Shown: positions 1-64,000 of the stretch, piece by piece
Layout of the letters: every line of letters begins with the position of its first letter
How positions within the stretch are numbered: the first letter of the stretch is position 1
Source: Hormiphora californensis
Taxonomy: Eukaryota; Animalia; Ctenophora
Assembly: GCA_020137815.1 (NCBI GenBank)
Contig: CM035356.1
Span: forward strand, 7,316,001 to 7,380,000
Length of the DNA stretch: 64,000 nucleotides
Direction: 5' to 3'
Notes under the pieces: model-generated
What the model was told of the DNA's origin: nothing
Seen by the model: the letters and a program-made list of their open reading frames with translations, nothing else
Databases searched by the model: none
Translations under genes and position numbers: made by a program

Positions 1-539
1 TGATGTTGAATGTTTGCTTTATTTCAGTTATAAAGATTTCAAACTCAGACTATCAATTACTGAATAACTTGACAATGAACGCCATATTGTACAGGATGTC
101 CCACCAGTTTGTGAGGGCGTACGGCCAGATAACCTGGAAATGTCGGTTTAATACAATGTTTGTAGCGCGCGAAGTTCTTTCAAATAAAGGGCCAAATAGA
201 TCCGCGCCGCGCGCTCAACTGTAGCTATTTTATTTTTTTATTTAAATTTGTCATTTTCCAAGATGGCCGTTTTCACTTGGCATGCGCTGCAGACCCCAAG
301 TGCGCGCGTTTTCCACGGCTTTGAGGGCCTGTAGCATAGGCCAACGTTTTCACTTTAAAACTTTTTTAATTCTTTTCTACAATTTTCACTAACTGTTAAC
401 ATGCTAGAAAATGCACTTTGGCCATTATGTAAATGTAATATAATCATTTATATATACCACTTTATAGTGTAAAATAATGGAGCACGCACCAACAGCCTAC
501 GCTTGACATACTCTCTCACTTTCAAAAGTGGTACAGATA

Positions 540-750
540 CAAAACACGAGCATAACAAAACACGAACATACAAACACGAACATAAACACGAACATACAAA
601 TCACGAAAATACAAATCACGAACATATACCACGAACATTCAAAACACGATCATAACAGTTACTAGAACATCGGGACAAATAAATAGACCAACAAATCAAC
701 CCACCGACAAATAAATAGACCAACTAATCAACCCACCGACAGACCACCAA
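540..750. repeat. Short tandem repeats: (AAACACGAACAT)n-like array, then two copies of GACAAATAAATAGACCAAC.AATCAACCCACC
   Basis: Visible 12-14 bp degenerate units at 540-655 and a ~32-bp duplication at 673-740. Confidence 0.8.
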
Positions 751-2219
751 AGTCAAACAAACTGTACAAATAATGCAAACAATAATTAAATAAATTAGCT
801 GTCCTTCAAACATGCAGTCCTTGAGAGTATGTATTTCGATACAGAGTTTTTTCGGTGGATATTATTGTCTGGACATACAAGGCATAGTTTTTTATCGAGA
901 AAAACGTTTAAAACGGAGTGTATGGTCTTCACTCTTCTTTCTTCGGCCTCTCTCAGCCAGTCTGCAACCTCATCTACTCAACTCTACACAAACTCGAAAG
1001 GCCAAGATACGTTTAAACAAAACACACACAAAGAATCTAAAATACTCTGTCATGGGTGGTCCCTCTACTAAGTCTCAGGTAGATGTAGGAAGGAATGTAG
1101 ATGTAGGAAGGAGTGTATAGTAGGTGTAGTAGGACATAGGTATAGTGGGATGGAAGGGAGTGGAAGTCTGGAATTTGGACTAGTGCATAAGCCATTAGGG
1201 CGTGGTGGCAATGAATACCGAATAGTGATAGGTGAGACAGGACACGGGAACCCAGGAAAGGACCAAGCAAGGGAGGCAGACCATGTGTAGTCCCAACTGA
1301 AGCCAGACAAGAGATAAGCAATTTGGAGAATTAGAAGCTGTAGCCTGGAGGAGGACAAGGATACACTGCACAACTTAATGGAAAAATGTGCCCTGGAAAG
1401 GATGAGGGTGTGCAGGTGCTGGAAAGATGGTGCTGTGCAGACGCCAGACATACCAAAATGACCCAGGAAAGCAAGGAAGCAAGTAGAAACCAAGGAAAAC
1501 CAGTAGTAACCATAGGAACCCAGTAGAAACCCAGGAAAACCAGTAGTAGCCATTATAGGAACTCAGAACCCAGGATGTAGAAATAAGAGGGAAACTCAGA
1601 AGACAGGTAGATTTCAATAACCGACTAACCACTTCTAAGAACAACCGAAACTTTCAATGAATAGATGATGTTTCAGGTACTTTTTGAACTCTGCAACAGA
1701 GGCTGATTCTCTTAGGAGTCGTGGTAGACTGTTCCATACGACTGGACCAGCTATAGAGATACCACGTTTAGTAACATTGTGTCGAAGCTTGAGGCTACAG
1801 TGTATTTTCTCTTCCAACAGGGTACTATCGTCGTCCGCTCTTAGTCCAATCTGTTTTCTCTGCCTCATTCCAACATCATCCTTCAAGTATTCTGGAGTCT
1901 GACCATGAACTACATTGTACATCAAGAGAGCGATTTTATATCGAATCCTCGCATAAATAGGTAAAAAGTGGAGTTCCTTGCTTAGTGCTGTTATTCCCCT
2001 TCTCTTCTTCCAGTTGAATACGTAACGTATGGCCGAGTTCTGCACTTTCTGCAGGCGCTTTAATTGCGATTTGTTAATACTGTAGAGAAGTGAGTTACAA
2101 AAGTCAAGTTTTGAGTGAACGAAAACGTTTACCATCCGGATCCTCGAGTCCTTGTCCATCATTCCCCCTACTCGCCAAAGGTTGTTCAGGTAACCCATAC
2201 ATCCCCGTACCACATGCGA

Positions 2220-5200
2220 GGAGGGTAAAGCTGGGTCAGGTGATTCGGGGCCCTCCGACCTGATGGGAGTCTCGGATCTGGTGTCATTTAATCGCAGAGT
2301 TATTTCTGGCCAACACATCCCTGGTGTGGCCGCTCCGGGTTCTTTTAGTTCCTTTAGTTCTTTTAAGCCAATTAATGCAGTCCGTAATCATTTTCATCTG
2401 GCAACTTGGAATGTTTTATCTCTACAGTCATCATCCTCTAAGTTGTACGAATTATCAAACGCAGTTTCATCTTTCCAACTTGACGTTTTGCTTCTCACAG
2501 AAACGCACTGGCCTGGTACGGAGGTTATGACCCTGGATAACGGGCATCTTTTTATTAACTCTGGCAGGGCAGATGGTTTGAGGCGGCAAGGTGTTGGGTT
2601 GGTGTTATCAAAATCTGTCAAGAAGTCCTTAATTTCCTACAGTCCCTTCTCTGAGCGCATCATGGCAGCCCGACTGCACACCAAACATGTTAATATCTCC
2701 CTTGTTATTGCATATGCTCCAACCAATGATAAGGATGACGCGGTCAAGGAGGAGTTCTACAACCAGTTATCATCGGTTTTGGATAGGCTTCCTCGGCAGG
2801 ACGTGGTCTTCTTGGGCGGGGATTTCAACGCGAGGGTTGGTGGCGGGCACTCTCTCCACCAAGTTTCTAATGACAACGGTGAGCGGTTGGAGGATTTGTG
2901 TGGGATTCATCAGTTGTCTATTGGTGGGAAGATGTTCCCTCATAGGGATCACCACAAGGGAACCTGGAGATCTCCTGACGGTACCACTGTGACGCAGATA
3001 GACCATCTGTGTGTCGGCAACAAGTGGCGAAGTTCTCTGTTGGATGTTAGGGTCCTAAGGAGTGCAGACATCGGGTCTGATCACTACCTGGTTCGGGGTA
3101 AGGTTAGGATCCGGCTGAGTGCAGCTAAGAACTGTAGGAAACCGGTCAGGGAGGTTCCAGCTATAGAGAATCTCAGGAAGGGGTGTGATGAGACACGCAC
3201 GGAATACAATGTCTCTCTCCGGAACAGGTTTGAATCTCTGGAGCCTGAGGAAAGTCTGGAGGGTCAGTGGCGGCAACTTAAGGAGGTAATCGGTGAGGTG
3301 TCACTGGAGGTCCTGGGAGCGCGGCCGAAACGGATTCGTCAGCAGCACTTGTCTCTGGAGACTCGAGACCTCATCGCCCAGCGTGCTGAGCTGAAGAAGA
3401 ATGATCCCGAGGGTGGATCTGAGTACTCTAGGCTTAATAAGTTGGTCAAGAAAGCAGCACGGGTGGACGATGAAAGGTGGGCGGATAGTTTGGCGTCTGA
3501 TCTGGAGGATGCTGCGGTGCACGGGCGGCAGAGGGAACTTTGGCAGCACATGAAAGATCTGTCAGGTGTGAGGAAACGCGGCGGTACTGCTGTTCGTGAT
3601 AGGAACGGTGAACTCATCGCTGATCCTGTTCAACAGCGGGAGCGCTGGGCGGAGCACTTCTCTGAGCTGCTAAACCCCCCTGTAACTACATCACAGCTCT
3701 CGGATCTGGATGGTCTGGAGGTGGACCCGTGCTTTGAGGATCTTGGTGAGGATGATCCTCCGCCTTCTCGTGGAGAAGTTTTAGTGGCACTGAACAGGCT
3801 CAAAAACCATAAGAGTCCTGGCGTTGATGGGATCTCGAACGAACAGCTACGGTATGGCTCGTCCGGTCTTGTTGGCCCCCTTGTGGATCTGTTTGGTGGA
3901 GTCTGGAGGGAGGAGAAGGTCCCGGAGGAGTGGTTAAAGGGTGTCATCTCGGTGATTCCCAAGAAGGGTGACGCCAGTGTGTGCTCAAATAATAGGGGCA
4001 TCACTCTGCGATCTACCACTTCCAAGCTGTTCCAGATAATTATGCTGAACAGGTTGTCTTCTGGTCTTGAATTGGCACTTCGAGAGAATCAGTGTGGATT
4101 CAGACGTAACCGGTCTTGTGTGGATCAGATTTATTCCCTCCGTACCATCATCCATCAGTGTATAGAATATAATGTACCGTTGTATATAAACTTTATTGAC
4201 TTCAAATCAGCATTCGATTGTATTAACAGGGATTTTATCTGGGCCGCATTTCGCCATTATGGTCTTCCAGAGAAGTATGTCCGGATAATTCGAGCATTCT
4301 TCGACGGTACTATGAGTGCAGTGAAACATGACGGGGAGCTCTCCGGCTGGTTCAGTGTCCTCAGTGGTACCGGTCAGGGCGACATTCAGGGTCCACCAGT
4401 CTTCAACATCGTGATTAACTGGGCGGCTCAGCTTGCTGAGTCCAACAAGACTGTCTCCAGGGGTCTCACTCTTCACGGCGCTGAGAGTGATGAGGGTGGG
4501 GAGTGGATCATGGATCTCGACTATGCTGATGACATGGCTGTAATGGATGATACTGAGGAAGGGCTCCAGGAGTCAACAGATTTGCTGGTAAAATACGCAG
4601 GGTACGCTGGTCTGAAGATTAATGCGAAGAAGACCAAAGTTGTGGCTTTTTCAAAGGGTCTTAGCCAGCGCCCATTTTCAGAGGTGGATACGGTCGGCAT
4701 CTCTGTGGAGGGTAATCCGGTTGAGCAGGTTTCCAGTTTTACCTATCTCGGATCGGCGTTGTCCTCTGACGGTACCATCGACAAGGAGCTTGGTATCAGG
4801 ATAGGGAAGGCTTACAGTGCATTCAGTATGCTTTGTAGGATCTGGTACAACCGTAACATCAGGACCTGTACCAAGATCAGGATATACAGAGCTGCTGTTC
4901 TGACAGTTCTTCTCTATGGTTGTGAGGCCTGGACAACTACTCAGGTCCAAGATCGCCGGGTGGAGGCGTTCCACCAACGGTGCCTGCGTAGAATCCTGAG
5001 AATACAGTGGTTTAGGAGAGTATCTAACAGGGAGGTACTGGAGAGGGCGGGGATAGAACCAATCTCGAAGTTCATTGGCAATGGGAGACTCCGCTGGTTT
5101 GGACACCTGATTAGAATGCCTGAGGGTAGGGTGCCCAACAAACTCTACCACTGGGTGCCTAGTCATGGGAGACGTTCCAGAGGAAGACCGCGTAAAACCT

Positions 5201-5377
5201 GGTCCTCCTGTGTGCTGAATGATTATCGAGACGCTACGGGTCAATCCCAGTCTCTCCGTGCAATTACTAACACTGCAGAGAACAGAAATGAGTGGAGACA
5301 GCTCACGTCATTACGAGCGAGGATACTTGGAGCCGGCCACTCGAATGATTGAGGAGACCGTACCAAGTATCAAGTAA
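2220..5377 (+). mobile_element. Apparently full-length RTE-clade non-LTR retrotransposon
   Basis: Flanked by the 13-bp TSD GTACCACATGCGA (2207-2219 and 5378-5390). It has a CAAGTA-repeat 3' tail and a single 1029-aa ORF. Confidence 0.95.
2263..5352 (+). CDS. RTE APE-endonuclease/reverse transcriptase protein (1029 aa, uninterrupted)
   Basis: APE motifs ATWNV, LTETHW, YAPT, GDFNARVG and SDHYLV; RT motifs QCGFR, FIDFKSAFD, GQGD, YADD and FTYLGS; RTE C-terminus RLRWFGHLIRM...RGRPRKTW. Confidence 0.95.
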   Translation: MGVSDLVSFNRRVISGQHIPGVAAPGSFSSFSSFKPINAVRNHFHLATWNVLSLQSSSSKLYELSNAVSSFQLDVLLLTETHWPGTEVMTLDNGHLFINSGRADGLRRQGVGLVLSKSVKKSLISYSPFSERIMAARLHTKHVNISLVIAYAPTNDKDDAVKEEFYNQLSSVLDRLPRQDVVFLGGDFNARVGGGHSLHQVSNDNGERLEDLCGIHQLSIGGKMFPHRDHHKGTWRSPDGTTVTQIDHLCVGNKWRSSLLDVRVLRSADIGSDHYLVRGKVRIRLSAAKNCRKPVREVPAIENLRKGCDETRTEYNVSLRNRFESLEPEESLEGQWRQLKEVIGEVSLEVLGARPKRIRQQHLSLETRDLIAQRAELKKNDPEGGSEYSRLNKLVKKAARVDDERWADSLASDLEDAAVHGRQRELWQHMKDLSGVRKRGGTAVRDRNGELIADPVQQRERWAEHFSELLNPPVTTSQLSDLDGLEVDPCFEDLGEDDPPPSRGEVLVALNRLKNHKSPGVDGISNEQLRYGSSGLVGPLVDLFGGVWREEKVPEEWLKGVISVIPKKGDASVCSNNRGITLRSTTSKLFQIIMLNRLSSGLELALRENQCGFRRNRSCVDQIYSLRTIIHQCIEYNVPLYINFIDFKSAFDCINRDFIWAAFRHYGLPEKYVRIIRAFFDGTMSAVKHDGELSGWFSVLSGTGQGDIQGPPVFNIVINWAAQLAESNKTVSRGLTLHGAESDEGGEWIMDLDYADDMAVMDDTEEGLQESTDLLVKYAGYAGLKINAKKTKVVAFSKGLSQRPFSEVDTVGISVEGNPVEQVSSFTYLGSALSSDGTIDKELGIRIGKAYSAFSMLCRIWYNRNIRTCTKIRIYRAAVLTVLLYGCEAWTTTQVQDRRVEAFHQRCLRRILRIQWFRRVSNREVLERAGIEPISKFIGNGRLRWFGHLIRMPEGRVPNKLYHWVPSHGRRSRGRPRKTWSSCVLNDYRDATGQSQSLRAITNTAENRNEWRQLTSLRARILGAGHSND

Positions 5378-5807
5378 GTACCACATGCGAAACATGCTTA
5401 TCCATTTTCAATTTGTCGTCGAATATAACGCCAAGGTTCCTTGCATATGATGAGGCCTCAACCACTTGATCGAAGAGCTGTATTTCCTTTGGATTGTCAC
5501 CACGGTCATGTATTGATTTTATGATCATAACCTCAGTCTTTCCAGCGTTTAACTTCAGCCGGTTTCGAGCCATCCACTTCTGGATATCCGCTAAGCAGAC
5601 ATTGAGTTTAGCTTCGGTTGCACTGAAATCCTGGGTTTTGAAGGAGCAATATAATTGGGAATCATCGGCATAAAGATGTATCGTCATACCGTGGTTCCTA
5701 GCAATTTGCTCCAACTCTTTGGTGTAGAGAATGAACAAAATTGGCCCAAGAATACTCCCCTGGGGTACCCCTATCTTTACAGCACGCTCTGTTGATGTCA
5801 CATTTCC

Positions 5808-6782
5808 AGAGGGGGGGGTCCGGGGGTATAAAAAGTCACTTTCGGTATCTGGTCCGGCTCGAAGAGCCGGACCAGATGACATACTCGGAATCGATTTTGC
5901 GCGCGCTGTTAGGGAGAAAATTGAGGTTAACTTTTAGCCCAAAATCAATGTTAACCTCTCTAATTCTTAGAGATCAGGTATTGAAACAATAAAAACTGTT
6001 CTAAAAGTAAGGTATCACTAAGGAGAGCATGTGTGAGCAATTTTATGGTGCTATACCTGGTAGTTCTTTAAATTTAGAGGTTAACATATTTCACCAAAAA
6101 GTAGCCTTTTGGTGAATAACTTGGAACATTTTTACGAATCGCCACTACATTCAGCTCATAAACGGCTAAGAGTTGGGCCTTGAAATTTGGCAGGCATGAT
6201 CCTTAGATAATAAACTGTGCTTTGAGTGTAACGATTTTTTATTGGAGCCTCCGTTCCCAAGATATTGAGGTTAACGTCTAAAAAATATCAGATGTGGAAT
6301 ATGTTAACCTCAATATCTTGGGAACGGAAGCCTCAATCAAAAATCGTTACACTCAAAGCACAGTTTATTATCTAAGGATCATGCCTGCCAAATTTCAAGA
6401 CCCAACTCTTAGCCGTTTATGAGCTGAATGTAGTGGCGATTTGAAAAGTAAGGTGTGAAAAAAGACCAAAAAGGTTGTTTTTTGGGCGATAAGTTAACCT
6501 CAAATATCCGAACAACTATATGGCTTAGACCTCTGAAACTTTAAACATTTGGTCTCCTTGATCAGATCTATCGATTGGTACCATTTTTATCTGTGAAGGC
6601 GACATAAATACAAGATTTTTGAGGTTAACTTACATTTTCGGTCAAAAGTTAACCTCAAAAAACAAAGCTTCCTGATACACTTGGTGCGCAGCTAACCTAC
6701 CCAAAAGTTTCCTACCACCGAGTTACATCATATATGTGAACCTCAGAAAAGTACATTTTTTGACCCTCGGACCCCCCCCTCT
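5808..6782. mobile_element. Non-autonomous TIR DNA element (~975 bp) with an internal ~140-bp-arm palindrome, no TSD
   Basis: Ends AGAGGGGGGGGTCCG...CGGACCCCCCCCTCT, with imperfect TIRs extending to ~35 bp. Internal inverted arms at ~6137-6276 and ~6303-6442. Many GAGGTTAAC/GTTAACCTC motifs. Confidence 0.88.
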
Positions 6783-8760
6783 GGCCTTAACTGACGCTGT
6801 TCTCCCGGTAAGGTAAGAACGGAACCATTTGAGAGCTGTTCCGCATATTCCATAACGTTTCTCAAGTTTCTCAAGTAACGTATTATGATCGATGGTATCA
6901 AAAGCGGCACTCAAGTCAAGAAGAAGAAGGACTGCTTTCGAATTGTCATCTGTTATGAGCAGTAGGTCATCAAGGATTTTAACCGTTGCTGTTTCCACGC
7001 TATGACTTTTCCGGTATGCTGACTGAACTTTACCTAGTAATCCATTTGACTCTAGATAATGTGTTAGTTGGAGTGCCACCGCCTTCTCAATCAGCTTGGA
7101 CACAAAACTCAGATTGGACACGGGTCGATAATTCTTTAAGTCATCTTTGTCTCCATCCTTTAGTTTGAACGCTGGTCTAACAAGAGCCTTTTTCAATTCA
7201 GACGGGAACTCGCCAGTGGTAAGACTTGTGTTCACCATCTCAGCCATGACTTCTATCAACTCTGGCAAAAGCTGCGATACCATAGAGGTTGGAAGAGGGT
7301 CTAGGTCGCAGTGTTTATAGGCCATGGAGCGAATTATCTTGGTCAACTCTTCATCCTTTAGCTCTTGAAACTGATCTAGTTTACAACTTATCTCAGCATG
7401 TGGTAATTCCGGAGGAGGGCCCAGTTTTTCAGCATCTTTCTCAATAGTTTCATAGATATCATCCACTTTCTTCTTGAAATAGTTGGCGAAGGCTTCAGCC
7501 AGTTCTGCATCCTCGAAGCCGCTCGGCCTTTCTTTAGGAGTCTTGTCTCTTCCTAGTAAGTAGTTAGTTAACCTGTAAAAGGCGGCGGCATTGTCTTTGG
7601 AGTCGTTAATCTTCTTGTAGAAAAAGTCTTGCCTAGTCGTCCGGATGGCTGAGCTTGCTTCTGCATTCGCTCTCTTGAGTTCATACAGTGCCGTCAGGAC
7701 ATCTCCAGATCGTTTTTTCACAAGATTATACCACCTTTCTGCTTTCCTCCTTTTTCGTTTTGCAGCTTGGCAGGCAAGATTGTACCATATCGGTCTATCT
7801 TTATGAGGCACCACCCTTGGAATTTCCGGTGCCACCTCATCAAGAAACTTCCTTAGCTCACTGTTGTAGAGCTGTACAAGTTCATCCAGAGACAAAGATA
7901 GGTCAAGACCAACTAAGTCAGATTGATTTATCATCTCCACAAAGGCATCCAAGTCAATATCCTTGAAGGACCTGCTCAAGATGGTTTTTGTCAGGCCATG
8001 TTGATTTGATTTGCCAATGTGGTATCGAAAGCTGACAAGAAAGTGATCTGGTAGGTATGTCTTTGGTTCAGAGTTAATTGACGTAACTCCTGCAGAGTCA
8101 GCAGCAGCTCGTGTGATAACCAGATCCAACGTACCCTGATCCTTGTGTGTCGGTACGTTCACCATCTGTTTCCACCCATGATCCTCCAAGACACCAAGAA
8201 AGTCCGATGAGAGTCTATCCTCAGGGCGTTCCACATGTACGTTAAAATCCCCGACGACAAGGGAACCCTTCTTTTCAGAAAAGTTGTGTAAAAAGTCCTC
8301 CCAGTCATCTAAAAACACGGAGTTCCTTCTCCTTGTCGGCGAGCTATAAACTACCGCAATGGTTGTACGAGTGACGTATTTCCCACTTATGGTAGCCTCG
8401 ATATATTCAAATTTTGGAGGTTGGCTGTAGGAAAGAAACGGCCATCTTGGAAATCGGTTAATAGGTTTTCAAGATTTCGGTATTTCGCTGCAGCGGGGTC
8501 GAACGAACTGAACCAGAAATAATGAAAGATTGGCCTACTATCTGTCCATTGTCCTCAAATAATCTTAAATATCCAGTATCCACTAACAATTCCTAATTTA
8601 AGACTGAAGCGCAATGTCGCTAGACTGTGTTTCGGGAGGGTTAGAACAACAAAATGCCAACTGTCCATGCAATTGTGAATTGTGAAACAGCTTTGACTGA
8701 CTGATTGATTGCTAATCCCGCTTCGTAATACCATTACTAATACTAAAATGCTAAGTTAGT

Positions 8761-11700
8761 ATGGCAGGGGAAGACGACCAGAATGTCAAGGTTGCAGTTC
8801 GGTGTCGACCTCTCAATGTCGAGGAAGCTTCCATGAATGCGGCTGAGACAATCAAAGTGAATTCAGAACAGGGCACTGTCATACTGGCTGCGAAGAAAAA
8901 AGGGGACATTGAAAAGAAATTCACGTTTGATCACGTCTTTGGACCGAGTTCTAAACAGTTGGATGTGTATAATATTTGTGCGAGGAAGATTGTGGATTCG
9001 GTGCTGGAGGGATATAATGGTAGGTTATCAATCATACCTGAACCACCCACGTACTCACGTAGCAACCCACCTGGCAGCATATCTGCTCGGTGCTCGTTTT
9101 GTCATCACTTATTATCTCTTTCATTACATTAACAATAACTTGGAAGCAAGATATTCAGACAATAACCCCCTCCCCTCCCTAATAGGAACAATCTTTGCAT
9201 ACGGACAAACTGGGACAGGTAAAACCTTTACCATGGAGGGAGTCCGATCTATCCCGGAGAAAAAGGGCATCATACCAAACTCATTCGCTCACATTTTTGG
9301 CGAAATCAGCAAAGCTGGGGGAGATGTCAAGTTCCTTGTTCGTGTTTCATACCTTGAAATTTATAATGAGGATATCTGTGATTTGCTGTCAAAGAACGTG
9401 AAGAAAAAACTTGAGGTATGAAGTTGTGTGGGCCACAGAGTTGAGATTTGTGTGCGATATGTTACCAGTTGAGCGGCTCAATTTGAGCCAATTAGTTATC
9501 ATTGATTAATTAAATAATATTTCACTCAACTTTCGCTATTTTAACGTGTTAGGTTAAAGAAAGGCCTGACGTGGGCGTGTATGTGAAAGATTTACACCAG
9601 TTTTCCGTGAAGAGTGCAGAAGATATGGACAAGATAATGACGGTACGTACAGTACAATAAACGGGGTGGGGGGAGGGGGATGCAAGGCACAGTGGTAAAA
9701 CAGTGGTTAAACACAGGGGTATTTCTCTCTGATCATATATACCTGATATAAACGTCCCCGCCCCTTCCCCTTGTCCTGTCCAAGAGCTGGGGTATTCCGT
9801 GCCCAAATCTCACTCGCTTGTTTTTTGATATTTCCAGAGTATTTTACACCCTCTCGTCAGATAATCATTTGTTTCCATTAGGTCGGTAACAAGAACAGAT
9901 CGGTAGGCGCTACGAAGATGAACGAACACTCCTCCCGATCCCACGCCATCTTTACCATTACTATTGAGAGGTAAATGCCCGGTAATTGCATTGTGAAGTG
10001 ACTTGAACTGGTCGTACCTCTGTAAAATAGGTTTATAGAATATGGTTCAATCCTCACAGTAAATAACGCTATGTTTCAGGTATGACCAGGGGCTTGATAA
10101 AAAAGGGCACCTTCGAATGGGGAAGCTTCATCTCGTCGATTTAGCGGTAACAACAATTTAATAATGGATTACCAGTTTCAATAACTCTATCACTCTCCCA
10201 GTTTCCCTACCCGGGCCTAAAATTTAGAGTTGTAGTACCCAATTTCTGTTTAAATAACCCTGTATTACCTATTTACAGGGTTCAGAACGGCAGGCCAAGA
10301 CAGGCGCAACTGGAAAGCGGCTAAAAGAGGCCACCAAAATTAACCTCTCCCTCAGTACCCTGGGAAATGTTATATCGGGTAAATACCTACATGGATCAAT
10401 CATTCAATCAGATTTTGAGCTGCATTCAATTGCTAGCCACATTTAAATAATATATAGTCAACACCCTGCCGAACCCTCACAGAGTCTATACATTTCAATA
10501 CATTTCAACATATTTTAATACAATATATTTCAGCGTTGGTGGATGGTAACTCCCATATCCCATACCGAGACTCCAAACTAACACGGCTCCTTCAGGACAG
10601 CCTGGGTGGAAACAGCAAGACTGTCATGGTAATATTATCAGGGTTTTATCACACAAATTGATGATATTACAGTCGTTGTGATAATAGTTATTACTGACAA
10701 ACTACCCCCCCCCCCTAGTTGGCAAATATTAGTCCCTCGTCCTACAACTCGGACGAGACACACGCTACATTGAGATATGCTAACCGGGCTAAAAACATCA
10801 AAAACAAGGCCCATATCAATGAAGATCCAAAGGATGCTATGTTACGGGAATTCCAAAAGGAGATCGAGGCGCTCAAATCACAGCTTGAGAATGGTAAGCC
10901 ATGGAGTGGGCCGTGGTGCGGTGAATTTGTACTGACACAACTGTTTTATATTAGTTGGTGATGCTGTGAATTTGTCTGCTGACAAAAACAGAGCCCCGAT
11001 GTTGGGATGTTATAACTTGGAATAACCAAATCACCCCTCTCCTCCTCTAGCCGCTGCGATGTTTTAACACCAAATTACCCCACTAGCTAGTATAGCTTAC
11101 AACACCAAATCACCCCCTCTAGCTATTATAATAGCTTGTAACACCAAATCACACCCCTTCTAGCGGGTGGTATTTCTGAAGGGGACGAAGAGGATGAAGT
11201 GGACGAGAGTGGGAATGTAGTGAAGAGAAAGAGAAAAGGAAAGAAGGGACCTGCTATTGATAATGTAAGATTGGAGAGAGACTCTGTGACAAGATTAGAG
11301 ACTCTGACGTGATCGAGACACTTGTCTTCAATAACAATGGTAGTTGCCACTTGTTAGAAGATGTGCTTCTTCCCGATACCCCCAATTTTCCATCATCAGG
11401 AAGTTGCGAAGATGAAGGCTCAGTTGGAGAAAGAGAAGAAGGAACTTTTGGAGGCTACCAACATGGAAGCTGCCGACAAAGAGAAAATATCTAACGAGCT
11501 AGGTTAGTTGTATGGTTAGTTGTGCGTCACTTGTGATAATTTGTGATAGACCCTGATAATTTTGTCGTTTGATTAACCACAAACCACAAACATATCATTA
11601 GCTACACCTAAGACCACCCCTCCCCAGCTACACGTGAGACTGAGCTGATGAAGACGCAGGAAGAAAAACAGAAACTAGCCGAGAAGCTACAGATGTTAGA

Positions 11701-13828
11701 GGGAAAACTAATAGTTGGAGGTGTAGACTTGGTGAGTCTACTAAATATTAATTCAATCATAATTGATACTTTCTTGGCATTCATCAACTTATAGTGATTA
11801 TTATGAGGATGTTTCAGTTTTTCAGTTTTCGTTTATTTTTGTGGCTGGCACATGTTTTGGTCACACATTTGGAGCGGCCGAACACTGCGCGCATCATACA
11901 CCGACACGCGCGCAATGAAAAGTACACAATTCAGCATTCAGTAACAGGGTCGGGGCTCTGCGCACCACTGCTCCATGCATGTGAAATTTCAGGAAAGGAC
12001 TTGACTGATGTCAAATGTCAAGAGACTGTCACTGACAACAGCTAACAAAACACAAATGTATAAAATTGGTTCAGTAAGTTACTAATATCTCCCCTCTGTT
12101 GCAGTTGGAGAAAGCCAAAGAGCAACAAAAACTGTTGGATGAATCGTTCAAAGTGTTGGAAGCAACGACAAAAAATCAGGAGAAGATTAAAGAAGAGATA
12201 GAGGAGCGAGAGGTAACATTTTAGTACTTTTAATTGAGTCACCCCCCCCCCCTTTCTTCGCAAAAAGTAACGAGACGGGTATATCCTAAGAAATCGTTAT
12301 TTTTCAACGAACTACTGAGTTGTTGATTCTCCAATCTCACGTGTTTTTTTTCACGTGTTTGATTTCCCTCTACAGCAAGAGAAGCTCATGGTGGAAGAGA
12401 AGTACAGTAGTTTGCAGGAGGAGGCAGCGGGGAAAACAAGGAAACTACAGAAAATTAATCAGATGTATAAAAGTGCTAAAGCAGAGGTAGGACACATGAT
12501 TCTTATGATTATGTCCCCCTGTTTAGCCTTTCTTTTCTAACATGAAATGAGTTGAGACTATTTTACTAGGACTGAGCTAGCCCTCCCAATGAACCCCGCC
12601 CACTGCCTTACTGCCCATACTGACCCTCAAGGCAGTGTCCAGGATCCTGTTCCCCCTTGTCATGCCATTCAACCTTTCCCCCTGTAGATTGCAGACATGA
12701 AGGTGGAACATGGTAGGAGGGTGGAGGCATTAGTGGACGATGTTAAACAGTTAACTAAGGAACTCAGACTTCAAGAGCTACTCATCAATCATACCATCCC
12801 ACCAGACTTTCAGGATCTCATTGAAAAGGTAGGAAATATAGAACTGATTGGACCGGACCCTGCACCCCCCCCCCTCCCCCCAATAATAAAAACTCTATCT
12901 TATCAGCTAAAAATTTGAATTAGTTTTTACTGCAAAAGAAATTGCTAAAAGATTTAGCCCAGTTTATCTTACTAAATAAATTGTTCATTTCATTTTCCCG
13001 TTTTATATCCGATGGTGAAAAAAAACAAAGTTGATATTTAAAATCGTCCATCATTCCTAATCACCCTCTCGCTTGCGTGAGAATGGGTCAATGCTCTGAC
13101 AGTTCCTCCTATGTCAGCGTGATGCCTGACATCGTTCCCCCTAAAGCCAAGTTTGATCACAATCCTCTGTACACTCCACCTCTGCCCATCCAAAACCAGC
13201 GGTCCATCCCCAGCCACGCCTACAGAGACACCTGTGGCAGCCATCCATCCATCGCTGATTGAATTGTGCATACCTGGAAGTGATGATGTTAGGGCCACAC
13301 TTTACAAGTTCCTAAATTTCAAATCACCGCCCTCTTCACCTGGCAGTAAACCCTAAATAACTGCACGGACTCACCCCTGTCAGGTCAATTATGCTCTGAC
13401 AGGATCAACACATGTTTTCATGTTACCCACTTACCCGTCTATTCCATCCCTGTTCCTGTAAGGGCACTTCATGGGACATGCCCTTAGATGACAATCATTG
13501 GTAGCCCTATCACCACACATACACCAGTTACATCCGTCAAAGAACTGTGAAAAAGATATAAACGTAGAAATTAAGCCAAAAACTAATTGAAATTAGTTGG
13601 CGGGAAAGGTGGTCCACTTGCACCTTTTTCTTCTACTGCACATTGTATAATGACTCTACTTATGAATTAGCAGCCTATGGTACTCGATTGTTTACCTGTT
13701 CCCCAGGAGAAACGCTGGCCGTCCTTCCATTGGATTTAACAAACACGCATCTCCCACACCGTGCACCCTTGATACAAATAATCTTATCCTGGTCACACCT
13801 GAAATTAAGGCAATGATGCCCTCTCTCT

Positions 13829-13913
<85 letters not shown>

Positions 13914-13926
13914 CTCACTCTCTCTC

Positions 13927-13968
<42 letters not shown>

Positions 13969-16900
13969 CCACCCTACCTGCAATCCTCACAGCCCTCCTG
14001 AAAGACCTCCCCGTGCTCTACAACAGTTCCATTTTCCAGAACGCAATGTTTGTGATCTGGGACGTTCATGTGAATCTCGTCACCAGTTACCATGGTTACC
14101 ATAACAAGGACCATGATAACATGACCTGCCATGATATCTTGCTATGCGAGAGGTCGGTGAGCAACGATACATTTGACATGATACTGGTTTTACTGAGACA
14201 ACTTTCCCAGGCCAGGCAGAATTACAATGAGAAAAGATACTCATTTTTCAAGTTTTAGAATACACATCGTGAATTGATCTAAAACGCCTCAGAACATTTA
14301 AACAGGAAGTAATAATATCAAGAAAAAGCAAGTCTTGGCAGCTGTGCCGCGGCACTGACAGTGATGTATGTGTAATCGGAGGGGGCTACAAGACACAAGT
14401 GTGTAACTCTAGTTATTAGGGCCCGGACACCCCCGGACTGCAAAGTAACTCTGCAGGAGAGGAGAGAAGGAGAAGGAAGAGAATTCATTATCCAGGGTGA
14501 TACTTTATACTTTATATCATGCTTAGTGCTTAGATCACTGAGTGGGTAACATCATCCATCTATTCATATTTCATACCACATTAAAGTGAGAGAGAACAGC
14601 CCCGATTTTGATGAAACTTGGTCAGAATAGTGTTTGGTGTCTAATTAGATCCTAAATTTAGGATTTTTAGGTTTTTTAAGTTTTTCGGCTTTTATGGGTT
14701 TCAGGAACGTTCTAGAACAAAATAAATAAAACCATCTTTCTCGGCATTAAATTCTGCATCGATTATAGTGGTTATAAACCTTTCTATGACGTAAGGTTCA
14801 GAAGTTATCGCAAAAAAGCCCAAACGGGTACATGTGTTAGGGGCGGGTTCATGTTTTAGGCTAACCGGCGAACCTCTTGTCAGAACACCATGTTATAGGT
14901 GTCATAGGGTGTCAATCGACGCGTATTGATAAGGAGATCATTTTAGTGAAAATTATTTTGATCTGCGATGTCTGTGTAACGAATGAAACCTAAAAAACCT
15001 TACCACATGTTTTAACCAAACGGGTATGCTTCATTCAGTAAGGTTTTTTAGGTTTCATTCGTTACACAGACATCGCAGATCAAAATAATTTTCACTAAAA
15101 TGATCTCCTTATCAATACGCGTCGATTGACACCCTATAACATGGTGTTCTGACAAGAGGTTCGCCGGTTAGCCTAAAACATGAACCCGCCCCTAACACAT
15201 GTACCCGTTTGGGCTTTTTCGCGATAACTTCTGAACCTTACGTCATAGAAAGGTTTATAACCACTATAATCGATGCAGAATTTAATGCCGAGAAAGATGG
15301 TTTTAATCATTTAGTTCTAGAACGTTCCTAAAACCCATAAAAGCCGAAAAACCTAAAAAACCTAAAAATCCTAAATTTAGGATTTGAGCACTAAAAATTT
15401 TTTGACTTCTAATTAGACACCAAACACTATTCTGACCAAGTTTCATCAAAATCGGGGCTGTTCTCTCTCACTTTAATATAGAAATCACTTCAGACTCAGT
15501 GCGAATTTCTAATGTTTGTTGTCTGATTTTAGGATGACATCCCATACCTACCTATATCGATTAGAAAAGAACAATCGGTTTCGATGATTTTAATACCATT
15601 TGTATAAAAAAGTAACAAATGACTGTGCCACTAATTGTCTCTATATTCTCATTGTCCATCATACTACCAATCCGTCGTATAACTGGTATCACCATAGTCA
15701 TCATAACCGTCCCCGTAACCAAAATAATCATCATAGTCACCGTAACCTTGGTAACCATCAGATCCTTGCTCGTAACCATAGTAACCGTCTGTCCCTTGCT
15801 CGTAACCTTGGTAACCATCAGATCCTTGCTCGTAACCTTGGTAATATTCCGTCGTTCCGTACTCGTAATTTTCGTAATTATCGTAGTGGTAATTGTCGTA
15901 GCAGGCAAAGTAAGCCTCGTACATTGGATATTTGGGATCGAACACACAGCTGCAAGTCTCCTGAGAAAAAAGAGATCATAAGTAAAGCCATCTTGAACTT
16001 TCGTCGGAACATGCGCAGTGGCATCAGGTTTAATCCATCACGTGACGCACTATATTTGGGCATCACGTGACACTACTTACTTACCATGATACCAGTTCCG
16101 TCCTGTTTGTAGCGCTGTATCGTGGCATCAGGTTTAATCCACCTCACTGCGTGCACCACTCCAGTTGAGGTATGGTCAAAATAGTGAGGGCACCTGAAAC
16201 AGTATCGGTAGTTCATTGGTAGTTACTAACTAGTTAGTTCGTTGGATGTATCATTTAGAAGAGACGGGCTGATATTGTTAGTATGATATGCAGGGTGTCA
16301 CAAAATAATTGGACTCTTTTTTCACAAAACAATTAACATTAAAAAAACGTCCATGGACAGCTGTAGCCTAGTAGTGTATCACGTGAATTGTGAAACTCCA
16401 TATTTTGGCATCACGTGACACTCCTTATTTGGGCATCACGTGACACACCATATTTGGGCCTTACTACTCACATCCAGGGACAGTAGCCACTTTGTTTTTT
16501 ACACCACACTCCTTTAAGGCCACAACCACAAGTGTTACACCCATCGTAAAACTGTTCCCCTCGCCCCACCGTCTCTGGTGTAGGAGTAAGTGGTTACCTA
16601 TAGTTACCATGGTTACCTATGCCTGGTTACCTATGGTTACCTATAGTTAGATCCTCAGTGATGTATGTGCAGCGCAGCTCCGCTGTAGTTGTGAATGGTG
16701 TAGGGAGGGTTGTCACTCTCTCTGTTGTCACCTGGAGGGACATGTTAATTATTAATACCTCACCTGTTTTAATGATGTTAATATTAAAAATTTCGCCCTA
16801 GTTACCTCCTTTTCTGTCTTGTCTGGAGGGGGCCATTTCTTGTCAAGGGTGGTTGGTTCAGGAGTTGGAATGGTAGTTTCACGCCTCTCTTCCTCTGTCG

Positions 16901-19476
16901 GAATGGTGGTCACACGCCTCTCTATCTCAGTTTTCATAGGAGTGGGAATTGTTGTCTCACGCCTCTCTTCCTCAGTTTTCATAGGAGTAGGAATGGTTGT
17001 CTTACGCCTCTCTTCCTCGTGTGTGAACGGAGGTGGGGTGGTAAATTCATCCTCTCCCTCTTCCCTCTGATCGTCTGTCGGCTCCCCCGTATCGTATGTG
17101 AAGGGGTAGGGAGTTGTGGGGAGTTGGTATGTTGTCGTTGCCGCCGAATCACTGGCCCTACCCAACCAGGGGGCACATTCCACACCAAGAGTGAGGAACA
17201 CAATCACTGCTATAACATTTCCCCTCATGTTCTCCTTTTTAGATCACATTTGTCGTTTCACTTGGCGAATTGTTGTAGTCTTATTTAGCATAAAATACAA
17301 TATACTAACAAATGGCAACTTCAATATTATTATCAGTATTATTATGATTATCAATATTATTATGATTATTAGCAAACCGATTCCAAGAAGCAGAATTATA
17401 CAAATCGAGAAGAATAATGTTAACTTGCGACAACAAATTTAGGGCAAATTGTAACACAATTTCAAAAAGATACAGGCCCAAGGGCCCCACAAGGAAGCCC
17501 TCAACTAGGCTGGGCCCTGGAAATAATCATATCACATACACTCCAAAGTGTGATTAGATTCACGGGAGGACGATCTATCGGATTGAAGAAAACAAGCAAC
17601 AAAATGCGTTTTTTGGATCAATTCCAGTTTTCTAAAAAGCTTCATCTCTCAACAAATCTTATGTGCCTTTCAGTGGTGGATATTAACAGACATGTCCCTT
17701 GTTGAGTATGGGATGGGAGAGGGTCCCACTAGACATACAAATAGTTGTAAAATAATACTAAATACTTGCACTATTCATAAGGGGGCCGCGAGAAAGAGAC
17801 TGGAAAATTCAACTATAAATTCCAGCCACTCATATGGTCCAGAATCCAGATTGAGTTAATACAACAACATAATGCAGTTATATGGGAAATCATAACACAG
17901 ATCAAAGGAAGGAGGGTGTTTTGGTCTACTGATGCTCATATGATGACATCGTGTCTGGAAATTAAACAGTTGAGTACTAAACAGGAATAAATATACCAGT
18001 AGTACTAGTAGTACTAGTGTGTTTGGTGCTACATATTACTAATTTACTTTTTACTACTAGTATGTAGTACTACTAGTAGTAAAAAGTAAAGTAGTAATAT
18101 GTAGCACCAAATTTCCTCAACATACTGTCGAATCCCATGACCCCTATTGACCTATTCCCCATGCTTATGTGCCTTGTAATGTACTACACATATCAGCAAA
18201 AACAAAATTATATGCACGACATTATGCCTGTTGGAGAACTATTAGATTATCAATATCATTTCCCCTAATTTTAATTCACTTTTCTCATAGCTCAGCTGAC
18301 ACGGCGAGACATGATAGTAGTCATTGATTTGATTTTCAAATCAATAGTAGTCATGTGGAATGGAGCTTGTAAATTTTATCAATAATATGTCGGACCCCGA
18401 TTTACCGGGCCCCAGTTGACCGGACCCCCGATTTAGTGGGGGATTGATTTCCCCCGATATAGGAAATGAACGGCATTTTATCCCGACATACCGGAACCCC
18501 GATTTACCGAACGCTTTCCCCCGGACATCCTGGTAAATCGGGGTCCGATTGAAATGTTATTACTCCGTTCCCGATTTGTAACTAACTCTAAGAGTCTTAG
18601 TAAGAATTTCATATTTTTGTTTCCTGGTGGGGGTATAAAATGATAAATCAATTGTCTATTATCCCCCAGGATTAAAATCCTTCCTTTTCCTCTCCCCTCC
18701 CTCACTAACTCCCATCTCCCCATCTGAACCCCTCCCGCTCTAACCCAACCCCCTCTTTTCAACATGTGCTATCCTCATTCCTCCCACCCTCTAAGCCACC
18801 CCACTCCACTCTAATCCACCCCACCCAACCCCACTATAACCCACCCCTTGCTAACCCACTCATTACTAACCCACCCACTCTAAGTACTCTAACCCACCCA
18901 CCCGCACTCTAATCAGCACGTGCTATGGAACGAAGAGATTGGTGAGTGGCAGCTACACTACGTGGCCTACACGGGCAACAATATGAGGCAACGAACACCA
19001 ACACCACCACCTCAATCATTCGAACAATTTGTAAGTAACAATTTATTGAGTAACCCCTTACTATACCTAAAGTTGGATTCTTGAAGTTGTCAACCCCCAC
19101 CCCCTTCTCGTTTGACGTTTTGGGGTGACAACTTCAAAAAATCCGACTCAACAAATTGCGACCCTTTCAATCCGGTTCATGTTCTCTCCACAACTTGTAC
19201 CTCACATAACCTGACAACTTGTCAGGTTATGTGAGGTACAAGTTGTGGAGAGAAAATGACAAGTGACAACCTGTTTTTCTCCAGGATAAAGAGTTGGACA
19301 TGGTTTATTGGACATACGGAAACCTGGCCCCTGCACCCAAGAAAAAGAAGGAGAGGAAAGATAAGGAGAAAAAGAAAAGGAGAAAGAAAAAGGAGCAACT
19401 TGAATCTGATCAGCCCTCTGTCATGGTCATCCCTGATCCCCCTCCAGCTCGGCCTGGCACTGCCTTCCGTCGGTGA
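8761..19476 (+). CDS. KIF3A: Kinesin-2 motor subunit KIF3A (~16 exons, with a 6.1-kb intron at 12829-18916)
   Basis: [87 protein letters not shown] and [13 protein letters not shown]. The tail exon 18917-19030 reads [24 protein letters not shown], typical of KIF3A. Last exon ~19286-19476. Confidence 0.93.
13141..14132 (-). CDS. Nested secreted protein (~166 aa) with three pacifastin/VWC-like Cys modules; exons 14132-13978, 13798-13696, 13544-13435, 13273-13141
   Basis: Hand-spliced with GT-AG introns and matching phases (2,0,2): [21 protein letters not shown]...[137 protein letters not shown]. Confidence 0.85.
13820..13966. repeat. (CT)n microsatellite; similar tracts at ~23303-23402, 25712-25802, 48225-48272, 48886-48936, 51720-51813, 53556-53795, 56491-56600
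   Basis: Directly visible dinucleotide runs. Confidence 0.97.
14581..15476. mobile_element. Fold-back MITE with TTAA flanks (Kolobok-like)
   Basis: TTAA|AGTGAGAGAGAACAGCCCCG ... CGGGGCTGTTCTCTCTCACT|TTAA. Near-perfect inverted arms of ~420 bp around a ~30-bp spacer. A TTAA TSD with RR...YY ends fits Kolobok. Confidence 0.85.
15664..17228 (-). CDS. Nested secreted protein (~340 aa): signal peptide, Thr/Pro/Glu repeats, VWC/pacifastin-like Cys modules, Tyr/Gly/Asp-rich tail; exons 17228-16806, 16731-16641, 16574-16472, 16193-16085, 15960-15664
   Basis: All introns are GT-AG with consistent phases (0,1,2,0). [18 protein letters not shown] signal; ([15 protein letters not shown])n; [50 protein letters not shown]...ETCSC...C; [10 protein letters not shown] repeats. 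Confidence 0.85.
17300..17960 (-). mobile_element. Possible degraded LINE 3' remnant with a (TAA)n-like tail
   Basis: ATT-rich repeat at 17325-17370 next to coding-like sequence with no open frame. Weak support. Confidence 0.3.
18389..18549. mobile_element. Small MITE of the GTCGGACCCCGATTTACC family; second copy at 41134-41298, fragments near 32364 and 44352
   Basis: TIR GTCGGACCCCGATTTACC ... GGTAAATCGGGGTCCGA with internal CCCCGATTTA repeats. The 41134 copy starts TA|CAGTCGG, a Tc1/mariner-like end. Confidence 0.8.
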
Positions 19477-21409
19477 TAGCAGGGTTGCTGATTAATGAAC
19501 TGCATCATGGTAGTGGGGAACTGTTTGAGCTGGACTCATGATAGTAGAAGTTGTTGAGTAAAATGGAAGAGAGAGATCAGAGTAATATCGTTGTGATTGT
19601 GAAACCGGGTAGTAAATTATAAGCAGACGACTAGGTAATAACAATTGTACACAGTAGATTTGATAACTAAATTTTGTAAATAAGTGCTGCGGGCTGCCAA
19701 TACAGTATTACATACACTTGTTCAAACAAGTGTATGTAATACTGTAACATGCTCCAATCTTCGGCCTGGATACTGATAGGGACGGTGTTCGAACATGCAA
19801 TGTTCACGTGTTGAGAATCACAAAGTGATCTGAATTGAATGACTGTTTTATTTTACTCGGTAAATTGTAAATAGGTGTCACATTCTCAAACTTACTATAT
19901 TTATTGTTAATTATTTGTTTTGTTCATCTCATATCACGGTGTTTTAATTTTGTACACTAAATTTTTGTATGCAAAATTTGTACGCGCAAATAGTTTGACG
20001 CGCAATAAACATCTAATGCGCGGCGCGCGCGGTAAGATGAAAAGTTTAGTTAAAAATTAAAATTTTGGGTCGAAAAAAACTTGAAACTTTTGAGATTTTT
20101 AATTTTTTCGAACTTTTGTTTGGCGTCTTCTTCCGTGTTTGAAAAGTGCTGTATATCCCGTAATGGCCACTACTTGTGGCACAGAACGGAGGGGTCTGTA
20201 GCTAATAACAACTTATGTGTCACTTGTTTTATTGTTTTAAACGCTCTCAAATTGTTAAAATCATCGCGAAAACTTCCGGCTTCGATCCCTGGACCCTGCT
20301 TGAGGGGGCTCTGCCTCCTGGAAAGGGGCCTAGACCCCCACCGGGGTTGCGCCTATATATCCTACTTATGAGGGATTTCACGCCCCAGTGGCTGCCTTGC
20401 CCCGGACGCACAGGGACACGCTGGGTCGGAGACTCAGCTCCGTCCCTGACTTTAGCAGTTTGCTGTTCGCCGTCCGGTCAATAGGGAATCACAGACAACT
20501 GAAGGGCCATTTTCGCATTTCACACGTACATGGTTGTCTCGGGATTTGAACCATGGTCCACGAGTATGGCTATTGGCTACTCGAAGCTTCTCACCGAGGA
20601 CCTCTCGGCAGCAGTGATTGAACAGCATCGGACGTTCAAATCGAACAAAAAGAACACATTGAAGAAAAAAGAATAATTCTTTCGTGGCTGATGGCTCCAA
20701 AAACGAGAAACGAAATCACCATAAATTAGTGGAATTGTTTTGGCAGTAATCACCCCTGCAGGACGCTAGATCTTCTCGCGGAGAGTGAGACGCATCATTA
20801 TGGCTAACCTGCTTACCACTGGAATCGCTGAACTTTATCAACAGACAATGGTTTGAATCTATCTCAGCCAGGTACACCGTACAACCTTCCACACACCAGG
20901 CAAAGCTTTTAATTTTTGGGTCTGGACCCAGTGGGTGTGTTATACTTTTGGCAGTGCTGGACACACAATTTCGGTCGCGATGAGATGAAAGCCGTGCACT
21001 TCCCCTCCCTGCTCTAATTGAACAATTGTTTCTTCTCATCCCCTTGTTTGGACTTTGAGCCTTGAGGAGAACTTGATTGAGTAGTAGGCTGCTGAGTGCT
21101 GACTTAGAAACACGGGGGAAAACAACTCGGAACCTTACACCTTGTTAGAATAATCATCATGAGACGGAGTCGGATCTGCTCAGCAGACCGTCGACGCTTA
21201 AATTGTGGTCACGCTTTAACTTGCCGCAGTTCCTCCTTGATTCAGTTGTTGTTGAATGTAGATTGTTTGATGTGTTTATATGCAACATATAACTCCTCTA
21301 AATCACTCAGCACAGGTCACACACGACCTATGCAGTAGACCTTACTAGTACATGATTACTAATTGTCTCACGACCAGCTACTAACTCTCTCACACTAAGT
21401 TAGGGAGAT

Positions 21410-23299
21410 ATGTTTGCACAAAAAGATAACGCAGAGAGATCACGACGTAGGGCCCCTCCCCCTGGACTGGCTATCAGACCACTAGGATTCAGGCCGGTCC
21501 TCCAGAATGATTCAATGAGACCCCCTGATCCCCCCGGTCCCGCTAACGTACTTGTCAAATCAGAGGAAACTATGCAGGTAATTAGTTAGTTAGTTAGATA
21601 ATTAGTTACCTCTGTGGCTTTGTGTTTCACAGATCAATATATTACCTGATTATATTTGTAATCATGTGATCTCTAGACCTTCATATATCATTTCTAGAGG
21701 CCGGGTTTCCTTCCCCTTGGGAGGTCGATGGATGGGAGGGCCTATGATAGACCCCTAAAGGTGACAAATATATAAAGAGCAGCAGACAGGGGTGATATTT
21801 TTGTCATGATCTTGTTTTCTAACACACTGCAACACTGCAACTAAACACTTGGTGTTTGGTAAAATGGCCAATAGTATTTTCCCTGATCGCCTCAAAATTC
21901 AAATTACGTGTGGGCATGTGATTAGTGTTGGGTGAGAGAGATAGAAGAAATAAACCAATATCTTGTTTTTGTGTGCGTGTGTGAGGAAATCTTGTCAAAT
22001 CAAAGAATTACTGCCCTCTTAATAATTAAACATCACTTTTGGTTCACCACCACCATGGAATCACAACTGTACATCATGAACCGACCGAATCAGGAAATAC
22101 TGGTCCCTGATTGGCTGATAACCAGTCACGTGACCTAAATAACGAGTTCTGATTGGTTGTTTACTTGTGTCGGTCGGTTCCTGCTGTACAATCTACTACT
22201 GTATCACATAATCTGTGTATCTCCTCACCAGGTAGACGGAAAGGAGTACCCATGTAGAGTTGAGGACCTTATTGATAGAGGTGAAATTGGGAGAGGCCGC
22301 TTTGGATCTGTTCACAAAATGTTCCATACTCCATCAGGTATATAGATTTTGTTGCTTTATTTATTGCTCTTTGATCGAACAAGCTCCATTTGTCACTCTC
22401 CCTCTCTCTGTGTGTGTTAGTTGCACCAAGCTTTGTACGTGTGTGCGTGTTGTGAATGCATACAATTGCGGGCAGTAGGTGCCAACAGATATATATGTAT
22501 TTTCGCACACGCCCAAGACATGGCATTCATTTTGTATCTTTACAACGTTTTACAAGTTAAATCTCATAATCGAAACAAGATATTTTGCTCGATAAATTCT
22601 TTTATAAACGGTTCATTATTTTATTGGCTTCACGCAGTGAGATTTTATTAATAATCGCACGCTACCGTCTCTATCGGAGAGAATTTAATTTCAATCACGT
22701 ATAACAGATCTATTATTGCGTTTACACGTGAAACAACCTCCACAGATCTTTAACAATTAACAAGACGCACAGTGCGAAACAACAGATCTCTCTATCAGAC
22801 TGCGAATCAACCTCATTCCACAGATCACACTACTTTCACATCACTTTATCTCATCTCAGAAGAAGAAGATCACTTCATCTCATTGTGAGTAGAATATTAG
22901 GACACCTAATCCCTGGGCCGTTTCACTCATAATACTCTTCCATTTCGCCCCTTTTTAGGAGTTGAGATGGCGGTGAAACGGTTGTTAGATACAGTTGAGG
23001 ATCTTTCTCTTTACCTCTCTATCATACTCCCCCCTCTTCTCACCCTCTCTCTCTTTCTCCCTCTTATTCCCCCCTTTTTTAGGAGTTGAGATGGCGGTGA
23101 AACGGTTGTTGGTTACAGTTGAGGAACGGGAGAGGAGAAATCTCGAGACAGACCAGACCGTGATCATGAAAGCAGAGTGCCCTTTTATTGTCAAATTCTT
23201 TGGAACGCTCTTTAGAGAGGGAGAGGTAAGGAGATGGCCCCCATTTATTTAGCTTTCATCTCTTCTCTATTTTTTGTCTCTTTCTCCATCATTCTCGAT

Positions 23300-23384
<85 letters not shown>

Positions 23385-25068
23385 CTCTCTTTCTCTCTCT
23401 CTCGCTTTATTTTTATGTCTCTCCATTTTTAACAGGCCCATTGATTTTTCTTCAGAAGTAGTTGATCAAAATTTATGAACAAACTGATTTCTTGAAGAGT
23501 GGAGTGTCTGACAAACTAACTTTATCCTCGTCTCGTTCCAAAAGTTTCCACGAAATTAGATTTCTCATTTTCTGCATAAAGAGAAAATCTACCTGACTCC
23601 AAAAGCAATAATTGGCTAAGTTCCAACAGTCCTTTCGCACACATCCTTGTTATCTTTTATATTTTATTACCCCTTGTTTCTTTTTTTAACCCTTCTTAAA
23701 ACTGTCTAACCTTTACCCGGGTGTACCCTTATCTCTAACTCACCCTCTTTTCTTGCCTCGACTCTCTCTCTCTCCGCAACTCACAAATAAATGTAACCCA
23801 CCCGGCCCCCACCCTCCACTCCCTTGCCTTGCTCGACCCTGTTTCCCCGGGTTTTGAACAAAACAACCACTTCCCAGGTCTGGATCTGTATGGAAAAACT
23901 CGATACCTCCCTGTTCAACTTGTACCGATTTGTATACCAGAAGATGGGGACCAACATCCCGGAGAAAGCGATGGGAAAGATAGTTGTGTCAGTGGTTAAT
24001 GCTCTCAACTACCTGAAAGAAGGGGTAGGTAGACACGTGAAGTGATCTTTTTCTTTCTGGAGCTTTGAACAACTTCACGATCTGTGTGGTGGCAATGTCA
24101 CAGTCTCAAAAGTTACCGTGTTTTTCTTCTTCATGTGTTTTAGTTAGTTTTACAGACTCAAAAGCACTGTTACAAACATCTCAAAAAGCACTATTATAAC
24201 AAACATTTATCTTTTCAGATAAGCTATTTACACAGAGATGTGAAGCCAAGCAACATCCTGATAAATCGATTAGGACAGGTAATGTTATATCATGATTACT
24301 TCACCGATTAAATCATGTACAATGTTACATCATCCTTGATCAGATTACCACATTCCTAATTCCCAGGTTACATCTATTACCACATTCCTAATTCCCAGGT
24401 GAAATTGTGTGATTTCGGTATCAGTGGAAAGCTAGTGAACAGTATTGCACAGACTAAGGAGGTGGGGTGCAAACTATACATGGCACCAGAAAGGATAGAC
24501 CCCTCGTTAGGTGAGACACATGCTCTAAGAGCAGTGCTCTTCACACGACTTAATAATAATATCGATTAGATCGAACATACAAATCGAATCGATGTTATCG
24601 ATACTCTAATTTGTTAATAATTTGTATCATAGTCGGTAGTTTATTGACCCATCTCCTAGCCTCCGCCCTCCAGGCTTCGACAAACAGATGTTTATTCCAT
24701 CTAATAACCCGTATATATCTCCAGGCCGGGAAGGGTTTGGTGTGAGATCTGATATCTGGTCCCTTGGTATTACTGTGATAGAACTATCCACGGGAAAGTT
24801 TCCCTACCCGGAATGGAATAGCGTGTTCGATCAGCTGCAAGGTGTTGTAAAGGGTGACCCACCCCAACTACCCTCCGACCAGGGATTCTCTGAGAACTTC
24901 AGGGATTTCGTATTTAAGTGCCTACTCAAGGATGTCGATCAACGACCTAAGTACCAGCAACTACTGCAGCATCCCTTTATCTTGGAAAGTGAGGCGTGTA
25001 CCTTTGATCTGCCAGAGTGGGTTGCTATGGTGCTGAATCGGGCAGAAGAGATGGGTGAAAAGCTGTGA
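21410..25068 (+). CDS. MAP2K4: Dual-specificity MAP kinase kinase 4 (MKK4), ~8 exons
   Basis: N-terminal docking site [11 protein letters not shown]; [79 protein letters not shown] and [42 protein letters not shown]. Confidence 0.9.
22078..22183. mobile_element. ~105-bp MITE (GAACCGACCGAA...TCGGTCGGTTC); second copy at 42062-42170
   Basis: Two near-identical dispersed copies with short TIRs and an internal GATTGGCTGATAACCAGTCACGTGACC motif. Confidence 0.85.
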
Positions 25069-25708
25069 GAGTGAAGGAAGAGATGATGTGAAGAGACGCA
25101 GTGAGTGAGATTCAATGATACCCAGTGAGATAAGAGAGAGTGTTGTACAGGGTGTTGCTGAATTATTGGACCCTTTCATTTAGGTTCTCAACACGGCTTG
25201 AGCTAGGGAAATAACTAATATTGGGATTTCGCCAAGTGCAAGCGATTTTTTCTAAAAAAATGAAGAAATGAAAACAGAGCGACGATCACTGTGTTCATTG
25301 GGGCGTGGGCGACCGATTATCGTTTGACAAATTCGACCAGTAGATCGTAACACTAAAATAAATCGCTCAAGCCATATCATGACCAAAACAAAAGGGTTCA
25401 ATTTTCATGGGACACCCTGTACGATGTTTATTGTGTGCATTCCTATGTACATGTGGACTATTATAAACATTCGACCTAGAGGAAACATACACCCCTTGAA
25501 GCCCCGTTATACTAATCACCATTATATGTCATCACGTGTGACAATTTAGCAATAAAAAATAGATAATTAACAATGATTAAGTGTGATATACTAAGTGAAG
25601 GAAGATTCCCAGTGTACCTTTTTTTCTTTCCCGCGTTATACTATTTACCTGTTTTACCTGTTTTCTACCCCGTTTTATACAGGAGCGAGAGAGAGAAAGA
25701 TTAAGAAA

Positions 25709-25809
<101 letters not shown>

Positions 25810-26781
25810 CGAGAGAGAGAAAGATTAAGAAAGTAAGAGAGAGAGAAAAGAGAGAGAGATAGAGAGATTGATAAACGAGAAGTACAAGAGAAGAGCGTTT
25901 TTGTATCTTGCTGCTTTTTCCAACAATGTGTGTGTACGTATGATGTTTGTGTGAGCGTGTATAGAAATAATATGGAGCTAATAATTTCATTTTACATCCA
26001 TCATCATCACGTCGGGTAGGTACCCTTTCTAAAGCTCCTCCCTCTCTCTCCTAATATGTTTGTTTGTTACAAGTGCTATGTATGTGTGTACGTGATTCTG
26101 TGTATTTGGGGGACTACAATATATTAGCTGCTGTAAAAGGAGAGAAACACACTGGGTGAGAGATATGACTAGGAAACAAGCTAGGAATATAATGGAGTTT
26201 AGGAATATATCCATTCATTTATAAAGAAGGTGTGAAAATATTGGATTTATTGTATCGAGAGAGAGAGATATGCGGCAATTTGTACAAACTCTCCCTACAT
26301 GCAGTGTTATACTACTACCTCATTCTCATGTACACTTTATCAATCGTCTTTTATTGTCTCCCCCCCCCCCCCCGTCTTTATATCAGATCTGCGAACTGAT
26401 ATAAAGATGTCATTATATTAGTTTGTATAAGTGCTGAATGATTTCTATTCGCCCCGGGTGGTGCACCCTAAATACCTTCCCCGTTGCGATTTCTTAGCAC
26501 CTCCCGTTTATCTCCCCATTTCCTCCAGATATAGTATTATTTATCAGTAATCATTAAACCACCCGCGTCGCCCTTCTTAAGACTTAACTCTGACTTCACC
26601 CCAAGTCACCCCATCTCTCTCAGTGACCCCACCCCCTTGCGCGGCAGCACACTCCTGTGAGTGCGCGCCGCGCTGCCCAACCCTGGATAAAGCTCCCTAT
26701 TTCAGCAGTTCAAACTAGCAATAGGTACACTGTGTACACGAGTACATATCTCTCTCACACACATTTCCCATCTAGCCAGCC

Positions 26782-27900
26782 ATGGCCGATCCCTTATTTT
26801 CGGTCAAGACAGCCTTCTACATCGGGGCATACCGGCAATGTGTCAAAGAGGCTCAGAAATTACAGTTGGGAGATCAAGCCTTGGCCCTGGAATGTGATGT
26901 TTTGATGTACAGAGCTTATCTAGCTGAAGGTATAATAAGAGAAGAGAGCGATAGAAAGAGCGATAGAAAGAGACAGAGAGGAACTAATTTGTGTTTTCAT
27001 ATCCCTTTTTAATCATTCCCACATCCCCCAGGTAAATTCAACCTGGTGATTGGTGAAACAGAGAGCCGGCATGGACCCGAATTCAGGGCCCTAGTTATAC
27101 TTGCAAAGATTTTACAGAACCCCGCTGACAAGGATTCTATATGTGCTGAGGTGGGTTTAGTCATTTCAGAACTTACTACTAACAACATTTGAACCCCAAA
27201 TCCCTTGTTGACTTACAACATCTCTCTACCCCGATTCCCTCGTTGACTAACAACAACAATCCCCTAACATACCATCTCTACAGGTTGGTAACGTCCTTAA
27301 CGAAGGATCGGTCAGTGTCTGCCCTGATCTAGTTGCCCTGCTCTGTGCTAACATCTATCTCTCTGCTGGGGACTATGACAATGCACTACGAGTTGCTAAC
27401 TCCTGTGGTTCACTAGAGTGCTCTGCCCTTGCTCTTCAGACACTCCTCCAAATCAATAGGGTTGACATGGCAACCAAGGAATTCAAGAAAATTCAGGAAC
27501 GGGATGAAGATGCGACCTGTGTCACAACTTGCATTTGCAGCACTTAACTGTCTCGATCGGAGAGGCTAAGAGTGTCCAGACGGCAGTTTTACATTTACCA
27601 AGAGTTAGCGGATAAATTTGGCCCAACTCCAATTTTGTTAAACGGTCAGGCAGGTTTGCTTGTTAATGCAGAACAAGCCTGAACAAGCTGAGGATATTCT
27701 CCAGAAGGCACTGGATAAGGACAGTGGTCATCCGGAGACACTAGTTAATCTCTCTATTGTGTCCCAGATACTGGGTGCCAAGGAGAGTGCTAGGAGGTAT
27801 ATTAACCAGCTGAGAGATGCTCATCCCTACCCACCCACATGTCGTGAGGCTAGCAGATAGAGAGAAATTGTTTGATGAACTCGCTAGTGCCAGGAGTTAG
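26782..27900 (+). CDS. COPE: Coatomer subunit epsilon (3 exons; several apparent frameshifts in the last exon)
   Basis: MADPLFSVKTAFYIGAYRQCVKEA, DVLMYRAYLA, LLQINRVDMA...DEDAT, IYQELADKFGPTPILLNGQA and ALDKDSGHPETLVNL. The frame breaks repeatedly at ~27515-27660 and again near 27830-27850. Confidence 0.88.
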
Positions 27901-28406
27901 GGAGTGTGTGTGATTGTGTGATTGTTACAAATATATATTTGGGGGAATGAGAGAGAATGAATATATGGTATTGAGACAGTCTAATCTTGCATGCTAGACC
28001 ACCCACGTGTCAATGCCCTTTCTTTTTTCACGATCTTAGACACAGCGTAGTTTCATATCATTTTATTGCCACCCTTTGCTCTTTCGTGGCAAGGCGGAGT
28101 CTAAAACCATGGAAATTCACTAATCTGGTGTAGCTGAGGTTTGGGAGTTTCTTGTAACTACTCAGTAACTGGGATAAGAGAGAGAAGTATTGAGTGTAAA
28201 GTGAATTGTGTCTAATGCATGTGTATAAATCTTTGCAATTCGTTCAAGAAATATCTGACAAATTCTCCTGTTTTACTAGTCTCTCTCTGAGCTGTTCGGC
28301 GACCCCCCCCCCCCCAGTTGTTCTCTCACTAACCTACACTCCCTCTTCCGAAACAAACTATACCAACAACCATTCCTCATAACAACCTTTATATCCCAAA
28401 TAACCT

Positions 28407-28548
28407 CCCCCTCTTCTCTTCACAGCTCATGGTAACCCCAGTATAGAGTCTTAACATCCCCCTCTTCTCTTCACAGCTCATGGTAACCCCAGTATAGAGT
28501 CTTAACATCCCCCTCTTCTCTTCACAGCTCATGGTATCCCCAGTATAA
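28407..28548 (+). repeat. Three tandem 51-bp units, each an acceptor plus a short uORF (MVTPV*/MVSPV*), upstream of the DAXX start
   Basis: CCCCTCTTCTCTTCACAG-CTC-ATGGTA(A/T)CCCCAGTA-TAG/TAA occurs three times; the long ORF starts ATGGTAACTCCAGTGGAC at 28567. Confidence 0.85.
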
Positions 28549-28566
28549 GAGCCTACTACCGTTGCC

Positions 28567-31500
28567 ATGGTAACTCCAGTGGACAATGAGATATCACACT
28601 ACTTCAAGTCAGTTGAGGGGATTCTATCAGCCAACTTCCCCACTGCCTCGTCCGATATCCTGACAGTGATCACCTCACTATACCGGCAGTGTAATGTCCC
28701 CTCACACCGGGGGGAGCTGTTATACCTGCTAAAGAGTTTCCTGGAGCGGAACTTGTCGGATCTCACTGGAAACAACGAGCAGGAGGTGATGGGTAACAAG
28801 TTGAGGGAGCTAATGTACGGGATGAATGTACTTGTATTCTCAGTTAACAACGGTGGTATCACCACGGCAAATACCGCACATGACATCATGTCACCTCCAC
28901 ACAAACGGAGGAGAGTGGATATCCACCAGCGGATAGTAGGAACGCTTGCGGAGGTGGTCAAGAAACACTCCCAGGATGTGGAAATCCACGAGATACTCCA
29001 GATATTCACAACTGAGGTTACCACCATGGATATTCCTCACTCTGATGCAGTTGAGGTGGAGAGACATTGCTCACAGCTTCTCAAAGTGTCCTCTCCACTA
29101 CAGTTCCTTGTCGAGTTCCTGGACCTTCTCAGGATACCCTATTTCCGGGTTACGCGACCAGTTCTCCTCCGACCCACTGAGTGGTTCCTGGCACCCTATC
29201 AGATGATTCATTTCCCCCTCGCTGATTATACCAGATTAACATTGTTTAAAAAGATTTGTGGAGAGGTGCTACCCCGGTCCCTTGCTCATGCGCTGGGTCT
29301 GTTTATGGACAAATTTAGAAGGTTAGTTGTGTGTCATAAAAGTTGTAAACTTTCTCAGTAGAGACCTCATTTCTGTTTTGAAATTGATATTATAGTTAGT
29401 ATTATCCTGTCAGACCAAAGCTCTAACAAATTCTATTTTTCAGGGCCCCAAACCCCCAGAAGCAGATGATTCTAGATAGGATCGCATCCGTTGACCTTTC
29501 CCTATCACGGCTCCGTGACAAATCCTACGTTGCCTCTGTGTTTGCTGCATTTGGTGACTGTTTTGAGGTGTTTGTCAAATCCAAGGCTGGTTTACCCCTG
29601 GTGGGGAAAACGAAGGGTGCTGGTCCTGATAAAGGGAGGAAAAATGACGCACATAGTGAGTCCCGCAGGTTAGGGCAAATAATACTAATTGTAAATGATA
29701 CTTGTAAGTAGTAGCTGGACATCTATGTCGCTTTACACTGTGTCTCAGACTGTCTGCGCTCAGATCAGGACATGATGTAGTATAAACAATTCAAGAATAA
29801 ATGTATTACTTTTGCTAGTTTAGTGAATTCGTCATTGTTTACACACTCCTTTCTCTCAGGACGTCTACTCCGCCCGTTATTGATCTCACCGATACACCCC
29901 CTGATGAACACATCTCTCCCTCCCCTCCTTCTCCACCTTCCAAAGTTACTGCTAGCCACATGAACGCTACAACAGAAGGAAGTGATCAGCCAACTAGCAA
30001 TGTGACTCCTACTGAAGGGATCAGTGATCAGCCAACTGTGACACTGACTGCTGAAGAGGACTCCCAGAACTACTCACAGGATAGTGTGGTGTTTCTAGGA
30101 GAGGGTGGTGGAGGTGGGGACTGTGTGATAACCTCTGTAGTACCCTCTAATGTAAAGTATGTTGAGGTTGAGGTACCTAAAACCACTGCTGTTGTGGCGA
30201 AATTAGAGGAACAGCGGGATACTGAATTTGTTGCTGCGAAGTTAGAGGGACAAAAGGATACCGGTGGAATTTCAGCGAATTCTGTGGTTTTGAAGGGGCC
30301 AGGGGACGCTCTAGAGTGTAATGAATCGTTAGATAACTCTGATGGTGAAGGTGAACAAGATATTGGCAATGATCCAGTTGATGATCCAGTTGAGATTATG
30401 GAACACTCAGAACAAGATAATCAGGAAATAGCGAGCTCTGATACGAAACAGGAAATAGAGATCTCTGCTGATACGGAGCAGGAAATAACAGGGATACCCA
30501 ACAAAGAAGAAGAGAACAGTTCACCAGATGATTTGCAATTGGGGGCTGCTGCAGCAGTGGAGGACAGTTCACCAACATTAGATCTTGACGCTCCTATGGA
30601 AATAGGACGGAAGGAGGGTGAGGTCCAAATAGATGCAACACTTGATACTGTTCCAATAGATGCAACACTTGTTCCAATGGCAGCTGACTGTGATCATATT
30701 ACCCCTCCTCCCCCTCCTCGGATAGTAATAATCAATAGTGTGATGAGTTCCCAGGGTAACAGTTCACAGACACCACCTTACAACAGTCCCCCTCCTACTG
30801 GTGAACTACCTGTGACGTCACCAAATGAGACTATGACGTCACCAAAGACTCTCAAATCACCTGAAATCTCAATCAGCCCCAACCCTCCTGATTCAATAGG
30901 TCTTGAAACAGTCAGCCCCAACCCTCCTCCTCCTCCAGATGCAATTAAAACAATCAACTCTCCAGAATCCACCACATCTCCAAATATCACGGACACCCGG
31001 CCACGTCAGAAACAGAAATCAATCCACATCCGACCAGAACCTGCCACATCAACTCCTGTTACAACATCAACAACTCCTGCTCCGATTGAGGACCGTGGGA
31101 AAAGAAGAATTCTCCTACAACCAGCAGGCAGTGATCACCAGAAACCATCCAGCAGTGATCACCAGAAACCATCCAGCAGTGATCACCAGAAACCAGATAA
31201 CACCGAGTCAGGTAGTGAGGATGAAACCAAATCACAAAACAGGGGAGAGGAAGAAGAGGAAGAAGAGGAAGATCCTGATGTTGATGAGGAATCAGGGGAG
31301 TATCAGGAGAAGTTGAAAAGGATAGCTGCACTAACTAGGAAGTTAACAAAGATAGGAAGGAGAATCAGGGCGATCCAGGAGGCTGATATCGGAGTTGATG
31401 ATCTTGATAAATGGGGCAACCTCTACTTGCAGGTAATATACAGATATAGAGTATATCTCTCTACTCGACGGGTACTCGATTAGTAGAGATAAGAGGTATT

Positions 31501-33970
31501 CTTTTATTTTGGCTTCCACGTTAAAAACGTTATCCTTGTTACCATGCAGTGATTACTAAAACCCTAATCCACCAGGAGACGAAGTTGAAGAAGAAGCACA
31601 GGATTGTTCTAACTGAATTGGAGGATATCCAGGGATCTCTGGTGGATGTCCACTATGGATTTCGGGTTAAGGTTAAATGTGGAATTCCACAGTTATCTGA
31701 ATACTTGGAAACAAGATTAAACGCAAAACAGGTGACTGAAATCTTGGAACAAGAAATACCTTTTCACCCTGACCTTGTCCATCTAGATACATGTGATTCA
31801 CATGATGTGAATTCCACATGCTCCTGTCAGTGTTTCTTATTTATATTTTCCTCTCAGAAATTCCCTGATATCCAAGATATCCGGAAATTAATTGTCCGGG
31901 GATTACAGCACTGCCGGGTAAAGATGAAGGAGACTAAAATTGATGCCCTATCGAGACAGGTCCTACTAGATATTGGCTCACAGATCCAGCTGCATAGAAA
32001 AAACGAACTTCGGTATGTCCTGACATAATTCTCTTTTAGATCCCTTTCTCTCTCCCATCCCTCTCTATCCCATCCTCGCTCTCACCCTCTCTATCCCCTC
32101 TCTCTCCCCCTCTGCCTCTCCCCCATCCCCCGATCTCCCTATCCTGTCTCCCTCCCTCTCTCTCCTCCAGACTGGACGGTGGATTCCATCTGATGGACCG
32201 TGTTGACCTCACCGCTGACCCTGCCAAGCAGGACACAGAACTAAGGAAGAAACTAAACAGAAACAAAAAGGAAGCTGGCAGGAAACTACACTCAATCCAA
32301 ACTGAGTAAGCATTATATTTTACATTCTAAATGATATTTTTCGCAGGGGGGGGGGGGTTACTAGCCCCGATTTACCGGCCAAATTCCCCCGGTAGTATGT
32401 ATAGGAATTAGGGGATTAATGATACACATAGTTAAAAAACTTCTTAAAGTTAACCCAGAATATTATTTTTAATTTCCAAATATCTCGATTTTTTCTCATT
32501 TTGAAGGTTTTATAGTAAATTGCATTTGCTCTTTTTCTTTTTGGACTGAACTAGACTGGGCTGAGCTGCACTCTTATTTTTGGTTGCCCGGTATTCAGCG
32601 CCTATTTTAATTGCTTCTTCAAAAATCTCTGTAACTCCAATATCATCTTTGGACGAACACTCCATATAGCACGCTGCTCCGATCCTTGCTGCCAGGTGAC
32701 GACCCTCCTCAAAACTCACACTGTTCTCATCCCTCAAGTCCACCTTTGAACCCACCAATATCACAGGAATACCGGGGCAAATAAATTTTAATTCCGGTAA
32801 CCATTCAGTTACAATTTTGTCGAAGCTATCTCTGCAATTCACAGCAGTAAGCAGCAGGAAAACGTCGACTCCATAGTACGAATGAGGCTTTACTTGGAAA
32901 TGTTCACCTTCCCAAAGTTTCCAGGCATCCCCACCGAGTGTATCCCACTGGGCTTCCCAACTAGCCATGTTGTACTTTTGACCCTCACACTCAACATGTT
33001 TACGATTAAAGTTCATATACTCCATATAACGTGTGGTCCTATACATAACAGGTTCTTCCAAAACAATAGAAATGTGTTCCTCAGAAAATTCATTTTGGAA
33101 GTAGCGAATCAGCATACAGGACTTGCCCATACCATAGAATCCTATGACAAGAAACTTCAGAGATGGCCATTTTGAATAAGGTATCAGATAAGCCATCAGT
33201 TCTCTGTTCTATCGGAAGTGAACGGTTAGCTAAATAAAGATTAATTTATAATCTTGTTAGGGATATCGGTTAACGTGGATAACCCTGATAACTTACGGGG
33301 TTATCACGGCCTCACTCATGTCTCACTACCTGGATCCACTTCCAGAAGAGTTTCTGAGTTATTCGCGTTAACCGATATCCCCTTTTGCAATATCACGAGG
33401 GCACTGCAAATTGGAAGGCCGATCGAAAGCAGATAGGATGGGTATGAATGAGTTCTGAGAAAGAGGAAAAATAGAGGAGCTATTATATCTACCATTTGTT
33501 TACATAAAGTATCGTCCCTCCTAAAGAGTAAAGATAACATATTACTTCATTTTCTAATTTTCTTCCTTTACGTTCTTTTTTTAGAATCATGAGTCATCTA
33601 TGCAGTCCTATTGATATTGATACCAAGAGAAGTCGCGAATAAAAAGGCATCGTATCCATTATCCGGGTGATTGCCTTTGTTTAGCAAAACTTATAACATC
33701 TGTACCCTACTCAAATTTATCCCCCACAGGTTTGATGACCGGCAGTTTAAGAGAGAGTTACAGGATAGTCTTCTGTTTGATGATGATGCATCAGATGAGG
33801 GGGAGAAGAAAAAGGGGAAGTCTGATGAGGAGGGTGGTTCGGAGCAGAACACTGACTCTTCAGATACTGATGATGATGAGAAAGGAAGTGGTGTGATCAA
33901 TTCTGGTGTTGATCAAGAAATGAAGGAAGTAGAAATAAAGACATATCCAGAGCCAATTTTGATAGATTGA
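28567..33970 (+). CDS. DAXX: DAXX-like histone H3.3 chaperone (multi-exon)
   Basis: Histone-binding-domain matches: IRAIQEADIGVDDLDKWGNLYLQETKLKKK, FPDIQDI, DIGSQIQLHRKNE and DPAKQDTELRKKLNRNK. Acidic tail and a C-terminal SIM-like PEPILID*. The N-terminal exon assignment is less certain. Confidence 0.8.
32510..33196 (-). CDS. Intronless atypical Rho-family small GTPase nested in a DAXX intron
   Basis: G1 GFYGMGKS, G3 WDTLG, SYYGVDVFLL, EWLPELK..CPGIPVILVGSKVDLR, YMECSSK, and a polybasic stretch plus CAAX (KKKKSKCNLL). Confidence 0.9.
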   Translation of the reverse strand: MAYLIPYSKWPSLKFLVIGFYGMGKSCMLIRYFQNEFSEEHISIVLEEPVMYRTTRYMEYMNFNRKHVECEGQKYNMASWEAQWDTLGGDAWKLWEGEHFQVKPHSYYGVDVFLLLTAVNCRDSFDKIVTEWLPELKFICPGIPVILVGSKVDLRDENSVSFEEGRHLAARIGAACYMECSSKDDIGVTEIFEEAIKIGAEYRATKNKSAAQPSLVQSKKKKSKCNLL

Positions 33971-34188
33971 TTTTAATAATTTGACCAGATGCAACGCGTC
34001 ACACAGTTGTTTTAACCAATAAATGTTTTTATATGACTTTTTATTTCCACAATATATATTTTTCGCTGCCATGTTACTCGTTTTGTTGTACGTTATTAAC
34101 ATTATTTAATTAATTAATGAATTAATTAACAAATTATAACTTTCAAAACTACTCTCTAATTGTAGCGATGAAGGATAGATAGTACAGA

Positions 34189-37165
34189 ATGTCCTTTATT
34201 AGCGAGCTGCGGGGTGTGGCAAGGGACGCCAGTGGCAAGAGATGTCTGTTCGCTATCCTGGCCACCTTTGCAGGTTTGTTCACTAGAGTCTAGATCCTCT
34301 CCCCGGAACTTATTCTGTTTAAATCCTATTTAATTCTCGGTTCCAATAACTCATTTTTCCAAATGGATCTCTCCCATCCTTACCCCCTCTCTCCAGGTAT
34401 ATTGGTTATGTTTTACTGGGTGTACTCAACGGGATCGCTAGCTCTTCGTGCCCTTACTTTTCTTACAATATTCGATTTCGCAAACCTTTGCACCGCCCTC
34501 GCATCAAGGTATGGATTGTGTGGCTCACACCGCGGTCTGTGAGGGTTCGGTAGATCAATACGCGGGTTATAGAATAGAAAATAGAAAATCCGTCACGTAA
34601 CCCCACAGATGGGAATTACATAACACACATCTTCCACAGATGGGCTGAAAAGAAGTTGCCGGATATGAAATTCACCTATGGTTTCTCACGAGTGGAGGTT
34701 CTAGCAGTGTTTTCAGCAACTCTACTCACTCAATTCCTGTCCTTTTTCATTATAAAAGAGGCGACACACCATCTACTAGAGGGACACGGACCAAGACCTG
34801 ACTCAATGCCTCTTGCAACTGCTTTCGGTAAGGAATGGGGGGGTAAGGATTCGTGGTTACTAGATTAGGATGGAATTAGGAGGAAGAGGCGCCCGAAGAG
34901 GCAAACTTATGCTTTCTGGAAAAAATAACATGACCGAGATGAATTACTCAATCTCATTATCTTTTCCCAGGTTTATGTTTACATTTTGGGGCAACATTGA
35001 CTGTAAAGAACCCGGCATACGAACATCTGGCCCGGGCATCACCTAGCAACTGGGTCCAGGATAGCGTCAATGATCTGGGTAAATAATTTAGGCCCATAAT
35101 TTAAAATTGATTAATAATTAAGTAAAAACTACTGTATTCTAAAATTTGAATTTGTTGTGGTGCCCCTCTCTGTAAACCTTCAATCTTTTTCCAACAACAA
35201 CATGCAACAGCTATCCCCAATCACGATATATCTCCTCCACTCAGGTAGCAGTCTATTTGGTTACGTTCCCCTTCTAGCTGGTGTATTTCTCCCTGGAAAG
35301 CCACTGAACCCTCTCGCCCTGGTAACATGTCTCTCTTCCTTCGGAGTGGGGCTATCCTACTACCTCGTTACGGCTTATGAGTTGCCTGGAGCCGATGCTG
35401 CGGTTGCTTTCCTCATCAGTTTCATTACCATAGCGACCCTTCTACCCATGACAGGTAAATAAAAAGGGAGTTTGTCTCACTACCACTGCTCGGGCTCTAA
35501 ACCGACACAAAACGAGAACAGAACATACGTAGGCCGCTAAGATAACTGTTATACCCAAATGTCAAATAAGTTTTTTGTAATGAGCCACAAATGCGGTATT
35601 GCATTGTCCAGTGTTCACGTCCAGTTAGTGTCCTATTTCAATCTTGGGACTGTGTGCTTGACAACATTATCCTCTCACTTGTGTGCCCCACACTGGGCGT
35701 GAGAGTGTTTGTGTTTCGTGTGCACACACTCACTTCTCCGGCTCTCTCTTCTTTGAGTTTGGCAGTGTATTGAGATCTGCCGTGCGGGGGAAGGGATATT
35801 GGAAACCTAATTAGGTGTTCTATCCCAAACACACAAGGAAAGTTTCTATTCGGAGTGGAGTGTATAAAAGCCGGGGAAGAGATGTTATGTTGCCTCGAAC
35901 GAGGTGGCGTGGTCTGCCCTCCTGCAGCGGGGGCGCCACGTCTAAAGCACTCTCTCTCCAGCTGTACATGTGTTACAAAGTGATTGTTTGTGTGAGAAAG
36001 CGTAGTTTCGTACCGAGCGAGGGCGGCTACTGAATGATTAAAAACTCTTTAGATCTGAATATAATATGAATGTTAAATGCGTCATCAGCTGATGATACGC
36101 GGATTGTAAGTGTGCAGCATCGCATGTGATCTGCCCAGGATTTCTAAGAAAAGGACCGACCAGGAGAGAACTCTCTCCACCACATTTTTGTACTTTTTTA
36201 CTATTTTTCGTCCACCGGAACAAGATTTTTAATATCTTCTCTGGCTGCTAATCTCACTTTCTCTCTCACACATACACGCCCTACTGTTCAACAGTGAAGG
36301 GGAAACATACAGCGGGCAGATCACGGTTGTGTGCGGCCCTCGCCAGATATTTTTCTAATCCACCCCTCTAATATAATAACTTTCATCATCAACTATCAGT
36401 ACTGTATGCATTGCGTACTATAGTCTATACTAACCCCCCCCCCTTAGTGTACACAGGAAAGGTACTGCTACAGACCACGCCAGCTCATCTCATCTCCAGT
36501 CTTGATAAGTGTCTTCGAGAGGCTGCAACTCTTGATGGAGTCTTGGAATTCAGGTGAATGATCATGTTCCTTGATTTAAACTACTCCTGACAGTACTGCC
36601 AATATCAAGTGTAATTTAACTAAATTACTCATTATATTTAGTTTCACTCAGCTCACACCTCCATATTTCTCAGGAACGAACATTTCTGGACGTTGACCTG
36701 GGGTGTGTTGGCGGGTACACTTGATGTCAGAGTTAGAAGAGATGCAAATGAACAGACCGTCTTAGCCGAGGTAGGATGTGTTATTTGTCTAACACCCAAC
36801 CCTTCTTTTTCACTGAAGAAGGGTCGGGTGCAGTCCCGTGCAGACTATAGAGGGAGCCAAACTATACATGGACTCTTACCATTCACTCGCTCGATCCATT
36901 CAGCACGTTTGGTGATTTCACTATTTCAGAGACCCTCACAACACCCTAACAACACCCTAACAACACCATAACAACACCCTAACAACTCCCCTCTTTTCAG
37001 GTCACCCACCGGCTCTCCCAGTATGTGACTCTACTAAACGTCCAGGTAGTTAAAGAGGAAACCCCCGCTCTCTTTACCACAGCTAATATCGCTAACAGGA
37101 CTTTCAAGCCTAAAATTGTGCCACGAACACCTTCTGCATTTGGTGTTAATGAAAAACTAATGTAA
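34189..37165 (+). CDS. SLC30A6: Zinc transporter ZnT6 (CDF family), multi-exon
   Basis: LTIFDF, FTYGFSRVEVLAVFS, VLLQTTP, LDKCLREAATLDGVLEFRNEHFWTL and VRVRRDANEQTVLAEVTHRL. Confidence 0.88.
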
Positions 37166-37753
37166 TTGGGAATGTTGTTATTTGTTGTGTTTCAGAGTGT
37201 GCGAGTTTATTTTTGTCGAATGTCTCCTATGATTTTGAGTTTTTGCATGTTTCAATGATTTGGAGTGTTTTCCTTTTCTATGTGTTGCTCCTGTCTGACT
37301 TATAGGGCTAGCTAGACTCAGGACTGAGCATCACAACTGGGTTTTGTCGGTGGACAAGGGTTCAATCCTGACTGCCCATGTCAGGCCAATGCTCTGACAG
37401 TGCAGTGACAGCACTGACAGGTCTGCCCTGAGATGAAACCAATTTTTTCGGTGTGTACGGAGAAGCGGCAAGGGTGCGCGCACTCGTGCTGACAACTGTG
37501 TGGTAACTACAGTTTGTGCTCCGCGCCCTACCGATATGGGGTGTGGGATTAGCAATTTGTGGCCCACATTCGGGCACCATGATTCACATGGAGTACAGCT
37601 CAGTGCAGGACCAGTCATTCAGTACCGGGCATAAAACAGGAAACAATACAGTTTATTCATTGCCAAATATAAGAAAATAAATTAACAATATAAAAACAAA
37701 ATAACATCGTATTGACTCAAATATATTGAATTCATAGATTCATAGACAATCGG

Positions 37754-40700
37754 TTAAAAAGTATGTGATACAGGCAGGACCCACTTCTTCTTCCCTAACA
37801 ACTCAATAAGATCTTTCAAAAGAGGATTATTGTTCAGTGTAGAACTGTTCCCAACTAGAATCAGCTTGCTCCTTGCTCGAGTTAGAATAACATTTAGTCG
37901 ACTCTTATCCTTTAGCAGCTCGCCAACTTTTCCTTCTTTATTACTCCTGAGAAGAGGATCTAGTTTTAGTTTAGAGAAATTCTCTAATGGAATTCGTAAA
38001 TCGATGTGTCTAAATGCAGTCTTGTACTCCGTAAAAGATACTCTTTTGAGCTCAGGAAAGGTAGAGAGAAGTCGGAAGAAGAGACCTACCGTGTGAGAGA
38101 TACAATGATGCATTCTTTGTCCCTGCCCTGGGCCCTGTCTGCAGTTAGCACCTCAATTCCGGAGGGAAGAGTCCGAGATAGCAACTCTAATTGGCCGTTA
38201 TAGGGACTTATCACACCTGGTGGTAAGTCTAATTAGGAGATTTCAGGTTGTTTAAATTATAAAATACTCCTGACGGGAGATGATTCAGTAGGTCTGATTA
38301 GGAGATGGTTTGAGCAGTATAAAACACTGAGATGATTAACATGTGCAGTCAATAACAACCTTGATCGAGGGTTTTACGGTGTTTACTCCAATATTTTGTG
38401 GAACTGAAAAAAAACATTTTCTTGCCTATCTGATTGGTAGTGATAGATCCAGAAGAGAGAAGTGTTGTGACTAGGGTACTGACTAGCCCACATTCCTGAG
38501 TGTTATCATAGGACCCTCCCGGACATTGCCGCTCCAGACTACTTTCCAAATCCAGGAATATTACTCGTGTTGAGGGGTGGAGTGCCCTGGGAGAGAGGGT
38601 AGTTAGTTTTCCTGTGTTATTGGCTGTGTTATTAGAGTGGATAAAGGAACCGCGACAGGCAACAATTGCTCAGAGAATTGTAAATTGTTAGAACTTCAAG
38701 GTAAAATAGTTGTCTTATTGATTGTCAGACACTGACTGTACAATTGTGTACATCGCGCAACCTCGATGGACGTACTCGCTACGCGGCCTCACGTAGCCGC
38801 ACCGGGCCGAAGGCCCGGTGCGAAGAGGACGGTCTTATATGAGACAACTTATTGATTGAGAATGTGGGAACTGGGAAAAGAGTTGTTTTAGAATGTGGAA
38901 TATAATATATTTCCAACTTACCTCTTAACAAAATAAGGCATGGTATCACTACCCGGCAGTTTAACATCCATCCTTCGGCTGGCAAGCTCCTCTGACGCAC
39001 AACTCAACTTTCCACCGTACACCAAAGTGTTAGATAGTAGCATGACGTCCTTACACATACGATACTGTACCGCCAGACTGGCTGATCCTGCACCCAATCT
39101 TTCAAACAAACTGTGGGAATATAGGGGCAGGTGAGAAGCTGGAGACACGGTGTTACATGGTCGGATCAACTTTTCTGCTGAACACTCACAGAACAAAATG
39201 CAGTGTGAGCTACACAACCCTATCTTAGCTTGGAAGTGCGAAGATGGAAAATGGGTACAGTGACACCTGACAGAGAAAATGTTTGACATTACCTGACTGA
39301 GAGACCATCAGACCGTGCTTTCTTGTTCTGAACGAGGGGAGGAAGTTGCTCACAATCACCAACTAGAATACACCTGAAGAGTTGGGAGTATTGGGAGACG
39401 GGAGTTCATTGGGAAATGGGAGTTAGAGGAATGAGGGTTGTTGGGGTGGGGGGTTCCAACCAATTTTTTGTATTTTTTTGTATTGTTTTGTACGGGCCAT
39501 ACACAAAAATATCCAAAATTCTTGTTTTTTTTTTCGTACAAACAATACAAAAAATATTTAAGGATATGGGTGGCGGATGCCTGATATTAATACACTAGCG
39601 CACCCATTGGGTGCACCTCAAGTAAGGCCTTTTGATAACCCACCCGGCTTCGCCGGTTGGTTCTTTTCGCCCTTTCAACGTGAATAACACGGTTGTCATG
39701 GCAACTGAATTGGTAACTATAGGGACTGGCAAGTTAAAATTCATTCGAAAATATCAACAAACTTCCACTGGAAGTTCCAAAAGTGTGAGCAACAGCTTTA
39801 CAGCTTTGGGCACATGAAGTATTTTATGAAGGAGCAGCCTGTCGCTTAGATACCGCTGAACGAACGACTTCGACTTCGACGTTCATCTCCAAATTATAAT
39901 AGAGACTAGCGCACCCATTGGGTGCGCCTTAAGTAAGGGCTTTTTGACAATCCACCCGGCTTCGCCGGGTGGTTCTTTTCGTCACTTTCAACGTGCAAAA
40001 CGGTTGCCATGGCAACTGGAGTGGTAACTATGGGGACTGAATTGTTGAAATTCATTCGAAAATATCAACAAACTTCCACTGGAAGTTCCAAAAGTGTGAG
40101 CAACAGCTTTACAGCTTTGGGCACATTGCAAGTTTTTATGAAGGAGCACTGTCGCTTAGATACCGCTGAACGAACGACCACCACGTCGTTCATCTCCAAA
40201 TTATAATAGAGACTAGCGCACCCACCGGGTGCGCCTCAAGCACGGTCTATTGACAAACCACCCGGCTCCACCGGGTGGCCTTCTTAATTCATATAATAGT
40301 TAACGCCAAAATTATGGTTGCCATGGCAACTGAAACGGTAACTATGGGGACTGAACCCGGACTGAATTGTTAAAATTTATCCGAAAGTATTCACAAACTC
40401 CCAAAAGTGTGAGCAACAGCTTTACAGCTTTGGGCACATAAAGTGTTTTATGAAGGAGCAGCTTGTCGCTTAGATACCGCTGAACGAACGACTTCGACCA
40501 CGACGTTCATCTCCAAATTATAATAGAGATAGTTACTAAAACACAAGGATCTCTATTATAATTTGGAGATGAACGTCGAAGTCGAAGTCGTTCGTTAGGC
40601 GGTATCTAAGCGACAGACTGCTCCTTCATAAAACACTTTATGTGACCAAAGCTGTAAAGCTGTTACTCACACTTTTGGAACTTCCAGTGAAAGTTTGTCA

Positions 40701-43700
40701 TTATTTTCGAATAACTTTTAACATGCCAGTCCCCATAGTTACCAATTCAGTTGCCATGGCAACCGTGTTATTGACGTTGAAGGGGGCGAAAAGAACCACC
40801 CGGCGAAGCCGGGTGGGTTATCAAAAAGCCCTTACTTGAGGCGCACCCAATGGGTGCGCTAGTTATTTATATTCCGAATTTTAAACCAGAGTGGTTGCAT
40901 GAGAACTACCTAGCTTGGAATTTCAAAATCAATAAAAATCTTTTTATAGGATCTCGTTTTTGGGAACCTTCGGTCATTAAAAGATAATTAAATTATGCCC
41001 TCTCCCGGGTTTTCATCATGTAGATCTCTTTAGCTTTCCATCCCTTTCCCCCTCCCCCATCGTTGATATCCCTGGTAGAGGTGTCAGTTTCAAAAAGAAG
41101 GGGGTCACCTTTCAAGTGGGTGCATATTATATACAGTCGGACCCCGATTTACCGGGATGCTCGGGGGAAAGGGTTTTGTCCGGTAAATCGGGGTGCCCGG
41201 TATATCGGGGTCAAATCGTTATTTTCGTATAATATCGGGGAAAGTAAATTGGGGTTCCGGTAAGTAATTGGTAAATCGGGGCCCGGTAAATCCGACTTTA
41301 GCAGTACATACCACCTTGGAACGTTTTTAGTTCCATTGTGATGCATTTTATTCCCGTTTATACATGTTTTTGAAATTTGAAAAATCAAACATTATTGATT
41401 GAGATTTCGAAAATTTTGAATATAAAATTTATTATATTAGGTCATTCGGTAAATATCTGGACAGGTATGTTTGTGAGAGAACGGAGCTAGATAGAGCCAA
41501 TCGACCTGTTCCAATTTGCGATACAATTATGAACATGAACTATAGTTTCAACGATCAGAAAAGCTTTGTTTAATCATTTATTCCCTGTTTTAATTGTTTG
41601 TATTTTTTGTAACTTTTGTTTGAGGAAAAACCAGTTTTTTTCATACAACAATACAAAAAATAGGTTGGAACCCCCCCTCCCCCCGGGTTGTTGCAAACAT
41701 CTAACTAAAAAACAAGACCATGTTAATTTACCTATCAGCGTGTATAAGAGGTCCAAGACTGATAGGTTGTGTTATCTGAGACGCCTCGTCAATAATGCAG
41801 TAATCAAAGGAGCGTAACTCGAACAGTCTGTGCCGAATACCAAGGCAAGTGGACGCGACGACCTCTGAGAGAATGGACTTGATAAAAAACACTGAAAAAA
41901 TAACACCGGAAAACCTTTTTTGGGTTAGCTTGACTTTATTCTACACGCAAATAAAACGGGAAATGGAGGCAATGAAAACCTTCCATGCTCAGAATACAAC
42001 GGGAATAAATAAAATAATAAAATGGGAAATGGAGGCCAAGAAAACCTTCCATGCTCAAAATCAGGAACCGACCGAATCAGGAAATCCTGGTCCCTGATTG
42101 GCTGATAACCAGTCACGTGACCTAAATAACGAGTTCTGATTGGCTGTTTACTTGTTTCGGTCGGTTCATGCTCAAAATATAACTTACTGATATTTTTGTA
42201 AAACTCCCTAAGCTCCAGTGGGTCTGATATTCCTGAAGTTAAAGCTGAGTCTGTCATATGTTGGACATTCTTGTGGACCTTTCCACTGGCTCCCAGTCTG
42301 AGAAAATACTGTTGTAACAATATTTGTAAAGGTGAGAATACCCCGAATAAGCTATAATAAAAGCCATTGAACCTCACCAGACCTCAAAACACCGTTAACC
42401 CCGATGTACCTTCTCACGAGTATGACCATATATGGTCATGTCCGGTAAATCTAGTTGTACCTGAGAACGGGTAAGGTGGAGGGTAGTTTTAGGAGGATAT
42501 TATCGACAGCAGTGTGAGTGTAGGCTGTAAGGAGGACTGAGTAACCTTGTGACACCAGCACCTCCACCAAACACGCAACAGTAGTTGTTTTACCTGAGGG
42601 TGTATGGATAGAGCATCGAGAAAGACAAGGGATAGGGGAGTAGTGTATAGATAGAGTATCGAGCAAGACAAGGGATAGGGGTGTGGATTGCCTAGCTAGA
42701 CTGTGTTTCGGGCGCCCCGCCCTCGAAACACAAAATTTAAAAGAGGGTTAGAACATAACAAGGTGTGGAGAGTATTGAACACATGGCAACGGGATTTTTT
42801 AGTGTTACTGTTTTTATGCTAGTTTTTGTTGAAATACCTAGTAACAACACCGAAAGGAAAAGTGGAATATTGAGAAAGAAAGGTGGGAAGTATATCTTAC
42901 CAGTTCCAGGCATTCCTTGTACACACAAATAATCCTCCGTCACCAGAGCCCTCTCAATCACCCTCCTCTGGTCATCATTCAGACTATCCGGTAACTGGAT
43001 ATCCACTTGCTCTTCCCGAAACACAGCCTTCCTCCCCTCCACAACCAACCCCCTCCACTTGGTAACCCTCTCACTAGGTCCCATTAGGGAGGTCAGGTTG
43101 GATAACCCAATGTGAAGTGAGGAGTGGCTTCTGTGAGGTGTTATCCGGTAGTAACACGCGCTATCCCGGTGATGGGGACTCTTACTTAGGTCTGTTGCCA
43201 GGGTTACGGAAATGCTGGACGGTGTGACGTCACCAGTAACAAACCCAGATGCTATGTTGTAGATGGAGCGATTTGGGAGGTTTACTATCACATAGTCACC
43301 CTTTGAGAACAGTCGCTCTCCTATAACGCCAGTAAAGTTGTGTATTCCATCTGTTACGGAGGACAGAGTCAGATTCCCCGATCTAGGACAAGTGTCATCC
43401 CACGGCATTCTAGTTTTACCCGCATCAGCCTCAACCAGACTCAGGTTAACAAACTTTGAATAGTACTCCAAGTCTGGGGCGGATAGATTCTCAGTCAGAC
43501 TAGATAGTATCTCAGGAAGGGGAGGATCTTTTGTTTTCTGAGATTTGTAGCTGGCTGAACATGCCAACTGTTGGCTACAATACTCGCACGTCATCTTATT
43601 GTTGATAATCGGTGGTAACTGACCACTCGTTACCGCTGAGTGTAGCGCCCTCTGCTACTTCATTTCTCCGCATCAGTAGAGCTCGTCGTTCAGCCCGGGA

Positions 43701-44880
43701 ACTAGCGACCCCGACTGTTTGTTGTCCCTTCACATACCACAACAAACCACCCTGGACCGCTTCTTTGTATCGCTCCTCTAACAAGCATGGTGTAATATGA
43801 TGACCTGGCCCCTGTGGTCCACACTACCCATGGGATTCCTAGCAGCACCTGATTTAACTTCCAGGGGCAAGAGTTTAGAAGGGGTGGATCCGGACAGTAG
43901 CATCAACCTTACCCTTACACCCCAACCTTGGAGACCATATACTTTCCTCAATGTCCAGGATTTTAGAAACACTAACAGTGTTCAGTTGTTTGTTGCCCAA
44001 AACTCACACCCTTCCCTCGCCCTGATACCATCTCACCTACCCCAGTTGGTAATGAGAGGGAGATACTCTCTGAGCTTAGTCATCATTTCATCCTTACTGA
44101 TGCCAAGAGAGCACAAGTTTTCAACAATCTCTCTGCTATCCAAGGCTAATTGGCATTCAGAGAGTAGGAAGGTTGGGGAGAAGTCTTGGGTTTGTAATGC
44201 TCGTTCTAGGATTGAGTGAATGAGGGTTCCTCGGAGCATTACTTCATTTGCTTCACCACTTCCATGTTTGAACACCTGCAATGATATCATCATTCAGGTG
44301 ATTTTTGTGGTAAAACCTGTAGAAACTAGGTAAACAAAGTTACTGTTGCAGTTGGACCCCGATTTTTCCTGGATGCTCAGCAGAAAGGGTTTTGCCCGCC
44401 CGGGAAATTAGGGTCTAACTTTTCTACAACTTATTAACCCAAATATATTACCTCGGTAAGAACAGATTGTCGGAGGCACCGTATGCTACTGGAAACCGTA
44501 GTGGGTGAAACTAACACATCAGGATGTGTTATGATCAGAGCATCCGAATCATTGTCAATCACTCTATCAACTGGCAGTCCAATAACATTAATCCTCGTTC
44601 CAATCGTAAAACTACAATAAAACCACTCTCCTGACACCCGTAATTCAATCGTGCTCTTCTCCACAGTCTCGCAGGTGAGCACTTTTGTGTAACCCTCTGT
44701 TGTAACACCCTGGATAGTGAGCTTCTGGCAGGCAGCCAAACTACCGAACATTTTCCCCAGATTTTGAATGATGATGTCATCATCATCGGAGTCAGAGAAC
44801 ATATCATCGTCACTTCCACTGATTTTGGGACGTTTTCCATCTCTCGTACCGGGTGGATGGTTTGATATTCGCTTTGACAT
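37754..44880 (-). CDS. DNA2: DNA2 nuclease/helicase (multi-exon; local frameshifts at ~43.65-43.9 kb)
   Basis: [49 protein letters not shown] (Fe-S Cys), [55 protein letters not shown]...QYRM and [17 protein letters not shown]. Confidence 0.92.
39595..40529 (-). mobile_element. Three head-to-tail copies of a ~310-bp non-autonomous Helitron (39595-39905, 39906-40212, 40213-40529)
   Basis: On the minus strand each unit starts TCTCTATTATAA and ends with a GCGCACCC...GGGTGCG-type hairpin plus CTAG. Junctions read CTAG|TC and the array sits between host A and T. Confidence 0.85.
40550..40862 (+). mobile_element. Fourth copy of the same Helitron, inverted
   Basis: A|TCTCTATTATAATTTGG...GCGCACCCAATGGGTGCGCTAG|T. 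Confidence 0.87.
42696..42760 (-). repeat. Short dispersed repeat (CTAGACTGTGTTTCGGG...GAGGGTTAGAAC), possibly a Helitron 3' end; related pieces at ~8620-8650, ~49800 and ~60630-60708
   Basis: The same motifs recur at four sites. On the minus strand a GTGTTTCG...CGAAACAC hairpin precedes AGTCTAG. Confidence 0.55.
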
Positions 44881-45021
44881 TTCTCCTTTCTGCAAAGATA
44901 ACATATATTGGTGAGGTGTAATGTGGAATAAATGCGGGAAAAAGGAGATTTATTGGCAATCTTAAACTCTCGAATAAAATGTTCTGTCACAATGAATTTC
45001 TCCCAACAAAAACAACATTTT

Positions 45022-45844
45022 CTATCCATCATCGCTCTCCATCGCCAGATCAATTTGTTCGAAATATCTGCAAATCAGTATAAAAATGATGGTAAAAGGA
45101 AGGGAGTCTGTGTTATCTGTTGTGGTCGATGTTTGTCCCAACTTCCTACATCTCCTTCCAATACTCCTAGAAGGGGGAGAATTGATATTAGAAGTCTTTT
45201 CAAGTTATTAAATTAAATTAAATTAAATTTTCAAATGTAGTCACAGTTTATTGGCTGATTTAAAAACTAAAACTGCTGTATATGACTCACCTTAGTATAG
45301 ACATGTAGTCCATGGGAACAGGTTTATCCACCACAGCCAAAAGTGCAAATACCCATGATGCAACTGAGCCTGGAACTCTCGATTCAACATCCGACGACAG
45401 ACATATATCACCCACATACTCGAGTAAGTCAAAAACAAAAGTTTGGGTAAGAGCTAGAATGATTGATAAACTGGGTGGTTCATCAAACAGTTTCTTACAT
45501 TTCTCCATCCTTGCTCCGTGCACTACCTTGTTAGGATAAAGTTTCTGCATTCGACAGCAGTATTGCCGTGTTTGGGAGAAATTCTTGAGTTGCTTATTGA
45601 TAAACTGTTCACTGATGTCCTTTAAAAATGACCTCGTGTTGGTAACGGGCGGAGGAGTCGGTTGGGTGTATGTAAATTTGGACCTGTCCACTGACATAAC
45701 GTCCGGGATTTGTTTCGCTTGACGGTGCACCTGGGAAAGGTATTCTAGTCCATCCTGAGGCTTGCTGCTAGTTGAGAGGACTGGACCTATGGGCAGGGCA
45801 TGACGGAGCATTGAGTCTGACTCCGAGTTGGCATCGTCATTCAT
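45022..45844 (-). CDS. GEMIN2: Gem-associated protein 2 (SMN complex); exons 45844-45291 and 45166-45022
   Basis: PQDGLEYLSQVHRQAKQIPDV and WVFALLAVVDKP; second exon reads SIGRRCR...LICRYFEQIDLA. Confidence 0.85.
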
Positions 45845-45909
45845 TTCTTGGTTACCTAGAAGATATTATTGTGAAAGTGAGGTGTCCCTGCCAATTTGTA
45901 AAGCTTCGC

Positions 45910-46903
45910 GATATCGGTGGTCAGTCAACAACAACATGAAACTCCACGAAGATAAGTTTCAACTGGTTAATTATTCGCTTGGTAGGTCAAAGCTGTTGAG
46001 AGAACTGCCCTTCACTGCAGAAACGTTATCATATGTTACAATGGGAGGAACCGTGGTCGATCCAGAGCAGCATGTAAAGGACTTGGGGGTCTGGCTATCT
46101 GCAGATGGTACATGGACTCATCATATTGGCGATATTTTGAGGAGAGCTAACATGATTTCAGGGTGGATATTCTGAGCATTCAGGAGTAGGACACCAGAAG
46201 TACTACTAACCTTGTACAAGGCGTTAGTTCGACCCATACTGGAATATTGTTGCCTGGTGTGGTATCCAACCAAAATCGGAGATATCCAGGCGGTGGAAAA
46301 CGTTCAACGGGCGTTCACCCGGAAGATACAAGGGATGAAGGATCTGGACTATTGGCAGCGTCTTGAGGCGCTTGACCTCATGTCCCTTCAAAGGAGACGC
46401 CAAAGATATGAGTTAATCCACGTTTGGAAGATCTATCAGGGCCTTGTCCCCAATTGTGTTGAAATGGAGTTCCAGACGGGTCGGTTGGGAGTACAGGCAA
46501 AAACCCAGAAATATCCATACTGGGCAGAAGCCAAACGGGCCAGCCAACTATATAACTCCTTCAGCTTTAGGGCACCTCGGTTATGGAACAAACTCCCTAA
46601 AGAGGTTAATCGTTCAGAAACACTTCCCGGGTTCAAGGCAAACCTTGGTGCGTTCATGAAGGAATTCCATGACAGACCACCGGTGCGTGGCTATATGACA
46701 GTCCTTAATGAGTTCAGCGATGCAGAAAGGAAGACCGTTATGTGAAGCTGTAATTGTTGTTTGCTGCTGACGCTGTTTGTGTTTTACTTTGAGTAAGAGA
46801 CTGTAAATAGACATTTTGACAAAGGAGGACCCACGAGATGGGAATTTCTGCACTATATGTTTGTATTGTGTGTAATTTATTTGAATTTGAATTTGAATTT
46901 GAA
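45910..46903 (+). mobile_element. 5'-truncated CR1/L2-type LINE 3' end with a (TTTGAA)n tail and one in-frame stop
   Basis: WSVNNNMKLHEDK, VKDLGVWLS, YKALVRPILEYCCLVWYP, LMSLQRRR and RLWNKLP. In-frame TGA at 46173-46175. Tail at 46880-46903. Confidence 0.9.
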
Positions 46904-47539
46904 TATCCTACAAAGCCCGTTTTGCTCCTCAAAACAAAACAAAGCAGAAAGAAGAATTTTTTAACTTCATGTTTTAGAAATTTAAAATTTTCAGTTTTTG
47001 CAGGCCAGAAAATTTATCTGGATCTGATCACACGCGACGTGATCACGTTTTAATTTCGCGCGTTACGTTTATTTTGGATTTTGCAGCGCATGAGCATAAC
47101 GCGCAGCACGTCGAATCAGTTCGATCGGGTTGTTTGCGGAGTGAAACATTCCACGATCTCTCTCAGACTCACGCTGTTGGTGGAGCTGTTAACAAGATAT
47201 TACCAATTAGCATAATCTGAGGAATTAGTCAACTAATTGATAGTTAATCCAGCTATTGACTTCATTTTGAGATGTTATCTCTCTCTTTCCCCAGGCTCTG
47301 GGAACTGTGTCACCGCTGGAGAAGTGATCTGAGCACGAGGACCGAGGGTTGTGAGCATTTAACCTGCGCGTCAGGTCTTCTCCGCGCGCTCTCTTCTTCC
47401 CTCCTCCCGACCTCTCTCCCCTCTCTCTCGAGCGAGAGATGGCAGTTCTTTGTGTGTGAGTGTGTGCTCAACGTTGCTACTGTTCAGCCTCCTGTTGTAG
47501 TCATCTCTCTGCTCTCTCTGCGTGTGTGCTGTTGCGGCC

Positions 47540-48221
47540 ATGCCTCTTTTGCGGAAGCAACCCTTTGTCCCGCTGGACCTCCCCGATGATTTGAAGCCTG
47601 ATGAAGAGGTTTTTATGAACCCTCTCACCAAGGAAATCTTCAGAAATTATGAGTGAGTGTCCAGACTACAGTGTAGATTGTTCTAGTGTGTCTTCCCTAA
47701 TCTTCCTTTGATATAAACCAGTGCGATTTAGGGCCATTTTGTGAACTTGATGACCTCTTTAATGAACTAAACATCCCACCGTTGACCTGCTTTGTCCGCT
47801 AATTTTGAAACCTCTCCCCCAGGGACTATTTCCGTCGCTCTATCTTGTGTAACAGTCTGCTGTGGTCGTGTGAGTACACGGGGAGATCCAACCTAACCCT
47901 TGCGGAGGCCCTGAAAAGTGAAACTGAGGCAGCGGAACATCTGGATAAGATGCCTCTAGCTCTGCAACAGGCAATCTGCTTTATCATTCACAAGGGACAG
48001 GTTAGTGGGATCTACCGAACTAGAGCGGTGTGAGCCACACACAGTGGGATGTCTTATTTTTCTTAACTGAGAACTCTCATCGTGTGAAGGTTGGGAAAGA
48101 GGGGTTACTTGATCTGTAAAGACTTGCTGGGAAAGAGGGGTTACAATATGATCATTACGAATATGGATGATGATGGGATATTGCGAAACCTTGATCGACC
48201 CTCTATCTCTCTCCAATCCCA

Positions 48222-48275
<54 letters not shown>

Positions 48276-48883
48276 GGTGAAACAGCTGGGTGAGATCATT
48301 CTCTCTGAAAGACTCTGTCAGAGCAGCTGTAGTTGTCATGTTGTAATCTTGCCGGCTAATAAAGAGGGTTGAACAAGACAAGCAGAGGGATTTATTGTGC
48401 ATTCTCTGCTCGAGGGGTTGTTAGAGGAAGGGGTCATTTACTAGTTTGTAATGATACATGATAGATAGTCGATAGAGATGCCTAGAGAGTAATCCTTCCT
48501 TTCTTGCCTTGGTTTGAGGTAAAACAAATGTCTTTTTAGGACCTAGAGAAGAGTGTGCCGAGAGGAAAGAATGAATATATTATGTTCTCTCGAACTGTTC
48601 ACTTGGATTGTGGGTCAGCGAAAGGGAGTGAGAGAGGGAGAGTGAGAGAGGCAGAGGAACTGCAATGATGTAGAAGGAAGCAATCGCTTGTAGAGAGAAA
48701 GGGAGATGGGTTGAGAGGGGGAATTTGAGACTCTGGGAGACAGAGAGGAAGAGAGGGGGGTGTCACTCGAGAAATAGAGGGGGGTTATTTCTCGAACACA
48801 CTAGCACTCAGACACACACGTAGAGCTAGTGAGAGAGGGAAGAGGGGGAGCTAGTGAGAGAGAGAGAGGGAGGAGGGGGAGCT

Positions 48884-48942
<59 letters not shown>

Positions 48943-51730
48943 AGGGGGAGCTAGTGAGAGAGGGAGGAGGGGATAGGGAGAAATGAGACACTTCTTCTTC
49001 TCTGCTCTGTGGGATGTGTGCACGCGATGTTGTCCTCTCTCTAATCCATCTAGCGCACTCTTCCCCTCCCCCCTCTTTCTCTCATCCATCTAGCACACAT
49101 CCATCTAGCGCACACGTAGAGCAGCTCCTTTGTTGTGGGATACCGGGAGAGGGAAGAGAGGGCGGGAGAGAGAAGGGGGCCAAGAGAGGGAAGAGAGAGC
49201 TGAGAGCTGAGAGAGAAGCCAGCAGAGAGCTATCAGATATGGGGGGGGGAGTAGATTCAGAGATAAGTGGTGAGAGGGTGCACCCATGGAAACTGGAGAC
49301 GGTATAACAGTTCCAGTGTATACATCACCTGATTCCCTGATTCCTCATGGGTCAACTGTCTTCAACGTCCTCTACCTCAATACAACACACACACAATTTA
49401 CACACAAACACTACAGCTGATATAAATAGTTCTCTAGTTTGACCCTCTCTATACCACCCCACCGGCCACCCTTACCACCCCACCCGGCCACCCTTCTGAC
49501 CTACCACCCTTCTGACCTACCACCCTTCTGACCTACCACCCTTCTGACCTACCACCCTTCTGACCTACCTATACCATCCCCACAATACAAGCACACATCC
49601 TATTATACAGGTTTCCAGTTTGACCTCCTTTGTAAACGAAGTGCTAAGTTTCTATCGGGAACGATTCCTACCCGGTGAGGAAGTGGAGATCTCAGAAGCA
49701 ACTGGAGGAAAAGGGTAAGAAACTCTGTGAGATATTTGATTTCACTACACAGAGACGATATGATCTTGCCTTGTTCGACCCTCTTTCTCTCCGCGCCCCG
49801 GAGGGTTAGAACATCGCAACAATGATCTATATCTGGGTCTGGGATATATTCGCTGCCTGGTTTTGGTTAGCCAAGATCAGCCAATACCAAACCCTTACTC
49901 TCTGAATGTTTTCAGTTCCTCATGTACGGGTGTGATACAGGATGTAATTCTTGATAAAGGAGCAGTGTACCACCAGCCCAATAAGATAGAGTACAGGTGT
50001 GTGGTGGTGGATACTGGAGAGATCATCCTGGCTGCAGGCAACCAAGTTAGGTAAGTAGCTCTGTAAAGCTATAGCGAGTTTAAATTGTTGTTAGATTGTT
50101 GACAAGATAAATAGCCTGTCCCTTAGTCCAAGATTTAAATCAGAGTGCTTTGAAAAATTATACTGCTGTTCATCTTACATTACATCTTCTACTTCCAAGT
50201 ACACAATCTATATGACGTATACAATTCGAGGTCGCCTGTATTTCATCCTATTTCTACTTCCCAGAACCTTGTCTCATATAAGACCGTCCTCTTCGCACCG
50301 GGGTGCACGAAGTACAGTCAGTGCCTAACAACCAGTTATACCCCAGTAAACATTTCTCCCTCTTGTTTTGGTTACTATAGTCATTCAACCTAACCCCCCC
50401 TCCTTAGCCGACGAAAACACCAGCTGACACGAGAACGGGTTAAATTACTGGTGAAATGCTCCGCTAAGAAAGTCACGACAGAACCAGCCCTATATGTTGT
50501 CAAGGTTTGTCTTTAGATTGGTTGGTTGGTGGAGAAGTGTTACAGGGTCTCACACGAGTAAACGCACACGCACATTGAGCAAGCTCAATTTAGCTAGTCA
50601 CCGGCGGGGTTTGGGCCGGTATGGGGCTGAGGTACTAGCAAGATATAGCTCTCTACTAAAGGGTCTCAGTTCTCACACCTTTCAATTTCCCACCAAAACC
50701 ACTGCCAACTGTCATACTATAACATGAATGGTTCTTCGGCCTTAGATAATAGGACAGTCTTTCACCTTGAGACTCACTTCACTGTCATCAAATACTAGCT
50801 ATAATACTAGTACCTCTGAAATGGGCCATCACTTACACCCATTACCCACCCTTTAGTTATCCCCCTACTGCACCTCTTAGTTAGGTACCCTGAGGGTATG
50901 ATGTGTGCACGACTCACTTAGGTCCCCTCTCTAATACCGAGAGATATATCTCTTGTGTGCGTGTTAGGATATTCAGTCCGGGGGGGGGGGGGGGGGGGGG
51001 TGTCATTCAGCCAGACCAAGTTTTACGTACTTCAGATTTATAATGTACATGCACAATTACAACATGCTCTAACGGGGCGAAGGTCACTCTGATAATTTTC
51101 ATTGTCTGTTGAATTGTGATGAAACGCGGTGCGATGCCGTTCATGAATCAATCATTAGCTGTTCATTAGGTGGGTTTTTCAGTTGTTTATTAGATGGGTT
51201 TCAGGCAGATTCATCGACCTGCCAGTCGCTGCGAAAGTAGGCAGGACCAGCAGGGACAACCTGTACCCAGAGAAAAATAGTTCGACTCACGAGTATGGTG
51301 GTCTAACCTTTATGTTCCCATAAAGTTGTTATTTTCCTTACTCATTATTTAAGGCATAAAGCTGGTGGGGTAGGGAGCGGTGGTCTTACTTTCTGCTATA
51401 GAAATGTTCCTTGTGTTTTACTAGGGATAGAGTGCAGGGTAATGGGTTTGTGAGAGGTAATCGGTTAGGTTTGGAGTGGTGCGAGAGAGCAGTTGCGAGA
51501 CTAAGCACCTCCTGCGCACAGTGCAATTCTCCCACAATGTCAGTTCCGGTTTTACTATTCTTGGTCCCATTGAACTCTTGATCATCTCCAGCTGTGGTGT
51601 TTTGGGGGGTTTTATCTGAACGCAGATCCGTCCTACACTCTCTCAGTTCTCCCGTGTTGAGTAGTGGATGTTACCCGATACCCAGCAAAGCCCTTCCCCT
51701 TTCTCTTTCTCTCTCTGGTTTCTCTCTCTC

Positions 51731-51817
<87 letters not shown>

Positions 51818-53557
51818 CATAACATCGGTTCGTTCCTCACTACATCCATCTTTATAAACATAAATGCATCTCCTCCTCCCCTCCCCCTCTAAATAACATC
51901 TGACTCCATGATACCCATCTCCCAGTTCCTACCCCTCCCTTCAGAGTCCTAGCCTTCGTCATTGAGACTGAAGAGAGGTTCAAACTCTTCGTACACACAT
52001 ACTCCACTCACTTTGGAGAATAACAGAAGGATGAGGGAGAGAAAGGGTGAGAGTGTGCACAGAGAAAATGAGTTGCGAGAGAGCTGCTTCGAGAACAAAC
52101 AAACGGAGGGAAAGGGAGATGGAGAAGAGAAGGGAGATGGAGAAGGGAAGGAGAGAAGGGAGAGGGAAGGAGAGAAGGGAGAGAGAGGGTTATCCGGGGA
52201 ATGATAGAGGGGAGGTAGGAACTAAACACATTCCAAGGGATAGGTCGCTCCACCCGTCCCCGGATAGGTCCAATATGACCCGCTATCATGTCCCACTCTG
52301 ACCCTGTTTCTCTCATTTTAAAAACAGAATACAACCAAGTAGTTTAGTTGAAGGAGAGATCACAAATTACAAAATACATAACAGTAGGGACAGTACTGTG
52401 GGACACCCTGTATTACCCTTTGTTTTGTTCAAGCCCCTGGGCTCGGTGACATGACAGGGCCGAGCAAGGCATCCCTTGACTCGACCTGCTGACACGCTCC
52501 CCCCTATTCCTACACCCCTGCTGACACGCTCCTTCTCTCTTGCAGCAAGAGCATATCGAGCGGCTGAAGCTAGATGAAAACTATACGGTACCATACATTG
52601 CGGACTATGGCAAAGCAAATCCTAACAGCGCCAAACGTAGTAAGTTTTTATCCGACACTGAGTTGTTTTCTGTATGTGAGAAGGAAGAGGGAGATAGTTA
52701 GAGGGCGAGAGAGAGAGTGTGTAGTGAGAGAGATGAAATGAATACTGATGGAGCGATCATAGAGTGCCGCGGTAGAATTGAGATGATGTATTCAGTCTTC
52801 AGAGAGGGTTGAGAGGAAGAAAGAGAGAGGGAAAGAAAGAGGGAAAGAAAGAGGGAGAATGAGAGAGGGAGAGATCAGGGAAAGATAGAGAATATATAAC
52901 AACAGAGAGGGGGTGCCAGTATACTGAACGAGTGTGTACTGTGTAGTACACATGTGTGTCTTTTCACAACAGGAAAGAATATTGTACAAATCACTTGAGT
53001 CCCCCTGCTAGAGAAGTCTACAATATATCCCATTCTATAACTTCTAAATTCTAACATTTAGTAATCTCTTCAGAAAAAGAGATAGAAGGTGGTCCGGGAG
53101 AGAAAAAGAGGAAGAAAGAGAAGAAAAAGTCTATTGAAATGACAGGTTAGAGATTAACAAGGCTACCATTTAATAGATATCTCTTCTTCTACTTCAAGCA
53201 GATATATGATAACCATCCCCCTCTGCACAGAAGAAGCGATAAGACTGGTGGCAGAAGAGAGGAGGAAACTGATCGAGGAAGAGAGAAACAGAAAAAAGAA
53301 GGAGAGACAAGAGGTAGGTTGTCTTGGTTGGCCCTCTCCGCGAGAGAAATGGGGTTAGAACAATTTATAGGGAAGGTGTTAGAACCAGGTGGTGGGTATG
53401 GTGTCACCCATTTCCATAATCTCTCCTGATCATGTATCGATCCTCTGAACCCCTCCCCTCTTTTTCAGGAGCGAGAACTGCAAAGGAAGATGCAGCTGGC
53501 AGAGCAAGCATTTCTCAAGGAATGGATGAGACCCCGTGAGGTGTGTTTTAGAGAGGG

Positions 53558-53592
<35 letters not shown>

Positions 53593-53649
53593 AGCTCTCT
53601 CTCTCTCTCTCTCAGCTACTCGCATCTCTTACTCTCTCTCTCTCTCATC

Positions 53650-53680
<31 letters not shown>

Positions 53681-53681
53681 C

Positions 53682-53712
<31 letters not shown>

Positions 53713-53716
53713 TCTC

Positions 53717-53780
<64 letters not shown>

Positions 53781-53976
53781 GTCTCTCTCTCTCTCAAAAG
53801 TATCAAAAAAGTAAGTATCTCTCTCTCTCCCCCTCTCTCCCAGGATTTAGAGTTGACAAAACCCCTAATTCCAGCAATTGTTCCCAGGATCTAGAGTTGA
53901 CGGATAGTAAGGAGCTACCGGTTATGAGACCGCCCCAAACAGTCCTAGATAACTCTCTATACGGCAACCTTATACA
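47540..53976 (+). CDS. BAZ1A: BAZ1A/ACF1 chromatin remodelling subunit, 5' part (WAC domain to the start of DDT)
   Basis: MPLLRKQPFVPLDLPDDLKPDEEVF...EIFRNYE/DYFRRSILCNSLLWSCEYTGRSNLTLAEALKSE; later FLKEWMRPRE/DLELTDSKELP...YGNLIQ. The continuation is lost in degraded sequence after ~54.1 kb. Confidence 0.88.
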
Positions 53977-54109
53977 AGTAATGTTAATGTTTTTTAGTAT
54001 CAATTAATTTATATTACTGCAACCCAACCGCCGGAGAAATCTACTAGAACCCTCCATCGTCCACCTTCAGCTCTTAGAATAGTAATAGGAACTGTTATAA
54101 TTAGGGACT

Positions 54110-55660
54110 AACCAAAAAGGGTTAAAAAGGGGTTTTAAAAAAAACCCCCCCAATTTTTTTTTTTTCCCCCTTTTTTTTTTTTTTGGGGGGGGGGGGGTTT
54201 TTTTAAACCCGGGCCCCCCCCCTTTTTTCTTTTCCCCCCCCCCCCCCCTTTTTTTTGGGGGGGGTTTTTGTTTTTTTCCCCCTTTTTTTTTTTTCCCCCC
54301 AACCCCTTTTTTAAAAAAAAAAAAACCCCAACTTTTTTTCCCCCCCCCCCAAAAATTTTTCCCCCCGGGGTTTTTTTTTGGGGGGAAAGGGGTTTTTTTT
54401 TAAAATTTTTTTTTCCCCGGGGGGGGGGGCTCTTTGGGGGCCCCCCCTTTTAAAAAAATTTTTTTTCCCCCGGGCTTTTTTTCCCCCCCCTTTTCCCCCC
54501 CCTTTTTTTTTTTTCCCCCCCCCCTTTTTTTTCCCTCTCTTTTTTTCCCCTTTCGCCCTCTCTTTCCTCCCCGGTTTTTTTAAAAAAAAAAAGTAAGTAA
54601 TTTCTCTCTCCCCCTTCCCCCCCGCCCCCCCATCCCCCGGATTTAGAGTTTTTACAAAACCCCCAATTTCCGCCCAATTGTTCCAAGGGTTAAGTTGACG
54701 GATGTAAGGAAAATACCGGTTTTTGAGACCGCCCCAAAAAAGGGCCCCAAATTTAAACCCCCTTTTTGGAAAACCCCCAAAAAGTTTTTTTAATGTTTTT
54801 TTGTTTTTCAATTTTAAATTTTTTATTTTCTGAAAAACCCCAAACCGGGCCGGGGAAATTAAAAGAAACCCCCCTCGTCCCCCTTCCGCTTTAGAATAGT
54901 AATAAAAAACTGTTTAAAATTTGGGGCTAAACAATTTTTTTACAGTCTAATGGAACCAAAACCTGTGTATGATATACCCTTTATCTGAAATTTGAACCCT
55001 TTTTAGAACTGCACCGTTTTTTTTCAGAAATTTTGTTTAGAATTGTGACCCTATTATTTTAATTGTTTAAATTAGAGTGTTTTAGTAACTCAGAACCCTC
55101 CCCGGGGGGACGTTTTAAAGTATGTTTTAGTTTACTTGAAACCGTTTTTTGGGAGAAAACAAAGTCATTTTTACCCAATTCAGATCATTTTTGATTACCC
55201 CCTTCCAGTCCCTTGTTTCCCCATAGGGTATCCCCCAATACAAAAATGATTTAGGTCCCAAAATTCAAGATAACCGGGGGAGAGAGTTTGATATTTTGTA
55301 TTCTAAAAGAGGAGGGGTTTTTTTTCTTTCTTATAAACTTTTTAAAAAATTTTCTCCTTCCTCTTTTTTAAACCCCCCCCTTTCCCGTAAACCCAAATCC
55401 CCCCCATTGGGAGGCAATGGGTTCCTCTGGTTGTTTGGGGAACACGTTAACTTTTCTGAGGAATTCCCACAAAGGGATACCCAAACCCAAAGGATTAACA
55501 TAGGTTTGGGGGGAAAAGGGGGGCCAATTTCCCCCTTTAAATGAATTCCTTTTAAAAGTCATAAAAGGGGGGTATATCCCCGCCAAAATTTTAGTGTTGC
55601 GGAAAAAAAGGGAAAAACCCCCTCCCCAACAAAAAGTAAGTGGTTGAACAAATAACATAA
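54110..55660. other. Low-quality, homopolymer-inflated assembly segment, partly a corrupted duplicate of ~53.5-54.1 kb
   Basis: 54590-54910 repeats 53805-54095 (GGATTTAGAGTT, GTTGACGGAT, GAGACCGCCCCAAA, TTAGAATAGTAATA) with expanded runs. Confidence 0.85.
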
Positions 55661-55879
55661 AATTAACCGTGATTCAATGACCGCACAGAATGAGGACGTG
55701 TGTTATGTCTTTCTTACTGTCTCAGCAACAATCTTGTGAAATGCTGGAGCTCGTGATCATCGCGAGAGGGGGAAGGAAGGGGGAGGGAAGGAAAAGGAAA
55801 AAGGAGAGAGAGAGAGGAGAGGAGAAAAGGAGAAGAAAGAGGAGAAAAAAGAGGAGAAAAGGCCCCGGAGGAAAGTTGG

Positions 55880-56460
55880 CAAGTGCATCAGTATCTAAAA
55901 TTTTAGGTAATTTTGGTGCATCATCAGATGGTGGCCTTCGCCCCACATGGGCCGACTGAGGCCCCCAGTGGCCGTGGGCCAGATTTAGTCATAAACGTGA
56001 TATAATATGAACCATATTTAGACTCTAGGAAACCTAAAAATACAATTTGAAAAAATGATGCACTGATGCACTTAGACACGCCAAAATACTGTGACTAATT
56101 TTGGCCATTTCGGGGTATTTTAATTTCATACTTAGTCTTAAACAGTCATAAACGTGGTATATGAACCATATTTAGCCTGTAGGAAACCTGAAATTTAAGA
56201 AAAAACGATTTTTTTAAAAATGATGCACTGATGCATTTGGATACGCCTCGATACTGAGTATTTATCAGTATCTAAATTTACAGTGTATCGGAGTGCATCA
56301 TTTTGACAAAATGCAAACTTAAAACGATTTTAGCGAAAAAGCTACCACTAAACGTGTCCCTGGACTATTTCTAGAGCTTCTGTTGATATTTTCAAAAAAT
56401 TTTGGCTGATCAATGTGCATCATGATGCATCATTTCCTTTTTCAGTGCATCAGTATTAAA
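55880..56460. repeat. Probable DNA-transposon fragment with multiple TGATGCAC/GTGCATCA motifs and a ~100-bp internal duplication
   Basis: AGTCATAAACGTG...ATATGAACCATATTTAG...TAGGAAACCT occurs twice, and the motif appears in both orientations. Confidence 0.5.
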
Positions 56461-56488
56461 TACTCAAATACTCATGTTTCCGTCACTG

Positions 56489-56576
<88 letters not shown>

Positions 56577-57986
56577 GAGATAGAGATAGAGAAAGAGATA
56601 GATAGAGAGAGAGAGAGAGATAGTGAGATAGTGAGAGAAAAATCTGAGTCATTTTCAGAAACCTCTAAATTTACAAAATACCAGATAATAATGAGACTCC
56701 TCGTCCCCAAGAATATATCAAATCTATGATATCTAGATATCCAATAATATATCCTAAAATGCATGCTTCTCATATTACCGATCCATTTCAAAGTTTGCCA
56801 TGCTTGTCCTTGTTTTATGGGTTGACTGGATTTCTCGAGTGAGGGGGGGGGGGGAGCATTTGGTTACATTTTGGTACGATACTTTATGGTCCGTGCCATT
56901 GTATATGTATTGTATTACTTTTTTTTCGTAAATGTAAGAATTGGTCAGACTTCTTTACACCAAGAACACGACGACTCTCTTAAGAATGCATTTCCTGGGT
57001 TGTGGCCGATGGCAATATCGGATTTGTATGATATTCGTTCCAGGATATATCGGCACATAATTAATGTGTATACCCAGTGAATCAGTAGTTAACCCTTGTA
57101 TACTAATTATTACGTAACCTCTCGCTCCATAGACAAACTGCTGCAACTGCTCTTACCGGAAACCTATCCTGGTACCGGGCCTACTGTATTGTTCCCTCCC
57201 CCCTTCTTTCTCTCCCCCTCTGTCTCTGTCCCCTCACTGTGTCTGCTCTAGTTCTCCATTAGATGCAGTTGTCCTGCAGCAGTAGCCAGCCCTTTTGTGA
57301 CATGGTGTGCTTGGCTTGCTTTTTCAAAATGTGGGGTTTTTCAGTGTTGTTACCCTGCTGTTACCACCTTTCTTGTTCATAGTAAATGCGTAACTGATTC
57401 TAGTTGTGTTTCCATGGTAACTGATTCTAGTTGTGTTACCATGGTAACTGATTATTAGTGTTGTTCATAGTAACTTGTTCATAGTGTGTTACTGATTCTT
57501 GTTGTGTGTTACTGATAACTATAATGTTACTGACGTTGGTAACTAATATGTAACTGCCATCACACTAAAAATATTGCACGGTTTATCCGACCATTTTAGT
57601 ATCTTTCTTGAGTATCTCTCTCTCTCTCTATCTCTCTCTCTCTTTATCCTTAATTCTCTCTCTCTATCCCCCCTCGCACACATGTTGTTTACGCCAGCGG
57701 AGAATGGCTGGGTGTCCACTGTCCACACATTATATGTTATTGTAGCCCCACAGTTAGATAAACACAACACTCATTTTTCTGATCATCTACCCCCCATTAG
57801 TGTAGTGCTGTCTCTCTCTTTGTGTTTTGTGTCATGTCTTGCAGTTGAGTGCAGAGATGTCAGACCATAGATCAAAGGTTTGTGAAACTTTTTTGTTTGG
57901 TTTTATGTTTATTCTCCTACCTCTCTGACCTCCCTCCCTTTATCTTTATCTTCCTCTCTTCAAACCCCTCTCCTCATCATGTAGGC

Positions 57987-60900
57987 ATGTTAACGCTCCT
58001 TGAAAGGCCTAACAAGCGATATTGCAAGATCTGCCTCCACCAGGTAGCATCCCCGCTACGAGCATAGCTCTCCTGCTTCTCTCACTGCATCTCTCTATCT
58101 CTCTCTTTGAGCTCTCTAGCTCCTGCGTCTCTCTCTCTGCTAGAATACTTGAATTATATTTCTTGACTCATAAATGTCGGGTATAATTCTAGTATTTTCC
58201 TATCAGTGCTGCTTGTAGTCAAATTACCGTAATGAAAATACAGTAAGGAGACGCGCACGGTGCATAACGCGCGGCAAAAAGTTCATGTGTCAGCACGTAC
58301 TAGCGCCCTGATTGGTCACGGTTGCGCGTCGTCTTACTGTATCTTTCGTTTTCCATTACCGTTTTCCCACTACAAGCGACCGTGTATGCTATATAATCGC
58401 TAAACCAGCTGAACAGATACTAACTATTTGCTTGACCTGTTGAGCTAAGTCCGATGGCTCTGATAATCAGAGTCTGATTGTATCTGTCTGGTAGGGTGCC
58501 AAGTTTGGTGTAGTAGCTCTACACTTGCAATCATACAATATATCTCTCGGTGAGAGATCTTTGCATGTTAGGGGAACAAAAGTGTACTTTCTATTCTTCT
58601 ATTCTACAGCTGCGCTTTTGTCCACCAACATTAGGCACACCAACAAATCGCTGAAGTCTCGATCTTGATCACCATCCCAATAATACAATATACCGGCCAC
58701 AATTACAACTCTAAAACATTGTCATACCTCAAGTGATCTAATATCCTCTCCTCACAGTGCAACAGAACCCGGGCCAAGTCGGAGAGTGCCCTAAAGAAGC
58801 CTGAGGATGGGAACTTTACCCTGCTCCTAGAGAGATCTGACAAAGGGAAGGAGTTTGGTATTAGTATCAAGGAAAGTGATACTGGGTACCCTCTCATCAC
58901 ACATGTTATCAAAGGTAGGAGACCTATAGGGTGTTTTAAATTTTTTGATTTCTTTTGTGCAGATATCTGGTTGTGTGAACATGCTAATGCTCTAACAGCT
59001 CTACTTCGATCTTTTTAACGATCACTATTTCTATCTCTATCACTCTAACACCCTCTCTCTCTTTCCAGGATCGTATGCCCACAAGTCAGGGCTCCAAGAG
59101 GGAGACTACGTCCTAACAGTGAACGGGATCAATACAGCCAACATGACTGTCCCTACTGTCAATGACAGGATCAAGTCTGTCTTCACTGAGGGACATGTTT
59201 ATATTGGAATTTGTAGACTGCCACCTAATGAGAAACTAACTGATAAACACAAGGGTAAGAGAAAGATATGGGGGGAGTTAGGATTGGAGGGACTGTGATG
59301 GGTATTGGGTAGTGAGCGTTAGGATGGGGGACTTTAGTAGTGCACGAACTTGGGTAGTTGGGGTAGTTGACTTTATATCTTCCGGTGTCACGTAGCACGA
59401 TCTACAGGATTATGAATCAATACAGCGGAGTTTGTTTTTTAGTTTGTGGTCCAGAAGAATGTTTGCTTGTTTGCTTGTATGCAGTGTTTCTGGCACTTCT
59501 TCAATGACGAGTTTGTGTAGTGAAAACATTGAAAGGGAAAGTTCGATCTTTTGCTGCATGCAGTAGGAACATTGTACATTAGGTGCAGTATAGTAGTTGT
59601 CTACTGGCTGATAATGGCTCACATGAGACATGGGGAGCTATCTAACAGCACGTAGTGGACACGCACACGTTCTTCCCATAGCTCTTGTAGGACAGTAGGA
59701 CACATATCCGGGAAGCATAGCGTATAGACACAGATATATCCTGGAAACACGTGTGGTTAATATCTGACAATGCATTTATGAATAATTAACTAATTGACTG
59801 GATAATGTTCACAATTATATATTACAGATAGTACGTTGTTCAAGAGTAGGGCAGGTCAGACAGATGAGGATCAGTATCCTAATGATGTACCAATACCCCG
59901 CTCTAAATCCATGGTGGACACAAACCCTGTAGCACCAGGTAATTAACTTTTTAATTAATTGATTGACCTTAGTTGCTGTACGGATTTTTCTAGGTTTACC
60001 TACGGTGAAATACCCAGATGTGTAGTATTTCGATTTTTTTCCTCGTCAATGAACTAACTATGTAATTAATATGATGTCCTTCATGTTAATTAATTAATTA
60101 ATTAGTGTGATGTCCTCCACAGGTTCAGATATCGGTGACTGGAGGACAATGTTGGAGAAGCACAAGAGGGAGAACAGTGAGGCTGACAATAGACATGCAG
60201 TTGTAAAGGATCTGTGGAACAAATACGTCAAGGTAAGAAGTGGGTTGGTAACGAATTTACCCCTCCCTTGCCAGTGCGCGAAGAGAGGGGTTATTTCGTA
60301 ACCAAAGAAGTGGGTTACTTTATAATAATATAATATAGCGTGGTGTGAGAAGTGGGGCCATGTGACGGGGTGTAAGAAGTGATATGGGAAGATGCTAGTA
60401 TTTAACAAGATTCTAGTAGGGTCAGGACTTGGCAAGAATGCTTTGTTTACTGACGGTCTATTGAATCGGATCTAGGTAACTGCTTACTAACAAGCCAGAT
60501 GTGGTTTGTTAGTCTTAGCGAATTAGATCACTTTTTACTCTATACTATTATCCAAGTATAAACTTTCTCAATGAATTCCTACACAAATCGCATTCTTATC
60601 CATCTCATTAATAGAGAAATATGCATAATATTGTTATGTTCTAACCCTCCCTTTACATTTGTAAAGGAACGATGTGATTCGGGGGCGTGGCGCCCGAAAC
60701 ACAGTCTAACCAGACAAGCATGATATACTCTGATTACTTTATCTGTTGTAGAACACATTCAAGAGAAAGAAACAGACAGAAGGTGCTAAACCGACAGTCC
60801 GACCACTAAACAGAAATCAGACAACTGAAAAGTGCATCCAAGTGTACAACCCCTCTCTAGATAACCACTTGAAAACCACCTCAGAACCACTAGATAACCA

Positions 60901-62359
60901 CTTCAGAACCACCTCAGAACCACTTGAAAACCACCCTAGTGAGCGGGCTCGTACGGCCCTCTCCTCCCTGCCTCTAGACAGACAGATCAGTTACCTAGAC
61001 AGTGTGTTACGGGAGTTAAACCCTGAATACCAGACCCGGCCCGTCAGTCCCCCATCTCCTTTATACACCCCTGCTATAGTTCCATCTTCTGTAATGGAAG
61101 GGAACATGAGGGCACATGAACACAGACTGAGCAGGAGTAGGAGTGGTGTGGACAGTGGTGTGAACAGTGGTGTGAACAGTGGTGTGACTAGGAGCAGGAG
61201 CGGTGTGAACCTTCACAGAAAGAGTGGTCATGTTGTGAGGTACCATGAGAGTTCAGAGTCCCAAGGGGAACCAAGTTGGTGGAGTATTAGCATGGAGGAA
61301 GGAGGAAGTAATAGCAACACGGGAAGTAATAGTTCCCACAACACAGACAGTACAGAAACTACCATGTTGATAAATCGAGTGAGGCAGTGCATTTTCAAGG
61401 GATTCAGGGGCCGAGTTTTTAAGCCTTCAAAGCTACAAGAAAATAGAGTGAGAAAATGGGGAATGTCATATATTTGTGTTACTGTAACCATAACATAAAC
61501 TAACATATATTTTTGTTTCAGCTAAATGATATCGATAACGTAGCGAATGAAGTTAAAGATTTCGACTTCAACAAAGCAAATGTAAGTGTTTTTAAATCTG
61601 AGAATTACCATTTTAGTCATTACAGACATTTCTTAGACCCTCTAAAATGGGTTTCAACAAAACAGACAGATTACAGACAAAAACACACAAACAAACACAC
61701 AGCGACGTGGCCCAACAAGGGTAGAGGACATCTACGCGGAGATAGAGGTGATATCACCAGTAAAATACACCCCTAAACTAAGGGCCCAACCTGCTGAATA
61801 CGCAGAGATCACAACGCCAGACAAACAACCATCATCCTCAAGATCATTCCGGGGGAAGAGAGATCAGATGTTCTCCTCGGTTACCCAGCGTTATCACCAT
61901 CATGAGAAAACTGAGAGTACAGAGAGTGGCAGTGAGGACGATGTATTCGCTATGCAGAGGAGGTTGAGGAAGATGGCATCTGGTGGATCTCAGAAACCAA
62001 AAAGGGGAGCTAGTCTGAGGGAGAGGAAACCAACGAATGATATCTTTGAATCCTCTACAGACAAGATATTTGAGAGGCTGGATTTGAAGAAGAGTGAGCC
62101 GAGGTTATCTCCTTTTGATTGGTTGGATGGTGATGGTGATGAGGAGAGACCTGGCACTAGTAATGCTGCTAGTATATTGGCCAGATCTAGAAATCCCTCT
62201 GCCCGGTCTAGAATCCCTTCTAATAAGAGTGGTACTGGGGAACCTTCAGGGCGATCTAGAATCCCGTCTAATAAAAGCGGCACTGCAGCTGGGGAGCCGG
62301 AGATCCTAACTATTCCCATCATACCTATCTATACTGATGAAGAAGTAAGGGACTGCTGA
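57987..62359 (+). CDS. PDZ-domain protein with a long low-complexity C-terminus (multi-exon)
   Basis: Exons ~58758-58913 and ~59069-59254 give FTLLLERSDKGKEFGISIKESDTGYPLITHVIKGSYAHKSGLQEGDYVLTVNGINTANMTVPTVNDRIKS. Further phase-compatible exons run to the stop at 62359. The start exon is tentative. Confidence 0.7.
58205..58382. mobile_element. Degenerate small MITE
   Basis: Imperfect inverted ends GCTTGTAGT..ATACAGTAAG..GACGCGCA / TGCGCGTC..CTTACTGTAT..ACTACAAGC. Confidence 0.55.
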
Positions 62360-62363
62360 CTTA

Positions 62364-62676
62364 CTGTGACTGTGACATGAGACTCATTGTGACATGAGAC
62401 TCATTGTGACTGTGATTGTGACTGTGACATCTTTGTGACATGAGACTCATTGTGACATGAGACTCATTGTGACTGTGATTGTGACTGTGACATCTTTGTG
62501 ACATGAGACTCATTGTGACATGAGACTCATTGTGACTGTGATTGTGACTGTGACATCTTTGTGACATGAGACTCATTGTGACATGAGACTCATTGTGACT
62601 GTGATTGTGACTGTGACATCTTTGTGACATGAGACTCATTGTGACTGTGATTGTGACTGTGACATCTTTGTGACAT
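62364..62676. repeat. 63-bp minisatellite (~5 units) built from TGTGAC subunits, right after the PDZ gene stop
   Basis: Identical units TGTGACATGAGACTCATTGTGACATGAGACTCATTGTGACTGTGATTGTGACTGTGACATCTT. Confidence 0.95.
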
Positions 62677-63168
62677 GTGTACAGCTGACTTTGGTGAACA
62701 ATTTATGTGCAGACTGTGACAATTCCATACCCCGCCGGCTCAAATAGACGCACGGCGCGCTCAAACAATTTGCACTGGTCTATTGGGCCGTGCACTGCCG
62801 TGAGTTTGTGTCTCGATAGACGCACGCCCTCTGACAGATTTGTGTAAAGATCACAAAGAATCACTGGAAACACGATAAAATGACTTGGTAACTCAAGAGG
62901 GAGTGTGTGTACAACCTACAACGCTCTCTGTCTAGATTTGGCGCCCGCCAGTCTGTTGCAACTGTTGCTCATGACCCACAATTAACTGTAATCTCTCTCT
63001 GCATTCCACGCTTTGAAACTGTTACAGCGATTGTTACGAGTGTGTAGGAATGTAGAGAGGCACTCTGTAGCTTCATTTCTAACTGTTTGACCCGTTTTGT
63101 GTGAGCTCTCTCTGTGTCAACCACCTAATTTGTGCTTGTTTTGCTTCTAGGTGCCCGCCAGCGGGGTC

Positions 63169-63350
63169 TATAGAACACAACTCCCTCCCTTACGTGCAGA
63201 TATACCTGTAAACCCCTCGCTGACGCTCGGGATTTACAGGGCTGTAACGCACGGTCCCTTCGGGACCCGTGCATTACAGCTCAATAGACGCACTGCTCTG
63301 CAGTGCGTCTATTGAATAGATGCCCGCGCGGGAGGGAGTTATGTACTATA
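63169..63350. mobile_element. MITE-like element with TIRs and three internal hairpins
   Basis: TATAGAACACAACTCCCTCCC ... GGGAGGGAGTTATGTACTATA, with internal stems CCTGTAAA/TTTACAGG, TGTAA.GCACGG/CCGTGC.TTACA and TCAATAGACGCACTG/CAGTGCGTCTATTGA. Confidence 0.75.
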
Positions 63351-64000
63351 TAGGTAGCATTGTAAAATTTTGAGATATAATATAATTCTTTAGGTAGCAC
63401 TGCTTGTACAACTTATAACACCCCCCAGTGTTATAAGTTTTCACTTATAACACCCCCCAGTGATACATGAAAACTTATAACACTGCTGCACTTCGAACTC
63501 CTTACTCCACTGTTTCTGTCACACTTAAAAACCGTTAGAAAGATAGGCATTTACGAACTCCCTCCCTCTCTTTCTTTCTTTATGTCACACTCTCAAGCCG
63601 TTGCAGCACCGAGATCAAGATAACGGTTACGAACTCCCGGACCCATGCACATTCTTTATCTCTCTCACTCTCACTAATCTCTCACTCTCTTTACCTATCT
63701 CAGGCGTTATCTTATCTTATACTGATTTCTCTGCCTGCTACCTTATCATGAATTTGTTCTATTGTTACGCCCTAAAGTGTCTCTCACTCTTGTTTAAAAA
63801 ATTTTACAATGCAATTTTATTATGCCTGTTTTCGTTGTACCTGACGTCAACAATAATGTCCCAGATTCGTACACTTTTAGACCTCGCAGGCTCGGTCAAA
63901 AAGTAAAACTACATCACTCGCAGGCTCGTGAGGTAGTTACACTTAGTGGCACTCGCAGGCTCGTGCACTAAAGTACAAGAATCTGCCTCGACCTGTGGTC

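What the first reader, a model, noticed from the sequence alone, without database searches (positions are those of the whole stretch)
13141..14132. Hidden four-exon gene for a secreted pacifastin-like protein, antisense inside a KIF3A intron
Seen: four exons missed by the ORF track splice with GT-AG and matching phases into a 166-aa protein with a signal peptide and three 6-Cys modules. Established: pacifastin (MEROPS I19) domains follow C-x(n)-CNxCxC-x-CTxxxC, for example locust SGCI ...PGTTFKDKCNTCRC...CTLKACP. Module 2 here reads [14 protein letters not shown]...CHLRACP, with Leu at the P1-equivalent position. Inference: a multi-headed serine-protease inhibitor, or a short VWC-type ligand binder, in an early-branching animal. 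Pacifastins are best known from arthropods.
Basis: partly seen in the sequence, partly recalled or inferred. Interest (0 to 1): 0.85.

Follow-up and report, generated by a model that had tools for sequence, protein, structure and literature searches.

The report
Comb-jelly pacifastin-like gene inside kinesin intron
A real, conserved four-exon gene sits backwards inside an intron of a comb jelly's kinesin gene and encodes a likely secreted protein of three six-cysteine, pacifastin-like modules, only one of which is predicted to block proteases; it adds a new animal group to a known family, and a related gene lies beside it.

Summary
Observation confirmed. The four minus-strand exons splice GT-AG in phase into 166 aa with 18 Cys. 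A contig from one run of a related organism covers exon 3 at about 81% identity. Its loose ends read into exons 2 and 4, so 2 of 3 junctions are seen spliced, and 10 of 11 listed differences are synonymous. The host intron is KIF3A 12829-18916; the nearest named relative is the ctenophore Pleurobrachia bachei. The modules resemble long-loop 'ancestral' pacifastin-like domains, but none meets the canonical pattern. Only module 2 has the four-residue reactive loop (P1 Leu, P1' Arg), so 'multi-headed inhibitor' is not supported. A likely tandem paralogue with a Thr/Pro-rich stalk and Tyr-rich tail lies in the same intron (17228-15664). Non-arthropod pacifastins are published (PMC2689174, PMC13388995), and nested genes are common in this family of ctenophores (PMC8527503). 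Three paper searches found no ctenophore pacifastin. Verdict: new member of a known kind. The scan earlier noted a nested pacifastin-like gene in another genome.

The parts
13978..14132 (-). Gene 1 exon 1: start codon, predicted signal peptide (about residues 1-17, 14132-14082), C1-C3 of module 1
13696..13798 (-). Gene 1 exon 2: C4-C6 of module 1, C1 and long loop of module 2
   Evidence: AG/GT; its 3' end appears as the loose end of a relative's contig
13435..13544 (-). Gene 1 exon 3: C2-C6 of module 2 with the reactive-type loop (13493-13476; P1 Leu106 at 13487-13485), C1 of module 3
   Evidence: Covered by relative's contig, 10 of 11 listed changes synonymous; Pacifastin_I 19.4 bits, below cut-off 27.9; coordinates
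13141..13273 (-). Gene 1 exon 4: C2-C6 of module 3 with a 16-residue Trp/Gly/Arg-rich loop (13221-13174), stop codon
   Evidence: AG acceptor and stop; its 5' end appears in the relative's loose end; profile match 13.1 bits
12829..18916 (+). Host intron of KIF3A, 6,088 nt, GT-AG
   Evidence: Junction seen in relative's contig; flanking exons join in frame; downstream exon hits PDB KIF3A
15664..17228 (-). Gene 2, predicted tandem paralogue (exons 17228-16806 or 16764, 16731-16641, 16574-16472, 16193-16085, 15960-15664; 340 or 354 aa): signal peptide, Thr/Glu/Pro-rich stalk, one six-Cys module, one degenerate module, Tyr/Gly/Asp-rich repeat tail
   Evidence: Stop-free GT-AG model and pairwise blastp to gene 1, E 2e-9, 38% over 50 aa; Pacifastin_I 17.9 bits; composition; sequence-only, splicing not observed
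14580..15477 (.). 898-bp palindromic element (nested inverted repeats) between the two nested genes, likely a non-autonomous foldback transposon
   Evidence: Arms of 70, 251 and 104 nt at 98-100% complementarity; no other copy in the window

Best explanation
This is a spliced, conserved gene nested antisense in a KIF3A intron of a ctenophore, and it encodes a likely secreted protein of three tandem long-loop pacifastin-like modules, of which the middle one is predicted to inhibit a chymotrypsin- or elastase-type serine protease. Shown: the exons, two of three junctions in a relative, purifying selection on exon 3, and the host intron. Inferred: the signal peptide is removed near residue 17; each module closes C1-C4, C2-C6, C3-C5; the modules stay joined, since the linkers are 2-3 residues with no dibasic site; module 2 presents Leu106-Arg107 as a substrate-like loop (standard mechanism); modules 1 and 3 have lost that geometry and serve as binding or anchoring units, module 3 through its aromatic loop. 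The nesting is likely incidental.
For: Exon 3 and the paralogue's exon both hit Pacifastin_I and no other Pfam family. The three-exon profile ranks locust pacifastins first in the PDB, best E 0.014. A 32-row profile ranks 16 pacifastin chains (E 8e-7 to 4e-3) ahead of von Willebrand factor (E 0.035 and weaker). It finds 1,476 proteins at E <= 0.001; 10 of 10 hand-picked hits from the 150 listed pass the Pacifastin_I cut-off. A profile of 30 natural modules recognises all three modules: 22.6, 36.0 and 13.1 bits, reached by 0, 0 and 4 of 500 Cys-preserving shuffles. The C5-C6 loop of module 2 differs from locust inhibitor chains in 1-2 of 4 residues, and all five codons C-H-L-R-A differ synonymously in the relative. 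The exon-3 model's best Foldseek row is PMP-C bound to chymotrypsin, though not significant (E 1.2).
Against: 0 of 3 modules meet the canonical pattern of PMC2689174, and none meets my strict 13-20-residue ancestral pattern; C1-C2 is 21 in modules 2 and 3. Pfam scores on single exons stay below the cut-off (19.4-21.1 vs 27.9). Module 2 lacks the P2 Thr and the Gly at the canonical position. The 30-module and 32-row profiles were seeded with a motif taken from module 2, so they are partly circular: with that motif kept, 4 of 500 shuffles reach module 2's score. Natural relatives also match VWC, TILa and FnI_RECK. PMC13388995 states that inhibition by its non-metazoan homologues is unvalidated and reads the long-loop class as matrix scaffolds. 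Models of exon 3 alone are low-confidence (pLDDT 55 and 61.5). RNA support is one run of a different organism; exon 1 is untested.
Confidence: 0.5

Rival explanations
1. The protein is a non-inhibitory extracellular binding or scaffold protein of VWC/FnI-type modules (matrix, mucus or growth-factor binding); the Leu in module 2 is a relic or coincidence.
For: 2 of 3 modules and the paralogue's module (C5-C6 gap of 6) lack reactive-loop geometry. The paralogue carries a stalk of 24% Thr, 15% Glu, 13% Pro and a tail of 28% Tyr. Natural relatives co-match VWC, TILa and FnI_RECK. PMC13388995 ties the long-loop class to adhesion modules. Strict conservation of the loop fits a fixed partner of any kind.
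Against: Pacifastin ranks above VWC/vWF and in 13 of 16 natural ORFs. There is no CC doublet, so no complete VWC domain. Module 2 keeps a four-residue loop close to that of real inhibitors.
Confidence: 0.36
2. All three modules are inhibitory heads with different specificities.
For: All three match the module profile. Gaps of 3 and 5 residues between C5 and C6 each occur in 2 of 34 natural matches.
Against: 27 of 34 natural matches have a gap of 4. Modules 1 and 3 lack the Asn after C2, and module 3 has a 16-residue C4-C5 loop.
Confidence: 0.07
3. The 5' end is wrong: exon 1 is entered through the AG at 14141 from an upstream exon, possibly of gene 2, so the hydrophobic stretch is internal.
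For: An acceptor-like site lies 9 nt before the ATG, in frame, and gene 2 exon 4 ends in phase 0. A 15-nt motif in the hydrophobic stretch recurs in an intron of gene 2.
Against: Gene 2 has its own terminal exon and stop. The acceptor could equally serve a 5' UTR intron or spliced-leader trans-splicing, common in ctenophores (PMC8527503). The N-terminus has a normal signal-peptide profile.
Confidence: 0.05
4. A chance splice model or a dead gene.
For: No protein of 18-2000 aa sharing three 5-mers with exon 3 or the paralogue's exon was found among 5.8 billion clusters; the tool calls such a blank weak evidence.
Against: Two junctions and strongly synonymous divergence in a relative; intact frame, 18 regularly spaced Cys and a paralogue.
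Confidence: 0.02

Closest known systems
'Ancestral' long-loop pacifastin-like domains (PMC13388995; Pfam PF05375, MEROPS I19)
   Same: Six Cys with a CxxCxC core, long C1-C2 loop with Gly and aromatic residues, tandem modules with no processing sites, non-arthropod host; module 2 has the Asn after C2 and a four-residue C5-C6 loop.
   Different: C1-C2 is 21 in modules 2 and 3 (class defined as 13-20); Asn missing in modules 1 and 3; C5-C6 gaps of 5 and 3; P1-P1' is Leu-Arg, whereas the class is enriched in trypsin-type pairs; Ctenophora is not named in the main text.
Locust pacifastins PMP-C / SGCI (PDB 1gl1, 1pmc, 1kgm)
   Same: Best PDB sequence matches; Leu at P1 and a basic P1'.
   Different: Short C1-C2 loop (9-12), Thr at P2 and Gly in the C4-C5 loop; most insect precursors have dibasic cleavage sites (PMC2689174).
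Trichoplax TAPP-1 (PMC2689174)
   Same: Non-bilaterian tandem pacifastin-like precursor; each domain is split by an intron after the third Cys, where intron 1 of this gene also lies.
   Different: 42 domains and 88 exons, and no predicted chymotrypsin-type heads; here 3 domains, and introns 2 and 3 lie in the C1-C2 loops. Intron phase could not be compared.
VWC (PF00093), TILa and FnI_RECK modules
   Same: Natural relatives match these profiles as secondary hits; module 1 spacing resembles the N-terminal half of VWC (recalled).
   Different: No CC doublet or C-terminal VWC subdomain; no exon hit these families.
Nested intronic genes of Hormiphora californensis (PMC8527503)
   Same: Genes inside one intron of a host gene; 2,357 such genes in 1,654 hosts, 1,109 flanked by a transposable element.
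   Different: Nothing unusual here; I did not determine the window's species.

Membership tests
Pacifastin (PF05375 / I19), conventional | Pattern C-x9-12-C-N-x-C-x-C-x2-3-G-x3-6-C-T-x3-C (PMC2689174) | tested here: not met
   0 of 3 modules in gene 1 and 0 in gene 2
Pacifastin (PF05375 / I19), conventional | Pfam score at or above 27.9 bits | tested here: inconclusive
   Single exons give 19.4, 21.1 and 17.9 bits; the spliced protein could not be scanned
Ancestral pacifastin-like domain (PMC13388995) | Six-Cys scaffold per module | tested here: met
   18 Cys in three modules; a relaxed pattern of mine matches 3 of 3
Ancestral pacifastin-like domain (PMC13388995) | C1-C2 loop of 13-20 residues | tested here: inconclusive
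   17 in module 1 (met); 21 in modules 2, 3 and gene 2, one residue over
Ancestral pacifastin-like domain (PMC13388995) | Asn after C2 | tested here: inconclusive
   Present in module 2 and gene 2; Glu and His in modules 1 and 3
Ancestral pacifastin-like domain (PMC13388995) | Conserved Gly hinge in the C4-C5 loop | tested here: inconclusive
   None in module 1; module 2 has Gly only directly after C4; module 3 has several in a 16-residue loop
Ancestral pacifastin-like domain (PMC13388995) | Four-residue C5-x-P1-P1'-x-C6 reactive loop | tested here: inconclusive
   Met in module 2 only; 5 and 3 residues in modules 1 and 3, 6 in gene 2
Ancestral pacifastin-like domain (PMC13388995) | Disulfides C1-C4, C2-C6, C3-C5 and TM-score >= 0.5 to the fold | tested here: inconclusive
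   Only exon 3, without C1, could be folded (pLDDT 61.5); pacifastins are 5 of the top 7 Foldseek rows, TMq 0.45-0.50, none significant; no VIA-align match
Pacifastin (PF05375 / I19) | Canonical inhibition of a serine protease | not testable with these tools
   Needs an enzyme assay
VWC domain (PF00093) | Ten Cys including a CC doublet (feature recalled) | tested here: not met
   No CC in either gene; no VWC hit on any exon
Nested intronic gene | Whole gene within one intron of another gene | tested here: met
   13141-14132 lies inside KIF3A intron 12829-18916; host junction seen in a relative; UTR ends not mapped

The most novel reading that the evidence does not exclude
The two nested genes are a ctenophore family of secreted glue or matrix proteins built on a pacifastin-like module: gene 2 supplies a mucin-like stalk and a 28% Tyr cross-linkable tail, and gene 1 guards the secretion from proteases and binds surfaces through its Trp/Arg loop. 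The intron between C3 and C4 shared with Trichoplax would date this module and its intron to the last common ancestor of animals, and the pair would be candidates for the unidentified colloblast adhesive.
Probability: 0.1. Interest if true: 0.72.

Novelty: new member of a known kind. Interest (0 to 1): 0.36.

Why it matters
It would extend pacifastin-like domains to Ctenophora, a phylum named in neither survey's main text. It also offers a small testable case for the open question whether long-loop pacifastin-like domains inhibit proteases or act as matrix scaffolds: one protein holds one inhibitor-like and two degenerate modules. The gene was not found in a 5.8-billion-cluster collection that includes Pleurobrachia proteins, which suggests small nested genes are being missed by annotation. 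None of this overturns a principle.

Tried and rejected
No whole genome is held, so copy number outside the window is unknown. Run search: no RNA holder listed; the 23 rows at share 0.05 probably hold the GA microsatellite (inferred). I laid 7 of the 24 runs: X1, X4 and X15 gave nothing on 12300-13810; X2, X8 and X16 gave only low-complexity matches on 15500-19600. X24 did not cover gene 2 or the downstream KIF3A exon; that is no evidence on expression. Word-indexed searches with alignment A2 found nothing at 75-2000 or 18-74 aa. The 2 prokaryote loci lie antisense to long unrelated ORFs and were rejected as chance. The single-sequence model of exon 3 (pLDDT 55) gave no Foldseek match; the alignment-based model gave no significant match. 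The spliced protein could not be given to Pfam, AlphaFold or the Atlas, so whole-module scores and folds are missing; SignalP was not available. The ESM Atlas gave no result. The top 150 representatives rank by repeat number; 10 were looked up, 6 have names (insects, molluscs, one hypothetical), none a ctenophore, which says nothing about absence. The supplements of PMC13388995 list protein ids only; even 'Trichoplax' gave 0 hits, and recalled accession prefixes gave 0, so I cannot exclude ctenophore ids in that data set. Rfam found nothing in the intron. The bacterial promoter scan is irrelevant here. No complex prediction was run. A full KIF3A exon model was not computed because the script machine was lost. 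Search one search was too loose to be informative.
Full report
1. Observation. The 18 Cys fall into three modules spaced 17-2-1-6-5, 21-2-1-7-4 and 21-2-1-16-3, linked by 2 and 3 residues. The N-terminus is the only hydrophobic stretch; its reading as a signal peptide cut near residue 17 is my inference, since SignalP was not available. Of 18,000 template placements, only the real one was stop-free with 10 or more Cys; this control ignores the free choice of boundaries.

2. Independent evidence. The run search listed no RNA holder. I laid 7 of its 24 runs. One, X24 (kind 'RNA?', contigs), gave a 172-nt contig over exon 3 with 19 differences in 98 nt, so it comes from a relative, not an identical genome. 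Read by hand, its loose ends continue into the end of exon 2 and the start of exon 4, skipping both introns. The sides beyond the joins are 34 and 28 letters; the second is below the tool's 31-letter guide, and the joint table was empty. Of 11 listed differences 10 are synonymous, including changes in all five codons of C-H-L-R-A, against 26 of 117 possible changes; 8 differences near the contig ends were not listed. A second X24 contig joins KIF3A 12828 to 18917. This is one run from one study.

3. Setting. The downstream host exon matches KIF3A tails in the PDB at E 3.6e-12; a motor exon matched KIF3B, the only chain under the 1e-25 cut. The host intron is 6,088 nt, while the upstream KIF3A introns look short by eye. 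A long ORF elsewhere in the window is 80% identical to a Pleurobrachia bachei protein; the only other hit was 37%. The window is therefore likely from a related ctenophore; I did not determine the species. In Hormiphora californensis 2,357 nested genes sit in 1,654 hosts (PMC8527503, passages), so nesting is ordinary.

4. A second gene. A six-frame scan found another module core at 16539. It belongs to a five-exon minus-strand model, 17228-15664, of 340 or 354 aa, similar to gene 1 at pairwise E 2e-9. It has a hydrophobic N-terminus, a Thr/Glu/Pro-rich stalk, one six-Cys module with a six-residue C5-C6 gap, a degenerate three-Cys module, and a tail of 28% Tyr, 21% Gly and 17% Asp. Its splicing is inferred from sequence alone; no laid run covered it. 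An 898-bp palindrome separates the two genes.

5. Family. Exon 3 and gene 2's module exon hit only Pacifastin_I, at 19.4 and 17.9 bits against a cut-off of 27.9. A three-exon profile ranks locust inhibitors first in the PDB, best E 0.014. Of 128 matches, 34 had all six Cys; 27 of 34 have a four-residue C5-C6 gap. I dropped 2 short ORFs and 2 duplicates, leaving 30. Their profile scores modules 1, 2, 3 and gene 2 at 22.6, 36.0, 13.1 and 32.7 bits, reached by 0, 0, 4 and 0 of 500 Cys-preserving shuffles. With the seed motif kept, 4 and 7 of 500 reach the scores of module 2 and gene 2, so that part is partly circular; modules 1 and 3 lack the seed motif. Of 16 parent ORFs scanned, 14 hit Pacifastin_I, 13 as best of these related families and 9 above cut-off; several also match VWC, TILa or FnI_RECK. 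The 32-row profile places 16 pacifastin chains above von Willebrand factor in the PDB and finds 1,476 representatives; 10 hand-picked of the 150 listed all pass the Pacifastin_I cut-off. Folding was limited to exon 3, which lacks C1: pLDDT 61.5, with pacifastins in 5 of the top 7 Foldseek rows, none significant.

6. Membership. The canonical pattern (PMC2689174, passages and section 15) is met by no module. PMC13388995 (abstract, sections 5, 6, 9, 10, 12, first third of 13, passages, supplement searches) defines an ancestral class with a 13-20-residue C1-C2 loop, Asn after C2 and a Gly hinge. Module 2 fits except for a 21-residue loop, His at P2 and the Gly position; modules 1 and 3 fit the scaffold only. 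I file the protein as pacifastin-like, closest to that class, and not as a conventional pacifastin. There is no complete VWC domain (the CC criterion is recalled). Intron 1 falls between C3 and C4, as in every domain of Trichoplax tapp-1; the other two introns do not, and phase was not comparable, so this is a hint only.

7. Mechanism. Most likely (0.5) a secreted, unprocessed three-module protein in which module 2 inhibits a chymotrypsin- or elastase-type protease through Leu106-Arg107, while modules 1 and 3 bind or anchor. P1 follows the published numbering, and P1 sets specificity in tested pacifastins. Every functional step is inferred. The main rival (0.36) is a non-inhibitory matrix or ligand-binding protein, favoured by the degenerate modules and the paralogue's architecture. 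Three active heads (0.07), a different 5' end (0.05) and artefact (0.02) are unlikely.

8. Novelty. Searches for pacifastin with ctenophore (the one hit, PMC13673367, has unrelated mentions, passages), pacifastin with Mnemiopsis (0 papers), and ctenophore with serine protease inhibitor and Pleurobrachia (2 reviews, listing only) showed no ctenophore pacifastin. The library lacks most subscription papers, and the supplement of PMC13388995 gives ids without organisms, so this is not proof. PMC6278862 (passages) reports no clear homologues of known adhesives among colloblast candidates, which leaves the glue idea open but unsupported. An earlier scan note (e1-7833270) describes a nested pacifastin-like gene in another genome; I did not check it.

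9. Verdict. A real, likely unannotated gene, correctly spotted; a new ctenophore member of a known, widespread domain kind with a likely tandem paralogue. Interest 0.36.

Noticed in passing
window 17228-15664 (-): Second nested antisense gene, paralogous to the finding: predicted signal peptide, Thr/Glu/Pro stalk with 45-nt repeats, one six-Cys module, and a Tyr/Gly/Asp tail of 30-nt repeats; resembles a matrix or adhesive protein (inferred).
   Followed up: partly
window 14580-15477: 898-bp nested palindrome (arms 70, 251, 104 nt, 98-100% complementary), likely a recent foldback element; no second copy in the window and no clear target-site duplication.
   Followed up: partly
window 14141 (-): Acceptor-like AG nine bases before the gene 1 ATG, with an in-frame stop at the AG itself; could be a spliced-leader or 5' UTR acceptor.
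   Followed up: no
window 32510-33208 (-): Intronless Ras-family (Rho-like) GTPase ORF, Pfam Ras E 9e-29, antisense between plus-strand ORFs at 31525-32028 and 33671-33970; probably another nested gene.
   Followed up: partly
window 2194-8468 and 45804-46745: Reverse-transcriptase-like retroelement ORFs, judged by eye: one of 1,052 aa on + (2194-5352), fragments on - (5370-8468), another on + near 46 kb.
   Followed up: no
window 54000-55700: Runs of A, C, G and T homopolymers with very low complexity, which look like low-quality sequence in the assembly.
   Followed up: no
window 18389-18435: Short element matched by 5 X24 contigs at under 90% identity, inside a small inverted repeat (18390-18548); likely a dispersed repeat shared with the relative.
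   Followed up: no
L016, L019, L023, L032, L049, L057, L060, L078, L099: Metagenome ORFs with pacifastin-like modules above the Pfam cut-off; L060 has a reactive loop almost identical to module 2.
   Followed up: partly
window 42737-43654 (-): DNA2-like helicase/nuclease exon, 80% identical to a Pleurobrachia bachei protein; used for lineage.
   Followed up: yes
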